Part shown: positions 1 through 64,000 of the stretch, piece by piece
Layout: the number at the start of each line of letters is the position of its first letter
Numbering within the stretch: the first letter of the stretch is position 1
Assembly (NCBI GenBank): GCA_020444515.1
Contig: JAHLKX010000002.1
Coordinates: 520,146 to 584,145 of the forward strand
DNA: 64,000 nucleotides
Source: Bacteroidota bacterium
GTDB taxonomy: Bacteria; Bacteroidota; Bacteroidia; Bacteroidales; JAADJA01
Direction of reading: 5' to 3'
Notes under the pieces: generated by a model
What the model was told of the DNA's origin: nothing
The model's database searches: none
The model's input: only the letters and a program-made list of their open reading frames with translations
Program-made: the position numbers and the translations under genes

Positions 1-1
1 C

Positions 2-937
2 CTGGAAGTACTTCGGATGATCCAGGAGTTTGATCCTCCAGGAGTAGGAGCAAGGAACCTGCAGGAATGCCTGTTGATCCAACTCCGTAAGATCGAAGAA
101 CCAACCCGGCCGGTCGAAATGGCCATGCTGATCCTGGAACGTTATTTCAATGAGTTTACCAAAAAACACTATGAAAAAATACTCAAAAAAAGCCGGATGA
201 CCGAAGATGACCTGAAAATGGCCATCGAAGAAATTCTCAAATTAAATCCCAAGCCGGGCAACTCTTTGAGTGATACTTCCAAGACAAACCATTACATCCT
301 TCCTGATTTTATCATTTATAATAACAATGGCGATCTGGAGCTCCAGCTTAATTCAAGGAATACGCCCGAATTAAGATTAAGCCGTACCTATGTGGATATG
401 CTCGAAGCATACTCACAAAGTAAAAATAAAAGCCAGCATAAGGAGGCCCTTACTTTTGTAAAACAAAAAATTGATTCGGCCAAGTGGTTTATTGATGCCA
501 TCCGGCAACGTCAGAATACCCTTCAGGTAACCATGGAAGCCATCATGAATTATCAGCGCGAATATTTCCTCACCGGTGACGAAACGAGGTTGCGACCCAT
601 GATCCTGAAGGACATTGCCGAGATTGTGAACCTTGATATTTCAACCATATCCCGTGTAGCCAACAGCAAATATGTACAAACTCCATTTGGTACATTCCTG
701 TTAAAGAGTTTTTTCAGCGAATCCATGCAAACCGAAAGTGGTGAAGAAGTTTCTACCCGTGAGATCAAAAAGATTCTGTCGGATTGCATTGATGCTGAAG
801 AAAAAACCAAACCTTTAACGGATGAGCAACTGACGAAGATTCTCAAAGAAAAAGGCTATAACATTGCCCGCCGGACGGTAGCGAAATATCGCGAACAACT
901 GAATATTCCAGTGGCCCGCCTCAGGAAAGAACTTTAA
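2..937 (+). CDS. rpoN: RNA polymerase sigma-54 factor, C-terminal ~310 aa (5' end outside window)
   Basis: The frame is open to the window edge. It contains 'GVGARNLQECLLIQL' and a C-terminal RpoN-box-like 'ARRTVAKYREQLNIPVARLRK'. Confidence 0.9.
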   Translation: MEVLRMIQEFDPPGVGARNLQECLLIQLRKIEEPTRPVEMAMLILERYFNEFTKKHYEKILKKSRMTEDDLKMAIEEILKLNPKPGNSLSDTSKTNHYILPDFIIYNNNGDLELQLNSRNTPELRLSRTYVDMLEAYSQSKNKSQHKEALTFVKQKIDSAKWFIDAIRQRQNTLQVTMEAIMNYQREYFLTGDETRLRPMILKDIAEIVNLDISTISRVANSKYVQTPFGTFLLKSFFSESMQTESGEEVSTREIKKILSDCIDAEEKTKPLTDEQLTKILKEKGYNIARRTVAKYREQLNIPVARLRKEL

Positions 938-948
938 CAGATTGTGGC

Positions 949-1557
949 ATGGAATTCAGACTGGCGAAAATCATTTCTGTTTTACTGCAACCCCTTTTGA
1001 TTCCAAGTTATACATTGCTTGTTATTTTTAATCTTAACAATTATATTGCCCTGATAATTCCCCCTCAATATCGTCAGATCATACTGGGCATCGTGGTCGT
1101 AACCACATTTTTATTTCCCGCATTGTTTATTCTTATCCTTTATCGGCGTCGGGTCATTAAAACCCTGCATATGGATCAGCGGGAAGAACGGATCATTCCT
1201 TTATTGATTACTTCCATCTTTTTTTTCCTGGCGTACAATTTGATCCGGCGTATTCAGCTTGATGAGGTCTATCTGAGGATGTTTCTTGGATCCTTTCTGT
1301 CGGTGGTCATGGCATTGATCATTAGCCTGTTTTGGAAGATCAGCATGCACATGATGGGTGTTGGTGGATTTGTGGGTGCACTTATCGGAGTGTCGCAGGT
1401 CATTCCGGTTGATCTGGCCTTATGGGTAATGATCACCGTATTTTTATCGGGAATGACCGGGTTTGCCCGGTTAAAACTCAAGGCTCATACACCCATGCAG
1501 GTATATGCAGGCTTTTTGGGAGGAATGTTGGTTATGTTACTTGTGTTCAGATTTTGA
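949..1557 (+). CDS. PAP2-like integral membrane protein
   Basis: 202 aa with 5-6 hydrophobic helices. 'KISMHMMG' and 'ARLKLKAHTPMQV' resemble the PAP2 SxH and R...H motifs. It starts 12 nt after rpoN. Confidence 0.5.
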   Translation: MEFRLAKIISVLLQPLLIPSYTLLVIFNLNNYIALIIPPQYRQIILGIVVVTTFLFPALFILILYRRRVIKTLHMDQREERIIPLLITSIFFFLAYNLIRRIQLDEVYLRMFLGSFLSVVMALIISLFWKISMHMMGVGGFVGALIGVSQVIPVDLALWVMITVFLSGMTGFARLKLKAHTPMQVYAGFLGGMLVMLLVFRF

Positions 1558-1559
1558 AA

Positions 1560-2225
1560 TCAGAAAGGAATGATGGTCAAACCAATGGATATGGGATACA
1601 TGGCCGGTCCTTTGCCTTCCGTAAATAAAGTAGATAATTGGTAATATCCCCACAAATTCAACCATTTATAACCAATACGACCTGTAAAACCATAACGGTT
1701 TTTCTCTACATAGTTGAATTTAGCTTTTTTAATGATCACTGTTTGGCTGGTTCCTTCCTGATAATCCTCCCCTTTGTATTTCGTCTGGGCTTTCATGAGG
1801 AAGCCAAACTTAAAACCCACGGCCAGCCTGAATTCACCCTTGGATTTGTAACGGATCTCGATTGGAATATCCAGGTAAGTGGCTGTAAATTTGGATTTTT
1901 TATAACTGATATCATCCGGGATCACTTCGAAATAGGTTGAATCAGATGTGCCCCTGATCCATGAATCGCTGTAAAGATTATGCACACTCAATCCAATTCC
2001 GGGCGAAAAACTGACATTGCTGTTGCCAAAAATGTAATTGTAGGATCCGAAAATATTCACACCCGGATTGATGGTCTTGGGTTCGATGCTATTGGGTGTA
2101 TCCTGCCAAATATCGGTAAACAAATCAAGCCCGAAGGTGAATTTCCGTTTGGTATCTTCATTAACCACCTGCGTGAACGCATGGATTGAAAGTATGGAGA
2201 AAAGGATGATGAGTGCTTTTTTCAT
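1560..2225 (-). CDS. Outer-membrane beta-barrel (porin-family) protein
   Basis: Signal peptide MKKALIILFSILSIHAFTQ. Alternating hydrophobic beta-strand pattern with a C-terminal aromatic ('LTIIPF'). Confidence 0.6.
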   Translation of the reverse strand: MKKALIILFSILSIHAFTQVVNEDTKRKFTFGLDLFTDIWQDTPNSIEPKTINPGVNIFGSYNYIFGNSNVSFSPGIGLSVHNLYSDSWIRGTSDSTYFEVIPDDISYKKSKFTATYLDIPIEIRYKSKGEFRLAVGFKFGFLMKAQTKYKGEDYQEGTSQTVIIKKAKFNYVEKNRYGFTGRIGYKWLNLWGYYQLSTLFTEGKGPAMYPISIGLTIIPF

Positions 2226-2284
2226 TCGTCAAATGTTTTGTAATACAAAGATACTACTTTCTGAAAAATACAGAATAATGGGAT

Positions 2285-3196
2285 TTACATCCACTTTTTA
2301 CGTTTGAATAGAAGGTACATAAAAATGACAATGGTCATCATGGCCAGGATGACGATCCAGAAAGAACGTGGATCGTCCTGCAAGGGCAGATTGACATTCA
2401 TGCCATATAGACCGGTGAGGAAGGTCAAAGGCAGCAGGATAGACGAAATGAGCGTGAGTATTTTGATGATCTCATTTGTCCGGTTGGCCTGCAATGAATC
2501 AAAGGTTTGCGAAAGTCCCTCAATCAGTTCAGCATAGTCCTCGGTCATGTCCCACATCTGTTTATAGTAGTCGAGGATATTGCCCCAGTAATCTTCCATG
2601 TTATCAGCAAAACCTTCAATCTGACCCGACTCAAAGCGTCCGAAGAGCGGTAATTGAGGTTTGAACATGGTATTGAGCAAAATCATATTTTTCCGGATCA
2701 CGGAAATCATTTCAATGGTTTTTTCTGCCCGGATATTAAACAGCAGCTTGTTGATGGCCTCCACATCATCGCCGATCCTTTTGATCACCTTTTGGGTGGC
2801 TTTCATTAATCTTTCAAGGATGTAATAAAGCAATTGATCGCTGGTCCCCACTTCAAATTCTTCTCCCCTTGTTTCCTGATCCTTTCCTTCTTTGAACATT
2901 TCAGCAACAACCCAATGCGATTTTCCGATGGTGATCACATAATCCTCACCCCAGAATATTTTCACTTCCTTTACCTTCAGAAGTTTATTCTGACGATCAA
3001 AATTCGGAAAGTGGAGTATAATGAAATAATAATCATCATACACATCTATTTTCGGTCGTTGATTGAAATCAGCTCGACAATCCTCAATATCCAGGGGGTG
3101 GAAATGGAAATTATTCTTGAGAAATTCCAGGTTGTCGTCGGTTGGATTTAAGATGTGATGCCACCTGAGGGTCCCTATTTTCAATGTTTCAATCAT
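2285..3196 (-). CDS. corA: CorA-family Mg2+/Co2+ transporter
   Basis: 303 aa with two C-terminal TM helices and the signature 'GLYGMNV' (GMN motif). Confidence 0.85.
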   Translation of the reverse strand: MIETLKIGTLRWHHILNPTDDNLEFLKNNFHFHPLDIEDCRADFNQRPKIDVYDDYYFIILHFPNFDRQNKLLKVKEVKIFWGEDYVITIGKSHWVVAEMFKEGKDQETRGEEFEVGTSDQLLYYILERLMKATQKVIKRIGDDVEAINKLLFNIRAEKTIEMISVIRKNMILLNTMFKPQLPLFGRFESGQIEGFADNMEDYWGNILDYYKQMWDMTEDYAELIEGLSQTFDSLQANRTNEIIKILTLISSILLPLTFLTGLYGMNVNLPLQDDPRSFWIVILAMMTIVIFMYLLFKRKKWM

Positions 3197-3368
3197 AGCG
3201 CCGATTTTTTGTCGTTAATACTTCAAATCCTCGTTCGGCTTTCATCAGAGGCTTTAATTTGTAGCTTTAAGCGGATAGCCAAATCCGGCCACGAAATTAT
3301 TAAAAATTTAGACGTGGCGTTGTCTTGCTGCGAATAAAATTCCTTACAGGATAGAATTCTAGGCAAAT

Positions 3369-3401
3369 CAAAAAAAAAAGCCGGTATTTAAATACCGGCT
3401 T
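3369..3401 (-). terminator. Rho-independent terminator after the 3422-5266 gene
   Basis: Hairpin agccggtattt/aaataccggct at 3379-3400. An A-run on the plus strand gives a U-tract on the minus strand. Confidence 0.8.
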
Positions 3402-3421
3402 TTCAAAATTCTGGATTGTGG

Positions 3422-5266
3422 TTATTCAACAATCATTTTCTTTGTAACGGCATGATCTCCCGACCGAACGGTGTAAAAATAAACACCATCTTCAAGGTCA
3501 TTGGCCTGGATGGTCAGTTCGGCTTTTCCGCTGTTAAACCGTTGTGCCGGTAATTGATATACTACCTGCCCCATGAGGTTGGTTACTTCCAAACTTAGGT
3601 CAGCTGGTTCATCCAGCATAACATAAACCGAAGTGGATCCGGAAAATGGATTCGGGTAGTTTTGAGAAACATTACCAGAAGTTACTGGTGTTCTGCTTTC
3701 TGAAATACCACTGATAATATCCGTTTTGGGAATGGTGACAAAACGGGTGAAATTTTCTTCAGGGCTGATTCCATTCTCGTTGGTTCCGGGTGTATTATCT
3801 GCTTGATAGGTAAAATAAATATTATCATCAGATTTATCTGCAGCCGATGGGAAAGCACATTCATCAAATAAGTTAATGAGATCATTGGTCAAATCATGGA
3901 ACGTACCCCACCATTCACCACCATTAACGGAAGACCGTGCCCAAATATGACGATAACTGGCAGAGCCATTGTCATAACCTTCGGTTACGGAGGAATAAAC
4001 CACAAATATTTGATTCTGATCATCCACAATGATCTGTGGTTGACTTGAAAGTCCAGTGTTATAATACCCCCATTCATCAAGGATATCAAGGGTTCCATTG
4101 TTGTCAATATCCTGTGACCAACCAATCAGGCTATAATCTTCTTCGAGTTCTGAATCGGGGTGTCCGTAGGGATTCAGGGCATTGATATCGTTGGAAAATG
4201 CAGGGCGGTTTTCATTCCAGTATACAACACCATCAATTCCGGGGAAATAACTTGGACCGCCGCCGTCTTCAAGGCTTCGGGTAAGGCTGAATGCCACGTG
4301 AATCAAACCACTATTATCAATAGCAATATCATGTGACCCATCAGGTGAATAGAATGTATCTGTTGGTGTTCCCGCATTGAGTGGATAGGGACACTCCCAA
4401 ATTACCGATTTGTCCCAGGTATCACCATCGTCCATTGATTTCATGATGGCCAGGTCCATCCAGCCATCGCCAACAAGAAATGCCAATGTCCCGGCGTTTG
4501 GTTCTGCCCAATCGTAAGTATCACCTCCAAGATCCAGGGTATAATCAGTGCCCAGTTCATCAAAAACCTGGTTTTCGATTTCCCATGATGTACCTGCATC
4601 AGTCGTTCTGGCATAAAATAAAGCATGATCCTGACCATTATAAGCTACCCAGGTTGTTGAAAGAATATGGATGATATTATTATCCGGTCCGGTTGTAACT
4701 ACCCTGGGGAAGGAAATATCTTCAGCACCTAAGGGTCCTGGTTGAATGACCAAATTCCAATCGCCAGTACCCCTTTCTACACGGGTTCCCAGTATGGTAC
4801 CTTCAAAATAATCATGGCAAGTATAAGCTTCTCCATTCTCGCCAAAAGTTGTATAGGAAGGCCATCCTGCCTGTGCAGCATTTTCAATAGCAGCCGTAGG
4901 AAAAGGACCCCAACTGTCTCCGTCAAAATAGTTATATCCGGTACCCCGGTCAGGTCCGCTGGGATTTCCTTCAGGTCCCATGGTCCAAACTGCACCAATT
5001 GTTCCATCGTCATGCAAATAAACACGTGTTTGCATGCTCTGATTGGTTTGGATATCATACCATGTACTTCCGATATCTTCTTCTGCCAAAATACTTTTAT
5101 AATTTGCTCCTGGAGTTTGCGTGTATACAGCTGATTCCAATCCTTTAACGGGTTTCTTGAGCTCAACAGCTTTGTCCCTCAATGTTTTTGAAAGTACGGC
5201 GCGTTGTTGAGCATATGTGCCCGCTACAAAGGCCAGTACCATTAATAAGAGTAAAGTTTTTCTCAT
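3422..5266 (-). CDS. Secreted Asp-box (BNR) beta-propeller-like protein with T9SS type-A C-terminal domain (paralog 1 of 4)
   Basis: Signal peptide MRKTLLLLMVLAFVAGTYAQ. Asp-boxes 'TTDAGTSWE', 'SMDDGDTWDK' and 'SSVNGGEWW'. C-terminal domain 'VSQNYPNPFSGSTSVYV...GVYFYTVRSGDHAVTKKMIVE'. Confidence 0.8.
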   Translation of the reverse strand: MRKTLLLLMVLAFVAGTYAQQRAVLSKTLRDKAVELKKPVKGLESAVYTQTPGANYKSILAEEDIGSTWYDIQTNQSMQTRVYLHDDGTIGAVWTMGPEGNPSGPDRGTGYNYFDGDSWGPFPTAAIENAAQAGWPSYTTFGENGEAYTCHDYFEGTILGTRVERGTGDWNLVIQPGPLGAEDISFPRVVTTGPDNNIIHILSTTWVAYNGQDHALFYARTTDAGTSWEIENQVFDELGTDYTLDLGGDTYDWAEPNAGTLAFLVGDGWMDLAIMKSMDDGDTWDKSVIWECPYPLNAGTPTDTFYSPDGSHDIAIDNSGLIHVAFSLTRSLEDGGGPSYFPGIDGVVYWNENRPAFSNDINALNPYGHPDSELEEDYSLIGWSQDIDNNGTLDILDEWGYYNTGLSSQPQIIVDDQNQIFVVYSSVTEGYDNGSASYRHIWARSSVNGGEWWGTFHDLTNDLINLFDECAFPSAADKSDDNIYFTYQADNTPGTNENGISPEENFTRFVTIPKTDIISGISESRTPVTSGNVSQNYPNPFSGSTSVYVMLDEPADLSLEVTNLMGQVVYQLPAQRFNSGKAELTIQANDLEDGVYFYTVRSGDHAVTKKMIVE

Positions 5267-5413
5267 GATAATAAATTTTTTAATGAATGATTTATGTTGT
5301 TTCCTTTTTAGTTATGACTTCTATGCTTCACAAAGTTACACAAATATTTAATTTTCACAGCTTCTGCCATGAAAAGTATGTCAATTTCTTTGATATGTTA
5401 AATGTTTTTGAAT

Positions 5414-5442
5414 CAATCCTTCCCCACAAAGGGGAAGGATTG
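5414..5442 (-). terminator. Hairpin downstream of the 5456-7339 gene (no clear U-tract)
   Basis: caatccttcccc-acaaa-ggggaaggattg, a 12-bp perfect stem lying 14 nt after the stop codon. Confidence 0.4.
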
Positions 5443-5455
5443 AACCAAATAATCT

Positions 5456-7339
5456 TTATTCCACTACCATTTTCCGGGTTACCTTTTCGTTACCTGCCTC
5501 AACGGTATAAAAATATACCCCTTTGGTCAACTGACTGCCATCAATCCTGAACATGTGTGAACCTGCAGTTAGATGCTTTGATGGAAGTTCCTGTACCTTT
5601 TGTCCCATGACATTGGATACTTCAACCCTGACAAGTGCCGGTTGTGTCAAATCAATTTGCAGGTTGGTTATTCCTGTGAACGGATTGGGATAATTTTGTG
5701 ATACCTCAAACAACTTTTGAGCAGTGGTGTATTGATCCATTCCGGTGATCTCATCCTTGTTGACTTCCATAAAAACCCAGTAATTATCACCAAAGGGATC
5801 TTCATCACCTGCTACGGCCATACCCGGCTCCGAGTCTTGTTGGTACATCAGGTAAATGGCTTCCGGATCGTGATTCTGAGCAACCGCCGGAAAAACACTT
5901 TCATCAAAAATATGGATCAAGCCGGCGGTTAGATGGGTGAAATGACCCCAGGACTGCCCGCCATCCACCGATACCCTCGACCATAGATGTCTGAAATTTT
6001 GCTGGCCATTTTCATAGGTTTCAGTAACAGATGAGTAGAACACATACATTTCATTGGAATTTCCCATGACCAGTTGCACCATGCTCGAAAGACCTACATA
6101 ATATTTCCCAATGTTTTCAATGGCTGTACCCACGAAGGTGAGCTCACCATCACCATCCATATCCTGGCTCCAGCCGATCAGATTGTAATCTTCGATCAGC
6201 TCCGAACCTTCTTCACCATAGGGATTGAGTGCATTGAAAGTACCTGAAAAGGCCGGCATGGTTTCATTCCAGTAACCCACCCCATCTATAAAGGGGAACC
6301 AGTAGGTGCCAGTTTCATCGGCCCGGGCCCGGTTGATTCCAAAAATGACATGTGCCATGCCCTCATTGTCGAGTTTAATATCCCATGAACCATCTACGCA
6401 ATAAAATGTATCGGTTGGGGTTCCGCTGGCCCACATGGGATAAGGATGTTCCCAGATCAGGGTTTTTTCCCAGGTGTCACCATTGTCGGTTGATTTCATA
6501 AGAAAGGCTTCATTAAATGGTCCACCCACAACAAAAGCAAGTACGCCATCACGAACCGGTGCCATGTCGTATTCATCACCATTAAAATGGGTGTAATAAC
6601 TTGCAGAGAGCTCTTCAAGCAATAGGTTTTGAATGTCCCAGGTTTCACCACCATCGGTGGAACGGGAATATAGCATGGCTCCATCCAAACCCTGGTAAGC
6701 AACACCTTGATTGGCAACAGGTCGCGTTACCCCCAGCAGGTGAATTGTGTTGTGATCAATACCTGTCACAGTGAAAGAGGGCCATAACAGTGCCTCGGCA
6801 CCAGTCGGACCGGGATAAAGGTATTCGGTCCAGTCACCGGTGCCTTTCTCTGGTCTTCTGTTGACCAGTAATCCATCATCGCTTCCTCCGGAGATGTGAG
6901 AGATGACGATTTCGCCGTTTTCACCAAGTGGACCGTAGCAAGGCCATCCACTTCGCTGACTTTCGATGCGATCGGTAGGAAATTCTCCCCAATTATTACC
7001 ATCGTAGTAGTTGTAACCTGTTCCGCGATCACTAAAGCCCGGGTCGGCATAACCGTTCATCCAGGTAGCTCCAAAGGTGCCATCATCAAAGTAGTACAAA
7101 CGATTCTGGGTGGTGGAGTTGGTTTGCCGATCATACCGTGAATCTCCAATCTGGGTTTCGACAGGAGAGAGGGTGGCTTTGAGCGCCGGGTTTTCAAACT
7201 GTGTTGAATGATGATTTACATCAACCATGTCTTTTTTAACACCGTAATTTTTCAGTTCAGTTGACATGTGGGCACGCTGTTGGGCCCAGGCTGATAATCC
7301 GAAGATTGCAATAAAATACAAAAGAAAAAGTCTTTTCAT
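5456..7339 (-). CDS. Secreted Asp-box beta-propeller-like protein with T9SS type-A C-terminal domain (paralog 2 of 4)
   Basis: Signal peptide MKRLFLLYFIAIFGLSAWAQ. Asp-boxes 'STDGGETWD', 'STDNGDTWEK' and 'VSVDGGQSWG'. C-terminal domain 'VSQNYPNPFTGITNL...GVYFYTVEAGNEKVTRKMVVE'. Confidence 0.8.
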   Translation of the reverse strand: MKRLFLLYFIAIFGLSAWAQQRAHMSTELKNYGVKKDMVDVNHHSTQFENPALKATLSPVETQIGDSRYDRQTNSTTQNRLYYFDDGTFGATWMNGYADPGFSDRGTGYNYYDGNNWGEFPTDRIESQRSGWPCYGPLGENGEIVISHISGGSDDGLLVNRRPEKGTGDWTEYLYPGPTGAEALLWPSFTVTGIDHNTIHLLGVTRPVANQGVAYQGLDGAMLYSRSTDGGETWDIQNLLLEELSASYYTHFNGDEYDMAPVRDGVLAFVVGGPFNEAFLMKSTDNGDTWEKTLIWEHPYPMWASGTPTDTFYCVDGSWDIKLDNEGMAHVIFGINRARADETGTYWFPFIDGVGYWNETMPAFSGTFNALNPYGEEGSELIEDYNLIGWSQDMDGDGELTFVGTAIENIGKYYVGLSSMVQLVMGNSNEMYVFYSSVTETYENGQQNFRHLWSRVSVDGGQSWGHFTHLTAGLIHIFDESVFPAVAQNHDPEAIYLMYQQDSEPGMAVAGDEDPFGDNYWVFMEVNKDEITGMDQYTTAQKLFEVSQNYPNPFTGITNLQIDLTQPALVRVEVSNVMGQKVQELPSKHLTAGSHMFRIDGSQLTKGVYFYTVEAGNEKVTRKMVVE

Positions 7340-7419
7340 GATTAAATAAATTTTTGGTTAGAAATAAATTAACTGTTTAAATGGTTACTACCAAAGGTAA
7401 GGTATGACTGATGATTAGT

Positions 7420-7465
7420 CAAGGAGAAATCAGTCAGCGGTAAGTTCAAATCAGTTAACGGTAAA
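7420..7465 (-). promoter_or_regulatory. Conserved 46-nt upstream element with internal direct repeat (copy 1)
   Basis: On the gene strand it reads tttaccgttaactgatttgaacttaccgctgactgatttctccttg, 80 nt upstream of the ATG at 7339. It matches 42919-42964 at 36 of 46 positions in an ungapped alignment. Confidence 0.4.
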
Positions 7466-7510
7466 TGGGTTCAGCCGATCTTGTCGGCGGAGTCCAGTAG
7501 CACAAAAAAA

Positions 7511-7534
7511 GGCTACCTGGAATTCCAGGCAGCC
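7511..7534 (-). terminator. Rho-independent terminator after the 7556-8224 gene
   Basis: Hairpin ggctacctgg-aatt-ccaggcagcc. The preceding plus-strand A7 run gives a U-tract on the minus strand. Confidence 0.75.
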
Positions 7535-7555
7535 TTTCATCATTTTTGGGTTGGA

Positions 7556-8224
7556 TTATTTTCCGCCAAACATCAGGGCAACGTTAATAGAAATAACGCC
7601 ATTCTTAACATCAGCAGATTCTCCGTTGACTTCCTCAGCAATGGTTCCAAGACCCATATTGTAGCGGGCTCCCACAACCAATCCAAAGCTGCTCATTGGG
7701 ATTTTGGCCCCAGCACCAATTGCCAGTCCGATATCGGTGCTTTTATAGTTGTCTTTAACTTTGGAGGTTTCATAAGTGATCTGGCCTGTGGTCCAGTCAA
7801 CACCAGTAGGGACTTTCATTTCACTTTCACCATCATATTTGGCACTCATCAGGAATCCGATGGTTGGTCCCAGTTCTCCATAGAATTTGATGTCATCACC
7901 AAACTGAGCTTGCGCCAGGATCGGGATATTGATGTACCCGAGGCTGAACGGAAACGTTTTTTCTTCATTGTTTTCGTCAACACCATCATATTTAGCGCCT
8001 TTGGCGTCGTATAATAATTCGGCCTGAACAGAAAACATGTCGTTAATGGCATAATTACCGACAGCACCAATGTTGAATCCGATCAACATGCTGTTATCCT
8101 TTACATCGTCCCCATTTAAATTGGCCAAATTCAATCCCAATTTCGGTCCGTAAGTTACTTGTGCCATTGCGCTAAATGCAAATGCAATGGTTGTGACCAA
8201 TAAAATAAATCTGATCTTTTTCAT
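7556..8224 (-). CDS. Outer-membrane beta-barrel (porin/OmpW-like) protein
   Basis: Signal peptide MKKIRFILLVTTIAFAFSAMAQ. Gly/aromatic-rich amphipathic strands and a monocistronic layout with its own terminator. Confidence 0.65.
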   Translation of the reverse strand: MKKIRFILLVTTIAFAFSAMAQVTYGPKLGLNLANLNGDDVKDNSMLIGFNIGAVGNYAINDMFSVQAELLYDAKGAKYDGVDENNEEKTFPFSLGYINIPILAQAQFGDDIKFYGELGPTIGFLMSAKYDGESEMKVPTGVDWTTGQITYETSKVKDNYKSTDIGLAIGAGAKIPMSSFGLVVGARYNMGLGTIAEEVNGESADVKNGVISINVALMFGGK

Positions 8225-8479
8225 AAGGTAATAATTTAAGTTGATTTGAAAATTACTTGGTTAAACTCTGTGCAAATATAACATTATTTGTAACTTTCAA
8301 AAAAATACTGTTAACTTATTATGATCCATAGAGTGAACAAAATGGTTACTTGAATCTATAAATATAACACGTTCAGTGAACTATATGGTTATTTTATGTT
8401 CAAGTTAATATGAAATTAAACATATTAATGTTTAAAATATATATAAAAACTATAAACTTGTTGAGTGATATAATCCGTT

Positions 8480-10822
8480 TTAGTCTTGCCTGGATACCTG
8501 GAACGAAGTTGAACCCCTGATTTTTTGCCCCGATATGGTATGGCCTGACAGGATGACCTGGTATCGGGATGGGTGATCTGAGGTGAAAAATTCATGGATG
8601 AGTGTTTCATTGTCATTTCCGTTGATCTGATCATAAAACAACAGTGTTTTGAACCAGGGAATCGTTTTGCTTAAGGATTCGATTTCATGTTTCGAAACAG
8701 GTGTGAATTTTGCTGGGAGCGACCTTGTTCTGTAGTTTATAAACACCACTTCATCTGATAAATCAATTCCTCCGAAATTATCGGTTTTGGTACGGATGGA
8801 AACGAGTCCACGAATGGTTAAATCACCCATGATATAGGTTCGGTTCATTACTTCTATTCTATCGATTTGCGCGGGGTGCAGGTTTAATAACAATCCGGCA
8901 TCTGTGATCGGAATGCCATCAAGCAAGATCAATGGATCATCATAGGTTAATTCGGATTGGTCATCATAAACAAGCAATTGATACTGTCCATTGCGTTCGC
9001 GTAAGCGAGTATGTGTGACAATTTCATTAAAAACTTCCTGAATGGAGATGAGGGCAATATAGTCGGATAAGACAATGGTTTTCATTTTGGTCCCGAACCA
9101 GGAAGGTATTTGATCGACCGATGCTAAAGTTGCCCTATCATTAAATCCAAAACCTTTTGATACCTGGAGATTCAGAAGCAAGGATTCCATTAACTGACGG
9201 TCAGAAGTATCAAAATAAAGTGGTGTTTCCTGAAAATGTATAAATTGTGTTGAAAAATCATTGTACAATAAAATTTCTGCTGCTGCCAGGCTATCAGCAT
9301 CCGTACAAAGAAATAAATCCTGATTTCCTTCAAGTTGTGGCAGGCTTAGAATAAATCTGCCATCACCGGATGTTTTGGTGGTGTGCAACTGAAAATTATC
9401 GTGTAATACGGAGGCATATACCCTCAAATCAGGAAGGGGTTGTCCTGTGTTTTTATTTTTTACAACCCCCGTAATGGATACATCGCGAATATCCGGTATA
9501 AATTCAATATTTTGTTCAGGGGAGGTTTTGAATTCATCGAAAAAAGATTTTGCCCGGTCATTATAGATCATAAGGCCGGCTTGCAATTGTTCTGATATGC
9601 CGGAATTAGAAAGATTAATGGAGGCATCTCGCAGCAGTACCGGGTTGGCTAATAAGTTTGCAGAGATTATTTCCGACGAAAGGATGGTACCTTCCTTGAC
9701 CACGGATAATTGCAACAACCCTATATCCAAATGATTCAGGACCAAACTGTCCATCGTCAATTCAACTTTCTCACGGGTATTATAGATCAACTTCTCTGTT
9801 TTCAGAGGGATGTCAATCATTTGATCCGGCGCTTTGAACAGGGTATTCATATCGATCAGCCGGTCATCCTGTGATCGCACCACCACATAGATCAACCCTT
9901 CTGTTAGTTGGCTTTTGTCCACCGAAAGTCCTTCAAAAGTTTGCCCTTCCTCAACCGAGAGGCTTTTAATCAGTTCATATTCTTGTGACCAAATTTCAAT
10001 ATTAAGTGGCCTGGAAGATTTCAATAAGTGCAAATTACCAAAGAAGCCTACCCTCAGTTCATCGTCACTCCATGAAGTTTGCATCGCAGCAATATCCTTC
10101 CTTACATCTGGTAATGAAAGGTCAAGGGTGTCATTGTGGTCCATCATCATTCTGATAAAATAGGCATTGGTATCGGAGGGTGTAAAAATGCCGGTTGCCA
10201 GTCCGTTATTGAACCAGTTCAGGTTGCCCCTTTCAAAACCAGAAGTATCCATGATGGTAAGCGAAATAATATCGTTGCTCCTGTATGCAGGATACTGGAG
10301 TGCGATCCGGTTAGGGATGCCGGGAATCAAAGCTCCGAATTGAGTCAAAAGTTGGGGTTCAGTAATGATGTCGGGTTGTACCGGTGGAAATTCAGGATTT
10401 AAAATGGCAATGGATCCATTGAAATAAGATTCCGGAGGATAGTTTCGCAAGAGTTGCGTGTAGGCCCTGATAAAATAATGTGCCGAAGGCAATTCTTCAG
10501 GAATGGAGATCATGCCGGATGTACTCCCGTTTGCAAGCATGAATTTTTCCTGAACGAATATTTTTTGATGAACATCGTATAATTCCACGTAAAGAATATT
10601 GCTGACCGGACTTGATCCTTTCCCGTCTTTGAGGAAGCAGGAAGCTGAGAACCAGATGTTTTCTCCGGCTATGTACAAATTCCGGTCTGTCAGCAAAGTG
10701 ACCTTTTCAGGAGCTCTTTCAGGTAATACCAGGCTGATATCCTGCGCATAAAGCGGACCTGATAACCATAAGCCAGCCAGGATGATATTTAAGAGGTATG
10801 ATATGTAGTGTTTTGTCTTCAT
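8480..10822 (-). CDS. Secreted 780-aa protein: MG2-like N-terminus, CarboxypepD_reg-like domain, Plug-like C-terminal region without a barrel
   Basis: Signal peptide '...LSGPLYAQ'. 'TDRNLYIAGENIWF' is macroglobulin-like, 'ITGVVKNKNTGQPLPDLRVYA...TSGDGRFIL' is CarboxypepD_reg-like, and 'LILLDGIPITDAGLLLNLHPAQIDRIEVMNRTYIMGDLTIRGLVSIRTK' is plug-like. ATGA start/stop overlap with the upstream gene. Confidence 0.6.
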   Translation of the reverse strand: MKTKHYISYLLNIILAGLWLSGPLYAQDISLVLPERAPEKVTLLTDRNLYIAGENIWFSASCFLKDGKGSSPVSNILYVELYDVHQKIFVQEKFMLANGSTSGMISIPEELPSAHYFIRAYTQLLRNYPPESYFNGSIAILNPEFPPVQPDIITEPQLLTQFGALIPGIPNRIALQYPAYRSNDIISLTIMDTSGFERGNLNWFNNGLATGIFTPSDTNAYFIRMMMDHNDTLDLSLPDVRKDIAAMQTSWSDDELRVGFFGNLHLLKSSRPLNIEIWSQEYELIKSLSVEEGQTFEGLSVDKSQLTEGLIYVVVRSQDDRLIDMNTLFKAPDQMIDIPLKTEKLIYNTREKVELTMDSLVLNHLDIGLLQLSVVKEGTILSSEIISANLLANPVLLRDASINLSNSGISEQLQAGLMIYNDRAKSFFDEFKTSPEQNIEFIPDIRDVSITGVVKNKNTGQPLPDLRVYASVLHDNFQLHTTKTSGDGRFILSLPQLEGNQDLFLCTDADSLAAAEILLYNDFSTQFIHFQETPLYFDTSDRQLMESLLLNLQVSKGFGFNDRATLASVDQIPSWFGTKMKTIVLSDYIALISIQEVFNEIVTHTRLRERNGQYQLLVYDDQSELTYDDPLILLDGIPITDAGLLLNLHPAQIDRIEVMNRTYIMGDLTIRGLVSIRTKTDNFGGIDLSDEVVFINYRTRSLPAKFTPVSKHEIESLSKTIPWFKTLLFYDQINGNDNETLIHEFFTSDHPSRYQVILSGHTISGQKIRGSTSFQVSRQD

Positions 10823-12060
10823 TTTTTATCGATCCAGAAATCAGGTTTAATTAAGGTTCCGCTATTGGCCCGGCAATCGCAACAACTTTTTGGGGGAACT
10901 GCTCGGACATAATTTTTATCGACGACCACATATTTCGGATAATTTCTCCAATCATTCGTTCTGAACATGAAACCATATTCTTTATAGTCGGCTTCGGTTA
11001 ATTCGCATATGGGATAATACATTTGAATAGGAGGCAGAGGCCGGTCCATAAATATCCGCTTTGTATGTATTCCAGCCACCTCAAAATATCCCAGAACGGG
11101 TTCTTCCTCATCGGCTATGTTATAAACATTGCTCTTAATTTGGTAAGGAACCGATGTATACAAACTTGTCCCGGATGTATTTTGATCTTCGATTTCTTTC
11201 CAGTATTTATAGGCTTTTTCGGTGAGGGTAAGTTGATGGATCAATAAACTATAACGTATTGAAAATTCCCTGGTGGCAAAAGACACATAATGAAGCGGAA
11301 AATCTGAAATGACCGGTTGGTTTAATCCTACGGTTGTTCCAGTAAAAATCTCTGTTATCTTCTCTGTTTTCCAGCAAGTTTCCAGTGAGTCGGGTTCAGG
11401 AAAATCATGGAGCTGTCCATCATAATAGAAATATATTTTAAAATCTGCATTAAACATGTAGGTTTCTTCCATCTGCCATCGCAGATAATTGGTATCATTT
11501 GAGGCCATTTCCGTTCCGATGTAAAATTGATATCCGAGGATATCAAAATAGTGATTTACATTATTTCCATATTCTAGATTGGCATAAAGCGTATCTATTT
11601 TAATGGGTTGCTGTAAAAGCTCAAAATCAGAGGCATATGATTTTCCTTCAGGATCATTGAGGGTAATTTTATAATAGCGGCCTGGAATGCCCTGAATGCC
11701 ATTGGCATCGGTACTGTATACGCCCTCTTCAGTTTCAGTAAGTGTTTCTGAATTGCCCAGATTGTCCTGGATCGTTACTTCAAAACCTGAAAGCGGAAAA
11801 TATTTTGGATAAAGCAGCGTGGTAGAGTGTGATAGTTTAACAATATAAGGACCCGGATCAGTTGTGATCCTTCCCTGAACCACCAGTAGATTTTCATATT
11901 TATCACTCAATTCTGGCCAATACATCTCTTCACACGAAAACAGGAAAATAATCAGGAGAAGACTCAGTATATTGACCCACCTTGTCATAAATAGCTTGTC
12001 CTTCAGAAAAAATTTCTTGCTATTCAGGGAATCATAGATCTTTATGTTATTGGTGTGCAT
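10819..12060 (-). CDS. DUF4249-family lipoprotein (copy 2)
   Basis: Lipobox 'IIFLFSCEE', 'LLVVQGRITTDPGPYIVKLSHST' and a C-terminal 'CCDCRANSGTLIKPDFW'. It is a paralog of 12073-13230. The true start may be the ATG at 11988. Confidence 0.7.
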   Translation of the reverse strand: MHTNNIKIYDSLNSKKFFLKDKLFMTRWVNILSLLLIIFLFSCEEMYWPELSDKYENLLVVQGRITTDPGPYIVKLSHSTTLLYPKYFPLSGFEVTIQDNLGNSETLTETEEGVYSTDANGIQGIPGRYYKITLNDPEGKSYASDFELLQQPIKIDTLYANLEYGNNVNHYFDILGYQFYIGTEMASNDTNYLRWQMEETYMFNADFKIYFYYDGQLHDFPEPDSLETCWKTEKITEIFTGTTVGLNQPVISDFPLHYVSFATREFSIRYSLLIHQLTLTEKAYKYWKEIEDQNTSGTSLYTSVPYQIKSNVYNIADEEEPVLGYFEVAGIHTKRIFMDRPLPPIQMYYPICELTEADYKEYGFMFRTNDWRNYPKYVVVDKNYVRAVPPKSCCDCRANSGTLIKPDFWIDKK

Positions 12061-12072
12061 AATTCAAATTAA

Positions 12073-13230
12073 TTAATAACTTGTCCAAAAAGCTGGTTTT
12101 TCAATGGTCCCTCCTCTCAGCCGGCAGTCCATGCATGCTTGCAATGGAAGCGCCATACCCCCTTCGGGGCCTGTTGTTACATAAACAGGCCATGAATCGG
12201 GTGGATATAAATCGATGGTACTCATACTTTCATAATCACCTTCACTCAGCTCACATTTAAAAAAATAGAAAGGCAGGTTGGGTCTTTCAATGAAAATCCT
12301 TGATTTCGATATTCCGGCTGCAGTAAATTGTCCCAATACAGGTTCATCAGGATTACTGAGGCACCTTATATTCCCGATAATTTGAAAAGGTTGTTGCGAG
12401 AATAAACTGCCTTGCTCTTCATTTTGTTCCCGCACCCTGTCCCAGAAAGACCATGACTCCTTTTCCATTGTGTATTGGCTGACTAAAAGGCTATAACGGA
12501 TATAAAGATCCCGGGATTCGGTGTTGACATAATGTAATGGGAAGTGTCTGATAAGGGGCTCATTTAATACATCCATCCGGGATGTAAAGATTTCCGGAAT
12601 TCGCTTGGTCAACCAACAGGTCATCAAAGAATCGGGATTTGGAAAGGGTTTCAGCATGCCTTCAAAATAATACCTGATTTTGAATTCCGTCTGGTATTCA
12701 AACGTTGCATACAAGCTCCACATAAGAAATGTTTCATTGGAGTTTGCCCTTTTGGTGTCAAGGAAAAATCTCAAACCGACAATGTCATGATAAATCTCTT
12801 CTGACGATTGAAATTCCACTTCTGAATAGATACGATCCACATCAACAGGTTCCGGTAGATTTTCAAAAGAAGACAGGTATATTGCCCCATCGGATGTTTG
12901 AATCTCTAACTGGTAAAGGTTTCCAGTTTTTCCCTGAATACCATTCGGATCAGTATGATAGATTCCTTCTTCCATTTCTGTAAGGTATTCGGTATGGCCC
13001 TCGGAATCGCGGATGATTACTTCTGCATCGGTCAGTGGGATCACCCTGGGTTCTTGGAGGTCGGAGGAATAGGATAATTTCACCTGGTAAGGACCTTCAT
13101 CATTGGTGATCATGCCATCTACCACGACCAATTGCTCGTATTTGTCAACCTGCGGATCATATTCTTCAACACAAGCCGTTGTTATCATTAAAACCATGAT
13201 CAAGATTCTATGCAGCTTATTAATTTTCAA
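12073..13230 (-). CDS. DUF4249-family lipoprotein (copy 1)
   Basis: Lipobox 'MITTACVEE', 'LVVVDGMITNDEGPYQVKLSYSS' and a C-terminal 'CMDCRLRGGTIEKPAFW'. It overlaps the upstream receptor gene by 11 nt. Confidence 0.7.
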   Translation of the reverse strand: MKINKLHRILIMVLMITTACVEEYDPQVDKYEQLVVVDGMITNDEGPYQVKLSYSSDLQEPRVIPLTDAEVIIRDSEGHTEYLTEMEEGIYHTDPNGIQGKTGNLYQLEIQTSDGAIYLSSFENLPEPVDVDRIYSEVEFQSSEEIYHDIVGLRFFLDTKRANSNETFLMWSLYATFEYQTEFKIRYYFEGMLKPFPNPDSLMTCWLTKRIPEIFTSRMDVLNEPLIRHFPLHYVNTESRDLYIRYSLLVSQYTMEKESWSFWDRVREQNEEQGSLFSQQPFQIIGNIRCLSNPDEPVLGQFTAAGISKSRIFIERPNLPFYFFKCELSEGDYESMSTIDLYPPDSWPVYVTTGPEGGMALPLQACMDCRLRGGTIEKPAFWTSY

Positions 13231-16027
13231 AATTCCCGAGTTTAAAATTATACGTTACCGAAAATACGGGTACTGCAAAAATCGACAGTTTATAACCCCT
13301 TACCTGACCATTTTCCGATTTAAAATAAACCGAATAAGCATTGTTTCTTCCTGTGAGATTATACACTGAAAAATTCCAGGAACCGTGGGCAAATTTTTTA
13401 GCCTTTAGATTTCCTTCTATATTAACCGATAGATCAATCCTGAAATAATTAGGCAGCCGGTATTCATTTCTAACTGAATAATGGACCAGTTTTATGTCAT
13501 CCAGAAAGTAGATGGCAGTTGGATATGTTATGGGTCTGCCTGTTGAAAATACAACATTTCCCGAAAAACTGATCCTTCGTGATAATTTGTAGTTTGCCAC
13601 AAGATTAAAAGCATGGGGTTTGTCATAATTGGCCGGGTATGCTTTTCCGAAATTATTCATTTCACCGGTTTCTGGATTATTGACCTCAACTGTAGCATGG
13701 GACCAGGTGTAATTGACCCATCCATTTAACCGGCCCAGGGGTTTTTTTACCATGAATTCGAGACCATAAGCTTCCAGATCGCCCTGTACAATATCTGTTT
13801 CTGGAATTTCATTGGCGATCATCTGTGCACCATCCTTAAATTCAACAAGGTTTCGAACATCTTTATAATATCCTTCCACCGACACTTCAAAAATATCAGC
13901 CAGTACATTGGAATAAAAACCAAGTGAATACTGGTCACCCCGCATAGGTTTAATGTTATAGTCAGTCAACTTCCATGCATCTGTGGGAGATATGGCAATT
14001 GTATTGGAAAGCATGAAAATGTATTGGTGTAAGCGATTGACGCTACCTTTAACCGATAGGTGGTCATTGATGATATAACGGGCTGAAAAGCGATAATCGA
14101 GCCCATCGTAAGTTTTGATTAGTTCGTTGCTTTGATACAATGTCGTATCGCTGATGGTGCTGAGGGACCGTGGTTCCCCTATATAGTAGCTGTATACTGT
14201 TTTCGGTCCAAGATAGGAATACCTGTTATAACGCAGTCCGGCAGAAATCTGCAAATCGGCTGTGATATCCCATTGTTCGTTAAGGTATATTCCGCTTTCA
14301 ATTCCCTTTTCAGGTTCAAATTGCCTGGGTTCAATGGAGGAAGCTTCATTGTATGGGAGATAATCTCCGGGTTTGGATTCATACAGGATAGAATTAGCAC
14401 CCAGTAATAGGGTATGATGTTCGTTGGGATGAAGGGAGAGGTTTGCTTTCAATTCTGTATGACTGAGTGCATAGGAAATCTTATACGCAAATTGTTCATA
14501 TTCTGTGTTTCTGTCTTCATATTGGTAATTCCCCTGTGCCAGTGAAAGATCGAGCGAATGTTTATCTTTTATATAGTGCACCCATGAAAGAGCCCCACCA
14601 ATATTTTCATAGGTATTCTCGCTCAATGTGTTGATATCTGCATCATCATAGCTATAGTAAGTAAATAATCGCATTTCATTGCGGGGATTCAGTTTGATGG
14701 CGAAGTTGGCAATGGCATCTCCGAAATAAGCACTGCTGGAATTGAGGTCGGAATTTTGCATGGATCGCAGGATCCAATCAGAGTAGGTGGATCGCAATCC
14801 TACCATATAACTACTTTGATCTTTTTTAAAAGGCCCCTCTGCTACAATTCTGGCCGTTACGGGGCTAATTCCTCCACTGGCTTTAAATTGCTGAAAATCA
14901 CCTGTCTTGGAAGTAATATCAAATATGGAAGATAATCGACCACCGTAGTCTGCCGGAATATTGCTTTTCAATAATGTAAAATTGCTGATGGCATCCGAAT
15001 TGAATGCAGAGAAAAAACCAAATAAATGGGACGAGTTATAAACCGGAACTTCATTGATGTAAAATTGATTTTGATCAGCCGGGCTTCCCCTTACATTAAA
15101 TCCAGATGCTCCTTCTCCCACGGTTTGAACTCCGGGTAACATCAAAGCAACTTTGATAATATCCTTTTCTCCCAAAACAACAGGAACTTCTTTGATACTT
15201 TTTACAGAGATCTTTTCAAATCCCATTTGCGAACCCCTCACATTGTGTTCCTTTTCGCTGCTGACAACAAATTCTTCCAACGTGTATAGTTTTGGGATGA
15301 GCTCAATATCAAGGGTTCCACTCGATAAAACTTCCAGTTTGTATTTTTCTTGTTCGCTGTCCAAACTGCTTACAATGAGTGTATAATTTCCTTTTTTTAG
15401 ACTTATGTTATAGCGACCCAGATCATCTGTGGTTGTGCCCCTTTCAAGTTCTTCGATATAGAGGTTCCCACTGATAATGGGAGAGCCATCCTGTGCATTG
15501 CGAACCGTTCCGCTTAAAACAGGTCTTTTATTATTCATGCCTGCTTTCCGGTTGCCGATTACCACCGTTTTGGCCACATATTCTTTTCGGGTTTGTAGCC
15601 AGGTATTATTACTGGCTGAGGTTTCCCGGATGGTGTCAGAAGCTTTAATTTCTTCAATATGATGGGTGAAAAAAGAGTCTGGAAATTTCGTTCTGATGGC
15701 TCCCTCGCTGGTGATAAAGATATTTCCATTCCTGTCGATGGCATAATAGAGATTGTGTGATTCAAGATTTTCTTTCAATACCTGCGTGAGATGCATAGAA
15801 TCCTTAAGGATCAATAGTTTAAAGTCTGCAATGCTATCGGATTGGTAATAAAATCTGACAGGGAAGGTTTGTTCTGTTTTACTTACAAAATCTTTCCAGT
15901 TAAGTCCATCCCATGTTTTATCCAGTATAAATGATTGTACCTGTGCATGGATTTGAAATGCCAATACACAAGTGATGAACCATATAATGCCGAATTTAAT
16001 CCCTATTTTCAGATAGCTCTGCATCAC
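13220..16027 (-). CDS. TonB-dependent receptor with N-terminal STN-like and CarboxypepD_reg-like domains
   Basis: 935 aa with a signal peptide. The STN-like region is 'WKDFVSKTEQTFPVRFYYQSD...', the CarboxypepD_reg-like region is 'LSGTVRNAQDGSPIISGNLYIEELERGTTTDDLGRYNISL', and the plug is 'GFNVRGSPADQNQFYINEVPVYN'. A long beta-barrel follows. Confidence 0.8.
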   Translation of the reverse strand: MMQSYLKIGIKFGIIWFITCVLAFQIHAQVQSFILDKTWDGLNWKDFVSKTEQTFPVRFYYQSDSIADFKLLILKDSMHLTQVLKENLESHNLYYAIDRNGNIFITSEGAIRTKFPDSFFTHHIEEIKASDTIRETSASNNTWLQTRKEYVAKTVVIGNRKAGMNNKRPVLSGTVRNAQDGSPIISGNLYIEELERGTTTDDLGRYNISLKKGNYTLIVSSLDSEQEKYKLEVLSSGTLDIELIPKLYTLEEFVVSSEKEHNVRGSQMGFEKISVKSIKEVPVVLGEKDIIKVALMLPGVQTVGEGASGFNVRGSPADQNQFYINEVPVYNSSHLFGFFSAFNSDAISNFTLLKSNIPADYGGRLSSIFDITSKTGDFQQFKASGGISPVTARIVAEGPFKKDQSSYMVGLRSTYSDWILRSMQNSDLNSSSAYFGDAIANFAIKLNPRNEMRLFTYYSYDDADINTLSENTYENIGGALSWVHYIKDKHSLDLSLAQGNYQYEDRNTEYEQFAYKISYALSHTELKANLSLHPNEHHTLLLGANSILYESKPGDYLPYNEASSIEPRQFEPEKGIESGIYLNEQWDITADLQISAGLRYNRYSYLGPKTVYSYYIGEPRSLSTISDTTLYQSNELIKTYDGLDYRFSARYIINDHLSVKGSVNRLHQYIFMLSNTIAISPTDAWKLTDYNIKPMRGDQYSLGFYSNVLADIFEVSVEGYYKDVRNLVEFKDGAQMIANEIPETDIVQGDLEAYGLEFMVKKPLGRLNGWVNYTWSHATVEVNNPETGEMNNFGKAYPANYDKPHAFNLVANYKLSRRISFSGNVVFSTGRPITYPTAIYFLDDIKLVHYSVRNEYRLPNYFRIDLSVNIEGNLKAKKFAHGSWNFSVYNLTGRNNAYSVYFKSENGQVRGYKLSIFAVPVFSVTYNFKLGNFEN

Positions 16028-16814
16028 ACCACTTTAATAATTCGAAAAACTCATTTTCTGTTGCTTTTTTAAACTGAAAATGCATCTGTCGCATTTTCTT
16101 TTTCAAAGGCGTTCGTATTGGTTCGAAGGTATTTTTGAGGGATCTGTTATTGATTATTCTATTGGAGCGCCCATTCCAGTGTATAAAAATACCATTCGAA
16201 AGTTTGGTATAAAAGCCAAAAGGATTGTTCCTGGAATATTGATTCCTAAAAATCTTTGAGTATTTTCTGTAAGCTAAAAATTTACCGTTGAACAAGATTT
16301 CACCGAAGCCCATCAAACTAAACGTCGAATCATATTGTGACAGGTTGGAGAATGTACGAGCATCCATTTGAAATTCATCAATTTGTGCTGAATTTAAAAG
16401 GATTGGAAGATTTACATCTGATCCTTGAATATGTTTTTTGAGGATGAGGATATCCTGTTCTATGTTGTATTTAATTTCCACATTCCGGAAAGTATTCCCG
16501 AGCATTGTAATATCCGCTATATTCCAATCCTGTTCAGTCAGAAACGGATGTCCGGAAGCTTTCGGATTGGCAGGGATATATACCAGCCCCCTTTCCAGGA
16601 AATCATCGGGTCCGTATAACAGGTTTGCATGATCCAAAATTTCTTGCATGCTATTTTTTTCATGCTGCTGTCCGTTGACCGGGATCGTAAAAAACGGAAT
16701 CCATGATAATCCAATGAATAAATGAATCATCATAAGAAATTTCCAGCGTTTTAATGCAGAAATGGGATTCCTGAAATTAAATTTGTTAAACATGGATATA
16801 AATACAGATTGCAT
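15996..16814 (-). CDS. Hypothetical signal-anchored protein, first gene of the receptor operon
   Basis: 272 aa with an N-terminal hydrophobic segment 'FLMMIHLFIGLSWIPFF'. It overlaps the receptor gene by 32 nt. I recognise no motif. Confidence 0.5.
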   Translation of the reverse strand: MQSVFISMFNKFNFRNPISALKRWKFLMMIHLFIGLSWIPFFTIPVNGQQHEKNSMQEILDHANLLYGPDDFLERGLVYIPANPKASGHPFLTEQDWNIADITMLGNTFRNVEIKYNIEQDILILKKHIQGSDVNLPILLNSAQIDEFQMDARTFSNLSQYDSTFSLMGFGEILFNGKFLAYRKYSKIFRNQYSRNNPFGFYTKLSNGIFIHWNGRSNRIINNRSLKNTFEPIRTPLKKKMRQMHFQFKKATENEFFELLKWCDAELSENRD

Positions 16815-16974
16815 TCAATATATTGAAAATGTTTCAATTGCAACCGGCAGATAAAGTGGTGATAAAACCAGGTATGAGTAAATTAAAAAAAGTTGGTATT
16901 GGTTAGATATCTTTTAGATGAGGTTGCATTATTCTTGATGTAAATTTTCAGGGTCTAAAATTGGTTATAAAAAG

Positions 16975-17005
16975 GAAAAAGACTGCCCGGAAGGCAGTCT
17001 TTTTC
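16975..17005 (-). terminator. Rho-independent terminator after the susD-like gene
   Basis: Hairpin agactgcc-cggaa-ggcagtct at 16980-17000, flanked by A5 and T5 runs. Confidence 0.8.
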
Positions 17006-17017
17006 ATAAATCTAATA

Positions 17018-18451
17018 TTAAAACTTATCCCAGAACAATTTAGTGGCTTGCAAATCACCACCAATGGCTGAGGATGCATTATAATAATTGGTAGCATTTA
17101 ATGTTTGCTCATTTACGGGGTACGTAAATCTCTTAGGAATTACGCCCGGTTCAGCAGGTGATGGAGGCATGGTCAGTTCCGGATAATCCAGTCTTCTCCA
17201 TGTATTCCATGCAAGATGGCCCCTTAAATAATAAGCGATCCAGGCTTGCTCACCAATGCTTTCTTTCCAGTTGGCTCCATCATAGGCTACTTCTGGCTTG
17301 GCGATGTATGCGTCAGCATCATCACTTGAAAGACCCCAAAATTCGAAAGAAGCCTTAATGCCATTGTTGTAGTGTTCTTCAGCACTGCCACCTACACTAA
17401 ATCCGCGTTGAGCGGCTTCAGCCAGGTAGAAAGATACCTCAATACCATCCGCTAATGTGATGGGGAAAGTAGGTTCCTCAATGCGTTCTGCAATGTGAGT
17501 GTAATTCGACCAGTTATTGCTTTCACCATAAATACCACCTTCATAAACGCCTTCTCCCAGATTTTGAGCAAAATAGGCCGGTCTGCGCGGGTCTTCGAGC
17601 TCATTCAACCTGTCGACAAAAGTGTTGGCAGGAACAAAGTCGTGACGTCCGCTTTGCACCAAATCAACAAAAAGCGGATTGGAATTGGAACCACCTACAT
17701 AAACAAGTTCACACAGCTCATTGGGAGCAAATGCTTTGTCATAGGATGCTTCAATGATGCTCTTGGCAAGGTTTTCATTGTGATCAGCAAGGGTAATCGC
17801 CATTCTCAATTTAAGAGTATGGGCAAATTTAATCCACATAGCTACATCACCATGGAAATAGAGGTCGTTGTCACCAAAGCTTCCATATCCTTCATCAATT
17901 CCTGCAACGGCGTCATCAATTTTTGTCAGTAACGCATCATAGATCCCCTCAGCATCATTATAAACTGGTGAGATGTTATCGATATCCAATGCCTGCTGAT
18001 AAGGAATGTCTCCAAATATTTCAACCAGCCAATTATATGTATAGGCCATTAAGATATCAATAACATAAAGCCTGTTTGCTTTCATGGCAACCTGCTCATC
18101 GCCTGCAGCGACTTCGGCACTGATGGCCTTTTTGGCATCATTAAGGTCAGCCAGCGTATTACGATAAAGAATCAGGAACATATTATCAGAGATTGTCCTA
18201 CCAACAATATCGTAATTAACTTCATCTGTGTAAGTAGTTTCAGTCCAGTACTGAGCAACCAGTTTGAAGATGTTCTCGTTTACATTCGTACTGGCAATCT
18301 GGTCTGCTAAGGCTTTTTGCGCATTGGCAAAAAGAAAATCACCGGGAACTTCCGTCGGATTTTTGATATCTGTATTGAATTCCTCAAAATCATCGGTACA
18401 GGAAATCGAGATACCCATCAATACTATAAATATTAAATATATTTTTTTCAT
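17018..18451 (-). CDS. SusD/RagB-family nutrient-binding outer-membrane lipoprotein
   Basis: Lipobox 'GISISCTDDFE', 477 aa and helical/TPR-like. It lies 12 nt downstream of a SusC-like gene. Confidence 0.8.
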   Translation of the reverse strand: MKKIYLIFIVLMGISISCTDDFEEFNTDIKNPTEVPGDFLFANAQKALADQIASTNVNENIFKLVAQYWTETTYTDEVNYDIVGRTISDNMFLILYRNTLADLNDAKKAISAEVAAGDEQVAMKANRLYVIDILMAYTYNWLVEIFGDIPYQQALDIDNISPVYNDAEGIYDALLTKIDDAVAGIDEGYGSFGDNDLYFHGDVAMWIKFAHTLKLRMAITLADHNENLAKSIIEASYDKAFAPNELCELVYVGGSNSNPLFVDLVQSGRHDFVPANTFVDRLNELEDPRRPAYFAQNLGEGVYEGGIYGESNNWSNYTHIAERIEEPTFPITLADGIEVSFYLAEAAQRGFSVGGSAEEHYNNGIKASFEFWGLSSDDADAYIAKPEVAYDGANWKESIGEQAWIAYYLRGHLAWNTWRRLDYPELTMPPSPAEPGVIPKRFTYPVNEQTLNATNYYNASSAIGGDLQATKLFWDKF

Positions 18452-18463
18452 AATTAAACGTTT

Positions 18464-21400
18464 TTAAAATTGGAGATTAACTGTAAAACCAACATTCCTT
18501 GTCGTAGGCATTACACCACTCTGCCATCCCTGAACATTACCGGCACCCTGGCTGGCTTCGGGATCAGCATGGGGAAGATCTTTGGAGATAATCCACAGGT
18601 TGCTGCCTACGAGGCTGAAGGATATACCATTGATAAAGGTATTTTCCAGTGTAGTTTTCGGTAAAGAGTATGTAAGAACTACTTCCCTCAACTTAATATA
18701 CGTAGCATCATAAATGAAGGCTGCATTTGGATTCTTTGACCAGCCAAATACACGATAATCGTCCCCAGCAACTCTGATGTCATTGGTAGCTGTATTGGTT
18801 ACAGTGTAGGTTCCGTCATCATTGTAAGTTACATCACCGGTAACGCCTTCAAGGATCAATCCACCACCATTATCAAGGGTGTTCCTAACAGGATTACCTA
18901 GGTCATTGGTATATGAAGTTTCTTCATATAAACCGGTTCCCATACCATAATACATATCGAGTGAATAGACACTACCACCTTGTTGCCAGTCAATCAGGAA
19001 ACTGAAAGCCCAGTTTTTATAGGAGAAGCGGTTGTTGATACCACCTGTCCAATCGGGATTGATGTTACCCAATACCACATCGGAGGTGGGGGTTTTCAGA
19101 TAATAACCATCTTCGCCTACTACTTTATTTCCGTTATCATCATAAATAAAGTCCTGTCCCTGGATGGTACCATAAGGTTCACCTACACGGGCATTGATGG
19201 TAATACCACTTTGTAATGACCTGGTAAGCTGAATGTTTTCAACACCTTCGGCCAGAGCGACAACCTCATTGATGTTTTTTGCCCAGTTGAGGGTGACATC
19301 CCACCTGAAGTTTTCGCTGACTACCGGTGATCCGAAGACCATCAACTCAACACCTTTGTTTTCAATTTCACCAGCATTGACATATTTTTGTGAATATCCG
19401 GTTGTATAAGAAACAGCGATCGGGATAATCTGATCAACGGTGTTTGTTTTATAGAATGCTGCATCAAATCCCAGACGCTTATTGAGGAAATACATTTCCA
19501 AACCTGCTTCAAGACTGGTTGTCCTTTCCGGTTTCAATTCAGCATTGTTTTTAGTGTTGGGTAATGAGTATAAGGGTGTTCCGCCAAATACAGGATTGTT
19601 ATCATAAGTATCAACAATACTTCCCCAGGGGGCATCATTACCTACTTCAGCATATCCTAAACGCAGTTTGCCTAAATCCATCCAGTCTACATCCAAAACA
19701 TTGGAAAACAGGAAGCTTCCTGATACGGATGGATAAACATAAGCGTTATTATCTTCTGGTAATGTTGAAGACTGATCTCTCCGGATGGTTGCATCCAAAT
19801 AGAGGAAATTTTTATATCCGAGAGAAGCACTTGCATAGATACCGTTTACACCAATTTTATTATAGGTTTCCTCGGGTGCTAACATGGGATTTACGCTATT
19901 GCTTAATGCATAAAGATCAGGAACAATCAATCCTCCGTCAGTTGATGCAAACACCTGATCCAATTCTGATCTTCTGATGTTAGTCCCAACCAGGGCACTC
20001 AGGTTAAAATCTTCACTGAGGTCTTTGTTAAACCTCAGCATGAAATCAAAGTTATTTTCATAAAAACTTTTATTAAACCTTGAGTATCCAGAAGTAACGT
20101 CGGAACGACCTGCTGTTGTTCCTACCCCAAATTCGCCGGAGGCAGATCCAATGGCTTTTCTTTCTTCCTGAATTTCAGAGTAGAAATCAGTTGAGAAGCG
20201 GGCCATGGTGCTGAAATAATCATTGATTTGCCAGTCGGCCTGGATATAGCCAATAACACGGTCACGGCCATCTGTCGTATAATTTTTATAACGGGTCCAG
20301 TATGGATTATCCCAATATGCTGGAGCCAGGTTATCTTGACTTACAGGGTTCCAGGTGATGTTTTCCTCTGTAGCTTCATATAATTCTTTCTGTTGCTGAT
20401 AGTCAACATTTGTTTGCATCCATTGACGGAATGACGAAAGAATGTTATCAGAATATCCAGTGGCATTACGGCCTTTGCCCTTGTTGTTAATATAATTAAC
20501 AGAAGCAGTTACCGTAACATCTTTGGTAACATCATAGGATCCGTTAAACAATACATTGTTTCTTACAAAGTGGCTGTTTGGCATAATACCGGTCTGATCC
20601 TGATTGGAGTAAGACAATCTGAAGTTGGAGTTCTCATTGGCTCCGGTTACTTCAACACTGTTGGTGAAGGACCATGGAGTTTCAAAGAAAGAGATGGGTC
20701 CGTTATCACCGGCAGCAACCCAGGGTGTGGGTTTCCTGTAATTGGGTGATTGTGGATAGAAGGCATCCCACTGGTATACACTGAGTCCTGGATCAAATTT
20801 CTGACCAAAAGACCCATCTTCATAAGTTGGTACTACCAAATCGGTGGCACCATCCCCATTGAAGTCATACTGCTCTAGTCCGGTATAAGGCTCATCACCA
20901 TAATAGGGACCGTAACCTGCGCCATAATCCTGTTGATAGGTGGGGAAGGTTGATTTGTCAATGAAACCTGTGGTAACATTGGAGCTAACATTAACGCCAT
21001 AAACCCGTTTTTTGGCCATGGTGCGTTCACCTTTTTTAGTGGTAATGATGATTACACCATTGGCGGCACGTGATCCGTAAAGGGCTGTAGCAGCAGCACC
21101 TTTCAGTACGTTCATCGACTCAATGTCGTTGGGGTTGATGTCGGCGGCTGAGTTACCAAAGTCATAACCATGCCGTCCCCTGACCTGGTCATCCGTATTG
21201 GTCACATCATTGTTAATGGGAACACCATCCACAACGATCAAAGCCTGGTTGTTTCCGGTAATGGAAGAAGCACCACGGATCAGGATGTTGGATGAACCGC
21301 CTAAGTTACCAGTATTTTTAATCTGTACACCAGCGGCTTTACCCGAGAGTGTATTGATAAAATTATTGGTTTTAACGGTACTGATTTCTTCACCTGATAG

Positions 21401-21772
21401 CTCCTGAGTCGCATAACCAAGAGATTTTTTCTCCCGGCTGATACCGAGAGCCGTTACAACGACCCCTTCAAGGTGCATGATATCAGGCTCCATAGCTACA
21501 TCAATGGTAGTCTGGCCTGCAATTGCAATTTCCTGAGAAGCCATTCCAACGTAACGGAAAACGAGTGTTGCAGCATCATCAGAGACTTTAATGGTATATT
21601 TCCCGTCAAGGTCGGTAATGGTACCTGTGGATGTACCTTTTACCAGAACCTGTACACCAGGGATCGGTTGACCATCGTCTGAACTGGTAACCGTACCTTT
21701 AATTTCCCTGTCTTGAGCAAAAATTTGCATCCCTATGAAAATGAATGCAAGAAAAAGGGTAAATTTTCTCAT
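18464..21772 (-). CDS. SusC/RagA-family TonB-linked outer-membrane transporter
   Basis: 1102 aa. CarboxypepD_reg 'IKGTVTSSDDGQPIPGVQVLVKGTSTGTITDLDGKYTIKV', plug 'ILIRGASSITGNNQALIVVDGVPI' and 'IESMNVLKGAAATALYGSRAANGVIIITTKKG', and a C-terminal 'GFTVNLQF'. Confidence 0.9.
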   Translation of the reverse strand: MRKFTLFLAFIFIGMQIFAQDREIKGTVTSSDDGQPIPGVQVLVKGTSTGTITDLDGKYTIKVSDDAATLVFRYVGMASQEIAIAGQTTIDVAMEPDIMHLEGVVVTALGISREKKSLGYATQELSGEEISTVKTNNFINTLSGKAAGVQIKNTGNLGGSSNILIRGASSITGNNQALIVVDGVPINNDVTNTDDQVRGRHGYDFGNSAADINPNDIESMNVLKGAAATALYGSRAANGVIIITTKKGERTMAKKRVYGVNVSSNVTTGFIDKSTFPTYQQDYGAGYGPYYGDEPYTGLEQYDFNGDGATDLVVPTYEDGSFGQKFDPGLSVYQWDAFYPQSPNYRKPTPWVAAGDNGPISFFETPWSFTNSVEVTGANENSNFRLSYSNQDQTGIMPNSHFVRNNVLFNGSYDVTKDVTVTASVNYINNKGKGRNATGYSDNILSSFRQWMQTNVDYQQQKELYEATEENITWNPVSQDNLAPAYWDNPYWTRYKNYTTDGRDRVIGYIQADWQINDYFSTMARFSTDFYSEIQEERKAIGSASGEFGVGTTAGRSDVTSGYSRFNKSFYENNFDFMLRFNKDLSEDFNLSALVGTNIRRSELDQVFASTDGGLIVPDLYALSNSVNPMLAPEETYNKIGVNGIYASASLGYKNFLYLDATIRRDQSSTLPEDNNAYVYPSVSGSFLFSNVLDVDWMDLGKLRLGYAEVGNDAPWGSIVDTYDNNPVFGGTPLYSLPNTKNNAELKPERTTSLEAGLEMYFLNKRLGFDAAFYKTNTVDQIIPIAVSYTTGYSQKYVNAGEIENKGVELMVFGSPVVSENFRWDVTLNWAKNINEVVALAEGVENIQLTRSLQSGITINARVGEPYGTIQGQDFIYDDNGNKVVGEDGYYLKTPTSDVVLGNINPDWTGGINNRFSYKNWAFSFLIDWQQGGSVYSLDMYYGMGTGLYEETSYTNDLGNPVRNTLDNGGGLILEGVTGDVTYNDDGTYTVTNTATNDIRVAGDDYRVFGWSKNPNAAFIYDATYIKLREVVLTYSLPKTTLENTFINGISFSLVGSNLWIISKDLPHADPEASQGAGNVQGWQSGVMPTTRNVGFTVNLQF

Positions 21773-22092
21773 AACATAAGAATTTAGATTAATAAATATG
21801 GATTAGATTGTAATTATTTGAAGAATTCATCTCTTTTATAATTCCCGAAATTTAATTCTCTTTATATTCTTTAGATGTTAAAATGCTCTAAAAGTACCGC
21901 AAAGTAAGGATAACAATTAATTTAAGCAAGAAAAAATTTATTTAAAATTTAGAATTATTTAGTAATTTGTTCACATTCAGAACATCTGACAAAGAACGAC
22001 AAACACAAATATAGGCTAAAATTAACTGAAAATTCTGTAAATACTAATGTTTGCTTGAAACAAAAATAAGAAATATTTTATCTCCAACATAA

Positions 22093-22518
22093 TTAGTGCA
22101 TTTTTCGAAAATAAAGAGCGAAAAGGATTGCCATCGAAATAAATATGCCTGAGGCATACCAATTACCATAACTCATGAGATGGGGAACCATGATAATGAT
22201 CAAAGTGGAAAGGAGGTAAATATAAAATCCGATTTTTCGCATTTTTAACATCAGAATGGCCCCAATGGTTGCTGATGAATAGGTAACAAATCCTGCCAAT
22301 GAGAAAAATAGCACAAAAGACGGCGATACCGCTCTTTCCGGAAAGTAATCTGTCAGCACGTCGGTAATCCAGTTGTTCTGGAAAATGGCCAGCAGAAATA
22401 AAATCGAAAGGAAAACAGAAAACACCATAAAAGCGATGCACAATATGGTGAGTAGAAAAGGCCGGGGTATCCTTTTGTCAATATTTTCTTCAGTTGACGG
22501 TGTTGTATGCATGAGCAA
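22093..22518 (-). CDS. Small 4-TM membrane protein (141 aa), tandem paralog B
   Basis: Four hydrophobic helices. It shares 'M.K..KIGF.IY' with the neighbouring 141-aa ORF and lies 13 nt downstream of it. Confidence 0.6.
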   Translation of the reverse strand: MLMHTTPSTEENIDKRIPRPFLLTILCIAFMVFSVFLSILFLLAIFQNNWITDVLTDYFPERAVSPSFVLFFSLAGFVTYSSATIGAILMLKMRKIGFYIYLLSTLIIIMVPHLMSYGNWYASGIFISMAILFALYFRKMH

Positions 22519-22531
22519 ATAAATGTTTTAA

Positions 22532-22957
22532 TTAAGACATATGTTTGATCTGGCTAAAATATCCTGAAACAAAAGCCAGGGTAATGAAAATTTCAAAGAC
22601 GGAAATCATTGATGAATCGATAAGTGCCATGGGCAATATCAACACAAATATCTGTGCAGCCGTGTAGATATGAAACCCGATCTTTTTTAATTTCCACATC
22701 TGAATAGCACCCATTAATGAGATGAAATAAAGAATGGAACTGGCGATAAAAAACTGGCGACCACCCCTGAAAATATTGACCAGTTCAGGAAACTGGCCTT
22801 TAAAATCGTCCATGGCAATAAGCATTTCATCATAGGAAAGATACACCATCATAAAAACAAAAGATGCCATACCACTCCCAATAAAAGTGAGGGTGCAAAG
22901 AAAGGTGAGCAATCCGGGTCTCACCTTTCTATTAATGCTATGCTGATTTTCTTCCAT
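22532..22957 (-). CDS. Small 4-TM membrane protein (141 aa), tandem paralog A
   Basis: Four hydrophobic helices, including 'MWKLKKIGFHIY'. It lies 9 nt downstream of the ammonia-lyase gene. Confidence 0.6.
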   Translation of the reverse strand: MEENQHSINRKVRPGLLTFLCTLTFIGSGMASFVFMMVYLSYDEMLIAMDDFKGQFPELVNIFRGGRQFFIASSILYFISLMGAIQMWKLKKIGFHIYTAAQIFVLILPMALIDSSMISVFEIFITLAFVSGYFSQIKHMS

Positions 22958-22966
22958 TTAAAATGA

Positions 22967-24490
22967 TTATTCCAGTGAGCCGGTCACTTTTTCAACTTCT
23001 TCAAGTACCTCACAGGACTTGATCAATGTCTTCATGGCGTTATGATCATTGTATAGCGGCCGGTCGATATCCAGGAATTCAACATGTCGTCTAACCACTT
23101 CCTTGGCTTTTGTAACACCCTTACCAAAATTATATTCCCTGAAATCGAGTGCTTGTGCAGCTGCCATCATTTCTATGCCAAGAATGCCATAGGCATTATC
23201 AAGGATCTGGAAGTTTTTCAATGCCGTGTTCATACCCATGGATACAAAATCTTCCTGATCGGCAGCTGCCGGAATCGACTGGATACTGGCCGGTGTCGAA
23301 AGGATACGTTGTTCAACGATTTGCATATCGGCAGCATACTGGCTTAACATCAATCCCGAGAACATGCCTGCTCCCTTGGTCAAAAAAGCAGGTAACCCCA
23401 CACTCAATGCGGGGTTGTTCAATCGGTTCATCCGTCGCTCCGACATCACACTGACCATGGTGATCGCTGCTCCGGCCATATCCATTGGCAATGCAACGGG
23501 TGTACCCTGAAAATTTGCACCGGAAATTTGTAAGTTTTCATCCGGGAAAAAAATGGGATTATCACCAACACCATTGAGTTCAATTTCAACCTGTGAACGG
23601 GCATAAGCCAGGGCGTCATGAGCGGCACCCACCACCTGTGGTGTTGAACGCATGGAATAAGCATCTTGAACTTTACAAGGAATTTTGCCTTCTTTGAGGT
23701 CACCGCCTTCCACCAGCTTGTTAATGGCATTGGCACTTCTGACAGCACCTTTGAATCCTCTTACTTCATGTAGTTTGGATGTATATGGTTTCATATTGGC
23801 TTTCAACGCTTCAAGTGACATAGCTGCAGCGATCTCAGCCTGCTTGAGCCATCGATTGGCATCATAAATAAAAATGGCACTCATGGCTGTCAGCACATTG
23901 GAACCATTGATGGTGGCCAGTCCATCCCGGGCTTTTAAACCCGGAACCGGAATGCCAGCCCGATCCAAAGCTTCTTTGCCGTCAAGCAGCTCATCTTTAT
24001 AAAATGCTTTGCCTTCGCCCATCATTAAAAGGGCGATCTGCGACATGGGTGCCAGATCGCCAGAGGCTCCTACCGAACCCTTCTGACAAACAAATGGCGT
24101 AACACCTTTATTCAGCATGTCGACCAGTGTTTGGGTAATCTCGGGCCTTACGCCTGAATTGCCATGGGCATGCACATTGATCCTTCCCAGCATGGCACCA
24201 CGCACCCACTCTTCAGGCATTGCCTCACCGATCCCGGCTGCATGATTGTAGATCAAATATTTCTGGAATTCTTTTACCTGGTCATCATTGAGCACTACTT
24301 CCGAAAACTCACCAATCCCGGTGTTGACACCATACATGATCTCATGGGCTTCAATTTTTTTCTCCAGCATAGCCCTGCATTTTGTAATCCGCTCAAGGGC
24401 ATCCGGATGCAATTCAACTTTTTGACGATGGCGAGCTACTTTGACGAGGTCTTCAATGGTCAAACCCGCACCTTTAATAATATATGTCAT
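22967..24490 (-). CDS. MIO-dependent aromatic amino acid/histidine ammonia-lyase family enzyme (divergent copy)
   Basis: 507 aa. The MIO triad 'GASGDLAP' places Ala142-Ser143-Gly144 at nt 24059-24067. The selectivity positions read 'IYNHAAG' (Asn82-His83), and 'QEDFVSMG' is present. Confidence 0.85.
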   Translation of the reverse strand: MTYIIKGAGLTIEDLVKVARHRQKVELHPDALERITKCRAMLEKKIEAHEIMYGVNTGIGEFSEVVLNDDQVKEFQKYLIYNHAAGIGEAMPEEWVRGAMLGRINVHAHGNSGVRPEITQTLVDMLNKGVTPFVCQKGSVGASGDLAPMSQIALLMMGEGKAFYKDELLDGKEALDRAGIPVPGLKARDGLATINGSNVLTAMSAIFIYDANRWLKQAEIAAAMSLEALKANMKPYTSKLHEVRGFKGAVRSANAINKLVEGGDLKEGKIPCKVQDAYSMRSTPQVVGAAHDALAYARSQVEIELNGVGDNPIFFPDENLQISGANFQGTPVALPMDMAGAAITMVSVMSERRMNRLNNPALSVGLPAFLTKGAGMFSGLMLSQYAADMQIVEQRILSTPASIQSIPAAADQEDFVSMGMNTALKNFQILDNAYGILGIEMMAAAQALDFREYNFGKGVTKAKEVVRRHVEFLDIDRPLYNDHNAMKTLIKSCEVLEEVEKVTGSLE

Positions 24491-24779
24491 AATTCTGGAA
24501 TTTTAATGTGAATAAATAAAATAAGTCAAAACTTTGAGGATGTGATCAATGAAGTGCGGTGCGGTTGATTTTAACTTTAAACAATAGATTCCAATGAATT
24601 ACCATAATGTGTTCGCTTTTTCGAACGACTAAATTATAAAAAAATATGCATGGAGAAAGGATGGAAGATGTTTTATTCCAAATTTAAAAGGGAGGATTAT
24701 TCAAGGCAAATATGCCAGCCTTGAAAAATCATCGGATGTTTGAATAAATTATTCCGAAATTTGCCGCAAAATTCTCTGG

Positions 24780-25106
24780 ATGGAATCTATTCAAACAAAG
24801 GAACAGGTGCAGCAGGTCATTCATGATGAGATTGGTGTGCTGCTCTATTTTTACAATGATGATTGTGCTCCCTGCATCAGTTTACGGCCCAAAGTGGAAT
24901 CCCTGTTGGCTAATCGATTTCCGAAAATGAAATTAATTTGGGTCAATTCCAAAACGACCCCCGACATACCTGCATCCCATCATGTTTTTGCGAATCCCAC
25001 CATTCTCATCTTTTTTGATGGTAAAGAATTCAAAAGATTCAGCAAATATGTTTCTGTAGACGAGCTGGAAGAGGCCATTGAAAGATATTACGCTCTTATT
25101 TTTTAA
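24780..25106 (+). CDS. Thioredoxin-fold protein
   Basis: 108 aa with a CxxC motif in 'YFYNDDCAPCISLRPKVE'. Confidence 0.7.
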   Translation: MESIQTKEQVQQVIHDEIGVLLYFYNDDCAPCISLRPKVESLLANRFPKMKLIWVNSKTTPDIPASHHVFANPTILIFFDGKEFKRFSKYVSVDELEEAIERYYALIF

Positions 25107-25139
25107 ATGCCGGTTGGTGGTTAATAAACCTGTACAAAC

Positions 25140-26663
25140 TTACAGTTGAAATTTATTCACATCTTCCTTCGGCAATTCGAGCGGGTAATTTTTTAAAAAT
25201 TCTACCGAAGCCTTAATATCTTTGTACATCACCTGATCGTCTTCTACGAAGGCTACTTTTTCACGATATGCTTTTATAAAATTTTCAAGGTAGGGCGATG
25301 ATTTCGCCGGTCTTCTGAATTCCAGTGCTTGCGCGGCATTGAACAATTCAATAGCCAATATTCGTTCCAGGTTTTCAAGCACCCGAAATGTTTTGGTTGC
25401 AGCGTTGGCTCCCATGCTCACGTGGTCTTCCTGTCCTTTGGAGGATTCGATGGAATCGACGGAAGATGGGGTACAAAGCGATTTATTCTGGCTCACAATG
25501 GAAGCCGAAGTATATTGCGGGATCATAAATCCCGAATTCAAACCGGGATTGGCCACCAGGAATGGCGGCAACCCTCTTGCGCCTGAAAGCAACTGGTAGG
25601 TTCTTCTCTCAGAAATATTCCCCAATTCAGCCATGGCGATGGCGAGGTTATCCAGGGCCAGGGCCAAAGGTTGTCCATGGAAATTACCGGCCGAGATGAT
25701 CAGATCTTCATCCGGGAAAATGGTTGGATTATCCGTAACGGAGTTGATCTCTTTGCGGAACACATAAGCCACATAATTGATTGAATCCTTGGAAGCACCG
25801 TGCACCTGCGGAATACAGCGGAATGAGTAAGGATCCTGCACGTGTTCTTTTTTACGGTTGATCAGTTCGCTACCTTCCAGAATATTGGTGATCCGTTCAG
25901 CGGTTTTAATCTGCCCTTTGTGAGGGCGGATTTGCTGGATGAGGGGATGAAAGGGTTCAATCCTTCCATCAAACGCTTCGAGAGAGAGTGCTCCTATTAC
26001 ATCGGCCAGCCGGGAAAGTTTAAAGATCCGTAGGCAGCAATAAACACCATACGCACTCATGAACTGAGTTCCGTTGAGCAACGCCAGTCCGGCCTTGGAT
26101 TTGAGTTCGATTGGATCCCAATTCATCTCCTTCAAAACATCAGCAGAATCTCTTTTCTTACCTTTAAAATATACTTCACCCATGCCCAACAGCGGCAACG
26201 ACAAATGGGCCAGCGGCGCCAGATCACCCGAAGCTCCCAGGGATCCCTGTTGGTAAACAACCGGAATAATGTCATGGTTATAAAAATCAACCAACCTTTG
26301 CACTGTTTCCAGTTGCACGCCCGACAGGCCATAAGAGAGGCCCTGCACCTTTAGCAACAACATCAGCTTGACGATCTCCCGCGGTACCCCGTCGCCGGTT
26401 CCACAGGCATGCGACATTACCAGGTTTTTTTGCAAGGTACTCAGGTCTTTTTTATCGATGGTGCGGTTGTAGAGAGCGCCAAAGCCGGTATTGATCCCAT
26501 AAATGGGTTCGGTTTGGGATTCCATTTTTTTATCGAGGTAATCACGGCATCGGGTTATCTTCGATTTTGCTTCATCTGAAAGTTCGAGTTTTTTCTTGTA
26601 CCGGCTGATCTGCTCAATATCCTCAAAGTTGAGTTTGTCGGAAGTAACAAAGTGAACCGCCAT
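25140..26663 (-). CDS. hutH: Histidine ammonia-lyase
   Basis: 507 aa with 'GSLGASGDLAPLAHL' (MIO), 'NLVMSHACGTG' (the Ser-His pair typical of HAL) and 'QEDHVSMG'. Confidence 0.85.
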   Translation of the reverse strand: MAVHFVTSDKLNFEDIEQISRYKKKLELSDEAKSKITRCRDYLDKKMESQTEPIYGINTGFGALYNRTIDKKDLSTLQKNLVMSHACGTGDGVPREIVKLMLLLKVQGLSYGLSGVQLETVQRLVDFYNHDIIPVVYQQGSLGASGDLAPLAHLSLPLLGMGEVYFKGKKRDSADVLKEMNWDPIELKSKAGLALLNGTQFMSAYGVYCCLRIFKLSRLADVIGALSLEAFDGRIEPFHPLIQQIRPHKGQIKTAERITNILEGSELINRKKEHVQDPYSFRCIPQVHGASKDSINYVAYVFRKEINSVTDNPTIFPDEDLIISAGNFHGQPLALALDNLAIAMAELGNISERRTYQLLSGARGLPPFLVANPGLNSGFMIPQYTSASIVSQNKSLCTPSSVDSIESSKGQEDHVSMGANAATKTFRVLENLERILAIELFNAAQALEFRRPAKSSPYLENFIKAYREKVAFVEDDQVMYKDIKASVEFLKNYPLELPKEDVNKFQL

Positions 26664-26667
26664 GATA

Positions 26668-28035
26668 TTATCCTTTCAGTTTGTTGATGAGTCCATTTAT
26701 GTTTTCATAGCTGATCTGATCACCAGTGTGCATGTTTTTAACCGATAATGTCCCATTCTTCATCTCATTTTCACCGATTAATATTACGTAAGGAATATTT
26801 TTATTGTTGGCATAACTCATTTGTTTTTTCATTTTGGCCGACTCGGGGTAGATTTCCGCATTGATGCCTTCCTTTCGTAGTTTTTCTAAAAGTCCGAGGC
26901 AGTAGTTTTGTTCCTTTTCACCAAAATTCACAAAAAATACCTGGGTGGTTGATCCGGTATCAGATGGGAACAGATTGAGTTCGGTCATCACATCGTAAAT
27001 GCGATCTGCTCCAAACGATACACCCACACCTGAAACATCGGGCAGACCAAAGATGCCGGTGAGGTCATCATAACGTCCGCCCCCACATATGCTTCCAATT
27101 TTAACATCATTGGCTCCCACTTCGAAAATAGCACCGGTGTAGTAGTTCAAACCACGGGCCAGGGTGAGGTCAAGTTCGACATTTGAGGTTAATGCAAGAT
27201 TTGTGAGCATGTTAAATACGGTTTGCATCTCTTCTATTCCCTTTTTACCGGTTTCCGTGCCACTCAGTTTTTCCATCAGGAAATTGAGCTTTTCAGATGT
27301 TGAGCCTTTAAAATCGAGGATTTCTTCCAGTTTTGAAATACCAGGCATCGAAATGTTATCCGCTGAAAGTTCTCTTTTTACTCCTTCGATTCCGATCTTG
27401 TCCAGCTTGTCGATGGCTATCGTGATGGACATGAACTTTTCTGTTTCACCGATGTATTCGGCAATTCCATATAGTACTTTCCGGTTGTTGAGTTTGATGG
27501 TAACATTTACATTTAGCCTGCGGAAAACATCATCGATGATCTGTACGAGTTCCACTTCATTGAGTAGGGAATTGCTCCCGATTACATCCACATCACACTG
27601 GAAAAATTCGCGGTAGCGGCCCTTCTGGGGTTTATCGGCCCGCCAAACAGGTTGGATTTGATACCGTTTAAAAGGGAAGCTGATATCGTTACGGTTTTGT
27701 ACCACAAACCTGGCAAAGGGCACTGTAAGATCGTAGCGTAAACCCTTCTCAGAAATAAATCCTGTTAGTTCTGTGCTGTTTGGATCCTGAAATTTCTCAA
27801 TGGGTGTTTTCTCAACAAAGTCACCCGAGTTTAAAATCTTAAACAGCAATTTATCGCCCTCATCACCATATTTCCCCAGCAAGGTCGACAGGTTTTCCAT
27901 GGCCGGTGTTTCGATGGGTTGGTAGCCATACAGTTTGAATACCGACTTGATGGTATCAAAAATATAATCTCTTTTCACCATTTCAGCCGGGGTGAAATCG
28001 CGTGTGCCTTTGGGAATGGAAGGTTTTTGTGCCAT
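26668..28035 (-). CDS. hisS: Histidine--tRNA ligase
   Basis: '[14 protein letters not shown]', '[10 protein letters not shown]', '[14 protein letters not shown]' and 'GGGRYDDL'. The ORF extends to 28056, but the ATG at 28035 gives the usual N-terminus. Confidence 0.9.
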
Positions 28036-28104
28036 AGCGCTATACTTATCTCTCAATTAAGCCTGCAAATTTAAGCAAAACAGACCATGTGGAATGACCT
28101 GCTG

Positions 28105-28587
28105 TCATTTGTTCATTGGAATTTTCAGCTGTTCCAACAAGGATAACAAATAGCCATCACATTCTGCTTCTCCTTCCTTCGGGGCCCACGGAGCAAAGTT
28201 TTTATCATCAGCCGGATCATAAGGTCCATCTTTGAGTTCATAAATGATGGAATCAGGTTCGAGGCAAATGATGGTGTGATAGGTCCGGGCAGCCACTTCT
28301 ACAGCATACTCATTGTTTTTTGGATCGAGGATCATGTGGTCGGTAATATTGCCGTCATCATTGAACTGAATCACCACAAACTTTCCGGTAAGCGCCATGA
28401 ATACTTCACGTTTATCAGGGCTTTCATGTTTGTGTGGTTGAAGATACGTGCCGGGCTGCATGCTGTTGAGCATACGTTGGAGCGGGTCATCCGGACCATC
28501 ATGAAAATTGTGATTGATTCTGCCGCGCGCTGATTGCCGGGCTTTGTGCATCAGTTTCTGAAGGAGTTCGGAATTTATTTTAATCAT
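28105..28587 (-). CDS. Cupin-fold protein (WbuC-like)
   Basis: 160 aa. 'GTYLQPHKHESPDKREVFMALTGKFVV' has a cupin-like His pattern. The family assignment is from memory. Confidence 0.5.
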   Translation of the reverse strand: MIKINSELLQKLMHKARQSARGRINHNFHDGPDDPLQRMLNSMQPGTYLQPHKHESPDKREVFMALTGKFVVIQFNDDGNITDHMILDPKNNEYAVEVAARTYHTIICLEPDSIIYELKDGPYDPADDKNFAPWAPKEGEAECDGYLLSLLEQLKIPMNK

Positions 28588-28771
28588 TTGCTATCCATTC
28601 ATCTGTTTTTACAAAACTAACATGTTTCATTTAATCATTTCTGGCAGAGATGGATTTCAACCAAATTCAATTAGTTTGAGGGCAAATAAAACCATTCTGA
28701 ATTAAAAAATATTACATTTGTTGTGTTCGTTTAACAGGTTTTTTCGCCTTAGCAATAAACATGTCTTTAGC

Positions 28772-29830
28772 ATGAATTCATCCGTAATAATCATCAAATA
28801 TTTTATCATTCTTGCAGTGGTTTTGCCCGCACTTTTTGCCTGCAATCAATCGAAACAAAAAGTTAGCGGGCCATCCTCAGCACCCTTACAGGTGGAAGCC
28901 ATGATCGTTAAACCACAGTATTTCGAGAGTAAATTTGAGGTGAACGCCAATCTGTTGCCTTATGAAGAAACAGACCTCAAAGCCCCTGTTTCAGGGAACG
29001 TTTTGAATATTTTTTTCAAAGAGGGTGATCAGGTCAGAAAGGGTCAGCCATTGATCAAGATCGATGATCGGATATGGAAAGCCCGTTTGAAAGGTCTCCA
29101 ATCCCAGCTTAAAATTGCCCGCAGCGATTCAACACGGAATGCTGCGCTCATTGATGTGCAGGGGGTGAGCCAGGAGGCGGTGGATAAAACAAATGCCCAG
29201 ATCCAGGAGTTGCAAGCTCAAATTGAGGAATTGCAGGTGAATATCAGCCTGGCCAATGTAACGGCACCCTTTACCGGCCGGCTGGGTTTGCGTGATTTTA
29301 GTGTGGGCGCTTATTTATCTCAAGGAACATCCATTACACGTATTGTTCAGGCCGACAAGCTAAAGGTTGATTTTGAAATGCCAGGTCGTTATATTGATAA
29401 TATAAATCTGGGCGAGCAGATTCAGATGATTTATCAGGAGGATACGCTGAAGGCAAAGGTTTACGCCATCGATCCCCGCATCGATCCCAATTCCAGGACC
29501 ATTCGCATACGCTGTGAATTGCCCAATCCAGGTGAAAAATATGTTCCTGGCATTTTTGCCACCGTGGTAATCCCTACGAATATCACCGAAAATGCCCTGG
29601 TTGTGCCGACATCGGCTGTGATTCCTGCCCTCAATACGCAAACGGTTTATGTTTATCATGGTGGTAAAGCATTTCGCAAAGAGGTGGAATTGGGTGATCG
29701 TACCGATGTTGAAGTGCGAATCCTCAATGGATTAAATCCGGGGGATACGGTTTTACTGACAGGACTGATGACGGTGAAAGACAACATGCCGGTTCAGATA
29801 GAAGAAATTGTTAAGGGAAATCAGCCATGA
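28772..29830 (+). CDS. Efflux RND periplasmic adaptor (membrane fusion protein)
   Basis: Lipobox-like 'LPALFACNQS', a coiled-coil 'QIQELQAQIEELQVNISLANVTAPFTGRLG' and a beta-barrel C-terminus. The ATG at 28772 is preferred over the TTG at 28718. Confidence 0.85.
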   Translation: MNSSVIIIKYFIILAVVLPALFACNQSKQKVSGPSSAPLQVEAMIVKPQYFESKFEVNANLLPYEETDLKAPVSGNVLNIFFKEGDQVRKGQPLIKIDDRIWKARLKGLQSQLKIARSDSTRNAALIDVQGVSQEAVDKTNAQIQELQAQIEELQVNISLANVTAPFTGRLGLRDFSVGAYLSQGTSITRIVQADKLKVDFEMPGRYIDNINLGEQIQMIYQEDTLKAKVYAIDPRIDPNSRTIRIRCELPNPGEKYVPGIFATVVIPTNITENALVVPTSAVIPALNTQTVYVYHGGKAFRKEVELGDRTDVEVRILNGLNPGDTVLLTGLMTVKDNMPVQIEEIVKGNQP

Positions 29831-32800
29831 CACTTTCGGAACTAAGCATTAAAAGACCGGTTCTGGCTACTGTTTTTGCCATTGTGATCGTGCTGTTCGG
29901 CATCGTGGGATTCATGTCGCTGGGTGTTCGTGAGTTTCCGAGTGTAGATCCACCGGTAGTGACCGTCAGTACTAATTACAGCGGCGCCAACGCAGCCATC
30001 ATCGAATCACAGATCACAGAGCCACTCGAAGAATCCATCAATAGTGTTGCCGGTATTAAGTCATTGAGTTCCATCAGTACCGACGGAAGGAGTACTGTGA
30101 CCATTGAGTTTGATCCGGGCATGGACCTGGACGATGCAGCCAATGATGTCCGGGATAAAGTTTCACAAGCCATCCGCAACCTGCCACCGGATGCTGACCC
30201 ACCTATCGTTTCAAAAGCCGATGCCAATGCACAAACCATCCTTTCCATTACGGTTCAAAGTGACAAACGTGATTTGCTGGAGTTGAGCAAAATTGGAAAC
30301 GACATGTTCAAGGAGCGGCTGCAAACCATTCCCGGAGTGAGCAGTATCCGTATTTGGGGAGAGAAAAAATATACCATGCGGCTGGAACTCGATCCGGCTA
30401 AACTGGAAGCCTATAACCTTACGCCTTCGGATGTAAAAATGGCTTTGCAGGGGCAAAACGTTGAATTACCGGCCGGCCGTATCGAAGGTTCCCAAACCGA
30501 ATTGACGGTTAGAACGCTTGGTCGGTTAAATACTCCTGAAGAATATGACCAATTGATTATAACCCGTCGTGGAAATGCGTTGATCCGGTTGCAGGATGTC
30601 GGACATGCACGCATGGGTGCGGAAAATGAACGCAGTTTATTGCGTGGTAATGGCGTGATACCAATGATTGGTATTGCGCTACAACCGCAGCCAGGCGCCA
30701 ATTACATCGAAATTGTGGATGAGGCTTTCCGGCGCGTGGAGCAGATCAAAAAAGAATTGCCACCCGATATTTTCCTCAATGTGGCCCTCGACACGACAAC
30801 AAGCATCCGTAAAGCCATCAGTGAGGTGCAGGAAACCATTTTGATTGCCTTCATCCTGGTGTTGCTGGTGATATTCTTTTTCCTGCGGAGCTGGCGAACC
30901 ACGATGGTTCCTATTGTTGTGATCCCCATTTCACTGATCGGCGTCTTTTCAATTTTGTACATCGCTGGTTATTCCATCAACGTATTGACCCTACTTGGCG
31001 TCGTGCTTTCCACCGGGCTTGTGGTGGATGATGCCATCGTGGTAATGGAAAATATTTATTCAAAGATTGAGCAGGGAATGAAACCGGTAGAAGCTGCCTT
31101 CAAAGGATCCCGTGAAGTCTTCTTTGCTGTGCTGGCCACTTCCATCAGCCTGATCGCCGTGTTTATGCCGATCTTTTTCCTGCAGGGTTTAACAGGGCGG
31201 TTGTTTCGTGAGTTTGCCATGGTGGTGGCTGGTTCCATCGCATTTTCCACCTTTGTTTCGCTCAGCCTCACCCCGATGATGTCGTCCAGGTTTTTAAGAA
31301 AGAGCGATCGCAGCGGAAAGATCATGACATTTTTTAAGAACATTGTCGAAGGTGGTAAAAACGGTTACGCCAAAAGCCTGGAGCGGTTCATGAATCACCG
31401 ATGGCTGGCCTTCCCGGTGGTATTGGTGACGGCCGGTTTGATCTGGTTCTTTGATGTGAACCTTCAAAAAGAACTGGCCCCGATGGAAGACAAAAGTATG
31501 TTGCGAATCATGGCCATCGCACCCGAAGGAACCTCCTACGAAGCAATGGATGAATACCAGAAAGAACTGATGTATCTGTGCGATACGCTTCAGGAAAAAG
31601 CCTTTTTACTGGGAGTTACAGCGCCTTCATTTGGTTCGTCCAATGCCGTGAATTCATCGTTTGTGAGGATTTCGCTGGTGCCACCATCCGAGCGTGAAAA
31701 AAGTCAGGGTGAACTGGCAGGAGAGTTGATGGGCATGTTGAAAAAATACAACTTTGCACAAACATACGTGGTGCAGGAACCAACCATCAGGGCCAGCCGG
31801 AGTTTCAACAGCCTGCCGGTGCAATTTATCCTGCAGGCACCTGATCTCGACCGATTAAAAGAAGCCATACCGAGGTTCATGGATAAGGTACAGGATGACC
31901 CGACATTCAGTTTTGCCACCATCGACCTGAAGTTCAATAAACCGGAATACACCGTCGAAATTGAGCGCGACAAAGCCCTTGATATGGGGGTGAGTGTGCG
32001 TGATATTGCAGAAACTTTGCAAACCTATCTCAGCGAGCAACGGATCGGTTATTTTATCAAAGACGGAAAACAATATTATGTGATCGCCAGCGCTAAAAAG
32101 GAGGATCGCAAGGAGCCACTCGACTTAAAACGGATGACCGTAAGAAACAGGGAAGGCGACATGGTGACTTTAAATAATCTCGTATCCCTTTCACTCGACA
32201 GCAGGCCACCGCAGTTACTGCGCTACAATCGCTATGCTTCGGCTACCATTTCAGCCATTCCTGCCGAGGGTAAAACCATCGGCGACGGGATTGAAGAGAT
32301 GCAAAAAATAGCCAAAGAAACGCTTGACGAATCTTTTACCACCAGTCTTTCGGGAAGCTCGTCGGACTTTGCAGAAAGTTCGGGTAACATCATGGTGATT
32401 TTCCTGTTTGCTATAGTACTGGTTTACCTGATACTTGCAGGCCAGTTTGAAAGTTTTCGAGACCCGATGATCATCATGTTTACTGTACCGCTTGCCATGG
32501 CCGGGGCGCTGATGAGCTTGTATTTCTTTGGGCAAACCCTGAATATTTTCAGCCAAATTGGGATCATTGTCCTCATTGGGATAGTAACGAAAAACGGGAT
32601 CCTCATTGTGGAATTTGCCAATCAACGGCGCCGCGCCGGTTTACAGACCAAGGAAGCGGTTATTGATGCGGCCATCCAACGTTTCCGGCCCATTGTGATG
32701 ACCAGCATGTCGACCATCCTTGGGGCAACACCGATTGCACTGGCATTGGGGGAATCATCTACCAGTCGCATCCCAATGGGTGTCTCCATCATCGGTGGTC

Positions 32801-32901
32801 TCATTTTTTCACTGATACTGACCCTGTATGTCATTCCATCTTTATATACTTACTTATCCGGAAAATTGCATGAAGTACATGAAGAAACCGAATCGGAATA
32901 A
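29827..32901 (+). CDS. RND efflux permease (AcrB/HAE1-like)
   Basis: 1024 aa starting 'LSELSIKRPVLATVFAIVIVLFG'. It has 12 TM helices and two large periplasmic loops, and overlaps the adaptor gene by 4 nt. Confidence 0.9.
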   Translation: MTLSELSIKRPVLATVFAIVIVLFGIVGFMSLGVREFPSVDPPVVTVSTNYSGANAAIIESQITEPLEESINSVAGIKSLSSISTDGRSTVTIEFDPGMDLDDAANDVRDKVSQAIRNLPPDADPPIVSKADANAQTILSITVQSDKRDLLELSKIGNDMFKERLQTIPGVSSIRIWGEKKYTMRLELDPAKLEAYNLTPSDVKMALQGQNVELPAGRIEGSQTELTVRTLGRLNTPEEYDQLIITRRGNALIRLQDVGHARMGAENERSLLRGNGVIPMIGIALQPQPGANYIEIVDEAFRRVEQIKKELPPDIFLNVALDTTTSIRKAISEVQETILIAFILVLLVIFFFLRSWRTTMVPIVVIPISLIGVFSILYIAGYSINVLTLLGVVLSTGLVVDDAIVVMENIYSKIEQGMKPVEAAFKGSREVFFAVLATSISLIAVFMPIFFLQGLTGRLFREFAMVVAGSIAFSTFVSLSLTPMMSSRFLRKSDRSGKIMTFFKNIVEGGKNGYAKSLERFMNHRWLAFPVVLVTAGLIWFFDVNLQKELAPMEDKSMLRIMAIAPEGTSYEAMDEYQKELMYLCDTLQEKAFLLGVTAPSFGSSNAVNSSFVRISLVPPSEREKSQGELAGELMGMLKKYNFAQTYVVQEPTIRASRSFNSLPVQFILQAPDLDRLKEAIPRFMDKVQDDPTFSFATIDLKFNKPEYTVEIERDKALDMGVSVRDIAETLQTYLSEQRIGYFIKDGKQYYVIASAKKEDRKEPLDLKRMTVRNREGDMVTLNNLVSLSLDSRPPQLLRYNRYASATISAIPAEGKTIGDGIEEMQKIAKETLDESFTTSLSGSSSDFAESSGNIMVIFLFAIVLVYLILAGQFESFRDPMIIMFTVPLAMAGALMSLYFFGQTLNIFSQIGIIVLIGIVTKNGILIVEFANQRRRAGLQTKEAVIDAAIQRFRPIVMTSMSTILGATPIALALGESSTSRIPMGVSIIGGLIFSLILTLYVIPSLYTYLSGKLHEVHEETESE

Positions 32902-34201
32902 TCTGCTCATCCTATTGTTGTTGCTCTGTTTTTCAGCAGGTGCACAAAACCGGTATACCCTTCATGATCTGATCGACCGGGTGCTTCAGGAGAATTACCA
33001 GGTGCAGATGGTGAAGCTCGATGAACAGGTAGCATCGAATAACAATACAGCCGGAAATGCCGGCATGCTGCCATCGGTAAGTGCTTCGGGAAGCCAGACG
33101 GTCAGTTATTACGATACGGAACAGAAACTTTTTACCGGAGATACCCGGGAGGCCAATAATGCCAGGAGTACTTTTCTGAGCGGCCAGATCGCACTTGACT
33201 GGACGGTATTCGACGGTCTCAGGATGTTTGCCATGAAAGATCAGCTTGGATTGTTGGAGCAGATCGGGCAGGTGAATACCCGTTATTACATCGAACAAAC
33301 TGTGGCTGATGTAGCCATGTTGTATGAACAACTGATCGCCTTCCGGCAATTGCTTTCCAATGAAAAAAAAGCTTTGGAAGTGTCGGCTTTCAGGCTGAAG
33401 ATCGAAGAACGGAAATTAAAGGTGGGCGCCGGTGATGCACTGCAATACAACCAGGCGCTGGTCGATTTTAACGATGACAGCCTCGCCGTTTTGAGCCGGA
33501 TGCGCAACATCAAAAGCCTTGAGATTCAAACCAACCGGATTATCAATACTGATCCTGAAGCGCCTGTGAACACGGCAGATTCAACCATGACCGCCATCCT
33601 GATGCCCGTGCTCGATTCACTCATCAGTCAGGCAGAACAAGCCAATAGCAAGATTGAGCAATCGGTGCTGGAGGAAATGGTGGCTGAAACCAATGTCAAA
33701 GTGCAAAAGGCGGCCTATTTTCCCACCGTTGATTTGATGGGGCAATACAACTATTCCTATTCCACAAGTAAAATTGGCTATGCCACTTATAATAAAAATT
33801 ATGGTCCTTTGCTGGGTGTATCGGTTCGCTTTAATTTATTTGATGGTAACAATGTGCGGCGGACCGTTAAGAATGCAGAGCTTTCACGGGATCAGGCAGG
33901 TCTCTCAAAAAAGGATGTGAATGCCTTTATCAAAAGCTCTATTACAGATCAGTATTACCAGTGGCAATCGTTGCAGCAGCAATTAAAGCTGGCGATTGAA
34001 AACCGGGCCTCAGCCTTAAAATCGATGGAGATCGCCGAGCTGCAATTCCAGAAAGGACTCATCGATGGGTATAATTTCCGGTTAACGCAGGTTTCGGTCT
34101 TGCGAGCAGCCAATGCCGTTATCCAGATGGAACTGGCGATCCGGTTATTGGAGATTTCTTTGAACCGGCAGGCGGGAACATTGATGGAGAAGTATTATTA
34201 A
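32870..34201 (+). CDS. TolC-family outer-membrane efflux protein
   Basis: The ATG at 32870 gives 'MKYMKKPNRNNLLILLLLLCFSAGAQ'. Two OEP-type helical repeats. It overlaps the RND gene end. Confidence 0.8.
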   Translation: MKYMKKPNRNNLLILLLLLCFSAGAQNRYTLHDLIDRVLQENYQVQMVKLDEQVASNNNTAGNAGMLPSVSASGSQTVSYYDTEQKLFTGDTREANNARSTFLSGQIALDWTVFDGLRMFAMKDQLGLLEQIGQVNTRYYIEQTVADVAMLYEQLIAFRQLLSNEKKALEVSAFRLKIEERKLKVGAGDALQYNQALVDFNDDSLAVLSRMRNIKSLEIQTNRIINTDPEAPVNTADSTMTAILMPVLDSLISQAEQANSKIEQSVLEEMVAETNVKVQKAAYFPTVDLMGQYNYSYSTSKIGYATYNKNYGPLLGVSVRFNLFDGNNVRRTVKNAELSRDQAGLSKKDVNAFIKSSITDQYYQWQSLQQQLKLAIENRASALKSMEIAELQFQKGLIDGYNFRLTQVSVLRAANAVIQMELAIRLLEISLNRQAGTLMEKYY

Positions 34202-34263
34202 TGATAAAATTTGATGCTTATTAACCTGACAATCAAATAAATCAAACGAACAATATACAAAAA

Positions 34264-34283
34264 GGGCAACCCATCGGCTGCCC
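34264..34283. terminator. Bidirectional hairpin between convergent genes
   Basis: gggcaacc-catc-ggctgccc, flanked by AAA and TTT, lying between the tolC-like stop (34201) and the 34305 gene stop. Confidence 0.55.
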
Positions 34284-34304
34284 TTTCTAATTTATTATTA
34301 AGGG

Positions 34305-36620
34305 TTAATTCAAAATCAATCTTTTTGTTATGGTTCCTTTTTCTGTATCGATACAGATGAGATAAATTCCCGGGTGGAAACCTGTTAAATCAAGTTTTGT
34401 TTGATCACTTTCAACTGCCTGAACTAAAATCTTCTGCCCGATTTGATCATACAAATGGATGGTATTGATTTTTAGATCGGAATTGATTTTAACAAAATCA
34501 TCCGTCGGATTGGGAAATATTTGTAATAACTGATCAGCAATCGTATTGATGCCAAAATATCCTACTTCAATATTCCAGGTATTTGTTGGAATGGATTCCC
34601 CGATATCCCAAACGGCTGTAACAAAGAAAGAATAAAAACCAGGAACACTGATAATGTCTGTATAAGTGGTTTCTGCAGTGTACGCAATTTGTTCTCCATT
34701 CCTGTAAACATTATATCCCAATAAATCTTTCGCAGAAGAGGGATTGTATTTTTTCCCTGAACCAAATCCCTGTGAAGTAAAACTTCCTTTGCTGAAGGAT
34801 GGAGTTGCATGCTTTCCTTTGGATATAATTGTAACCATTTCCTTATTTTCACCCGAAGCGTTTAAAGTGGCAATCAGGTTCCAGTTGGCATCAATGGCTC
34901 CAGCTGTCAACACATACATTGATTCCCAGGAACCACCATTGAGGATCATATCACCATACGTTATAATTGCCGGCCCGGCATCAACTCCTGCAGGATATTC
35001 ATCAACTTCATGCGTTGTTTCATAACCAAACCATAGATCCTCAGAGGCATCGATTATGTATGGTGTTTCAAGTTCAATTTCATTCCAGTCGTTCTGCACA
35101 AAACTGGCCAATGGCTGACTTAACACTTCAATGCCAGACTCACCTGTCCATACTTTGATGGTAAAGGATGGCCCCGGATAATCTCCTGCAAAAAAAGTGA
35201 TTTTATCGAGTGACATTCCGTTATATGGAGCCAATTCAGCCGGAGTCCAGTGAGAAGCTACCGAAAAAGTGCCGCCGTTTGTGAGACCTATTGCATCATT
35301 GTTTATTCCATTGTCCCATGCCAATTCTGTTTCCAATCCGGGTTCATCCCAGGTCAATATAATATCTTGATTTACATTTGCAATTTCGGGACCTACTAAA
35401 TTTGAAGGTGGAAGAGGAGGAGGTGGAGCAATTCCTTCATCAATTTTAAAATCATCAAAATAGAAGGAGGTTGTTGCATTGGCACCGAAAAAGTCAACAG
35501 CCGCTAATTGCAACTGTGATCCGCCACCCGAGGCTCCCAGGGTCCATTGCCAGTAATGGATCACTTCGCCATCGAGGAAATAATATGCCATGTCATTATC
35601 CAGATCGACGATCAGTTTTGAAAACATCCAGGTATCAAATGGAAAGGTAAAAGTAGCGGCACCTGTGCCACCCCCATTCACTGATCCATCCCCTCCTGTA
35701 TTAAAATAGACTTCAAATCCCCATTCGTATGCCCCATCAAAGTCAGACATGACATTGTAATACCCATCGGCTCCGGAAGGGACATAAATCATCAGACTCA
35801 CATCATAAACACCCGATGTGAAGTAAGTTTCGAAGTTCTTCACCTGATCATTATCGGTAACAATGTTAACCGAATTGACACCACTGTAAGCAAAGTCATC
35901 TGAAATATAAGCATCCTCCAATGAACAGGGAAGATTGCTCCAGGTAGTCCATTCGTCAGGGTTTTGACAGGCCAGTTGCTCGCCAGCATTGTAAGCTTCA
36001 AAATCATCTTCAAAAATGGCTGTGCTGGGTGCTGCCTCAATGGTAACCATATAATCTTCTGCTTCTCCATAAAAATAAGAAGCACAGGGATCATCGCAGA
36101 AGTTGGCAAATCGGGTCCTTGCGCGCATATAGTGGGTTCCGGTTAAGGCATCTGCCGGAATTTGAACCGGTACGGTGTATAACTGGTTTTGAAGTTGTAT
36201 CCAGTAATTATCCAGCACCATTTCCTCAGGGGAGAAGGTGTTGTCATCATCGAAATCGATCCAAATGGAGACAAAATTGCCAGTAAAGCCTGAACCCATT
36301 ATAAAATCATGCATCTGTCCCTGATAAAGGGTGGCCGGTCCGAGTTCCAGGTACTGGCTCCATCCGGTTCCGTTCAAATTGGCGCAACCTGAGCCATAGT
36401 TTTCTATTTCTTCAACGGCAAAATCTGAAAAACCATCACCCAATGCGCATCCGGTTACATATTCAGGAACGCACAATAAACTACTTGAAGATTCAATTAA
36501 ATTTTCGCTGGCAGGAGAATGGTTTCCCCGGGCAGGCTCCTGTAATGATTGCGAAAAGGCAATCACAGCCATCATGGTCAGAATGATTGAAAACATGGAA
36601 ATGGTAAAAAGTTTTTTCAT
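34305..36620 (-). CDS. Secreted GEVED-domain protein with T9SS type-A C-terminal domain
   Basis: Signal peptide. GEVED-like 'THYMRARTRFANFCDDPCASYFYGEAEDYMVTIE'. Poly-Pro linker 'APPPPLPPS'. Fn3-like 'LLGYNVYRNGEQIAY'. C-terminal domain 'LQIFPNPTDDFVKIN...GIYLICIDTEKGTITKRLILN'. Confidence 0.75.
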   Translation of the reverse strand: MKKLFTISMFSIILTMMAVIAFSQSLQEPARGNHSPASENLIESSSSLLCVPEYVTGCALGDGFSDFAVEEIENYGSGCANLNGTGWSQYLELGPATLYQGQMHDFIMGSGFTGNFVSIWIDFDDDNTFSPEEMVLDNYWIQLQNQLYTVPVQIPADALTGTHYMRARTRFANFCDDPCASYFYGEAEDYMVTIEAAPSTAIFEDDFEAYNAGEQLACQNPDEWTTWSNLPCSLEDAYISDDFAYSGVNSVNIVTDNDQVKNFETYFTSGVYDVSLMIYVPSGADGYYNVMSDFDGAYEWGFEVYFNTGGDGSVNGGGTGAATFTFPFDTWMFSKLIVDLDNDMAYYFLDGEVIHYWQWTLGASGGGSQLQLAAVDFFGANATTSFYFDDFKIDEGIAPPPPLPPSNLVGPEIANVNQDIILTWDEPGLETELAWDNGINNDAIGLTNGGTFSVASHWTPAELAPYNGMSLDKITFFAGDYPGPSFTIKVWTGESGIEVLSQPLASFVQNDWNEIELETPYIIDASEDLWFGYETTHEVDEYPAGVDAGPAIITYGDMILNGGSWESMYVLTAGAIDANWNLIATLNASGENKEMVTIISKGKHATPSFSKGSFTSQGFGSGKKYNPSSAKDLLGYNVYRNGEQIAYTAETTYTDIISVPGFYSFFVTAVWDIGESIPTNTWNIEVGYFGINTIADQLLQIFPNPTDDFVKINSDLKINTIHLYDQIGQKILVQAVESDQTKLDLTGFHPGIYLICIDTEKGTITKRLILN

Positions 36621-36658
36621 CGGGAATCATATTTAATTTTTAAAAAATAACAATATGT

Positions 36659-37132
36659 CTAAAAGAGTTTTTGCTGCGTGCCATACATCTCCAGCTCAAG
36701 CAACCATTTTTTCCGCCACAAACCGCCGGCATAACCAATGAGGTTGCCATTGCTGCCAATCACCCGGTGACAGGGAACAATGATGGAAACCGGATTTTTT
36801 GCATTGGCATGTGCTGCTGCTCTGATGGCTTTTGGTTTGCCCAGCCGGCGGGCCAGCTCCATATATGAAATGGTTTGACCAAATGGAATTTTTTGCAATT
36901 CACGCCAAACCTTCAATTGAAATTCTGATCCCTGTAAATCGAGAGGTATGTTGAATTGTTTTAATTGACCATTGAAATATGCGTCCAGCTGTCGCATGTA
37001 TTCGGCTGAAAATAATCCGGGTTCCGATCTTCTTCGGGCTTTTTTATCTGCGAATATCAATCTGTTTATTCCCTTATCCGAAAGGGTGATTTGGATATTT
37101 CCAATGGGTGAATTGTAGTTCAGGGTTTCCAT
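36659..37132 (-). CDS. ogt: Methylated-DNA--protein-cysteine methyltransferase
   Basis: Active-site 'IIVPCHRVIGSNGNLIGYAGGLWRKKWLLELE'. Confidence 0.9.
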   Translation of the reverse strand: METLNYNSPIGNIQITLSDKGINRLIFADKKARRRSEPGLFSAEYMRQLDAYFNGQLKQFNIPLDLQGSEFQLKVWRELQKIPFGQTISYMELARRLGKPKAIRAAAHANAKNPVSIIVPCHRVIGSNGNLIGYAGGLWRKKWLLELEMYGTQQKLF

Positions 37133-37137
37133 CCCGA

Positions 37138-37494
37138 TTAGTTAATGAACCGAATGGTCAGTGGGTAGCGGAAGGTTTCACCATTATTGGCTCTGATTGA
37201 TGCGATAATGATCATGATCAGCTGGAAGATCCCCAGGGCGATCAACAGTAAAATTCCAACTACGATGATGATCAGAATGGCCGAAATTACCATGTAAATG
37301 AACATGGAAATTTGAAAATTAAGCGCCTCCTTGCCCTGGTCATCCACGAAGGGGAATTCCATTTTTTTTATGGACCAAATAACAAGGGGACCAATGATTG
37401 AACCCAGCGGTATGATGTATCCGGCTAAAGCACTGAGGTGACAAAACATGCCCCACATTCGCTCATCTTGTATGTTTTTTACTGTTTGTTCCAT
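37138..37494 (-). CDS. DUF4870-like small membrane protein
   Basis: 118 aa with 'WGMFCHLSALAGYIIPLGSIIGPLVIW' and a second TM pair. Confidence 0.55.
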   Translation of the reverse strand: MEQTVKNIQDERMWGMFCHLSALAGYIIPLGSIIGPLVIWSIKKMEFPFVDDQGKEALNFQISMFIYMVISAILIIIVVGILLLIALGIFQLIMIIIASIRANNGETFRYPLTIRFIN

Positions 37495-37504
37495 CTTTGC
37501 TAAG

Positions 37505-37687
37505 TTAGTCGATAAACTTATACAGAATTACAAAAACGAACATTAAAATTAATGAAATTGTAACAACTTTAGCATAGATTTCACTTTTCCGGATCGATTT
37601 ATTTTTAATAGCCCTCGCTTTGGCAGCCAGTCCGAATACAAATCCCGCTACCGAAATACCAAGAAATATCAACATCAGGTGTGCCAT
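37505..37687 (-). CDS. Small 2-TM membrane protein (60 aa)
   Basis: Two hydrophobic helices. It sits in the operon with 4-nt and 10-nt spacers to its neighbours. Confidence 0.4.
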   Translation of the reverse strand: MAHLMLIFLGISVAGFVFGLAAKARAIKNKSIRKSEIYAKVVTISLILMFVFVILYKFID

Positions 37688-37691
37688 TCCT

Positions 37692-38855
37692 TTATGATTG
37701 AGTCATTAAATTTTCAAGCTTTTGTGTTGCAGATGCCCAGTTATATTTTTGGTGCACAAAATCATGCCCTTTTTCGCCCAGTGCCGCTGCAAAATCAGGA
37801 TTGTCAAGCAAATGAATGATGTGATCAGCAAATTCACGGGCACTGTTGCCCACCAGTATTTCTTTCCCGTTTGTAGCCTTCAATGCGTTGTTAGCCAAAT
37901 CGGAAGTGATAGAAGGGATTTTCATCGCCATGGCTTCCAGCAACTTATTCTGCAGGCCGGTGCCGATCTGCATGGGTGCAATGAATACCCTGGCTTTGGC
38001 ATAACATTCACGTATGTCATCAACCCAACCGGTCACTTCAATATTTTTACTTTTTAATAACAGTACACCTGGTGAAGGAGTCGCGCCCGCAAGCATCAAT
38101 GTCACATTAGGATGTTTTCTGCGGACCTCCGGCAGAATTTCTTTGGCCAGGTAAATAGCAGCATTAACATTGGGTGGATAACCCATATTTCCGGTAAATA
38201 CCAGATCATATTCTTTTTTCATTTCCATGGGTGAGAAAAAATCGGTATCCACTCCATTGATGACAACCTCAATGTTTCCCTTTTCGGGATGGGGGATCAG
38301 ATCGCGATCGGGAACAGAGATGATGGTTTTATGATCAAATTTGCTGAATATATCGTGTTCATATTTTAATAGGCGCCGGTATTCCGATCGAAGAACCGGT
38401 TTCATATAAAAAGGTGCAGACTGGCTGCGACGGTCCACTCCTTTGGAAAATACATCCTGGTAATCAAGTGTTTTGGTAATTTTTCGGTCTTTAACATATT
38501 CCGTCACGCGGATCAATTGACAATAAATATGATCAGGCTGGATTTCATTGATGAGTTGGTTGATCTTTTTTTTGGCGGAATGATTAAAAAAGTATCCAAC
38601 CTGTAAGGGCATGCCTGAAATGAATGCCTTAAAGATATTCCAGGCGGCGCCGGCTTTCGAAAGGTTTATAACATGTACTGATTTACAAAAAGGATCGAGG
38701 GCTGTTCGATGTTCAGCCTTTATGTGTATATCGTTCAAAGCACAGAGATGGATCTCATGGTTTTTAGCCAAATGCCGGATCTGGTGATACGCTCGCAATT
38801 TATCACCTTTTTCAAGTGGATAGGGAAACCTGGATAGCAGGATAAATATCTTCAT
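37692..38855 (-). CDS. Glycosyltransferase family 4
   Basis: 387 aa with the GT-B C-terminal motif 'PMQIGTGLQNKLLEAMAMKIP'. Confidence 0.8.
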   Translation of the reverse strand: MKIFILLSRFPYPLEKGDKLRAYHQIRHLAKNHEIHLCALNDIHIKAEHRTALDPFCKSVHVINLSKAGAAWNIFKAFISGMPLQVGYFFNHSAKKKINQLINEIQPDHIYCQLIRVTEYVKDRKITKTLDYQDVFSKGVDRRSQSAPFYMKPVLRSEYRRLLKYEHDIFSKFDHKTIISVPDRDLIPHPEKGNIEVVINGVDTDFFSPMEMKKEYDLVFTGNMGYPPNVNAAIYLAKEILPEVRRKHPNVTLMLAGATPSPGVLLLKSKNIEVTGWVDDIRECYAKARVFIAPMQIGTGLQNKLLEAMAMKIPSITSDLANNALKATNGKEILVGNSAREFADHIIHLLDNPDFAAALGEKGHDFVHQKYNWASATQKLENLMTQS

Positions 38856-38892
38856 TCAGCCAAAACCATTGCAATTACTGTTCAAAAGTAAA

Positions 38893-40095
38893 TTAATTTT
38901 CCAAAATCTTGTGGTAGAATTTCTCCAGACTTTCAATTACCGCTTCCAGGCTATGCTCTTTTTCGATGAGTTTTCGTGCATTGTGTCCGAGTTCATCACA
39001 TACTTCACGATTGGACGTGCATTTTTTTACGGCTGCCAGGAATTCTGCCGGTGTATTGGCAATCAATATGTCTTTGTTGTCGGTATAGGGAATTCCTTCG
39101 GCGCCTATACTGGTGGAAATAATGGCTTTGCCCATGGCCATCCCTTCGATGATTTTGATTCGGATGCCACTGCCCGAGAACAGGGGAACGACCATGATGG
39201 CTTTTGAGTGGATAAATTCCTGAGCATCCTCTACTTCCCCCAGCACTTCGACATGATCCTGATTCAGGCTGCTGAGCCAGGCAGGCATCTCACGACCTGC
39301 CAGGTAGAGTTTTATTGTTGGAAATTCTTTGTGAATCAATGGCCAGGCCTCTTCAAGAAACCAACGGATCCCTTCTTCATTGGGCATCCAATTCATCGAT
39401 CCAATATGAAACAGGGATGGGAATTCATAATTCTTTTCACCCGTTGAATATTCGGCAATATCAACGCCGAAAGGGACTGTTGTGATGGGAATTTTGCACC
39501 CGTTATTCCTGAAAAAATCTGCGTCTTTGCTGCTGATACATGCAATTCCATCGTACCTGTTGAGATTTTCCAACTCATACATTTTTAGCTTTCCCGTAAG
39601 GTGTTTCAAATAGGCTGCTTTCAGCGGGTTTTTAGTCGTGTCGGTTACCCGTTGCCAGATCAGGTGTTCAATATTATGGGAGCGGAGAATGACCTTTGCT
39701 TTGGAATTTTTCCGGATCACATCCATATAAGGTGTCATGTAAAGCATTTCGAGTTGAACGATGTCGTAGTCATCCTGCTTCAGCACTTCTTCAAGTTTTT
39801 GTTTCACATCTTCGGAAATAAAGCGTTCGACATGAAACGATTTTTTTGAAAACAAATTTAGGAAGGCATCGACCGGTTTTATGGACAGGTCGACATGGAC
39901 AAATTCAATGCCTGTTTCTTTTTGATAGCTGTCCGGGATATCTTTAGGATTAACTTTGTATTTATTGGTATTCAGCGCCAGTACTTTCACTTCATGACCT
40001 GCTTTCAGAAGGCTTTTAATATTGGCATTCATGGCGAGGGGACCACCTTCACGGGGGGGGAAAGGAGATTTATTGCATAAAAAAAGTACCCGCAT
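38893..40095 (-). CDS. Glycosyltransferase family 4
   Basis: 'MRVLFLCNKSPFPPREGG' and 'PLFSGSGIRIKIIEGMAMGKAI'. The ATG at 40095 forms an ATGA overlap with the upstream stop. The ORF track extends to 40140. Confidence 0.8.
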   Translation of the reverse strand: MRVLFLCNKSPFPPREGGPLAMNANIKSLLKAGHEVKVLALNTNKYKVNPKDIPDSYQKETGIEFVHVDLSIKPVDAFLNLFSKKSFHVERFISEDVKQKLEEVLKQDDYDIVQLEMLYMTPYMDVIRKNSKAKVILRSHNIEHLIWQRVTDTTKNPLKAAYLKHLTGKLKMYELENLNRYDGIACISSKDADFFRNNGCKIPITTVPFGVDIAEYSTGEKNYEFPSLFHIGSMNWMPNEEGIRWFLEEAWPLIHKEFPTIKLYLAGREMPAWLSSLNQDHVEVLGEVEDAQEFIHSKAIMVVPLFSGSGIRIKIIEGMAMGKAIISTSIGAEGIPYTDNKDILIANTPAEFLAAVKKCTSNREVCDELGHNARKLIEKEHSLEAVIESLEKFYHKILEN

Positions 40096-41558
40096 CAATG
40101 ATGGTTTTTTGTAAACAATTTTTTGAACATCTTTTTCCATGCATCTGCATCCAGTAAAGGAGAATCGGTAGTGGCTTTAAAGGTAAGGAATATGCCTAAA
40201 GGAAGCAATACCACAGGGGCAATCCACATACCATAATTGGCATCAATCACACCCGATTTTACCGATTTTTCACCCGTGATAGAGATAATGTGGAACAGGA
40301 CAAAAAACAATACCGATACCACCACCGGTAAACCCAGTCCTCCCCGCCGAATAATGGCACCCAGTGGGGCACCAATAAAAAACAGCACAAAACAAGCCAC
40401 TGACAGGGTGAATTTTCGGTGCCATTCAGCCTGATGTTTATAAATCAATTCCGACCGGTTTTCAATCTCTTCACGGTAATAGCGGATATTGTCACGCGAT
40501 CGCCGGAAACGTTGCGTTGCCTCTTCGATCATATCCTTTTTCTGGACCGTTGAATAGCCGACGAGCACATCCTTGGTATAAGCACTGTCGAATTCTATCC
40601 GACCTGCCCTGGCTGTATCAATGACATTGAAAAAGTAAAACGACCGCATCAATAGTCCGGGGATCTCCTCCCTGCGTTCTTTCAAGCCAATGATGAGCGA
40701 ATCTTCTGCTTCCTGAAGCTGTTTGAGGTTCAGCATGGAATAGTTATTCTTGAAAAGATCTTCATCAGTCCGCGACATTTCAAAATCCATCAGGTCGAAT
40801 TTCCGAAAATTTTCACGAAATTTTGTTCGCTGAAAAGGATTTTTTTCGCGGTAATTGCGCTGATCGGTTTTATCGGTATAATTGTATCCGTCGTACAGGT
40901 AAAAAACCAGGTAGCGTCCATCGGAGGTGAGTTCCATTCGACCTGAATCGGCAACCGTCACATTCACATTTCCCTTTTTTTCACGATGATCATAAATCAA
41001 AACATCGCGAATGGTACGCTCATCGTCTTCTTTTTCCCCAACCCTGATCACAAAACCATCAATCCCATTGTAAAACACGCCCTCTTTTATATCAAGGGCC
41101 AGCTTTTGTTCGCGAACATCATAAAGCAACGATTTGAACTTCAGGTTGGCTACCGGTAATACATTGTTGGAAAAGTAAAATGCTACCCCACTGATCATGA
41201 TTGACATGATCATCAGGGGTGCCATGACCCGTCGGAGAGAGATGCCAGCTGCTTTCATGGCCACCAGTTCGTAATGTTCGCCCAGATTTCCGAAAGTCAT
41301 CAGGGATGATAACAGGATGGCCAGTGGAAGTGCCAGGGGCACAAAGGTGGAGGATGCATAAAATAATAATTCCGTTATGATATACCATTCCAGTCCTTTT
41401 CCCACCAGGTCATCGATGTATTTCCACAGGAACTGCATCAGAAGAATGAAGAGGGCAATGAAAAAAGTAAAGACCAGCGGGCCTAAATAGGATTTTATGA
41501 TCAGCCAATAGATTTTTTTCACGCTATGCTTTCCAAATTCAATCGCAAATATAAGCAC
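40095..41558 (-). CDS. LptF/LptG (YjgP/YjgQ) family permease
   Basis: 'IIKSYLGPLVFTFFIALFILLMQFLW', six TM helices and a periplasmic beta-jellyroll insert. A GTG at 41522 (VKKIYW...) is an alternative start. Confidence 0.75.
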   Translation of the reverse strand: MLIFAIEFGKHSVKKIYWLIIKSYLGPLVFTFFIALFILLMQFLWKYIDDLVGKGLEWYIITELLFYASSTFVPLALPLAILLSSLMTFGNLGEHYELVAMKAAGISLRRVMAPLMIMSIMISGVAFYFSNNVLPVANLKFKSLLYDVREQKLALDIKEGVFYNGIDGFVIRVGEKEDDERTIRDVLIYDHREKKGNVNVTVADSGRMELTSDGRYLVFYLYDGYNYTDKTDQRNYREKNPFQRTKFRENFRKFDLMDFEMSRTDEDLFKNNYSMLNLKQLQEAEDSLIIGLKERREEIPGLLMRSFYFFNVIDTARAGRIEFDSAYTKDVLVGYSTVQKKDMIEEATQRFRRSRDNIRYYREEIENRSELIYKHQAEWHRKFTLSVACFVLFFIGAPLGAIIRRGGLGLPVVVSVLFFVLFHIISITGEKSVKSGVIDANYGMWIAPVVLLPLGIFLTFKATTDSPLLDADAWKKMFKKLFTKNHH

Positions 41559-41726
41559 ATTCGGGTCTCATCGGAGAAATTGCCCACAATTGCGTTTTAG
41601 CCAAACGAAAATTTGAACGGATTCGTGTAATAGGATGGCAACTATTGCATTTGTCAAATTAAACTCCTTTTCAATTTCCTTGTTATCGAGTAGAAATTCT
41701 ATATTTGCAACCATCCTTGAACAAAG

Positions 41727-42914
41727 ATGAAGATCACCAAAGTAGTTGACAAGCAGAGTGCCCGACAATTCCTTGATGTAGCAAGGAAAATTTACCGTGA
41801 TGATCCCCATTGGATCTGTCCGCCCGATCCCATCATAGAGGGTATTTTTGATCCCCGAAAAAATCGTTATTTCGACAATGGCGAAGCCCAGCGATGGATT
41901 TTATCAGATGATGCCGGGAATTTGATTGGCCGCGTAGCCGCTTTTTATGACCAGGAAAAGGCAAAAAATTATGATCCGCCTACGGGTGGTATGGGTTTTT
42001 TTGAGTGCATCCATGACCGGGAAGCGGCATTTTTACTTTTCGAGACATGCAAAGACTGGCTTGAAAGCAAGGGGATGGGTGCTATGGACGGTCCCATTAA
42101 CTTTGGAGAAAATGATAATTACTGGGGTTTACTGGTTGAAGGCTTTTCTCCACCGGCTTTTGGAATGAACTACAATCCACCCTATTACAAAGCATTGTTC
42201 GAGGCCTATGGGTTTAAACCCTTTTTTGAGCAGGAATCCAAGCACCTCGATTTGACCAAACCTTTCCCGGAACGCTTTTGGAAAATTGCTGAGTGGGTGA
42301 TGCGCAAACCGGGTTACACTTTTGAACATATCCGAATTAAAGATTTTGACAAATTTGCAAAGGATGTTGTTGAAATACACAATGCTGCCTGGGTTTTTCA
42401 TGAGCATTATACTCCGCTTACCATTGAGAAGGTTTACAAAAGTTTCAAAGAGGCTAAACCCATCCTGGTTGAAGATTTTATCTGGTTTGTTTACCACGAA
42501 GGAAAACCCATTGCGTTTTTGGTAATGTTTCCTGATATGAACCAAGTGTTTAAGCGGTTCAACGGGAAACTCAATTTGATTAATAAACTTCGTTTTCTAT
42601 ACCTTAAACATACCAGGCTCATCAATCGGGCACGGGTGACCATCATGGGCGTCATTCCTAAATTCCAGGGCATTGGGATTGAATCAGCAATCTTCTGGCA
42701 CCTTCGGGAACCTTTGCTTGTAAAACGACCACACTATCATGAACTGGAAATTTCATGGGTCGGCGATTTCAATCCCAAGATGAAGGCTACGCTGGAAGCC
42801 ATTGGTGCCAATCCAGGAAAGATCCATATTACTTATCGCAAACTTTTCCATCAAACCGATCACTTTAAAAAAGCCACCAAAGTGACCGAAGTAAAAGAAA
42901 AGATGAATCAGTAA
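41727..42914 (+). CDS. Hypothetical protein, possibly GNAT-fold acyltransferase-like
   Basis: 395 aa and soluble. 'GRVAAFYD...GGMGFFEC' and 'GVIPKFQGIGIESAIF' resemble acetyl-CoA-binding strands. This is a weak assignment. Confidence 0.35.
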   Translation: MKITKVVDKQSARQFLDVARKIYRDDPHWICPPDPIIEGIFDPRKNRYFDNGEAQRWILSDDAGNLIGRVAAFYDQEKAKNYDPPTGGMGFFECIHDREAAFLLFETCKDWLESKGMGAMDGPINFGENDNYWGLLVEGFSPPAFGMNYNPPYYKALFEAYGFKPFFEQESKHLDLTKPFPERFWKIAEWVMRKPGYTFEHIRIKDFDKFAKDVVEIHNAAWVFHEHYTPLTIEKVYKSFKEAKPILVEDFIWFVYHEGKPIAFLVMFPDMNQVFKRFNGKLNLINKLRFLYLKHTRLINRARVTIMGVIPKFQGIGIESAIFWHLREPLLVKRPHYHELEISWVGDFNPKMKATLEAIGANPGKIHITYRKLFHQTDHFKKATKVTEVKEKMNQ

Positions 42915-42918
42915 ATAT

Positions 42919-42964
42919 TTTACCGTTAACTGATTGATATCTGCCTTTAACTGATTTCTGCTTG
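42919..42964 (+). promoter_or_regulatory. Conserved 46-nt upstream element with internal direct repeat (copy 2)
   Basis: tttaccgttaactgattgatatctgcctttaactgatttctgcttg, 86 nt upstream of the ATG at 43051. Its first 17 nt are identical to the reverse complement of 7449-7465. Confidence 0.4.
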
Positions 42965-43050
42965 TTTTTTGCCCAGATATTTAATAACATTGTATGTATC
43001 ATACAAGAGGCTTAAAACCCTGCCTATTCATTAATTTTAATTTATTAGTC

Positions 43051-44928
43051 ATGAAGAAAATTTTACTTTTTACGCTGGCAGCGTCAATTGGTATTGTCTG
43101 CCTGGCGCAACAACGTGTTTTGTTGCCCCCAACATTAAAGAATTTGTCTGCCGAAAGGCAAAATCCACAACTTGAATCCGGACCGCAAAGTCATGCGGCC
43201 CTTCCTTCTCAGGATAAGATATGGCCCCCGGAGGAAACATTGGTTGGAACTTCTTTTTTCGATTTGCAAAGCAATTCAGCCATGCAAAACCGCCTCTATT
43301 TATTTGATGATGGTACCATTGGGGCCACCTTCACTTTCGGTAACCTTTATGCCAATTTTGATGATCGCGGAACCGGTTACAATTATTTTAATGGTGACCA
43401 ATGGTTCGATCCTCCAACAGTCCGTATTGAATCACAACGAACAGGCTGGCCGGCATATGCCCCTTTTGGAGAAGATGGTGAGATCGTGGTTTCACACCTG
43501 GCCAGCGCCGTGGATGAAGGTCTTTTATTTAATAAGCGAGATCAAAAAGGCACTGGCGACTGGAATGAATTTCTTTTCCAGGGCCCTGTGGGTTTTGAAC
43601 CCCTGGCCTGGCCCCGGATGACTACTGCCGGTATCGACCATTCCATCATTCACCTGTTTACCCTTACCCTGCCTTCAGCCAATGGCGGTACACCTTACAT
43701 GGGACAGGACGGAGCATTGTTGTATTCCCGTTCCTTTGACGGCGGAACCACCTGGGATCCCCAGAATCTTCTTTTTGAAGATCTGAACGTGGATAATTAT
43801 GTTGCATTTAGTGGTGATACTTACGAAATTCAGGCTCAGGACGACAATGTGGCCATCCTGATCGGGGAGCCATGGATCGACCTCATCCTGTTGAAATCTA
43901 CGGATGGCGGTGATACCTGGACCAATACCCTGGTATGGGAAAATCCTTATCCAATGTGGACTACGGGCACGGTTACCGATACATTCTATTGTGTGGATGG
44001 TGCTCACAGCCTGGCCTTCGACCAGGAAGGTATGGTGCACATTGCCTTTGGCATCAATCGGGCATTGTCCGTAGATGGAACGGCACAGTCGTGGTTCCCG
44101 TTTGTGGATGGTGTGGGTTACTGGAACGAAAACATGCCCGTTTTTTCCAACGACATCAATGCATTGAATCCATATGGTGAAGAAGGATCTGAGTTGATTG
44201 AAGATGTTAATCTGATTGGCTGGACCCAGGATGTTGATGGGGATGGTGAGATCACATTTGTGGGCAACGGAACTGATAACATCGGGACTTATCAACTCGG
44301 ACTATCAAGTATGCCACAAATCCTGGTGGACGAAAGCAACTGGGTGTTCATAGTCTGGTCATCGGTTACAGAAACCTATGATAATAGCCAAAAGAATTTC
44401 AGGCATATCTGGTGCAGGGCTTCTTCCGATGGTGGTGCTAACTGGTCAGGATTTCATGATCTGACTGAAGATTTCCTTCATCTGTTTGATGAGTGTGTAT
44501 GGCCTGCCATTGCTGCCAATTCGGATGAGAATTTTTACCTGATCTATCAGTATGACTCCGAGCCCGGCCTGGCAGTGAGGTTTGATGAGCACGGATATGT
44601 TGAAAATTCTATTAATTTTATGGAGGTCACAAAACTTGAAGTGGGTATTGAGAATACAAAAGAAGCTGATGCTTTTTCTGTTTCCCAAAATATTCCCAAT
44701 CCGTTTATGGAAGATACACGGATCATTGTTCATCTTGAGTCTGCACATCAACTTCAGTTATGGGTAACCAATATGCTTGGCCAGGAGGTTTTTTATCGGG
44801 ATGAAGGACTTATTCAATCCGGGAAAACCGAACTGCTTATCCCTCGTGGCGCTCTGGTTAAGGGTGTATATTTTTATACCGTGAGAGCAGGACAAAGAAG
44901 TGTTACCAGGAAGATGATTGTTGAATAG
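43051..44928 (+). CDS. Secreted Asp-box beta-propeller-like protein with T9SS type-A C-terminal domain (paralog 3 of 4)
   Basis: The ATG at 43051 gives the signal peptide MKKILLFTLAASIGIVCLAQ. Asp-boxes 'SFDGGTTWD', 'STDGGDTWTN' and 'SSDGGANWS'. C-terminal domain 'VSQNIPNPFMEDTRI...GVYFYTVRAGQRSVTRKMIVE'. Confidence 0.8.
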   Translation: MKKILLFTLAASIGIVCLAQQRVLLPPTLKNLSAERQNPQLESGPQSHAALPSQDKIWPPEETLVGTSFFDLQSNSAMQNRLYLFDDGTIGATFTFGNLYANFDDRGTGYNYFNGDQWFDPPTVRIESQRTGWPAYAPFGEDGEIVVSHLASAVDEGLLFNKRDQKGTGDWNEFLFQGPVGFEPLAWPRMTTAGIDHSIIHLFTLTLPSANGGTPYMGQDGALLYSRSFDGGTTWDPQNLLFEDLNVDNYVAFSGDTYEIQAQDDNVAILIGEPWIDLILLKSTDGGDTWTNTLVWENPYPMWTTGTVTDTFYCVDGAHSLAFDQEGMVHIAFGINRALSVDGTAQSWFPFVDGVGYWNENMPVFSNDINALNPYGEEGSELIEDVNLIGWTQDVDGDGEITFVGNGTDNIGTYQLGLSSMPQILVDESNWVFIVWSSVTETYDNSQKNFRHIWCRASSDGGANWSGFHDLTEDFLHLFDECVWPAIAANSDENFYLIYQYDSEPGLAVRFDEHGYVENSINFMEVTKLEVGIENTKEADAFSVSQNIPNPFMEDTRIIVHLESAHQLQLWVTNMLGQEVFYRDEGLIQSGKTELLIPRGALVKGVYFYTVRAGQRSVTRKMIVE

Positions 44929-45022
44929 GATGAACGATTTTATTGACTTTCCTCGGTCAGTAAATCAATAAAACATGTGACTTTACGAATTGCAAAATCA
45001 ACAATTATCTAAATTCTATAAA

Positions 45023-45055
45023 GGCTGTCCGCCTACTGGCGGACAGCCTTTTTTT
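45023..45055 (+). terminator. Rho-independent terminator
   Basis: ggctgtccgcc-tact-ggcggacagcc, an 11-bp perfect stem followed by T7. Confidence 0.9.
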
Positions 45056-45276
45056 GTAGGGATCGGAATCAATTGTTTCCTGTTATCATGTAATTTGAAA
45101 GTAAGGAATCAATCATTTCTGATGGAAACTGATTTGTCACCAATTTCACACGATTTCCGAAATCCATTTTGATTTTTTTATCTGCCTGTCCTACCTGTTG
45201 TCCTACCAGAATATTTGATTTCGGGTTTTTTATTTATTTATTTTGAGATGCCAGAACAAATTAACCGCTCAATACG

Positions 45277-45558
45277 ATGATCTATTCCACTTACAGGGTT
45301 CGTGTTCATGGATCTTTTTTCAAAAAGGGATTTGGATTTTCGTGCATGCAATTGGCCTACCAATATAATATCACAGGCACCTTTTTTTATGAATCAAAAG
45401 AAGCAGTGATATTGGAAATTACAGGAGAGGAAGAGGATATTCATTATCTAATTGAGCAATGTCAAAAAGAAAAATATATCAAAGAAGTCTTGATCCTAAG
45501 CAAAACAAGAACAGAAAATAAATTAACCGATTTCATAATGCTCAATCAAATTGATTAA
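45277..45558 (+). CDS. Small ferredoxin-fold protein, degenerate acylphosphatase-like
   Basis: 93 aa. 'YRVRVHGSFFKKGFGFSCMQLAYQYNITGTFFYESKEAVILEITGEEEDIHYLIEQ' follows the acylphosphatase beta-alpha-beta-beta pattern, but the GVxFR Arg and the VrN Asn are replaced. It ends 14 nt before the giant gene. Confidence 0.4.
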   Translation: MIYSTYRVRVHGSFFKKGFGFSCMQLAYQYNITGTFFYESKEAVILEITGEEEDIHYLIEQCQKEKYIKEVLILSKTRTENKLTDFIMLNQID

Positions 45559-45572
45559 CACCGGAGGTCCAA

Positions 45573-48500
45573 ATGAAAAAATTTACTTTAAAAACTCAAA
45601 TTCCCAGATCACTATTAATTCCAATGTACACATTTGCAATTGCATTTTTGTGCTTTTGGTCTATTGATCTCGTCTCACAAACGAATATGGATATTGTTAA
45701 TGTTAATGTTACCAATGAACGACGATTGGATATTTCAATAAATGCCGAAACCAATCTGCAATTTGTGGAAAAGGAATATGGTGATAGAAACGTTTACAAG
45801 AACTTTTGGGTAAATGGAGCTTCCAAAGTGGCTCCGGGAAATCCAAATGTGCATAGTTATGCCAGGTGGATTTTAATTCCGAACGGAACCAAAATAAATA
45901 TCACATTTTCACATGGCTTACCGGTTGATTATGAAAACATTGATTTAGCTCCGGCCCAGCCGGAACCCTATGATAATGAAAATGCTCCACGACCTGCTTT
46001 TACAAAAAACGAAGTAGTTTATTCGCGCGATGCAGATTTCCCAGGTGTTTTTGCTGAAACAGATGGTATCAAGCGAAAAAGGGGGCAGGAGTTGACGCTT
46101 TTAACTATTTATCCTTATCAATATAATCCGGTACAAAAAAGACTTACGGTATACCCTGATTTGAAAATTACGGTAAGTTTCTCGGGGACCATCCACCCCA
46201 TTCCTCCTAATCTCAAAACAAAGAATCTTGAGTATTCGCTTAAATCAATGGCTATTAATGGAGAAGCTGTTTTGGCAGCTGAAGTAAGTGCAGGTACAAC
46301 TTCAAATGGCGATAATATAAATTATTCCAATGGATGCGACCTACTCATTATTACTGATCCTGCTTTTGAAAATGCAGCCAATACACTTGCTTCCTGGAAG
46401 ATCAGGAAAGGGATTTACACCTGGGTATACAATACCAGCGTTACCGGAAATACATTTACTCAAATAGAAAATTTTATTGATAATGCTTATGAAACCTGGT
46501 CGCCGGCTCCTGAATATTTATTGTTTATTGGAGATGCTGAAAACATTCCACCCGGTTATATATTGTATGAAGATGAAAATGATCTTGGTACAGATATTTT
46601 TTATGCTGACTACGATGATCCAATGGATTATGTTGCGGATTTCGGTTATGGCAGGTTGTCGGTTGATAATGTTGCTGATGCGGATAGTGTTGTGGCTAGA
46701 ATTATCCGCTATGAAAGGACACCTAGCACCAACCCCAATTATTACAATCAAATTCTAAATGCGTCTTGTTTTCAGGATGGTGAAAATGGAGTTGAAGGAG
46801 AACCCGATGAATTACCAGATCACTATGCCAACAGAAGGTTCTGTAAAACAAGTGAGGATGTGAGAAATTACCTTATGTCTCAGGGCTTTCTTTCCCAGCG
46901 TGAATATGTTGCTTACAATCGGGTAAATTATGATGAAATATTTCCTGAGAATTGGATGGATTTAAACCAAAGTTGGAGTGGTGGTATTTTTGAAAACGAC
47001 AATCCTCCAGATGGTGGTGATCCGATTCCAGCAGAGTTGTTAAAGCCCGGATTCCCATGGGATGGAAGCACGGCAGGTATTTCAGCAGCCTTTAACGCAG
47101 GTAAATTTTTTGCAATTTTCAGAGCTCATGGCAGCTGGTCTGGTTGGGGAGATCCCGATTTTCATAGCTGGAATGTAGATGCTTTAAATAATGGAGAGAA
47201 TCGTCCATTCATCTGGTCAATAACCTGCCAATCAGGGTGGTTTGATAATGAGACGGATAATGCCAGTTATGGGTCTTCAAATAGTCAGGAATGTTTTGCT
47301 GAACATTGGCTGAGGCATAATACTGGTGGTAGTTGCGGGATATTGGCAGCAGCCCGTAACTCTTCTTCAGGAAAGAATGACCGGTTAATCTGGGGGATGA
47401 TGGATGCCATTTGGCCCGGGTTTTTAACCTGGAGTATGGATCCATATGGGGGACCCGACCCTATTTACCGGATGGGGGATGTAATCAATTATGGTAAGGG
47501 GTATATGGCCACTAAATATCCGGGTTATGAAACAACAACTATTGCTCTGTTTCACTGGTTTGGCGACCCAACTTCGGAAATGTGGACATCACAGCCAAAT
47601 GAGTTGACTAATGCTTTGGTTACAAGTCCTATAAACATCGGAACTTCTTCCATTACAGTTCAGGTTACACCAGCTGTTGAAAATATGCTGGTTGCTATAT
47701 GTATGGAAAATAGTGATGATATATTTGGAACTGCTTATACGAATAGTTCAGGTATTGCAACAGTAAATTTGAATCATTCAATTACGTTGGAAGATGTTAT
47801 TTATGTCACCATTACAAAACACAATTACAAACCCTATGAATTTGAAGCGGGATGGAATATTCAAGGTATATGGTCAGGTTCTATTTCATCAGACTGGCAT
47901 AATGCCAATAACTGGACACCAAATCAGGTTCCGGATGCTAGCAATAGTGTATTAATTCCGAATGGCTGTTCGAATTATCCAGTTATCGTTTCACCAGTTG
48001 CGGAATGCGAAAATCTGCTTATTGCTCAAAATGCATCCGTTACAATTGGTAATACGCAATTGCATGTAAATGGCGATTTAACCGTTTTTGGGGAACTTGC
48101 CATGACAACCAGCAGCTCCAATTTACAAGTTACGGGTACCGTATCCTGGGAGGATGGTTCCTCAGCCAATATCACCAACGGATCAGCTATGATCGTTGCC
48201 TATTATGACTGGGTTTTTAAAACCGGCTCCAATGTTCACCTTGATAATGGATTTGTCAACTTCAGTGGCAACCTAAGCCAGGCAATTAAATGTAATTCAA
48301 CCGATAGCTATTTCAATCATCTGATCATTGCTAAGGATGAAAATAAGTATATGTATTACTCCGGATCATCAACAGAAGACATGGTAATCAAAGGAAATCT
48401 GTTTATTGACGCCGGTACAAGGTTACGTCACTATTCTGATAATAAAATGATTTTATATGGATTGTTTGATTGCGACGGAAGCCATTATTTTGCATCTGGA

Positions 48501-51500
48501 ACCTTTGTCTTTAATGGCCCTGCAACAAGCTTCAGTTCGAATACGAACAGTCATTTTAATAACCTTGAAATAAATTCTACTGGTAAAATTGATTTTCTGA
48601 CTGATGTTGAAATAAGGGGTGATCTAACCATCAATGCAGGGAGTCTGGATATCAATGGTCATGTTATTTCAATTGAAGGTGACTGGACCAATAATGTCGG
48701 GGTCTCAGCTTTTTATGGCACTAATGGAACGGTTGTTTTTACCGGTGATGTAAACCAATATATTACCGAAGATGAGACAATCAATATAATAGAACTGGAT
48801 AAAACTGGTGGAAGTCTGATTATTAACAACTTTGATACAGAAGTCACATGCAGTCAGTTCAACTGGACCCAGGGCAGATTAGAAATGCTAAATGGTGAAT
48901 TTACAGCATTTGACCTCACAGATAATGGCATTTTTGGAGATTATTATATGGAAGGAGGAACCATCAATTTGATGAATTATGATGGATTTGTTGACTTGAA
49001 CGGCGACTTGACCATAATGGGAGGATTTTTTAATGTTTATGGCGGGATTGATGATAGCTTTTGGTCCTATGCCGGAAATGCATCCCTGGTTATGACGGAC
49101 GGTATTTTAGATTTTCATGATGCAGGGATCAATGTTTTTGACTCTCCTACTTTTTCATTCAGTGAAAGCGTTTCAGGAGGAATTATCAAAACAACAGGTG
49201 ATTTTAATTGTGAACGTTCAGATTTTACAATCACAAATTGTGAACTTAGGATGTATGGACCAGAAAATGCTTTTATAAGCCAGGTTGAAGGTTGTCAATT
49301 TGATGATGTTCGGTTTGAGAAAGGAGCAGTAGATAATTCCACTTCTTTCATAACTCAGTCATTTAAAAAAGAAAGTCTTCAATTAAAATCCAGAAAAAAG
49401 AAGGGACTCAATTCACTTCAGAATTCAAAGAATGGCAGTAAAAGCAACCTTGTGAGCGCAGCATCGGATCTGCAAATTATGGGAACCCTGCGTGTTTCAG
49501 ATGGCGAATTTGACCTAAACGGAAACAAGGTGACTGTGGTAGACGATGTTATTGTTAGCGCCGATTTTACTATGAATAGCCCCGATGATGAATTATGGGT
49601 GGGTGATATGCTTAAATGGCAATCAGGAGCATATGGGAATATTACAGATGGCTTGATCAAATTTAAGGGTCTCTGGTCTTTTGAAGACGGGAGCAATGTT
49701 TTAATTTCCACTGGTAATTCAGCAATTGCCATCGGAACAGTAAATCAAAACATTAATTGTTATGATGATAATTCTGGTTTTGGTAACTTAATTCTAAATC
49801 AGCAAAGCACAGGAAAAACGATATCCAGTGCAGGATCACAACCCATCCGGGTTACCGGTGACCTAACCATTGATTCTGATAATACGCTCAATCTAAATAA
49901 TGACGATATGGTTGTATCCGGGCAGGTATTTACATATATTTCTTCATCCCTCATCGTTGAAAACGGAGGGAGTTTTACAGCTGAAAATGACTTTGATTTA
50001 TTTGGATCAGCCCATCTAATAGATGGAAATATCACAGTCAGTAATGATTTCTACCTTAACACCTCTGGAAACCTCATCATTGATGGTGGAAGTTTTATCA
50101 TGGATCGAAACAGTGTTGAGCAATTCCAGGTGTTGAACGGATACTTAGAAATGAATGGAGGTTTATTAGAAGCCACTTTCAACGGAATTATCTTTGGTCA
50201 GAATACCACACTGACAATGAGCGGTGGTGAAATTGCTACCGGATGGGATTTCAGTGCTTACCAGGACAATTTGTTTCAACCGGCCGGAGGTGCTGTAAGG
50301 ATGATCGGCATTGCCACTGCTTCGATTAACCTGAATGAAACTTGCTATTTTCATGATCTGATCATTGATAAACCGGTTAGCACTGAAGCCGACATCAGTC
50401 AAACCATTTTAGTCAAGAATGATCTAAAAATCGGATCGGGTATTTTTAATACAGCAGGATTTGATCTGATGGTAGAAAACGATGTCGTTATTGAACCCGA
50501 TGGTGTGCTTAATCCGGGGAACAATACGGTTACTGTCAGGGGTGACTGGAGCAACAATCATGGTGATGCCGGATTTCTTGAGAATAACAGTATTACAGTG
50601 TTTGTTGGAAATGAAACCTCACACATTCGCACAGATGAAACATTTTATGATTTACAAGTCGATAAAAACTACAGCCCATATACCTATTTATGGAGTGATA
50701 GCAATTATACGGTCAATGTTTGGCGTTTACTGATCAATACCTGCTCATACAGGCTGGATATTAATTCAACATTGAATGTTTCCGGAAATCTGGTAATCGG
50801 AGAAGATTGCAACCTTTTTGCTCCCAGCTCGGGTGATTCGTATATCAATATTCAGGGTAACTGGATCAATCAAAATACATCCGGTATTCCATGGGTTTAT
50901 GGATTTTTATATGGGACTTCTACGGTTACTTTTAATGGCATTGAAGATCAATTTGTTGAATCCGATAATGGAATGCAGGATTTTTACAATTTGGTTATTG
51001 ATAAAACAAATGGTGATTTTTATCCATTGGCTGATATTGAAATATATAATGACCTAAACATCAATAATGGAATTTGGGGTATGGATTCACCTGGTCAAAC
51101 ATTTTCTTTTTATGGTGATGTCAATATCGCCTCAAATGGTGAATTTTATGATTTTACATCCACTGTCAATATATTTGGATCAGATCAGCAATCTTTTACT
51201 AATTTGGGTCCGTGGACGTCCTATGTTGGCTCTCTGAATATTGCAATGACTTCATCCTCTGCGGATAATTTACCGGTGTTTACCATCCTGGGTAAAATGC
51301 AATGTTCCGGTTCCGTTAATGTAAATAATGGGAACTTTGATTTGAATTCTCAAACGGTTGAATGCCTTGAAAATTTTACGATTAATGAAGATGGTAAAGT
51401 AACGGCAACCGGTCAATCAAAAATTGCAATGGGAGATGGAAGCGCCTTATCGGTTAGTGGCGGGGAATTGTATATTGTTGGTGGTGCACCTCCAAATCCC

Positions 51501-54500
51501 ATTGTTACATCCGTGAGTGGAAATTATGAATTCAGTGTTTTAAATGGGGGCTTGTTAACAGCAGCAAATGCTGTCTTTCAATACATGGATGCCTCGGGTG
51601 TGAATATTTATCCAACGGGAGTATTATTTGATATCAATCCATTTAATCAATGTGCATTCCTGAATGGAGAAGCAGGAGGAACATTGTTGCAAATTAATAA
51701 TGATCAGGATCTGGTTTTCAACACCGTTAATTTCTCAACAAACACCTGGGGTGGGACTTATAATGTTACCAAAAATAACAATGAAGGATCGATCAATTTT
51801 ATTAACTATTTAGGTGATTTTAGTGGAGAAACCTATGAAAATGATCCTTACAATAGGATAACATGGGGCAATCCGGTGCCAGGTATCTGGACTGGAGCCG
51901 TGAGTCAGATATGGAATTTGGCAGGAAACTGGGAAAATAGTTTAAAACCAACTGCAACTGATGATGTGTATATTCCTGCTGGAACTCCCAATGATCCCTG
52001 GGTATCACAGGCAGACCAGGAATGCAATAACATCATCATTGATCCGGGTGCCAGTTTGAGAATTTACGATGAAATACTTACTGTTCACGGAGATATGTAT
52101 GTTCATGGAGAGCTCAAAATGGATCATGTTTCTGGTGTGTTAAATGCAGGTGATGGCTTTGGTGATAAAATAGTTTGGGAGGCCGGATCAACAGATAACA
52201 TTACACTGGGTACGATCAATGTATATGGGGACTGGTACTTTAATAATGGTACAAGCGCACAGTTGGGAGTCGGAAATGTGGTTAATTTTTATGGCACCAA
52301 TCGTTCGTATATTTATTGCGATGATGATGATGCCGCCTTTGGAAATATAACTATAAATAAAACAGCCTCACCAAAAGACTTTGTTTATGTCCCTGCAAAT
52401 AATAGTCTCAGGGTGTTGGAAGATTTATATGTTTTTGATGGAATTCTGGATCTGAAAGAAAATAGCTATTGTAATGTTGGAAATGAATTCGTTATCATCA
52501 GCGGTTGTACGCTAAATTCTCTGGGTACCCCCGGGAACGAGGCTACCATTTCAGGATTTCCAAATTATTGTATGTTGGATATCGATAATGGGGCTACCAT
52601 CAGTGCTGAATATACGATTTTTGAATACCTCGAGGGCAATGGACTTTCAATAAACCCAACGGCTACCATTGATCCGCTCCATCCGCTTAATCATTGTACT
52701 TTCAGAGAGAGTCCAGCAGGAGGGAAATTATTAACCATTGCCAATGATCAGATACTGACAATTGATGGTGCAACATTTCCTCACAATTACTGGAGTGGTT
52801 CGAACAATGTATCAAAAATAAATGATGCAGGCCACATCACCTTTACCAATGTCGATGGTGGTTTTGTGGGATCTAATTATGAAAATGATCCCTATAATAG
52901 GGTTGATTGGCCGGGGGTGGTTCCCGGTATCTGGACAGGTGCAGGAAACAGCTTGTGGAATGTTTTAGTGAACTGGAAGTATGAATTAAGACCCACCGCA
53001 ACAGATGATGTAATTATTCCGGCCGGTACACCGCATGATCCAAGAGTGACTTTACTGCCTCAGGAATGCAATAGTATTACGGTTGAAGCGGGTGCATCCC
53101 TCGAAATTTATAATCAAATATTGAATGTTCACGGCGATTTGATCATTCACGGTGAGTTGATCATGAATCATGCAGGCAGTGAATTGTATGCGGGTGATTC
53201 CTTTGGTGATGAAATCAGCTGGGAACCAGGCTCTAAAGCCGATGTGAATTATGGTACCATTTACGTTTATGGAAACTGGAATTTTAAAGATGGTACCGAT
53301 GCCCAGTTTGGTTGGGGTAATACTGTTGTATTTAATGGAGGTAATTTTTCAACGATTTATTGTGATGACGATAATGCAACATTTGGAAATCTGACCATCA
53401 ATAAACCCACTCCACCCAAAGATTTTGTTACAGTGTCCACCAATCATGTTTTAAGGGTTGCTGAAGACTTTTATATTGGAGATGGGAGTTTAAGGATATT
53501 TGAAAATACCACATTTACAGTTGGGAATGAATTGTATGTTGATGACGGTGCAATGCTGATTTCAATGGGTACGGCGGGTAACAATGCCTTAATAAGCGGA
53601 ACTTCCAATTATTGTTTATTGGAAATCGCGAGTGGTGCGACCATTAGTGCGGAATATACGGATTTTCAATTTCTAGAAGGCCAAGGACTTACGATCAATC
53701 CGGGTGCAATCATTGATCCACTGCACCCCTTAAATTATTGTTCATTTAGTGAAAGCCCGGCCGGAGGAACTTTGTTGACCATTGAGAATGACCAGGTAGT
53801 GACCATTGATGGGGTGAACTTTCCACCCAACAGCTGGGGTGGAGCCAATAATGTTACCAAATCATTTGATCAGGGACAGGTTATATTTACCAATGTGCAG
53901 GGAACCTTTGTAGGAGCGGATTTTGAAAATGATCCCAATGACCGGATTGACTGGCCGGGGATCGTGGCGGGTATATGGACAGGCGCTGTAAGTACCATTT
54001 GGGATGATCCCGCAAACTGGGCCTATCATTTGAAACCGGATGTCTCAGATGATGTTGTGATCCCGGCAGGTACAGCTCACGATTGCTGGGTTACCAATGC
54101 TGATCAGGAATGCAACTCAGTGACCATTGAAAGTGGAGCAACCCTGGTCGTTTACGATAAAGTTTTAACGGTTTATAGCGACATCATTATAAACGGACAA
54201 TTAAAAATGGATCATCCATCAGGTGTTTTAAATGCAGGTGATGGATTTGGTGACCTTGTTTCATGGGAGCCGGGTTCCTCTGCGGCTGTTACTGCTGGAA
54301 CCATTAATGTATATGGTGACTGGTATTTCAATAATGGAATTGATGCCCAGTTTGGATCCGGAAATACAGTGGTTTTTATGGGTACCAACCGTTCTCATAT
54401 TTACTGGGATGATTTTGATGCCGAATTTGGAAATCTGATCGTTAATAAATCAGCTTCACCCAAAGACTATGTTTATATTGCGGCTTATGATTCAATATTG

Positions 54501-55763
54501 ATCGCAGAAGATGTATACATCATGGATGGTGTTCTTGAAATTGGTTACGGAGCCCGGTTTTATGTAGGGAATGAGTTTTATGTAGAAGATGGAGGAAGCC
54601 TGATGGCCATGGGATTGCCGGGAAGGGACATCGTTATTTCCGGATGGCCGGACCACTGTTTGATGGAAATTGCTGATGGAGGGAAGATCGGTGCCCAGTA
54701 TACCGTTTTTGATCACCTGGGATATTATGGATTAACCATTAATCCGGGAGCAACAATTGACCCGTCCTATGCATTTTCGAATTGCACATTCCAGGAAGGA
54801 TTAGCAGGTGGAAATGTATTAACAATTAACAACGACCAGGATTTGACCATTTACAATGCCCATTTCCCATCCAATACCTGGGGTGGCGATTATAATGTTT
54901 CAAAAAGTGCCTCATCCGGAGATATTAACTTCATGGATGCCTCAGGGGTGTTCAGGGGTGAAGATTATGAAAATGATCCCAATAACCTGATCCACTGGGG
55001 ACTCCGCAATATAGACCTGAACCTCAAGGTTTATCTGGAAGGTCCTTATCTTCCGGCATCAGGTGGATTGATGACGACCGAATTGAATACAGGTGGATAT
55101 ATTCCTTTGGCTCATCCATATAATCCTTCGTTACCTTATTACGATATTTCCAATCCGGCTGATTTGAAATGGCTTTATACAGGGACGGAGAGTGTAACCA
55201 GTATACCCATGAATGCAGTGGATTGGGTCCTGGTTCAGTTGCGCGATGCCACCTCAGCTGCCACTGCCACCTCAGCTACCATACTTGAAACACAGGCTGC
55301 CTTCCTGATGAACGATGGTTCTATCGTTGGTCTGGATGGTGTTTCGCCTATTCATTTTTTCCTGGCTTATTCCAATAATCTGTATGTGGTCATATTCCAC
55401 CGCAACCACCTGGCTATTATCTCTAATAATCCGTTGGTGGAATCTGGCGGCTTGTATTCACATGATTTTTCATCATCCGAAATGCAAGCGCTGGGTGGCG
55501 CTAATGGACATAAGGAATTAGAACCGGGTGTCTGGGGGATGGTCTCCTCCGATGGCAATGGAAATGGTCTGATACAAAATACGGATGAGACCGCCGTTTG
55601 GAAAACGGACCTTGGAAGCTCAGGCTACCGGGGTGGTGATTTTAATATGAACGGCCTCACCCAGAATACCGATGAAACCAATTACTGGAAAGTAAATTTA
55701 GGTTCCGGAGGGCAAACACCCGGGAAAAACAATACCGGGTACGAAAGCCAGGTGCCAGATTAA
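45573..55763 (+). CDS. Giant (3396 aa) secreted protein: gingipain-like C25 cysteine peptidase head, beta-helix-like repeat body, non-T9SS C-terminal module
   Basis: N-terminal hydrophobic signal. Propeptide-like 'ELTLLTIYPYQYNPVQKRLTVYPDLKITVSF'. C25 motifs 'YLLFIGDAENIPP' and 'YADYDDPMDYVADFGYGRL'. The catalytic His/Cys context 'FRAHGSWSGWGD...NRPFIWSITCQSGWF' has the His codon at 47127 and the Cys codon at 47226. A GGAGG lies 5 nt before the ATG. Confidence 0.85.
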   Translation: MKKFTLKTQIPRSLLIPMYTFAIAFLCFWSIDLVSQTNMDIVNVNVTNERRLDISINAETNLQFVEKEYGDRNVYKNFWVNGASKVAPGNPNVHSYARWILIPNGTKINITFSHGLPVDYENIDLAPAQPEPYDNENAPRPAFTKNEVVYSRDADFPGVFAETDGIKRKRGQELTLLTIYPYQYNPVQKRLTVYPDLKITVSFSGTIHPIPPNLKTKNLEYSLKSMAINGEAVLAAEVSAGTTSNGDNINYSNGCDLLIITDPAFENAANTLASWKIRKGIYTWVYNTSVTGNTFTQIENFIDNAYETWSPAPEYLLFIGDAENIPPGYILYEDENDLGTDIFYADYDDPMDYVADFGYGRLSVDNVADADSVVARIIRYERTPSTNPNYYNQILNASCFQDGENGVEGEPDELPDHYANRRFCKTSEDVRNYLMSQGFLSQREYVAYNRVNYDEIFPENWMDLNQSWSGGIFENDNPPDGGDPIPAELLKPGFPWDGSTAGISAAFNAGKFFAIFRAHGSWSGWGDPDFHSWNVDALNNGENRPFIWSITCQSGWFDNETDNASYGSSNSQECFAEHWLRHNTGGSCGILAAARNSSSGKNDRLIWGMMDAIWPGFLTWSMDPYGGPDPIYRMGDVINYGKGYMATKYPGYETTTIALFHWFGDPTSEMWTSQPNELTNALVTSPINIGTSSITVQVTPAVENMLVAICMENSDDIFGTAYTNSSGIATVNLNHSITLEDVIYVTITKHNYKPYEFEAGWNIQGIWSGSISSDWHNANNWTPNQVPDASNSVLIPNGCSNYPVIVSPVAECENLLIAQNASVTIGNTQLHVNGDLTVFGELAMTTSSSNLQVTGTVSWEDGSSANITNGSAMIVAYYDWVFKTGSNVHLDNGFVNFSGNLSQAIKCNSTDSYFNHLIIAKDENKYMYYSGSSTEDMVIKGNLFIDAGTRLRHYSDNKMILYGLFDCDGSHYFASGTFVFNGPATSFSSNTNSHFNNLEINSTGKIDFLTDVEIRGDLTINAGSLDINGHVISIEGDWTNNVGVSAFYGTNGTVVFTGDVNQYITEDETINIIELDKTGGSLIINNFDTEVTCSQFNWTQGRLEMLNGEFTAFDLTDNGIFGDYYMEGGTINLMNYDGFVDLNGDLTIMGGFFNVYGGIDDSFWSYAGNASLVMTDGILDFHDAGINVFDSPTFSFSESVSGGIIKTTGDFNCERSDFTITNCELRMYGPENAFISQVEGCQFDDVRFEKGAVDNSTSFITQSFKKESLQLKSRKKKGLNSLQNSKNGSKSNLVSAASDLQIMGTLRVSDGEFDLNGNKVTVVDDVIVSADFTMNSPDDELWVGDMLKWQSGAYGNITDGLIKFKGLWSFEDGSNVLISTGNSAIAIGTVNQNINCYDDNSGFGNLILNQQSTGKTISSAGSQPIRVTGDLTIDSDNTLNLNNDDMVVSGQVFTYISSSLIVENGGSFTAENDFDLFGSAHLIDGNITVSNDFYLNTSGNLIIDGGSFIMDRNSVEQFQVLNGYLEMNGGLLEATFNGIIFGQNTTLTMSGGEIATGWDFSAYQDNLFQPAGGAVRMIGIATASINLNETCYFHDLIIDKPVSTEADISQTILVKNDLKIGSGIFNTAGFDLMVENDVVIEPDGVLNPGNNTVTVRGDWSNNHGDAGFLENNSITVFVGNETSHIRTDETFYDLQVDKNYSPYTYLWSDSNYTVNVWRLLINTCSYRLDINSTLNVSGNLVIGEDCNLFAPSSGDSYINIQGNWINQNTSGIPWVYGFLYGTSTVTFNGIEDQFVESDNGMQDFYNLVIDKTNGDFYPLADIEIYNDLNINNGIWGMDSPGQTFSFYGDVNIASNGEFYDFTSTVNIFGSDQQSFTNLGPWTSYVGSLNIAMTSSSADNLPVFTILGKMQCSGSVNVNNGNFDLNSQTVECLENFTINEDGKVTATGQSKIAMGDGSALSVSGGELYIVGGAPPNPIVTSVSGNYEFSVLNGGLLTAANAVFQYMDASGVNIYPTGVLFDINPFNQCAFLNGEAGGTLLQINNDQDLVFNTVNFSTNTWGGTYNVTKNNNEGSINFINYLGDFSGETYENDPYNRITWGNPVPGIWTGAVSQIWNLAGNWENSLKPTATDDVYIPAGTPNDPWVSQADQECNNIIIDPGASLRIYDEILTVHGDMYVHGELKMDHVSGVLNAGDGFGDKIVWEAGSTDNITLGTINVYGDWYFNNGTSAQLGVGNVVNFYGTNRSYIYCDDDDAAFGNITINKTASPKDFVYVPANNSLRVLEDLYVFDGILDLKENSYCNVGNEFVIISGCTLNSLGTPGNEATISGFPNYCMLDIDNGATISAEYTIFEYLEGNGLSINPTATIDPLHPLNHCTFRESPAGGKLLTIANDQILTIDGATFPHNYWSGSNNVSKINDAGHITFTNVDGGFVGSNYENDPYNRVDWPGVVPGIWTGAGNSLWNVLVNWKYELRPTATDDVIIPAGTPHDPRVTLLPQECNSITVEAGASLEIYNQILNVHGDLIIHGELIMNHAGSELYAGDSFGDEISWEPGSKADVNYGTIYVYGNWNFKDGTDAQFGWGNTVVFNGGNFSTIYCDDDNATFGNLTINKPTPPKDFVTVSTNHVLRVAEDFYIGDGSLRIFENTTFTVGNELYVDDGAMLISMGTAGNNALISGTSNYCLLEIASGATISAEYTDFQFLEGQGLTINPGAIIDPLHPLNYCSFSESPAGGTLLTIENDQVVTIDGVNFPPNSWGGANNVTKSFDQGQVIFTNVQGTFVGADFENDPNDRIDWPGIVAGIWTGAVSTIWDDPANWAYHLKPDVSDDVVIPAGTAHDCWVTNADQECNSVTIESGATLVVYDKVLTVYSDIIINGQLKMDHPSGVLNAGDGFGDLVSWEPGSSAAVTAGTINVYGDWYFNNGIDAQFGSGNTVVFMGTNRSHIYWDDFDAEFGNLIVNKSASPKDYVYIAAYDSILIAEDVYIMDGVLEIGYGARFYVGNEFYVEDGGSLMAMGLPGRDIVISGWPDHCLMEIADGGKIGAQYTVFDHLGYYGLTINPGATIDPSYAFSNCTFQEGLAGGNVLTINNDQDLTIYNAHFPSNTWGGDYNVSKSASSGDINFMDASGVFRGEDYENDPNNLIHWGLRNIDLNLKVYLEGPYLPASGGLMTTELNTGGYIPLAHPYNPSLPYYDISNPADLKWLYTGTESVTSIPMNAVDWVLVQLRDATSAATATSATILETQAAFLMNDGSIVGLDGVSPIHFFLAYSNNLYVVIFHRNHLAIISNNPLVESGGLYSHDFSSSEMQALGGANGHKELEPGVWGMVSSDGNGNGLIQNTDETAVWKTDLGSSGYRGGDFNMNGLTQNTDETNYWKVNLGSGGQTPGKNNTGYESQVPD
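51834..54965 (+). repeat. Three in-frame tandem coding repeats of exactly 1044 nt (348 codons) inside the giant gene
   Basis: The unit landmark 'YENDPYNR(I/V)(T/D)W' or 'FENDPNDRIDW' recurs at 51834, 52878, 53922 and 54966. A partial unit (the last ~120 aa) precedes 51834. Confidence 0.9.
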
Positions 55764-55785
55764 GAATGAACAACTGTTGATTAAA

Positions 55786-55814
55786 GGCTGCTCTGATAGA
55801 GCGGTCTTTTTTTT
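55786..55814 (+). terminator. Rho-independent terminator of the giant gene
   Basis: ggctgctc-tgata-gagcggtc (8 bp including two G-U pairs) followed by T8. Confidence 0.8.
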
Positions 55815-55894
55815 GGATTTTGCTCTGGGTGCATTGAAATGCAAAAAATAGTTACACCCGCGTTGCAAACGCAGGCGAGAAACGGGGCGACCTT

Positions 55895-56025
55895 TATTTT
55901 TACTTTATTACCTCAATCACTAAATCGCTCGAGCGTTCCCAAATAGATAATGTGAAAGCATTACTCGTGCATTTTTTACAAGGCATCAGTCACGCGAATA
56001 TTCAGTCCTGGGCTTGAAGACTGGC
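55895..56025. repeat. Structured intergenic repeat, copy A (one ~55-nt core)
   Basis: It shares blocks with 56958-57183: 'cctcaatcac', 'atcgctcgagcgttcccaaatagataatgtgaaagc...', 'cgaatattcag' and 'aagactggc'. It is GC-richer than the adjacent ORF. Confidence 0.7.
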
Positions 56026-56049
56026 AACAATTGGGGCCAGTCACTTTTG

Positions 56050-56949
56050 TTAAATTCCCTTGAGTGTCATAATTATTCCTTGTTTCAAGGATGTAATATC
56101 TTCTTGGCCTTTTATATCTAGTTCCTCAATTATTTCAATAATATTTTCAATTTTTGTTTCTTTCTTCAATAATTTCGTAATTATTTGGCTTAGCATATTT
56201 ATTGTCCTGTCTTCATTTCTTGAGATATTTAATGCTGGTACATTTATTACATAACCATCTTTATCCTCAAACTCTAAATCATATCTTTCTTTTCCATTTT
56301 GTCCAATTACCATAACAATCAGTCCATCTTCAATCCAGGGTGGTAAATAAAAATCGCTAACTTTTAAAATATAAATTTCAACTGGCATCCCTAAATCATA
56401 CCCTAAAACCGCAATATAACCTTCTCTATTAATATCAAATCTAAATATTTTACATTTGATTTTTTTTGGTCTATTGTATTTTTTATTTTTTTTTGGAATA
56501 AACTGGTCGAGTCGTTTACCTACTTTTAAAACTAATTCATCTGGATTTCTGAAGTAATCTATTGTGTGCCTTTGCTTTAGTTTTTTTTTGAAATCTTCAA
56601 GTTTCTTGTAATTTTCAAAGTCTATAAATTTTGGTAATATTAAGCTTTCACTTTCATCAATTAAATAGATAAATATTTCTTTGTTCTTTTCATAAGCAAC
56701 TTCATATTCAATTTCTGTAAATGATTTTTTTGTTTTTCTATCGGTGCTGCCGTATCTCATACCTATAATTCCAAGGTATATATCACATTCGTAAGCAAAT
56801 TCAATACAAGTTTCCAATGGAGTAGTTGTTCTTGCGCCAAATTCTTCCATCCCTCTTACTATTAATTTAAAATTTTTAAGCAATTCCCAAATAGCTTTTC
56901 GATGAGGTATTAGATCAATGTAAGTTGATGATACAAATATCTTTTTCAT
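56050..56949 (-). CDS. DUF4062 (TIR-like) domain protein with uncharacterised C-terminal domain
   Basis: 'MKKIFVSSTYIDLIPHRKAIWELL...ECDIYLGIIGMRYGS...FTEIEYEVAYEKNKEIFIYLID' matches the DUF4062 signature as I remember it. The coding sequence is very AT-rich compared with the flanks. Confidence 0.7.
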   Translation of the reverse strand: MKKIFVSSTYIDLIPHRKAIWELLKNFKLIVRGMEEFGARTTTPLETCIEFAYECDIYLGIIGMRYGSTDRKTKKSFTEIEYEVAYEKNKEIFIYLIDESESLILPKFIDFENYKKLEDFKKKLKQRHTIDYFRNPDELVLKVGKRLDQFIPKKNKKYNRPKKIKCKIFRFDINREGYIAVLGYDLGMPVEIYILKVSDFYLPPWIEDGLIVMVIGQNGKERYDLEFEDKDGYVINVPALNISRNEDRTINMLSQIITKLLKKETKIENIIEIIEELDIKGQEDITSLKQGIIMTLKGI

Positions 56950-56957
56950 TTATTGCT

Positions 56958-57183
56958 ATAACTTTACTTTGTCTTTAATTGATTTCTTCCTCAATCCACG
57001 AGTGTTCATTTTAAGCAAGAGAGCTTGCATCACTCTTGCGTTGATAACAAGGCACCAGTCACAACAGCACACGAGCCTTGATCGCGCGAGTGTTTCTGCA
57101 AAGATAGTGCGAAAGCGTCACTCGTGCATTAAAACACGAGGCTTCAGTCGCACGAATATTCAGCCCTGAGCTGTAAGACTGGC
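56958..57183. repeat. Structured intergenic repeat, copy B (two ~55-nt cores)
   Basis: Cores at about 57022-57072 and 57107-57160. The hairpin at 57107-57153 has stems gtgcg/cgcac, aagc/gctt and ctcgtg/cacgag. The repeat covers the last 8 codons and the stop of the 57160-57657 ORF. Confidence 0.7.
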
Positions 57184-57657
57184 GCCTGATAGCGTATTAA
57201 ATATAATCTTTTTTGATTTTTCCTCAAAACCGACTAGGTCATTTTTGCTCCAGCCTAAGCGGTTCACCTCTCTAATTTCGGCAATGAACTTTTTATTATC
57301 ATAAAAAGTCAGGGCATTTATAATATTCCCGATGCCGTAACTTTTCTTTTTAAAAAATACTTTTAGGTCTTCGTAAGGAATGCTCTGCTGGGATTTTAAA
57401 AATGTAAACTGGTAATAGCTTAGAATTAGTTTTTTATTTGCGTCATCAAAAAAAACTTCGAAAATGAGCCTGGTATTCTTTCTAAACAACAATAGTATTA
57501 TAAGTGAAACAAGGGAAATTTCAATTTTAATCCAATTTTGGACAAACAACTCCAGATTGTAAAATGCCAGAAAAGAATTCACAATTAGGATGTAATAAAC
57601 TTCTCCATTAATCCGGTTAATCCAACTTATTTTTTTAAGATAATTATTACGTTCCAT
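57160..57657 (-). CDS. Hypothetical 2-TM membrane protein with small soluble C-terminal domain
   Basis: 165 aa with TM helices 'VYYILIVNSFLAFYNLELFV' and 'IEISLVSLIILLLF'. AT-rich, and on the same strand as the DUF4062 gene. Confidence 0.55.
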   Translation of the reverse strand: MERNNYLKKISWINRINGEVYYILIVNSFLAFYNLELFVQNWIKIEISLVSLIILLLFRKNTRLIFEVFFDDANKKLILSYYQFTFLKSQQSIPYEDLKVFFKKKSYGIGNIINALTFYDNKKFIAEIREVNRLGWSKNDLVGFEEKSKKIIFNTLSGASLTAQG

Positions 57658-57797
57658 AAATTACAAATCACACCGTTCTCGTCATCTTGTATAACGAGGA
57701 CGAAATTTACATAGAATTTTTCAGTTACATTGTAAATTGTTGTTTATAAAACCTTCGCATATCTTAAGGTGCAGGAGCACATTATTTTTATTTTTCG

Positions 57798-57805
57798 TAA
57801 TTTTG
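57798..57805 (+). promoter_or_regulatory. Candidate Bacteroidota -7 promoter box (TAnnTTTG)
   Basis: 'taattttg', 45 nt upstream of the ATG at 57850. Confidence 0.3.
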
Positions 57806-57849
57806 GAAATCGAATAATAGCATTTCAATTCAATTAAAAATCAATTACT

Positions 57850-59739
57850 ATGAAAAAACTACTACTTATTTGTTTTTCACTCAGTTTTGTGTTTTCAATT
57901 TATGCCCAGCAGCGCACAGTGCCAACCAAAGCCATGCGCGACTTTGCGGTACGCAAAGGACAACCCGTTCACTTTGAAACCGGATTTGAAAAAACAGCCG
58001 GAATCCCTGCCTTGAAAAGTGTGACAGAAGTTGAGGAAGAGATCATTGGTGCCACCCGTTATGACCTGCAGTCTAATGCGAGTTGCCAAAACCGTTTGCA
58101 TGTTTTTGAAGATGGTACCATAGGTGCCACCTGGACCATGGGTTTTGAGGATCCTGGTTTTTCTGATCGTGGTACCGGTTATAATTATTTTGATGGATCA
58201 GAATGGGGCGAAATACCAACACAACATATTGAAAGTTTGCGCACTGGCTGGCCTTCATACGCACCTTATGGTGAGAATGGAGAGCTAGTTGTTTCGCATG
58301 ATTTTGGCCCGGCTCCTGCAGGTGATCCCGGAACGCTTCGTATAAATATTAGAGATACTAAAGGCAGTGGGGTATGGGCTGAAGATGTGTTTTATGGTCC
58401 GGATATCGAAATATCATGGCCACGAGCCACAACCTCGGGAATTGATAATAGTGTAATCCAGATGCTGGCCATCACCTGGCCCACACCCAATGGTGGTCCT
58501 GTTTATGAAGGCTTGGATGGAGCCTTGCTTTATTCACGCTCTGCAGATGGCGGTGCTACCTGGGATCCTCAAAATATGATCCTTGAAGGAATTTCATCTG
58601 ATTATTATTTTGGATTTTCAGCAGATGATTATGATTGGGCCGCATCACAAGGAGATAACATTGCTTTCCTTGCTGGAAATTCATGGTATGACTTCATCTT
58701 GATGAAATCGACGGATGGTGGTGATACCTGGGAAAAAACGGTGATCTGGGAGCATCCCTATCCATTCTTCAGCACGACAACCCCTATTGAAACCGATACT
58801 TTCTATTGTGTTGACGGCGCTCACCACCTGGCTTTCGATTCGCAAGGTAAGGTACACGTTGTCTTTGGAATCAACCGGGCTTATGCAGACGCAGCCGGAA
58901 CATATTGGTTCCCCCTTGTGGATGGTGTGGGCTACTGGAATGAAGATATGCCAACGTTCAGCAATGATCTCAATGCACTGAATCCATATGGTGAAGCAGG
59001 CACTGAACTTGTAGAAGATGAAAGCCTGATTGGTTGGTGGCAGGACCTGAATAACAATGGTGAATGGGATATCCTGGGAGAAGTTGGTGCTTATTACATT
59101 AGTGCATCCGGAATGCCGCAGATCGTAATTGATGATATGGACTATATTTATCTCGTATTTTCAGGGGTAACTGAGTCTTATAATAACGGTGCACAGGATT
59201 TCCGCCACATTTGGGCAAGGGGTTCCTGGGGTGAAGGCGTTTGGGGTGATTTTATTGATCTTACCGGCGATCTGATCCACATCTTTGATGAATGTGTATT
59301 TCCATCAGCTGCTCCGGCAACGGATGATTATTTCTACCTTATGTTCCAGACGGATGCTGAACCAGGACTGGCTGTTCGTGGTGACGAAGATCCTTATACA
59401 GATAATAATATGTATTTTATGAAAGTGAGCCGCAACGACCTTATTCCGGTTGGTGTTGAAGAATTATCCGAGCCCATTACCGCTGAGGGTGTCTCTCAAA
59501 ATATGCCCAATCCGTTTACTGGAACTTCATGGGTAAACATAGAGGTTCAGAAAACCTGTGATCTGAGTCTTGAGGTGACCAACATTACCGGACAGGTTGT
59601 ATATGCCATTGCCCCAAAAGAATTTCAGGCTGGATCTTACCGGCTTCCCATTCACGCCGAAAACCTGACCAAAGGTGTTTATTTTTACACTGTGAAAGCC
59701 GGGGATACTTCAGTAACAAAGAAAATGATTGTTGAATAG
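57850..59739 (+). CDS. Secreted Asp-box beta-propeller-like protein with T9SS type-A C-terminal domain (paralog 4 of 4)
   Basis: Signal peptide MKKLLLICFSLSFVFSIYAQ. Asp-boxes 'SADGGATWD' and 'STDGGDTWEK'. C-terminal domain 'VSQNMPNPFTGTSWV...GVYFYTVKAGDTSVTKKMIVE'. Confidence 0.8.
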   Translation: MKKLLLICFSLSFVFSIYAQQRTVPTKAMRDFAVRKGQPVHFETGFEKTAGIPALKSVTEVEEEIIGATRYDLQSNASCQNRLHVFEDGTIGATWTMGFEDPGFSDRGTGYNYFDGSEWGEIPTQHIESLRTGWPSYAPYGENGELVVSHDFGPAPAGDPGTLRINIRDTKGSGVWAEDVFYGPDIEISWPRATTSGIDNSVIQMLAITWPTPNGGPVYEGLDGALLYSRSADGGATWDPQNMILEGISSDYYFGFSADDYDWAASQGDNIAFLAGNSWYDFILMKSTDGGDTWEKTVIWEHPYPFFSTTTPIETDTFYCVDGAHHLAFDSQGKVHVVFGINRAYADAAGTYWFPLVDGVGYWNEDMPTFSNDLNALNPYGEAGTELVEDESLIGWWQDLNNNGEWDILGEVGAYYISASGMPQIVIDDMDYIYLVFSGVTESYNNGAQDFRHIWARGSWGEGVWGDFIDLTGDLIHIFDECVFPSAAPATDDYFYLMFQTDAEPGLAVRGDEDPYTDNNMYFMKVSRNDLIPVGVEELSEPITAEGVSQNMPNPFTGTSWVNIEVQKTCDLSLEVTNITGQVVYAIAPKEFQAGSYRLPIHAENLTKGVYFYTVKAGDTSVTKKMIVE

Positions 59740-59760
59740 ACAATTGATTGAAAAACCAAA

Positions 59761-59785
59761 AGCCCGGCAATGTCCGGGCTTTTTG
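59761..59785. terminator. Bidirectional rho-independent terminator between convergent genes
   Basis: agcccgg-caatgt-ccgggct with T5 after it and an A-rich run before it. Confidence 0.8.
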
Positions 59786-59787
59786 TT

Positions 59788-61257
59788 TTATAGTGGACTT
59801 TGGTACCCCTGGTTCCCTTTCCAGATTTCATTTTTATCTTTATTGTCTACCTGTCCGTCGAGGTTGTAATCGGCTGATTGATATCCTGGTGATCCGGTAT
59901 AGGAAGACCATATCTGGACTTTGTCGGGATTGGAAATTTGCTGGTCACAATTGCCGTCTCCACCTACCATCACACACGGTCCATTTTGCAAACATTTGTA
60001 ACCGGTGCTGCCTCCCCATGCTGATAATAGATCGAAAGTGAAATCATAATTGTACATTCCATTGAAATTATTGGCTGGTAAGGAGGATAAAATACCCAGA
60101 TGATTCCGGTGCTGAGCAATCACAAAGAGCCATTGATTGATATTTCCGGGCACTTTGGGTAGGTTACCTGAAGCAGCTTGGATTGTTCCGTTTGATAATA
60201 AAATGGCCGCTTCCTTATGAATGGAGGGCGAAGATAATGCTTCAGCTGGTGATGAAGCATCGCGATAATCCAGTAGAATCCAATCAACCATATCCTCTGG
60301 AATGGAAGCCAGGGTTTCATTTCCATTATAATTCCATGGATTACCGGAGAAAGGTTGAACGATGGGCGTTAATCCGGCATCGGCGAGGGTTGTCTGCATC
60401 ATCCCGTCTTTATAAGGTCCTTCCAGATAAAGTTTTAAGTTTATGGGAACCGAGGTGTAATCCCACCCCCGCAGCTTGGCCATCATCCACCAAACCGCTT
60501 TGGCTTTGATGATATTCGAAAGTTCATTAACATGACCGCAGCTGTCTCCGCCGAATGCATCGTGTTGAAGCGGTATGGTATCATTGTTATAGATATAATA
60601 ATTCATTTCACCATTATACCAGCAATCCAGATCAGCAAAGTCAAAAAGCACCTTGTCATTATCCTTACAATATTGCCGGATAATCTCGTTGTTCTGATGA
60701 CGGGAATAACCAAAAACACTGTTCTTTTGGGCATTGCAGGTGAAATAAATAAAGGTTACATCAGGGAAATAGGATTCCAGGGCGGCCAGTGAATCAAAAT
60801 AAATCTGAAGATCCGCTGATGAATAATATTCCATTTGTGTGCACCAGCAAAAAGCCGACACATTGATCTCAGGGTTATTATTCAGTACGTCGATGGTCCA
60901 GCTCATGCCCGATTCATCCAGGTAATAACCTTCAGGAGTGATATAGGTGAAGTTTTCCTGTCCGTCAAAAATACAAAGTGCACCTTCCTCCTCGGGGAGT
61001 GCACTGAACTCAAGTGCAAAGCTGTAGGTTGTATCGGTATTTTCAATGCTTTCCAGTCCGCAGGTCAACGAATGTCCATGGGAAGTATGTGCATAGTGCC
61101 ATTTGATATTTTGTTGTATATCATCAATAACTTCCTGGGGAATCAGGTCGATATCCACACAATTGTGATCTATAACAATTCCCTGGCTTGCTCCTTTTAT
61201 GGTGCAAAGGAGAAAAAGATTTATCAGAAATAAGAAACCGTACTTCATGGCATTCAT
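59788..61257 (-). CDS. Secreted protein: uncharacterised N-terminal (possibly hydrolase-like) domain plus shared C-terminal dockerin-like module
   Basis: Signal peptide 'FLFLINLFLLCTIKGASQ'. The N-terminal domain, with 'WHYAHTSHGHS', is of unknown family. The C-terminal 'LKLYLEGPY...AQHRNHLGILS...GDGNCDQQISNPDK...ADYNLDGQVDNKDK' is homologous to the tails of the giant protein and of the 61430 gene. Confidence 0.7.
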   Translation of the reverse strand: MNAMKYGFLFLINLFLLCTIKGASQGIVIDHNCVDIDLIPQEVIDDIQQNIKWHYAHTSHGHSLTCGLESIENTDTTYSFALEFSALPEEEGALCIFDGQENFTYITPEGYYLDESGMSWTIDVLNNNPEINVSAFCWCTQMEYYSSADLQIYFDSLAALESYFPDVTFIYFTCNAQKNSVFGYSRHQNNEIIRQYCKDNDKVLFDFADLDCWYNGEMNYYIYNNDTIPLQHDAFGGDSCGHVNELSNIIKAKAVWWMMAKLRGWDYTSVPINLKLYLEGPYKDGMMQTTLADAGLTPIVQPFSGNPWNYNGNETLASIPEDMVDWILLDYRDASSPAEALSSPSIHKEAAILLSNGTIQAASGNLPKVPGNINQWLFVIAQHRNHLGILSSLPANNFNGMYNYDFTFDLLSAWGGSTGYKCLQNGPCVMVGGDGNCDQQISNPDKVQIWSSYTGSPGYQSADYNLDGQVDNKDKNEIWKGNQGYQSPL

Positions 61258-61429
61258 CGTTTTAACGCAAAGGGGAATAGGATATCAACTATTTAATGAT
61301 CTGAAACGAACTATCAAAAACATAACTTGATCCATAATGATCCTATCAAAAGGAAGCCAAATATAAGAAAAATATCTTTATATTAAAAATCGATATATGA
61401 AAGTGTATTGATATAAATTGATAAGAGGT

Positions 61430-64000
61430 CTATTTGGGTACCTGCGACCTGTATCCCGATTGGTTTGTCTTAGTCGTGATTTGACCACCGCTTCCGAGGT
61501 TTACTTTCCAGTAATTGGTTTCATCGGTGTTTTGAGCAATACCATTCATGTCAAAGTCTCCTCCAAGGTATCCCGACTGGCCCAGATCTGTTTTCCAGAC
61601 AGCAGTCTCATCTGTATTTTGGATGATTCCATTCCCATTGCCATCGCCGGCAACCATTCCCCAGACACCTATTTCGATTTCCTTGTGACCATTTGCTCCT
61701 CCATATACCTGGCCGGCATCATTGGTAAAATCATAACCATAAATACCACCTGATTCGGATAAAGGGTATGCCGACATAATACCCAGGTGATTTCGCTGAA
61801 ATACAACAACGTAAAGGTTTTGTGAAATTACAGCTGAAAAGCTCAATGCACTTACACCATCCAACCCGACGACGGTTCCGTCAGCCAAAACAAATCCTGC
61901 CTGCTGGCCGATAATAGTTGCTGAGGTAGCATTTTCAGGTGTACCTGAATCGCGTAATTGCACCAATACCCAGTCCACCACATCATTGGGAACAGATGGC
62001 ACGGTCTCAGTCCCGGTATACAGCCATGCAGGGTATTCTTCGTCATAATAAGGGGTGGGAGGATTGTAGGGCTGCAATGTCGGAATGTATCCCCCTGAAA
62101 GGAGGAAAGTTTCCATCAGATGTGAAGCCGAATTATAGGGGCCCTCAAGGAATACTTTTAAATCCACCACTACCTGTGCATTGGAGAACTGGTATTCATA
62201 GGCACCCATGTCTATTCGGTCGTTTGAAATTCGGGGATTCCCTCCCAAATCAAATTCGGGAAGATTCATTCCTGTGGTGTCAGGGTTTCCGGAATCTACA
62301 CAGGGCGAAGTTTCTGCAATATCAAATTGACCATAATAGGGTGTAAATTGCGGATCTGAATCAATATTGCCAGTACCACCATATCCACCTTCTATATCCG
62401 AGTATTCAATGCTTACAGTGCCTCCTGTTGATTCAATTTCAGTTGGTGAATTATTCCAGAAAATTGCGTTTTTGAAAACGGGACTCCCGTTATAATTATA
62501 TAATCCTCCTCCTTCACCTGGTTCACCTACGCTATTCCCGGTGATTGTCACATTGGTAAATATTGAACTATTCCCTTCAAGATAGATCCCTCCACCGTTA
62601 TTGTCTGAAGTTGAATTGTTGGCTATAACCGTATTGTAATAATGATGATTAGCACTGGATTGAAGGTATAAACCACCACCCCGGTCCGCTGAATTGTGCT
62701 CTATCCAGCAGTTTTTGACGGTGGTTTGACTCTGGGTTTGCGAAAAAATTCCCCCACCAATGGCATCCGCATGATTAAACAAAATTTCTACATTATCAAT
62801 AACCGGATCAGAATAGTAGCTTATCCAAATTCCGCCACCAGTTCCAAAATATCCACTTACATGTGTTAGCGCCTGATTGTTTTGAATTGTCGAATTTTTT
62901 ATCATCGCATCGCTATCCCAGTCTATGTACAAGCCGGCGCCGTTGACAGCCGTATTATGATTTATATAAGAAGAGTCGATGGTGACATCACTGTAAAAAT
63001 TAATTTTAATACCACCTCCTTTATAGGTCGTAAAATTGTCATCAATATAACAATCTATCATGCTGGCATTTGAGTAGTTGTAAAAACAGATACCTCCACC
63101 GCCGTTTTCGCTGATGTTGTCTTTTATCCTGATACCATTCAAAACGGGATCACTGTGATTGGAGCAATACATTCCTCCGCCTTCTTCTTCAGCATAGTTC
63201 AACTTAACTTCAAGATCGAAAAGGGTTGGTGAACTGTAATTTTCGAGCCGGATGCCGCCCCCATATTCTCCATAACCTCCTTCAAAACTGATACTGTCGA
63301 TGGTTAACCCGGAATCATTATAACAATAAAGCAACTGGTTTTTATCTTCCCCATAAATGGTTGTTTCTTCTATGCCCTGACCATGCATGTTCACAAAACT
63401 CCGCCAGTTTATTGGAAAAACTTCGCCTGTAGCCCCTTCCGAATAAGTTCCTTCATCGAGATAAATGGTGCGGGGATTGCCTTCATCAGCGAGTATTTTC
63501 AAGCAGGCCATATACATGGTTTTTAGCGGCTCTGATTCAGAAGTGCCAGGATTCTCGTCTGATCCAATCATGCTTACAAATAGATCGCTGGCCACTTGTG
63601 GAATTAACCCGTTATCAATGGTAAAATTGAATTTGCTGAAGGGATAGGCAAAGTGTTTATGCGGATTGGCTACGGTGAAGGTATCCAAGATGACTGAAGT
63701 TGATGTTTGATAGCCTGCGTAATAGAAATCAAGACCTGCTCCCCCTGCATAATTTAAATAGACCTGGTTTTTATCGGTATCGTCGAAAAAGAAATTACCA
63801 CCGGAGGCATAATAAATAGCACCGCCAAATTGTTCGGCTCTGTTATTGCGAATGGTATTCCCGGCCAGGTAAATATTGGATGAATAAGCGCTCAAAGCAC
63901 CGCCATTATTAGCCCTGTTGTTTTGGAACAGGTTATCTTTAAAATAAAAGTCACCGGCTGAATTGCCATACATAGCACCGCCATTGGGCGCATAATTATT
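61430..64000 (-). CDS. Secreted right-handed beta-helix (PbH1/choice-of-anchor-like) repeat protein with shared C-terminal dockerin-like module; 5' end outside window
   Basis: The frame is open to the window edge. Repeated 'NGGGIY', 'GGGLY' and 'GGAIYY' turns. The helix ends with 'DPQFTPYYGQFDIAETSPCVDSGNP...RIDMGAYEY', followed by 'LKVFLEGPY...FQRNHLGIMS...GDGNGNGIIQNTDE...GDFDMNGIAQNTDE'. Confidence 0.8.
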   Translation of the reverse strand, partial: NNYAPNGGAMYGNSAGDFYFKDNLFQNNRANNGGALSAYSSNIYLAGNTIRNNRAEQFGGAIYYASGGNFFFDDTDKNQVYLNYAGGAGLDFYYAGYQTSTSVILDTFTVANPHKHFAYPFSKFNFTIDNGLIPQVASDLFVSMIGSDENPGTSESEPLKTMYMACLKILADEGNPRTIYLDEGTYSEGATGEVFPINWRSFVNMHGQGIEETTIYGEDKNQLLYCYNDSGLTIDSISFEGGYGEYGGGIRLENYSSPTLFDLEVKLNYAEEEGGGMYCSNHSDPVLNGIRIKDNISENGGGGICFYNYSNASMIDCYIDDNFTTYKGGGIKINFYSDVTIDSSYINHNTAVNGAGLYIDWDSDAMIKNSTIQNNQALTHVSGYFGTGGGIWISYYSDPVIDNVEILFNHADAIGGGIFSQTQSQTTVKNCWIEHNSADRGGGLYLQSSANHHYYNTVIANNSTSDNNGGGIYLEGNSSIFTNVTITGNSVGEPGEGGGLYNYNGSPVFKNAIFWNNSPTEIESTGGTVSIEYSDIEGGYGGTGNIDSDPQFTPYYGQFDIAETSPCVDSGNPDTTGMNLPEFDLGGNPRISNDRIDMGAYEYQFSNAQVVVDLKVFLEGPYNSASHLMETFLLSGGYIPTLQPYNPPTPYYDEEYPAWLYTGTETVPSVPNDVVDWVLVQLRDSGTPENATSATIIGQQAGFVLADGTVVGLDGVSALSFSAVISQNLYVVVFQRNHLGIMSAYPLSESGGIYGYDFTNDAGQVYGGANGHKEIEIGVWGMVAGDGNGNGIIQNTDETAVWKTDLGQSGYLGGDFDMNGIAQNTDETNYWKVNLGSGGQITTKTNQSGYRSQVPK

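Follow-up and report, generated by a model that had tools for sequence, protein, structure and literature searches.

The window, that is, the whole 64-kb stretch of DNA that was analyzed, encodes three proteins of 3396, 489, and at least 847 amino acids that carry one type of module, approximately 220–250 residues long, at their C-termini. The largest of them is encoded on the plus strand (45573–55763; assigned from the ORF list, translation, and Pfam scan). It begins with a signal-peptide-like segment followed by Propeptide_C25, Peptidase_C25, and C25 Ig-like domains, after which a long repeat region leads into the C-terminal module without any T9SS tail. Translation of positions 55008–55760 (+) gives exactly the tail quoted in the original prediction, and residues are numbered here from its start. 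On the same strand, a β-sandwich half (55008–55547; residues 1–180), delimited by AlphaFold2 and conservation, precedes a dockerin-like half (55548–55727; residues 181–240), delimited by AlphaFold2, hhalign, and Foldseek. The last segment is the extension NNTGYESQVPD (55728–55760), which appears flexible from pLDDT values below 50 at residues 242–251 of the AlphaFold2 model. Two putative Ca2+ loops recognized by translation and conservation, DGNGNGLIQNTD (55551–55586) and DFNMNGLTQNTD (55638–55673), start 29 residues apart at D182 and D211. The claim of two perfect loop patterns is slightly overstated, since the second loop of the giant protein has Thr rather than Ile, Leu, or Val at position 8.

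The module was also claimed for two neighboring proteins, which is borne out by translation; both lie on the minus strand, a point left unstated at the time. One is a secreted 489-residue protein with no assigned function (59788–61257; ORF list and Pfam scan), whose conserved family carries the module in four genomes. Its copy (59791–60444) is a short variant ending in GYQSPL, with a degenerate first loop, DGNCDQQISNPD (59923–59958), in which Gln replaces Gly at position 6, and a second loop, DYNLDGQVDNKD (59836–59871). The other is a β-helix/PMP-repeat protein of at least 847 residues (61430–64000), whose N-terminus lies beyond the window edge, the ORF at 61430–63973 being open as far as that edge. 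Its copy (61433–62170) is a long variant ending in GYRSQVPK and contains the loops DGNGNGIIQNTD (61610–61645) and DFDMNGIAQNTD (61523–61558), the latter having Ala at position 8 instead of Ile, Leu, or Val. A relaxed loop pattern matches five times in the ~20,000 residues of window ORFs, compared to 0.05 matches expected from shuffles, which is far above chance.

Five proteins of the window had been described as ending in a canonical T9SS type-A tail, and Pfam detects Por_Secre_tail in all five, encoded at 3422–5266, 5456–7339, 34305–36620, 42994–44928, and 57850–59739 (+); the last is a secreted 629-residue protein, taken for comparison, with the domain at residues 553–628. The three module tails are different, in agreement with the view that they are not a known T9SS C-terminal domain. 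Neither Pfam nor NCBIfam has a model that matches them at E ≤ 1, Dockerin_1 (PF00404) and the T9SS type-A domain (PF18962/TIGR04183) included, nor do they match the type-B domain (PF13585 CHU_C/TIGR04131), and hhalign assigns a probability of only 0.6% to the comparison of the module with a local type-A tail profile.

The module belongs to a family of 14,530 clusters at 50% identity from uncultured Bacteroidales/Bacteroidota MAGs, for which neither Pfam nor NCBIfam holds a model. At least 574 genomic matches were obtained, and some MAGs contain more than 10 copies. The module is placed at the C-terminus in 130 of 143 and 112 of 125 proteins (~90%), and in the remaining ~10% it is internal, repeated in tandem, or followed by other domains. 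Signal-peptide-like N-termini are present in 97 of 106 carriers. The Asp/Asn pattern of the loops, on which the original prediction leaned, is conserved in a set of 80 homologs: D193 and D211 are found in all 80 and D182 and D222 in 79 each, while loop positions 3 and 5 are Asn or Asp in 69–76. The extreme tail, first noticed as GYESQVPD, is likewise a real and general feature. Among 347 non-redundant proteins with a C-terminal module, Pro occupies position −2 in 294 and the chain ends in Q-[VI]-P-(x) in 238, giving a family motif, [SC]-Q-[VI]-P-x, in which the chain stops one residue past a near-invariant Pro. Long variants have an internal copy of the motif (GGQTP in the giant protein), then a variable linker of 6–20 residues, and finally the terminal motif re-created by extension, as in the giant protein.

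AlphaFold2 predicts the tail of the giant protein to be a single compact unit (pLDDT 93.5, pTM 0.90), consisting of the β-sandwich (pLDDT 94–98) and two helices, residues 191–201 and 220–230, one directly behind each loop. When modeled alone, the C-terminal 76 residues have no predicted fold (pLDDT 55), a result that fits an obligate dyad. The sandwich half, which has no sequence match in Pfam, NCBIfam, or PDB, contains the invariant residues W73, R79, and R132-N133-H134 (in HRNHL) and the near-invariant residues W55, Y57, Y150, Y152, and F154. The best Foldseek matches in PDB are the X-dockerin dyads 4u3s_B, 4wi0_B, 4fl4_L, and 2b59_B; these matches are weak (probability ≤0.95, target-normalized TM-score 0.48–0.61, E 0.02–0.3), with none in PDB at E ≤ 1e-3. 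Weaker matches include generic β-sandwich carbohydrate-binding modules and Calx-β Ca-binding domains.

The last ~60 residues show a predicted dockerin-like register. They comprise two 12-residue Ca loops with Asp/Asn at positions 1, 3, and 5, Asp at position 12, and a helix behind each, which is the arrangement of tandem F-hands and suggests putative Ca2+ binding by two loop-helix repeats. A search of PDB sequences with the family HMM profile found no dockerin. Alignment of the family with five Pfam-verified dockerins by hhalign placed both loops in register at a probability of 87.5% (P 3.6e-6); the score of 31.4 was not approached by any of 60 column-shuffled controls (mean 9.3, maximum 17). 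Dockerin_1 is also the Pfam family matched most often by family members (8 of 80 at E ≤ 1, best 7.7e-5), and one member, P0072, exceeds its gathering threshold (27.1 versus 22.9 bits). The module thus shares with type-I dockerins, whose geometry was proposed at the outset, the duplicated loop and helix and the mostly C-terminal placement on secreted enzymes, and a minority of its family matches the Pfam model. There are, however, several differences from type-I dockerins: the loop starts are 29 residues apart rather than ~32–34 as in the five compared dockerins, repeat position 17 is a conserved Trp, PF00404 matches none of the window copies at E ≤ 1, and the loop segment has a predicted fold only when the sandwich precedes it. 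Because of this last property and the weak X-dockerin matches of Foldseek, the module is probably better described as a dyad than as a free-standing type-I dockerin, and its predicted geometry is closer to the type-II X-module-dockerin dyads.

The known examples of such dyads, C. thermocellum CipA (PDB 2b59 and 4fl4) and A. cellulolyticus ScaA (PDB 4u3s and 4wi0), have at their very C-terminus an Ig-like β-sandwich rigidly packed on a dockerin with two Ca-loop repeats, and the module may be regarded as an architectural analog of these ends of clostridial scaffoldins. It too can end multi-cohesin proteins, with a neighboring gene for a single-cohesin protein that has a cell-surface anchor. The resemblance has its limits, in that the module sandwich has no detected sequence similarity to X modules and is larger (~180 versus ~100 residues) with a long conserved loop insertion, while the linker between the repeats is short (9 residues) and lacks a middle helix. 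Furthermore, the module occurs mostly on enzymes and adhesins in more than 10 copies per genome, rather than on scaffoldins alone; the presumed anchor here is a T9SS tail of a diderm cell instead of the SLH domains or sortase of Gram-positive bacteria; and the type-II dyads have no counterpart to the strict [SC]-Q-[VI]-P-x terminus.

A cohesin-like partner had been postulated as unseen. None is encoded within the window, but in related MAGs cohesins are fused to the module and adjoin it in at least five genomes. Four proteins (L044, L073, P0142, and P0188) have the module at the C-terminus behind three or four cohesins recognized by Pfam (best E 6e-26), and in five genomes a gene for such a cohesin array with the module lies directly downstream of a gene combining cohesin with Por_Secre_tail. 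Dockerin_1 is also detected in the upstream genes of L014, L053, and L073, of which those of L014 and L053 have β-helix repeats as well; for L035, Dockerin_1 and a T9SS tail but no cohesin were detected in the upstream gene. Among relatives of the tail of the cohesin-bearing anchor, cohesin and a T9SS tail occur together in 60 of 120. Through the T9SS-tailed cohesin proteins, the system looks tied into T9SS, contrary to the earlier idea that it operates in parallel with it. Canonical Dockerin_1 modules are present in the related genomes too, and it could be these, not the module, that the scaffold cohesins really bind. A comparable arrangement has been inferred in Cloacimonadota, where dockerin-tagged C25 peptidases accompany a T9SS-tailed cohesin scaffoldin (PMC8542988). 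This ‘Ca. Stygibacter’ system (Williams et al. 2021, PMC8542988) belongs to a diderm of the FCB group and shares with the present one the C-terminal dockerins on proteins with signal peptides (a gingipain-like C25 peptidase among them) and the cohesin scaffoldin anchored via a T9SS-type C-terminal domain. Its dockerins are canonical and detectable by InterPro, whereas the module is an unannotated dyad of a β-sandwich and a divergent dockerin in Bacteroidales; both systems are computational predictions.

The relation to T9SS tails raises the question of whether the module, or its [SC]-Q-[VI]-P-x-COOH end, is itself a new class of C-terminal signal for export or sorting, which would do the work of a T9SS tail and be read by a T9SS variant or other outer-membrane machinery. 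Such a role would suit the exact C-terminal position of most copies, the near-invariant Pro and its motif re-created at the new end of long variants, the giant surface-type proteins with the module as their sole tail, and the many copies per genome, as for sorting domains. It would also suit the clean exchange of the two kinds of tail between recent paralogs, which bears out the original statement that the module replaces the T9SS domain. The paralogs of pair L074 are 84% identical over residues 1–398 and those of pair L084 59% identical over ~1090 residues, and in each pair one member continues with the module and the other with a T9SS tail, the C-terminal cassette being the only difference. 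Both tails occupy the C-terminal slot of the same passenger types (C25 peptidase, β-helix, GEVED, and BNR), are multi-copy, and have a precisely placed end. They differ in that the module has about three times the size of the T9SS tail, includes a helical Ca-binding part, and shares no sequence or profile similarity with it. Moreover, the module is internal in at least four proteins that end in a genuine Por_Secre_tail (L016, L035, L060, and P0125), forms seamless tandem arrays of 2–5 (P0121, P0122, and P0124), and precedes Fib_succ_major or PKD domains in ~5–8% of proteins, whereas none of the 65 T9SS tails in the same loci is more than 15 residues away from the protein end. No PorP/SprF-like or other machinery gene recurs among the 859 ORFs around 122 module genes. 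The idea of a new class of secretion signal, raised as an alternative from the start, is thus weakened despite the ~90% terminal placement, and we consider it unlikely because the module also occurs internally, in tandem, or beside a true T9SS tail.

Another explanation would be a Ca2+-dependent glycan or surface anchor, resembling a lectin or carbohydrate-binding module; its ligand would be a polysaccharide (the cell's own glycan or LPS, or a substrate) rather than cohesin, and the Ca loops would merely stabilize the fold. The invariant and near-invariant aromatic and polar residues of the sandwich would fit such a function, and the polar cluster of R79 and R132-N133-H134 might belong to a binding site for some ligand other than cohesin. 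The module forms tandem arrays and is fused to BACON, GH18, and PKD domains, which is also seen with carbohydrate-binding modules. Generic β-sandwich modules of that kind and Calx-β domains appear among the weak Foldseek matches, but all such matches have E > 0.3 and TM-scores below 0.3 with no specific carbohydrate-binding module or lectin, and structure and profile comparisons both match dockerins and X-dockerin dyads best. The cohesin-array fusions and the pairing with cohesin/T9SS-tail genes would not be expected of a lectin, and we regard this explanation, its stabilizing role for the loops included, as improbable. A convergent dockerin likeness, with the module serving as a structural stalk or spacer that has no specific partner, seems very improbable. 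Many extracellular proteins, among them those with FG-GAP and thrombospondin-type repeats, contain D-x-N-x-D-G calcium loops, P0072 has weak FG-GAP matches over the same loops, and both the missing Dockerin_1 matches of the window copies and the weak Foldseek statistics are compatible with convergence. Against this, the two loop-helix repeats can be aligned with the two repeats of dockerins without a shift, and a specific function can be argued because of the extreme conservation, the terminal placement, and the association with cohesins.

We therefore favor, with moderate confidence, the interpretation that the tail is a rigid two-part docking module, composed of a new-family β-sandwich of ~180 residues and a divergent dockerin of ~60 residues, for cohesin scaffold or anchor proteins. 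Carriers would be exported by the Sec pathway, and the module would then bind, probably in a Ca2+-dependent and specific manner, to cohesin modules on these proteins, some of which may be fixed to the cell surface via their own type-A tail. Proteases, β-helix adhesins, and other passengers could thus be displayed or assembled extracellularly without T9SS tails of their own, after crossing the outer membrane by a presumptive route. Two observations count against a plain docking module: it leaves unexplained the strict [SC]-Q-[VI]-P-x-COOH end with its duplication in long variants, and likewise the outer-membrane crossing of carriers that lack a T9SS tail. In a further reading, which we think rather improbable, the module would be a trans-acting T9SS address tag that docks in the periplasm on T9SS-tailed cohesin proteins, so that the complex passes the translocon by ‘piggy-back’ export and ends in surface display, the terminal motif being a second recognition or processing element.

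More than 14,000 sequence clusters without a Pfam or NCBIfam model are at stake, their proteins being annotated merely as “hypothetical”, and predictions of secretomes from T9SS tails alone would miss the proteins that bear the module. The cohesin-dockerin design is classically that of Gram-positive cellulosome producers, and within this group it has so far been inferred only by computation, in one further phylum. Protein-assembly engineering could make use of a new orthogonal cohesin-dockerin pair. If the address-tag reading were true, T9SS would have a way of recruiting substrates that was not known before, and cellulosome-like display would be widespread in Bacteroidota. Should the module indeed dock on cohesins, a cohesin-dockerin system tied to T9SS would assemble proteases, adhesins, and enzymes on the surface of many uncultured Bacteroidales.

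The C-terminal module is shared by three proteins in the window, as had been proposed. The giant protein is encoded by a 3396-aa ORF (45573-55763, +) with the module at its C-terminus, and translation of 55008-55760 (+) reproduces exactly the tail sequence quoted in the original prediction. Further copies were confirmed at the ends of a 489-aa ORF (59788-61257, -) and of an 847-aa ORF that is open to the window edge (61430-63973, -). The giant protein is of the gingipain type, with Propeptide_C25, Peptidase_C25, and C25 Ig-like domains in Pfam followed by long repeats, the 847-aa protein carries beta-helix/PMP repeats, and no Pfam domain was detected by a Pfam scan of the 489-aa protein. None of the three module tails gives a Pfam or NCBIfam match at E ≤ 1, and the T9SS type-A tails proposed for five window proteins are all confirmed by Pfam Por_Secre_tail. 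In the passenger of the giant protein (45573-55007, +), three ~330-aa repeats span residues ~2100-3140, each of which finishes with Y-E-N-D-P-x-N-R-I-x-W, and the final copy of this motif runs directly into the module; the same junction lies N-terminal to the module in unrelated homologs, such as the database representatives P0004 and P0034. Between the module genes are a 299-aa DUF4062-domain protein (56050-56949, -), which might be defence-related, and an unannotated 165-aa ORF (57160-57657, -), both of which look unrelated to secretion. The window also contains two 507-aa aromatic amino-acid lyase paralogs on the same strand (22967-24490 and 25140-26663, -; Pfam Lyase_aromatic, E 1e-163 and 2e-192) separated by ~650 bp, a cluster at 8480-16027 (-) of a TonB-dependent receptor (935 aa), two DUF4249 proteins (385 and 413 aa), and a 780-aa MG2/CarboxypepD_reg protein, and a separate SusC/SusD pair at 17018-21772.

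The module was modelled by AlphaFold2 from an 80-sequence alignment with high confidence (pLDDT 93.5, pTM 0.90), as a beta-sandwich (residues 1-180) followed by two calcium loops, each with its own helix (191-201 and 220-230), and disorder is confined to the last 10 residues. The isolated 76-aa loop region is modelled poorly (pLDDT 55, pTM 0.29), not well enough to be searched for related folds, and the loop region is therefore taken to depend on the beta-sandwich, with which it appears to form one obligate unit. The two loops start 29 residues apart, as claimed, but they are not perfect, since position 8 of loop 2 is T in the giant protein and A in the 847-aa protein, and position 6 of loop 1 is Q in the 489-aa protein. 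With a relaxed pattern, five occurrences were found in ~20,000 aa of window ORFs, compared to 0.05 predicted by shuffles.

The likeness to dockerins was examined in both structure and sequence. No PDB match to the module model was obtained by Foldseek at E ≤ 1e-3, and its best-ranked hits are clostridial scaffoldin X-module-dockerin dyads (4u3s_B, 4wi0_B, 4fl4_L, and 2b59_B). Their target-normalised TM-scores range from 0.48 to 0.61, and 4u3s_B gives E 0.02 and a probability of 0.95. The family profile yielded only two chance-level matches to PDB sequences (E 0.49 and 1.5), and the Pfam family most frequently touched is Dockerin_1, by 8 of 80 family members (best E 7.7e-5). When the module was aligned by hhalign with five clostridial dockerins, each verified in Pfam at E 1e-18 to 1e-23, its two loops were paired with the two repeats of the dockerins (probability 87.5%, P 3.6e-6); the score of 31.4 compares with a mean of 9.3 and a maximum of 17 in 60 column-shuffled controls. 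A disguised T9SS tail and a disguised cohesin were ruled out by the same method (0.6% and 0.5%, respectively). The type-I dockerin geometry originally predicted is retained as dockerin likeness on the basis of the hhalign result and the calcium loops, but the weak Foldseek matches to dyads suggest that the module is X-dockerin-like rather than type-I.

A single-sequence search retrieved 588 relatives, nearly all of them "hypothetical" proteins from uncultured Bacteroidales MAGs, and a profile run against 1.84 billion representatives matched 14,530 clusters with E ≤ 1e-3, 4,955 of them with E ≤ 1e-30. At least 574 confirmed matches are present in species-representative genomes, and among the matches listed all are from Bacteroidales/Bacteroidota MAGs, a few being labelled Chlorobiota. 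Single MAGs supply 5-11 of the best 80 module loci. In 130 of 143 representatives and 112 of 125 complete ORFs of the collected loci, no more than 20 aa separate the end of the module from the C-terminus. Neither unconserved loops nor a cytoplasmic location of the carriers, either of which could have spoken against the original prediction, is indicated, because the loop ligands are nearly invariant in 80 homologs (D182 in 79, D193 in 80, D211 in 80, and D222 in 79) and a signal-peptide-like N-terminus, as called by a crude hydrophobicity test, is present in 97 of 106 carriers. The family member that exceeds the Pfam Dockerin_1 threshold, P0072, is labelled as a Thermoplasmatota archaeon MAG, possibly owing to misbinning; beyond its module, a low-complexity linker of 90 aa leads to a hydrophobic, basic C-terminus resembling a membrane anchor.

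The relation to the T9SS tail is seen in recent paralogs that differ solely in the C-terminal cassette. In a related MAG, the L074 paralogs 8804-10669 and 4767-6260 are 84% identical over residues 1-398, beyond which one copy carries the module and the other a T9SS tail, and the same switch is found in the L084 paralogs 6344-10672 and 1777-5970 (59% identity over ~1090 aa). Passengers of the GEVED, beta-helix, and BNR types are found with the module as well as with the T9SS tail. Therefore, the earlier wording that the module replaces the T9SS tail is fair.

The module could in principle be a secretion or sorting signal. The chain ends exactly one residue past Pro in 294 of 347 C-terminal-module proteins, with the consensus [SC]-Q-[VI]-P-[EDNQK]-COOH, and in the long variant, which includes the giant and 847-aa proteins, a retained internal GGQ[VIT]P is separated by a variable, probably flexible linker of 6-20 aa from a second motif, G-[YF]-x-[SC]-Q-[VI]-P-x, re-created at the very end of the chain (window 55701-55760; also the tails of P0001-P0030 and L006-L013). 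This strict placement and re-creation suggests that the free end is read by something, which keeps the sorting-signal idea alive along with a model of piggy-back export. A sorting signal is nevertheless disfavoured, as the module is internal, tandem, or upstream of a true T9SS tail in some proteins. An internal module with a genuine Por_Secre_tail at the end is found in L016, L035, L060, and P0125, P0121, P0122, and P0124 carry the entire module two to five times in seamless tandem, and further members run on into Fib_succ_major or PKD domains; the T9SS tails of the module loci are, in 65 of 65 cases, no farther than 15 aa from the end. Such internal and tandem occurrence is more readily reconciled with a binding module than with an export signal that is cleaved off. 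A T1SS-like C-terminal signal after calcium repeats was ruled out because the carriers have Sec-type N-terminal signal peptides.

Among 859 clustered ORFs from 85 module loci, neither a conserved machinery gene beside the module genes nor a PorP/SprF-like partner was found, and the only neighbours to recur are passengers of shared families and generic regulators or receptors. One tandem junction in the P0121/P0122/P0124 set reads SQVPN followed directly by DLQVYVNLKVFLEGPY. The non-terminal arrangement with Fib_succ_major (PF09603) is a recurrent sub-architecture, likewise without a T9SS tail (L007:13067-18751, L034:14634-15995, L042:347-5218, L067:2952-8381, L072:5174-10054, and the database proteins P0065, P0184, P0185, and P0208). 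Near the module genes there is also a signal-peptide protein family of ~1000-1090 aa with a coiled-coil-like C-terminus and neither module nor T9SS tail (26 members in 8 genomes; L054:12503-15775, L044:6737-9772, L016:15619-18675, and 23 others).

For a docking module, a cohesin is a plausible partner. In ~5% of the retrieved family members, cohesins lie N-terminal to the module: four Pfam cohesins in L044:573-4022 (best E 4e-25), L073:1203-4649 (8e-23), and P0142 (6e-26), two in L014:8279-10663 (2.5e-17; three by iterated HMM), and one in P0188 (2.1e-11; three by iterated HMM); three were detected by iterated HMM in L053:8285-10672. In at least five MAGs, a gene encoding one to four cohesins and the module is directly preceded by an anchor-type gene (L014:2861-10663, L053:4219-10672, L073:1-4649, L035:1231-12382, and L001:7974-11218). 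The general architecture of the upstream gene is (beta-helix), Dockerin_1, Cohesin, and T9SS type-A tail, with beta-helix repeats, Dockerin_1, Cohesin, and Por_Secre_tail in L014:2861-8227 and L053:4219-8232, Dockerin_1, a cohesin-like stretch, and Por_Secre_tail in L073:1-1188, Cohesin and Por_Secre_tail in L001:7974-9956, and a dockerin and T9SS tail in L035:1231-7395. The L053 anchor tail has relatives in 120 proteins examined, of which 60 combine cohesin and T9SS tail, 41 show the order dockerin-cohesin-tail, and none contains the module. This gene logic is that of clostridial sca clusters, in which a primary scaffoldin ending in X-dockerin lies beside an anchoring scaffoldin, whereas the anchor in the module-bearing MAGs is a T9SS tail. 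Cohesin-profile searches gave two matches in the protein database and three loci in metagenome contigs, two of them among the loci described above, and are too narrow to gauge the cohesin family.

The system-level idea has precedent, since rumen Bacteroidetes are reported to have canonical dockerins (PMC6487960) and a dockerin-tagged C25 peptidase with a T9SS-tailed cohesin scaffoldin has been inferred in Cloacimonadota (PMC8542988). Apart from these canonical-dockerin reports and the Cloacimonadota model, no earlier description of the module was found in the literature searched. What is new is the module itself, an unannotated and very large family with a beta-sandwich/divergent-dockerin dyad and a strict terminal motif. 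The original interpretation stands in that the module is dockerin-like, distinct from the T9SS tail, and plausibly paired with a cohesin, but not as a type-I dockerin or as a device parallel to T9SS, to which it appears to be linked by module/cohesin genes beside T9SS-tailed cohesin genes. Within a clade of uncultured Bacteroidales, the module serves as the chief alternative to a T9SS tail, and we lean, if only slightly, towards its being a docking module.

Follow-up and report, generated by a model that had tools for sequence, protein, structure and literature searches.

Three groups have described DUF4062 (NIR) domains as NADase effectors of bacterial immune systems and also of human TEP1 (Osinski et al. 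2026, bioRxiv 10.64898/2026.05.01.722283; Ibarra-Chavez et al. 2026, bioRxiv 10.64898/2026.06.25.731849; Le Mouellic et al. 2026, bioRxiv 10.64898/2026.09.04.749371). In these preprints the domain is presented as the TIR-like NADase effector of single-gene abortive-infection systems, defence requires a catalytic glutamate (Glu) together with an auxiliary domain, and the DUF4062 proteins assayed to date are all NADases acting in defence. Swarozyc (KpSwz; PDB 10wc, 11cq and 11cv) was described by Osinski et al., who report that its auxiliary domain is required for defence and binds the phage portal. Evangelion (Eva01 and related proteins) was described by Ibarra-Chavez et al., and the NIR-effector systems NIR-Avs2, Vulcan (NIR plus HEAT) and Vesta (VstA NIR plus VstB alkaline phosphatase) by Le Mouellic et al. 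The catalytic Glu is E97 in KpSwz, E108 in PsAvs2 and E87 in Eva01. A C-terminal domain of class II dimeric ribonucleotide reductases, referred to as 'CRD' or IscU-like (Loderer et al. 2017, PMC5704485; Burnim et al. 2022, bioRxiv 10.1101/2022.04.23.489257), is also relevant to the gene described here.

This gene, ORF1, was found in the window, that is, the whole 64-kb stretch of Bacteroidota DNA that was analysed. ORF1 probably belongs to the DUF4062/NIR class of anti-phage genes, acts on its own and was acquired horizontally; its NADase activity, defence role and trigger are presumptive. The features of the locus are listed in Table 1. The positions, strands and lengths that a preliminary description of this DNA had given for ORF1 and its neighbour ORF2 agreed with the ORF listing of the window. 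The two genes are flanked by a gene encoding 3396 aa (stop at 55763) and by the gene for a 629-aa Por_Secre_tail protein (ATG at 57850). The 35 other ORFs of the window fall into housekeeping, transport and T9SS cargo genes; the window itself does not form a defence island. A search for tRNA and tmRNA genes gave none. No terminator-like site was predicted between ORF1 and ORF2, and ORF1 transcripts would now terminate at the hairpin of the right junction.

Table 1. Features of the ORF1 locus (positions in the 64-kb window).
Feature	Position	Strand	Basis
ORF1, 299 aa: DUF4062 (NIR, TIR-like) putative NADase with class II reductase-like C-terminal domain	56050-56949	-	ORF call, Pfam, homologues, model
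TIR-like alpha/beta domain and connecting helices, residues 1-150, putative NAD+ hydrolase	56500-56949	-	Profile and Foldseek
E81-Y82 codons, putative catalytic Glu-Tyr pair	56704-56709	-	Family alignment
Auxiliary (AUX) domain, residues 151-299, six beta-strands and three helices	56053-56499	-	Profile, BLASTP, Foldseek, AlphaFold2
Inserted unit: repeat B, ORF1, repeat A; 1,330 bp	55875-57204		blastn against sister genome L008
Direct repeat copy A, downstream of ORF1	55924-56025		Repeat search
Direct repeat copy B, upstream of ORF1 (minus strand), overlapping the new 3' end of ORF2	57081-57183		Repeat search
Partial third copy B', central part of the repeat	57027-57062		Repeat search (family D3)
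Terminator-like hairpin	55783-55809	+	Terminator prediction
Terminator-like hairpin, right junction	55855-55877	-	Prediction; mostly inside a stretch conserved in L008
ORF2, 165 aa, resident small membrane protein outside the system	57160-57657	-	Synteny, dN/dS, homologues

The composition of ORF1 is foreign, as had been proposed at the outset. The GC content was 0.274 in ORF1 and 0.319 in ORF2, compared with a window mean of 0.417 (sd 0.037, 900-nt windows). Across the 64 kb, GC was lowest at 56076 (0.273, 900-nt windows), and the tetranucleotide distance peaked at ORF1 with a value of 0.48 (mean 0.284, sd 0.041, over the 64-kb window).

In the sister genome L008, which shares approximately 80% nucleotide identity with the window, 21 bp take the place of the 1,330-bp segment containing ORF1. 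By blastn, window positions 60987-57205 corresponded to positions 6703-10465 of L008 and window positions 55850-54048 to positions 10507-12313, and the insertion junctions were placed by eye from the aligned sequences. ORF2 is present in L008 at the same syntenic spot, whereas ORF1 and both repeats are absent from this sister genome. The same ORF2 stop codon was found in L009. The empty site in L008, combined with this stop codon in L009, argues for an insertion in the lineage of the window. ORF1 is the sole gene of this insertion into the Bacteroidota chromosome, which is probably recent.

ORF1 is a lone, promoter-proximal gene between direct repeats of approximately 100 nt, the GC content of which differs from that of the cargo (0.45-0.51 vs 0.27). 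This arrangement, together with the clean empty site in L008, might indicate that the insertion is an integron-like or REP/IS200-IS605-like cassette, with the repeats as recombination sites and ORF1 as cargo. However, no attC-like or other significant hairpin was detected in the repeats (fold z-scores of -1.6 to +1.1, either strand), and no covariation was observed between them (RNAalifold, -2.85 kcal/mol). The repeats had been described as structured; they are a direct repeat, for which no significant secondary structure was found. No Rfam family was matched, as a search of 55500-58000 at E ≤ 1 returned a chance REN-SRE match alone. Searches of the window, L008 and the other ORF1-family loci gave no further copy of the repeat, and exact-pattern scans of public genome, metagenome and viral contigs, which are insensitive to diverged copies and so count for little as a sign of absence, gave no match. 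No integrase or transposase was present among the Pfam families listed for 25 of the 35 other window ORFs. Copies A and B are only 77% identical over 103 nt and therefore do not represent a fresh duplication. A cassette of this type is thus rather unlikely. It would concern the arrival of ORF1, and does not conflict with a function in defence.

An identity of the repeats as integron attC sites or structured RNA was rejected, as their folds were insignificant, covariation was lacking, and neither further copies nor an integrase among the listed families were found.

ORF1 matched Pfam PF13271 (DUF4062) over residues 3-85, with E = 4.9e-23 and a score of 81.6 bits (cut-off 24.7), in line with the DUF4062 identity already assigned to it. 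The AlphaFold2 model of ORF1 (pLDDT 86) contains a beta-alpha-beta core at residues 1-150, and this part of the protein is predicted to adopt a TIR-like/flavodoxin-like alpha-beta fold. The Foldseek matches of the N-terminal fold were the RPS4 TIR domain (TM 0.60), nucleoside 2'-deoxyribosyltransferase and SPARTA TIR-APAZ. The ORF1 family profile matched the KpSwz DUF4062 chain 10wc_A over residues 3-175 (E = 9.5e-14) and also the human TEP1 chain 11gz_A. With ORF1 as a single sequence, KpSwz was matched with E = 8.6e-6, and the core identity was low.

Residues E81 and Y82 were invariant in the alignment of 16 family members. E81 aligned with position 84 of the deposited KpSwz chain, which is an Ala; according to the preprint, this chain is the 15-C E97A mutant. 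As the aligned position is an Ala in an E97A mutant, ORF1 E81 would correspond to the catalytic E97 of KpSwz (residue numbering deduced). ORF1 is a probable NAD-destroying anti-phage enzyme, its NADase activity being putative. ORF1 and ORF2 were both without a match in PADLOC-DB 2.0.0 (2023), a search put forward in the preliminary description, and NCBIfam returned noise matches alone for the two proteins. In PHROGs, two function-unknown families were matched, by the N-terminal domain of ORF1 only.

The view that the locus resembles no named system is outdated, as Swarozyc and Evangelion likewise combine a DUF4062 core with an auxiliary domain in one gene, albeit a different auxiliary domain from that of ORF1. 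In Swarozyc, as in ORF1, one gene of about 300-340 aa encodes a DUF4062 TIR-like NADase domain at the N-terminus (putative in ORF1) with a catalytic Glu (E97; putatively E81 here), followed by connecting helices and an auxiliary domain at the C-terminus. The auxiliary domains themselves are not detectably related: the AUX profile found no KpSwz chain at E ≤ 10, and the full-length profile alignment with KpSwz stopped at ORF1 residue 175. Nothing points to the portal-binding trigger of KpSwz for ORF1.

Evangelion shares with ORF1 the combination of a DUF4062 core and an auxiliary region in one gene, horizontal mobility, the N-terminal aromatic residue (F5, which is present and invariant in the ORF1 family) and the Glu-Tyr motif (E81-Y82). 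Unlike in Evangelion, the Q/W/E motif position reads P44-L45-E46 in ORF1 (a comparison made by motif, without an Eva sequence), and ORF1 is chromosomal in Bacteroidota whereas Evangelion is plasmid-borne. Staphylococcal plasmid DUF4062 genes, presumably of the Eva01 group, matched ORF1 residues 3-102 only, with approximately 33% identity, and the AUX domain was covered by none of the 215 plasmid matches to ORF1. The NIR systems have the same effector domain as ORF1 and the logic of pairing an NADase at the N-terminus with a sensor at the C-terminus, which we infer for both parts of ORF1. VstA resembles ORF1 in being a small NIR protein, and in both the C-terminal domain is uncharacterised and may bind a ligand. 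In contrast to these systems, ORF1 has no STAND NTPase, HEAT repeats or alkaline-phosphatase partner.

The last part of ORF1, approximately 140 aa, had been regarded as unassignable, but can now be placed in the family of class II reductase C-terminal domains. A search with the AUX profile returned 963 cluster representatives, with E values down to 1e-32 for reductases, in which Pfam Ribonuc_red_lgC lies directly upstream of the matched stretch. By BLASTP, AUX and the reductases shared 28-32% identity over about 140 aa (E = 1e-13 to 1e-21). Phage B12-dependent reductases were the top Foldseek matches of AUX against BFVD (probability 0.99-1.0), and AUX modelled alone with AlphaFold2 gave a pLDDT of 87 and a pTM of 0.82. 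The near-invariant positions common to AUX and the reductase tails are R160, P161, W178, G183, P189, E191, D224 and G232. On these sequence comparisons, the C-terminal 150 aa of ORF1 and the unannotated domain at the C-terminus of class II (B12-dependent) ribonucleotide reductases are homologous, a relationship that is new here. The homology to the CRD/IscU-like domain extends over the whole length of about 140 aa, but that domain sits on a reductase barrel, and AUX on a putative NADase.

Ribonucleotide reductase is mentioned in none of the Swarozyc, Evangelion and NIR preprints. Pfam TSCPD weakly matched the helical part of the AUX domain in one relative, and the literature under 'TSCPD' contained nothing relevant. 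No solved-structure relative of AUX was found by sequence, and the best Foldseek match in the PDB had E = 0.028 and a TM of 0.15; the class II reductase crystallised from T. maritima, with a chain of 644 aa, stops short of the AUX-like domain. Two unannotated phage records matched part of the AUX domain. Neither a full-length nor a whole-AUX match was found in annotated phages and plasmids, the plasmids matching the N-terminal core only. Of 63 reductases, 48 have a six-cysteine zinc-finger tail behind the domain, and none of the 22 DUF4062-linked AUX copies among the 150 listed matches has one. ORF1 ends at the last helix of the AUX domain, without the terminal zinc finger and the redox cysteine pair.

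The AUX domain behaves as a module. In three cluster representatives it is joined to TIR_2, and the closest DUF4062 cores (about 50% identity to ORF1) bear other auxiliary domains. In a neighbour-joining tree, the effector-linked AUX copies were placed outside the clade that held all 58 reductase-linked copies. The mean identity was 29% for the effector-linked copies and 50% for the reductase-linked copies. The effector-linked copies are a fast-evolving group of their own. AUX is presumed to be a sensor or an oligomerisation module.

Full-length homologues of ORF1 numbered 16, with 39-54% identity, and the subfamily comprises at least 22 cluster representatives from Bacteroidota and Ignavibacteriota. 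No neighbour was conserved across ten ORF1-family loci. The ORF1 homologue is overlapped at its start by 4 nt of a type IIG restriction-modification gene in L015, directly preceded by PDC-M35A and PDC-M35B in L013, and found near a type IIG fragment and an E1-E2-like gene in L010, near a TIR_2 protein and a DUF4062-STAND protein in L007, and near Nmad2 and Nmad3 in L005. Integrases, HTH_17, HigB, SoFic and CapP are also among the neighbours. The relatives of ORF1 thus sit in defence islands.

The relationship with reductases might also be read as a sign that ORF1 is not an immune protein, but a metabolic or regulatory deoxynucleotide enzyme, with an NDT/TIR-like N-glycosidase under a domain borrowed from a reductase. 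The nucleoside 2'-deoxyribosyltransferases among the Foldseek matches and the homology of AUX to the class II reductase tail are consistent with this, as is the observation that in NrdJd the cysteine-rich C-terminal region, which contains the AUX-like domain, mediates dATP/dGTP-induced oligomerisation (PMC5704485). A metabolic or regulatory role of this kind is nevertheless unlikely, considering that ORF1 is patchily distributed (present or absent between close relatives) and foreign in composition, that its relatives adjoin restriction-modification, PDC-M35, TIR and STAND genes, that AUX has been swapped onto TIR_2 and diverges fast when linked to effectors, and that every DUF4062 protein assayed so far is a defence NADase.

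ORF2 had been taken for a membrane partner of ORF1 with two transmembrane (TM) helices. Its hydrophobicity profile showed one strong segment at about residues 44-59 and a weaker one at about residues 20-40, so that two TM helices are plausible, not proven. ORF2 matched no family in Pfam, NCBIfam or PADLOC, and has no alkaline-phosphatase domain. Only two homologues were found anywhere (P0057 and P0058), both from close relatives, and both end ...KKI*. The insertion supplied the stop codon of ORF2 and the 14 codons before it (57163-57204). The dN/dS (0.10-0.12) and dS (1.0-1.2) of ORF2 were the same as those of the adjacent 629-aa paralogue, a core gene, which indicates that ORF2 was inherited vertically with its neighbours. 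By tblastn, no ORF2-like gene was present in the ten loci that encode full-length ORF1 relatives. As ORF2 is kept in L008 without ORF1 or the repeats, evolves like its neighbours and is absent beside ten ORF1 relatives, the mobile unit is ORF1 alone. ORF2 is an unrelated resident, and not the partner of ORF1.

It is very improbable, for these reasons and because the insertion altered the C-terminus of ORF2 rather than carrying ORF2 in, that the two genes form a mobile defence cassette in which a TIR-like NADase or signal generator acts with a 2-TM effector or anchor, even though both are AT-rich and lie on the same strand, 210 nt apart and with no predicted terminator between them, and ORF2 has hydrophobic segments.

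As a stand-alone defence gene, ORF1 would have arrived by a 1.33-kb insertion exactly at the ORF2 stop codon. Accidental co-transcription of ORF1 with ORF2 may now be possible, and ORF2 would have no role in the system. Once activated, the TIR-like domain (residues 1-150, with E81 as catalytic residue) would hydrolyse NAD+, and this would lead to growth arrest or abortive infection. The AUX domain would have come, by recruitment, from the C-terminal domain lineage of class II ribonucleotide reductases, and may keep ORF1 silent until an infection signal drives its assembly into an active oligomer. A more tentative suggestion is that the reductase C-terminal domain was co-opted as an immune sensor on DUF4062 or TIR NADases. 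Such a sensor might detect the tail of a phage or phage-hijacked B12-dependent reductase by co-assembly, or might respond to the surge of deoxypurine nucleotides during phage replication, much as dATP or dGTP induces oligomerisation through the reductase tail, with NAD+ depletion as the result in either case.

The triggers of most DUF4062/NIR proteins lie in variable auxiliary domains. A subfamily with a diverged reductase C-terminal domain suggests sensing via nucleotide pools or via reductase mimicry. If true, the co-option of this domain as a sensor would be a new class of trigger for NADase defence, and would provide the first functional handle on the uncharacterised reductase domain. The homology of AUX also bears on the role of the long C-terminal 'IscU-like' domain in ribonucleotide reductases. 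The locus itself, with its empty site, is a clean natural case in which one probable defence gene has entered a core region of the chromosome.

ORF1, the DUF4062 gene, and ORF2, the neighbouring small membrane-protein gene, lie between a giant gene of 3396 aa (stop 55763) and a 629-aa paralogue of T9SS cargo (start 57850), and the ORF coordinates bore out all feature positions of the preliminary description. The AT-rich island that it had reported was confirmed by GC and tetranucleotide profiles across the window. GC dropped to 0.26-0.31 at the locus, against ~0.42 in its surroundings; ORF1 (0.274) was the lowest 900-nt stretch in the whole window, ~3.9 sd under the mean, and the tetranucleotide deviation was the largest of the window in the ORF1 region (~4.8 sd). 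The window has the gene content of core chromosome, with sigma-54, LptF/G, HisRS, an AcrB-type efflux pump, SusC/D and T9SS cargo; no integrase or transposase was among the families listed for 25 of its 35 other ORFs. The two T9SS-cargo paralogues share 74-77% nucleotide identity over several stretches at a constant offset of ~14.81 kb, and the giant gene between them has internal repeats with a 1044-nt period.

Features of the window, and defence-related gene neighbourhoods at the loci of ORF1 relatives (own coordinates)
Feature or locus	Position	Strand	Content
ORF1	56050-56949	minus	299 aa
ORF2	57160-57657	minus	165 aa
Inserted segment	55875-57204		1,330 bp
Repeat A	55924-56025		
Partial repeat copy	57027-57062		36 nt
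Repeat B	57081-57183		
ORF1 E81-Y82	56704-56709		codons of invariant pair
T9SS-cargo paralogues	42994-44925; 57850-59739		
Giant-gene repeats	51726-54989		
AT-rich patch, second in window	21551-22676		houses the tandem genes of the next line
Tandem paralogous genes	22096-22957		two small multi-pass membrane proteins, 139 and 141 aa
AT-rich patch	7951-8701		OMP_b-brl_2 gene and intergenic region
L005	4263-7503		P0007 (ORF1 homologue), 4 nt, unannotated 195-aa gene, PRAI gene, Nmad2 and Nmad3
L007	9343-12906		TIR_2 protein and 1240-aa DUF4062-STAND protein
L010			type IIG fragment and E1-E2-like gene
L013			PDC-M35A and PDC-M35B directly upstream
L015			type IIG restriction-modification gene, 4-nt overlap with start of ORF1 homologue

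Exact copies of the ORF1 and ORF2 proteins were confined to short metagenomic contigs whose sequence is identical to that of the window. A 22-kb JGI contig (L008), syntenic with the window at ~80% nucleotide identity, carries an ORF2 homologue and reveals an insertion polymorphism. Its positions 6703-10465 align with window 60987-57205 (the 629-aa paralogue, and ORF2 to the last shared codon) and 10507-12313 with 55850-54048 (the 3' end of the giant gene and its terminator); reading of the junctions showed 21 bp in place of the inserted segment. This segment contains repeat B, the partial copy, ORF1 and repeat A, and no other element. The insertion is located exactly at the ORF2 stop codon: in L008 and in L009, a second relative, the protein terminates with ...KKI-stop, whereas in the window the stop was replaced and ORF2 extends 14 codons into the insertion (57160-57204), adding 14 residues (IFNTLSGASLTAQG) to an otherwise conserved protein. 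As both relatives have the short ORF2, this form is taken as ancestral, which indicates that the segment was gained in the window's lineage. Of the structured repeats described previously, the repeats stood, as a direct repeat of ~100 nt (77% identity; GC 0.45-0.51 vs 0.27 for the enclosed gene), but not the structure, as no significant fold and no Rfam family match was obtained. No additional copies were present in any sequence searched (the window, the relatives' loci and, by exact pattern, public contig collections). The repeats may have been left behind by the vehicle or may be characteristic of the donor genome.

Only two homologues of ORF2 were found in 5.8 billion clusters (78-81% identity). 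The dN/dS of ORF2 (0.10-0.12; dS 1.0-1.2) was indistinguishable from that of the adjacent 629-aa gene (0.095; dS 1.19). These values indicate a real gene under purifying selection and, by sequence comparison, a resident gene and not cargo. The two-gene module proposed earlier is therefore not supported, as ORF2 is present in L008 without ORF1, and tblastn detected no ORF2-like sequence in ten loci encoding full-length ORF1 relatives. ORF1 and ORF2 may nevertheless be co-transcribed, because both lie on the minus strand with no predicted terminator-like site in the gap, and the terminator-like hairpin that formerly followed ORF2 is now located after ORF1.

The DUF4062 assignment of ORF1 held (Pfam, 81.6 bits; cut-off 24.7). 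A family profile built from 16 full-length homologues (39-54% identity) matched, over ORF1 residues 3-175, the solved DUF4062 domain of the Swarozyc protein KpSwz (E = 9.5e-14), and also human TEP1. The AlphaFold2 model (pLDDT 86) contained a TIR-like alpha/beta domain, for which Foldseek returned plant TIR, nucleoside 2'-deoxyribosyltransferase and SPARTA TIR-APAZ. DUF4062 has been shown experimentally to act as an anti-phage NADase effector. The described systems, which comprise a single-gene core plus auxiliary domain (Swarozyc, Evangelion, Vulcan), Avs proteins and the two-gene Vesta, all need a catalytic Glu (10.64898/2026.05.01.722283, 10.64898/2026.06.25.731849, 10.64898/2026.09.04.749371). 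ORF1 has the invariant pair E81-Y82 at this position. The deposited KpSwz chain has Ala at the equivalent of E81, consistent with the authors' E97A construct (10.64898/2026.05.01.722283), and we infer that E81 is the counterpart of KpSwz E97.

The C-terminal ~140 aa, which had seemed unassignable and for which Pfam has no family, were assigned by profile search to homology with reductase tails. A profile of residues 151-299 (the auxiliary domain) from 12 family members, searched against 1.84 billion cluster representatives, matched 963 proteins at a threshold of E <= 1e-3, of which 368 reached E <= 1e-10. Among the best 150 of the 963 hits were 63 ribonucleotide reductases, matched directly after the Ribonuc_red_lgC barrel, 22 DUF4062 proteins and 3 TIR_2 proteins; the remainder were fragments or proteins with assorted N-terminal regions. 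These reductases belong to class II (B12-dependent), with a barrel closest to Thermotoga maritima NrdJ, whose crystallised chain (644 aa) ends before a domain of this type. BLASTP of the auxiliary domain against reductase tails gave 28-32% identity over ~140 aa (E = 1e-13 to 1e-21). The domain-only model (pLDDT 87, pTM 0.82) has six strands followed by three helices and no PDB neighbour; its top three BFVD matches (probability 0.99-1.0) were two annotated phage ribonucleotide reductases, one of them B12-dependent, and one unnamed protein. In work on the reductases, this region corresponds to the 'CRD' minus its cysteine-containing part (Loderer 2017, PMC5704485) and has also been named 'IscU-like' (Burnim 2022, bioRxiv 10.1101/2022.04.23.489257). 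It forms a folded ~140-aa domain between barrel and zinc-finger tail in P0067 (850 aa; residues 673-809), P0068, P0070, P0088 and others; Pfam does not cover it, and the relative P0098 has a weak TSCPD match (E = 0.004). In the unannotated record of a 634-kb uncultured jumbo phage (LR745206.1), positions 412356-412580 encode a sequence with 35% identity to the beta-sheet portion of the auxiliary domain.

A zinc-finger tail follows the domain in 48 of the 63 reductases but in none of the 22 DUF4062-linked copies, and ORF1 also lacks it. In a neighbour-joining tree, one clade held all 58 reductase-linked copies and 26 whose architecture is unclassified (fragments, or proteins with other N-termini), without any DUF4062- or TIR-linked copy. 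Effector-linked copies were far more divergent (mean identity 29% vs 50% for reductase-linked). R160, P161, W178, G183, P189, E191, D224 and G232 were nearly invariant in both groups, which may reflect conservation of an interface or of a ligand site. The domain is fused to TIR_2 in P0080, P0185 and P0086, one such fusion being annotated from a Promethearchaeia (Asgard) MAG. As it is joined to both TIR_2 and DUF4062, effectors appear to have been swapped on a common sensor.

The preliminary description knew of no matching named system; the type has since been described, and ORF1 shares the architecture of Swarozyc and Evangelion but differs in its auxiliary domain, whose profile did not match KpSwz at E <= 10. 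Matches of 215 plasmid DUF4062 genes (195 staphylococcal) cover no more than the first ~150 residues, and in most cases only ~100. The nearest DUF4062 cores (P0017-P0055, ~50% identical to that of ORF1) are joined to no fewer than three further types of C-terminal domain, unrelated to that of ORF1 and none annotated in Pfam; one large group has 23 proteins of 313-466 aa. This pattern is the modular effector/sensor shuffling characteristic of defence genes.

Full-length relatives come from Draconibacterium, Carboxylicivirga, Lutibacter, other Bacteroidales MAGs and one Ignavibacteriales MAG, and are associated with defence genes (Table). Further neighbours were SoFic, CapP, PD-Lambda-2, HigB, integrases and HTH_17; L003 had no obvious defence neighbour. 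In L007 (uncultured Lutibacter, CANLSE010000004.1), the Zn-ribbon/TIR_2 protein (513 aa) and the NLR-like DUF4062-STAND protein are encoded ~2.4 kb downstream of the ORF1 homologue, and thus two different DUF4062 architectures are present in one island. The L005 gene run may be a lineage-specific operon.

The defence reading proposed earlier was largely right, given the DUF4062 NADase precedent and the defence neighbours of the relatives. By analogy with its family, ORF1 would hydrolyse NAD+ and cause abortive infection. In the reductase, the CRD mediates dATP- or dGTP-induced tetramer and hexamer formation (PMC5704485), and assembly state regulates the activity of TIR-like NADases including KpSwz (10.64898/2026.05.01.722283). 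The auxiliary domain might control oligomerisation-dependent activation, with deoxypurine nucleotides or a reductase tail, from phage or host, as conceivable triggers. The system type is already described; what is new is the reductase-derived auxiliary domain, which also occurs in TIR proteins.

Follow-up and report, generated by a model that had tools for sequence, protein, structure and literature searches.

The repeated element that brackets a DUF4062 gene in the window (the whole 64-kb stretch of DNA analysed here) is probably the junction module between the cassettes of a small gene-cassette array on the chromosome of a Bacteroidales lineage. Copies of the element form a repeat family and are laid out with ORFs between them, the locus is polymorphic for presence or absence and between strains, and a strain-level breakpoint lies within the module. 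The array site is between a conserved gene for a T9SS-secreted protein, which is 5' of the array and divergently transcribed, and the gene for a giant surface protein (Table 1).

Copies A (55893–56038) and B2 (57071–57198) align in two ungapped blocks with 78–83% identity. The first-pass annotation had proposed three copies around the DUF4062 gene and a unit length of 1158 bp. Both hold: the start-to-start distance of A and B2 is 1157/1158 nt and a partial third copy, B1, spans 56981–57066 (nhmmer E 2e-6, model positions 37–112), all three being diverged. No copy beyond these was detected by nhmmer and a covariance model in the whole 64-kb window, in which a 19-nt core pattern occurs twice versus 0.06 occurrences expected. 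As also annotated, copy A starts shortly after the DUF4062 stop codon (24 nt measured), and B occupies the whole spacer between the two genes and provides the 3' end of the 165-aa ORF, its final codons and stop included. The repeats are indeed GC-richer (39–52%) than the two ORFs (27% and 32%), and they also exceed typical intergenic DNA (22–40%). No ORF follows copy A.

The 5' block of the module (CCAAY..G-GCCAGTCTTC...) lies directly 3' of the upstream ORF. Relatives keep a middle stretch of some 110–150 nt that is deleted from the window copies. The 3' block, of about 75 nt, comprises the S1/S2 hairpin, a CTTTG box and GAACACTCG.GC.ATTGAGGTA, and ends 20–40 nt before the next start codon. 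The GACTGGC of the spacer behind the DUF4062 stop pairs with the head GCCAGTC (7 bp). The end-of-array module has two small hairpins: CGCCTGCGTT-TGC-AACGCGGGTG, with a T run behind it, and TGCATT..AATGCA. Its homologues are found 3' of a 155-aa ORF in the relative L005 and 3' of a 132-aa cassette ORF in the relative L024.

Table 1. Features of the array locus (positions in the window).
Feature	Position	Strand	Make-up	Basis
Resident 165-aa membrane-protein ORF, first gene of the array	57160..57657	(-)		Orthologues in L005 and L006
Module copy B2	57071..57198	(-)	5' block (head GCCAGTCTT...) 57198-57144; 3' block 57160-57071; S1 57140-57135; S2 57126-57121; S3 57082-57074	Alignment, nhmmer; hairpin z -4.2
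Exact TAnnTTTG box in B2	57106-57099	(-)		
Module copy B1 (headless half unit)	56950..57066	(-)	3' block 57066-56981, then AT-rich tail up to the DUF4062 start codon	nhmmer, alignments
DUF4062 plus auxiliary-region gene	56050..56949	(-)	299 aa, 27% GC	Pfam PF13271, E 4.9e-23
Cassette-specific 3' spacer after the DUF4062 stop	56026..56049	(-)		
Module copy A	55891..56038	(-)	5' block 56038-55983; 3' block 56002-55914; tail to about 55891	Alignment, nhmmer, covariance model
End-of-array module, terminator-like	55830..55877	(-)	Two small hairpins	Terminator scan; homologous sequence in L005 and L024
Segment of ~1.3 kb (B2, B1, DUF4062 gene, A)	55891..57195	(-)		Present in window, absent from syntenic L005

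The segment of about 1.3 kb made up of B2, B1, the DUF4062 gene and A is, judged from the alignment, an indel between the window and L005, because L005 carries an orthologue of the 165-aa ORF and neither the DUF4062 gene nor the repeat. Its ends are uncertain by a few nucleotides. The flanks are 88–90% identical, with 52 nt in L005 versus 1361 nt in the window; in L005 the 155-aa orthologue is followed directly by the shared terminator region. Homology to L005 ends at 57205, and the 165-aa ORF is conserved among relatives up to about the same point. Its last ∼ 15 codons and stop (57160–57204) come from the inserted DNA, a 5-nt ATATT indel at 57200–57204 having removed the old stop codon; the orthologues of 155 aa (L005) and 150 aa (L006), at 78–81% identity, end in ...KKI*. 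Since L005 and L006 are sisters, parsimony does not distinguish insertion in the window from loss in L005/L006. The window sequence is exactly reproduced by L001 and L002, and a BLAST search with the 1.3-kb segment found nothing similar among plasmids and phages.

The cassette layout suggested by the first-pass annotation is supported by two other genomes, L023 and L024, in which different ORFs stand between homologous modules and the content differs between strains. These are the closest relatives by the neighbouring T9SS gene (their 630-aa neighbour is 84% identical to that in the window). At the same position L023 carries a 190-aa ORF, a module, a 177-aa ORF, a module and a further ORF, and L024 carries a 190-aa ORF, a module, a 132-aa ORF, a terminator module and a new head. 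The cassette ORFs are small, AT-rich (27–39% GC versus 43–46% in flanking genes), co-oriented and different from those in the window. A weak MORN-variant repeat signal was seen in the 177-aa ORF of L023 (Pfam E 0.025) and no Pfam family match in the other cassette ORFs of the relatives. Models built from the window copies alone find the L023/L024 modules (nhmmer E 4.8e-8 to 1.5e-5; covariance model 0.015, 0.021 and 1.2). The two relatives share an identical flank and first cassette. Their sequences agree completely for 2906 nt; the next 47 nt, starting just 3' of S2, hold 5 differences, and beyond them come unrelated second cassettes, so that the breakpoint falls in the module. By layout (co-oriented cassettes, similar sites, strain-variable content) the locus is thus an integron-like array. 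Module identity is 62–67% within one genome versus 51–66% between genomes; divergence within a genome is like that between genomes, which argues for an old module family that moves with cassettes and not for a recent local duplication. The locus is known from three genomic lineages only, and the array contigs of the relatives end within the array. Genome, metagenome and five viral contig pattern scans gave only chance matches inside coding genes; these scans need exact matches and are blind below about 95% identity, so that they miss copies of 60–80%.

We propose that AT-rich foreign ORFs would be exchanged as cassettes by recombination inside the module, in which case each cassette would travel with the 3' block before it and the 5' block behind it. 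The window array would then consist of the 165-aa resident gene, a half unit that has no ORF (B2/B1) and a single cassette with the candidate DUF4062 NADase. Because these parts lie between the old stop of the resident gene and its terminator, they could be read through from its promoter. We infer that cassettes are inserted by recombination at the module. This would be the work of a tyrosine recombinase acting in trans, like that of rAID-1, or of general homologous recombination that uses the module as a homology patch; the module may also play some role in expression. Against the array explanation, Pfam found no recombinase or transposase domain in 34 window ORFs, a set that did not include the giant ORF or the 1024-aa ORF flanked by HlyD and OEP. 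It also has against it that the L023/L024 breakpoint fits ordinary homologous recombination equally well and that no module lies upstream of the first gene, besides the small number of lineages, the pattern scans without further copies and the missing polarity noted above. A bolder proposal, which we hold only tentatively and consider somewhat unlikely, is that the module is a new class of recombination site in an integron-like cassette system of environmental Bacteroidales that stockpiles defence genes at a fixed hotspot, with its recombinase elsewhere or with none. If true, the site would be recognised by its primary sequence and not as a folded attC, and the L023/L024 breakpoint beside the S1/S2 hairpin would mark the crossover point.

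The first-pass annotation compared the elements with attC sites, and the array does resemble integron arrays and CALIN, among them chromosomal integrons of the sedentary kind in which anti-phage genes are stored (10.1101/2024.07.02.601686; IntegronFinder 2.0, 10.1101/2022.02.28.482270). Both show a periodic succession of ORF and site, AT-rich cassettes without promoters that all point one way, sites that are alike within an array, small defence genes as cargo and an exchange point inside the site, so that a cassette bears parts of two sites. A true integron cassette array is nevertheless highly improbable. In its favour, the ORFs share one orientation, are AT-rich and seem to lack promoters, and each has a similar element behind it. 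Of the four cassette ORFs, three have a terminal TAAC that recalls RYYYAAC, and a junction of the insert's right end with its left end gives ...TAAAG|GTTATA, the sequence that precedes the DUF4062 start (rough p about 0.04). The DUF4062 homologue of L018, the closest one, also lies between 10-bp inverted repeats (GTTAACCACA/TGTGGTTAAC). Against this, RYYYAAC...GTTRRRY pairs number 0 in 55800–57300 at a relaxed threshold (both strands, AAC/GTT exact, at least 3/4 degenerate positions, 45–160 nt apart), versus a window background of about 4 per 1.5 kb, and the ATTTAAC that overlaps the DUF4062 stop has no partner site. The similarity to ATTTAAY is not significant (p 0.27), nor is ATTTAAY as the unit start (p 0.27–0.5). 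Single-strand DNA folds of the units reach z +1.0 to -1.5 (DNA parameters: A +1.04/+0.47, B2 -1.45/-1.51, B1 -0.12/-0.80), the circularised A site leaves its ends unpaired, and the units, at 130–330 nt, are at or over the attC range. IntI is absent from the 34 ORFs scanned by Pfam, and integrons are very rare in Bacteroidetes (10.1101/2022.02.28.482270). With no R''/R' pair, no hairpin beyond shuffles and no integrase among the window ORFs scanned, the element is very probably not an attC. What the array lacks in comparison with integrons is precisely R''/R' core sites, a long bulged single-strand hairpin and IntI, and in its module of 130–330 nt it is primary sequence, not structure, that is conserved.

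Could the copies be functionless leftovers of a duplication, either a tandem duplication in a donor or the terminal redundancy of an integrated concatemer? We regard this as very unlikely. It would suit the lack of a nearby enzyme, of significant global structure and of further copies in exact-pattern public scans, and the A–B2 divergence (about 20%) resembles that between the window and L005 (20–23%). The reading is already hard to hold, however, against homologous modules that separate unrelated ORFs in another species and mark a breakpoint of strain-level exchange, sequence blocks as conserved across species as within a genome, and a GC content well over the intergenic baseline. We give even less credence to a REP/BIME or MITE family that flanks these genes by chance. 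The element is short, non-coding, GC-richer and has hairpins, but the first-pass suggestion of a REP- or MITE-bounded module fails, as there are no dispersed copies (0 off-locus in the 64-kb window and about 290 kb of other loci) and neither terminal inverted repeats nor target-site duplications at the unit ends; the element also stands always in one orientation, between co-oriented ORFs.

An unlikely reading, if one with more in its favour, makes the module chiefly a device for expression of the sense transcript, acting as intercistronic hairpin, terminator, insulator or internal promoter; it would be conserved for that role and serve cassette exchange as no more than a homology patch. It lies inside the transcription unit, between the stop of the resident gene and a terminator-like hairpin. 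Each of the six copies allows an S1:S2 helix (92% of cells), and 8 of its 33 paired cells (about a quarter) are G-U pairs, which work in sense-strand RNA only. The three stacked stems described at first are strong in B2 alone (-21.7 kcal/mol, z -4.2 versus shuffles); for A (z -1.3) and B1 (z -0.2) shuffled sequences do as well, and the segment that forms the two outer stems is missing from the relatives' copies. The compensatory change claimed for the innermost stem hinges on where a 1-nt gap is placed between B1 and B2, and the covariation check proposed for more copies, carried out on six, gave none beyond shuffles in the inner stem. Substitutions between A and B2 preserve predicted pairs better than random mutation of A (p 0.007), but the same simulation with B2 mutated instead is not significant (p 0.14). 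Nor do whole modules surpass shuffles (z +0.8 to +1.9 for full-length relatives, -1.1 to +1.0 for A). B2 holds an exact Bacteroidetes -7 box, TAnnTTTG, but B2 alone does, and the motif is at chance frequency in the window; a promoter reading of the module was rejected on these grounds. Rfam 15 gave 0 matches at gathering score in the whole window and only chance-level matches (E up to 10) in 55700–57900. A structured 3' UTR RNA, in the sense of a globally structured one, thus fails, because there is no Rfam match and full modules fold like shuffles.

Several other identities were considered and rejected. A protein-coding remnant is contradicted by stops in all frames of A and by a 1-nt indel that shifts the A–B2 frame; in an antisense 54-aa ORF of the relatives (two copies), 9/9 codon differences are non-synonymous and there is one premature stop. 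Against a DGR template/variable repeat stand mismatches that show no adenine specificity and the lack of a reverse transcriptase. The geometry is unsuitable for IS200/IS605-like subterminal hairpins and Xer/dif-like sites, and no supporting feature was found for a retron, a type III toxin-antitoxin RNA or an NAD riboswitch. No tRNA or tmRNA that could act as an att site was found.

The cargo is likely a candidate single-gene NADase anti-phage defence protein of the Swarozyc/Evangelion type, to go by its sequence. The 299-aa protein appears to combine, in a single chain, a DUF4062 TIR-like domain, a conserved acidic residue and an auxiliary region. It thus shares with Swarozyc/Evangelion/NIR proteins (10.64898/2026.05.01.722283; 10.64898/2026.06.25.731849; 10.64898/2026.09.04.749371) an N-terminal DUF4062 domain and a C-terminal auxiliary region of ∼ 150 aa, and is similar in size to the Swarozyc/Evangelion type (326 aa). 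The family profile matches KpSwz (PDB 10wc_A, E 9.5e-14); E81 is invariant in 16 DUF4062 homologues and E79 aligns with the catalytic Glu of KpSwz. Only the N-terminal half aligns (profile positions 3–175), whereas the auxiliary region is unrelated in sequence. Homologues occur in defence-type neighbourhoods and their distribution is patchy and prone to horizontal transfer, as in Swarozyc/Evangelion/NIR. The papers on these systems describe no flanking repeat modules. Seven DUF4062 homologue loci lack both the element and flanking direct repeats, and the A+B2 covariance model found no copies in homologue loci or L005. We therefore rejected the repeat as a property of the gene family; the module belongs to the array, not to the gene.

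[quoted passage not shown] Both occur in the same bacterial order and have co-oriented short genes (about 100–300 codons) of skewed low GC (at most 41%), strain-variable content, defensive cargo and repetitive conserved intergenic sequences, which in rAID-1 are described as reminiscent of integrons. The likeness of the window module to the rAID-1 motif is one of description, the motif being published as logos only. At least two co-directional genes at or below 41% GC are present (165-aa ORF 32%, DUF4062 gene 27%, L023/L024 27–39%). There are also differences. rAID-1 is defined by a tyrosine recombinase of XerD type at its 5' end (44% or more identical to BF9343_RS08045). None was found in the window, though the genome may carry one elsewhere; the array instead begins beside a divergently transcribed T9SS gene, and it is very short, with two genes. 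Its cargo is a DUF4062 effector-type protein, a candidate anti-phage NADase, and not a T6SS immunity gene; the genes of rAID-1 encode orphan immunity proteins.

Small defensive gene arrays with repetitive intergenic sequences (rAID-1) are widespread in Bacteroidales, and how they are built and how genes are gained and swapped is explicitly unresolved (PMC12247911). The window locus is a minimal case: besides the resident gene it has a single empty unit and a single cassette. It also offers a relative with an empty site and a strain pair that switches from identical to different inside the module, and together these make the site of recombination a testable question. A candidate NADase of a defence family described only in 2026 travels as a cassette in such an array, which extends the array type beyond immunity between bacteria to cargo that is likely anti-phage, and to an array that has no recombinase beside it. 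Should the module prove to be a new class of site, its L023/L024 breakpoint would give a first handle on how rAID-type arrays are built.

The region holds one non-coding element in three copies, A, B1 and B2, all oriented like the two minus-strand ORFs. Alignment of A with B2 (78% and 83% identity in two ungapped blocks, spacing 1157/1158 nt) and an nhmmer match for B1 confirm the count made in the first-pass annotation, which had also placed the repeats correctly relative to the two ORFs. For a 19-nt core pattern, two occurrences were counted versus 0.06 expected. As had been claimed, the copies exceed the ORFs in GC content (39-52% versus 27% and 32%); intergenic DNA elsewhere in the window has 22-40%. 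Neither the HMM nor the covariance model found a further copy in the 64-kb window. A coding remnant was rejected: every frame has stops and the frame shifts between copies.

Locations and make-up of the features discussed (window positions unless a locus is named)
Feature	Location	Strand	Remarks
Copy A	55893-56038	minus	aligns with B2, single 1-nt indel
Copy B2	57071-57198	minus	aligns with A, single 1-nt indel
Copy B1	56981-57066	minus	partial; model positions 37-112, nhmmer E 2e-6
Module 5' block			CCAAY..G-GCCAGTCTTC.A.CC; begins 5-75 nt past upstream stop
Module middle stretch			~110-150 nt; only in relatives
Module 3' block			S1 (YTYGTG), S2 (CACGAG), CTTTG/CTTTT box, GAACACTCG.GC.ATTGAGGTA
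L023 array			190-aa ORF, module, 177-aa ORF, module, further ORF cut by contig end
L024 array			190-aa ORF (as L023), module, different 132-aa ORF, terminator-like module (resembles window 55830-55877), new module head at contig end
TAAC-type cassette stops	56050-56056; L023:1379-1385; L023:521-527
Two-hairpin end module	55830-55877; L005:6480-6535; L024:100-165
Opposite-strand 50-54-aa ORF	L023:1218-1382; L024:764-916	plus	second copy, L024:1-120
P0060-lineage contig ends	L021:1-30; L022:1-240; L025:1-120
Conserved sequence TGTAAATTTCGTCCTCGTT	57660-57705; L005:5965-6000; L006:950-985		just upstream of 165-aa ORF start
Lutibacter DUF4062 homologue	L014:7900-10906
Closest DUF4062 homologue	L018:1-1006		54% identity, 1-kb contig
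Aromatic amino-acid lyase paralogues	22967-24490; 25140-26663	minus	tandem, 507 aa each, PF00221; 649-nt spacer; adjoin histidyl-tRNA synthetase-like gene
3396-aa secreted protein	45573-55763	plus	several near-identical ~330-aa internal repeats; Logan contigs of the strain break within the gene

Of the many orthologues of the 629-aa T9SS gene beside the window array, P0060 is the closest (84% identity) and occurs on five contigs. Upstream of it, two loci of this lineage (L023, L024) carry different small AT-rich ORFs with homologous copies of the element between them, in the same position and orientation as the window array, which upholds the ORF-plus-repeat cassette layout proposed from the window. 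Models built solely from the window copies detect these modules (A+B2 HMM, E 4.8e-8, 6.2e-6 and 1.5e-5; three-copy 3'-block HMM, E 3.8e-10 to 7.2e-7; covariance model, E 0.015, 0.021 and 1.2). Cassette ORFs have 27-39% GC versus 43-46% for flanking genes; those of L023 and L024 gave no convincing family match, the 177-aa protein showing a weak MORN-variant repeat signal. The comparison covers three lineages, and the relatives' arrays are cut by contig ends. In three more assemblies of the P0060 lineage the contig ends at the first cassette or slightly within it, and one of these assemblies (L025) has a diverged allele of the 190-aa ORF, with 13 mismatches in the contig-end 72 nt and none in the next ~440 nt; these ends point to further strain variation at the hotspot. 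On the opposite strand, the relatives' longer modules also harbour an ORF of 50-54 aa that converges on the first cassette ORF and overlaps its stop. In a second copy all nine differing codons are non-synonymous and a stop follows after 23 codons, so it is probably no gene.

Each module consists of a 5' and a 3' block, and a cassette-specific leader of 20-40 nt separates the latter from the start codon. The window copies are internally deleted forms of the relatives' module. B1 comprises the 3' block and part of the preceding sequence but has no head, and B1 together with the B2 3' block therefore resembles a unit lacking an ORF. Identity in the 3' block is 62-67% among window copies versus 51-66% between window and relatives; that the two ranges are similar argues for an old family that would have moved with its cassettes, not for recent local duplication. 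L023 and L024 agree at 2906/2906 positions, a stretch running from the 630-aa gene across the first cassette and into the first module, most of which it includes. Immediately 3' of S2, one of the short pairing segments of the 3' block, comes their first mismatch; 5/47 positions differ up to the end of the block, past which the sequences are unrelated. One crossover of the cassette exchange between L023 and L024 therefore fell within the module, and a cassette takes along the 3' block that precedes it. This crossover lies at the first mismatch or somewhere 5' of it; if the parental modules were as different as other copies are, it would lie ~10-20 nt or less from S2.

A search of the protein collection gave only two relatives of the 165-aa resident ORF. 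On one, a 22-kb JGI contig (L005), gene order is as in the window (625-aa T9SS gene, 155-aa ORF, giant-gene 3' end); the 155-aa ORF ends ...KKI*, and 52 nt further on, at the terminator-like region, the two sequences align again. The matching interval is 1361 nt in the window, and a segment of ~1.3 kb (B2, B1, DUF4062 and A), its junctions uncertain by a few nt, is therefore an indel. It sits between the old stop codon of the resident gene and a terminator-like hairpin (55877-55855). A 5-nt difference, ATATT, abolishes the old stop, so that the 165-aa ORF now ends inside B2. L005 and L006, the other relative, are sisters (88% identity to each other versus 79% to the window), and parsimony alone therefore cannot tell gain in the window from loss in the relatives; the 27% GC of the DUF4062 gene, the patchy distribution of its family and the broken stop codon favour gain. 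Joining the segment end to start (right end to left end) recreates the boundary ...TAAAG|GTTATA, a weak lead. Upstream of the 165-aa ORF a sequence is conserved in three lineages, and its L005 form is a clear hairpin (TCGTCCTCGTT...ACGAGGACGA). Also conserved in three lineages is an end module: two small hairpins that share a TGC loop (CGTT-TGC-AACG and TGCATT-TGC-AATGCA types). In the window and L005 it closes the array, but in L024 it lies within the array, with a new module head after it.

The repeat core had been described as structured. This held for B2, whose three-stem hairpin (-21.7 kcal/mol) has a z of -4.2, but the equivalent stretches of A and B1 do not fold more stably than shuffles (z -1.3 and -0.2), and as single-stranded DNA no unit beats its own shuffles (z +1.0 to -1.5). 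Pairing of S1 with S2 is possible in all six copies (92% of cells), with 8/33 paired cells being G-U and hence workable only in sense-strand RNA. The shuffled control gives the same value across the six copies, which leaves no sign of covariation, and the alternative pairing of S2 with S3 (85% of cells) shows none either. A mutation simulation of A against B2 was significant when A was mutated (p 0.007) and not when B2 was (p 0.14). The suggested structured 3' UTR RNA fares poorly: Rfam gave zero matches, and the relatives' full modules fold worse than shuffles on both strands (z +0.8 to +1.9). Conservation thus lies mainly in primary-sequence blocks, a pattern easier to reconcile with DNA recognised by a protein, or with short local signals, than with a large structured RNA. 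The main rival to a junction role is that the module primarily serves expression, through read-through control, an internal promoter or an RNA hairpin. B2 does match the Bacteroidetes -7 box exactly (TATCTTTG); the other copies have degenerate versions, and overall the motif occurs about as often as expected by chance. An expression role may exist alongside the junction role.

The layout is that of integron cassettes, but the attC/CALIN identity first suggested fails on every attC feature tested: 55800-57300 contains no RYYYAAC...GTTRRRY (R''/R') pair even at a relaxed threshold, and no significant single-strand hairpin. Three of the four cassette ORFs end in TAA followed by C (ATTTAAC, GATTAAC, CCCTAAC), like the integron R'' RYYYAAC, a weak lead; no R' partner was found for these stops. 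Integrons are known to carry small anti-phage genes (10.1101/2024.07.02.601686), and in Bacteroidetes they are very rare (10.1101/2022.02.28.482270). REP/MITE was discarded, as dispersed copies, TIR and TSD are all absent. Exact-pattern scans of genome, metagenome and viral collections returned only chance matches of pattern length inside coding genes; requiring 17-21 exact positions, they would miss copies as diverged as A, B1 and B2, and this negative is therefore weak. BLAST against plasmids and phages gave no match. Among described systems, rAID-1 of Bacteroidales comes closest; its defining feature is a 5' XerD-like recombinase, and how its arrays arise is described as unknown (10.1101/471110; PMC12247911). 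Our array agrees with it in GC, orientation and repeats (the repeat likened by presence, not by motif homology), but the XerD-like recombinase is absent from the window, and we therefore file the array as a rAID-1 variant, not a member. No recombinase, integrase or transposase domain was found in the 34 window ORFs scanned, and no tRNA in the window.

The 299-aa protein has a DUF4062 domain (E 4.9e-23), and a profile of 16 full-length homologues matches the Swarozyc structure KpSwz over residues 3-175 (E 9.5e-14). DUF4062 with a C-terminal auxiliary region was described in 2026 in single-gene NAD+-depleting abortive-infection defences (10.64898/2026.05.01.722283; 10.64898/2026.06.25.731849; 10.64898/2026.09.04.749371). 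Homologues at 41-54% identity lie in varied, often defence-type neighbourhoods (TIR, Nmad2/3, CAP12-TIR or AAA_22 genes). Their loci have neither the element nor flanking direct repeats of their own, and the element is therefore not part of the gene family. The Lutibacter homologue has a TIR_2 gene and a 1240-aa DUF4062-STAND NTPase about 2 kb away, which puts two DUF4062 proteins in one defence-type island. The closest homologue lies between the arms of a perfect 10-bp inverted repeat (GTTAACCACA 11 nt upstream of the ATG, TGTGGTTAAC 2 nt past the stop) that, on this 1-kb contig, may resemble cassette boundaries or short terminal inverted repeats.

The module family, its layout, the polymorphisms and the breakpoint are direct observations, which two mechanisms fit equally and inseparably: a trans-acting tyrosine recombinase might move cassettes at the module, or plain homologous recombination might follow DNA uptake. 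By either route, the best-supported reading makes the element the junction module between the cassettes of a small array, one that varies among strains and occupies a fixed chromosomal hotspot, and in which the putative DUF4062 defence gene would be the window's cassette.
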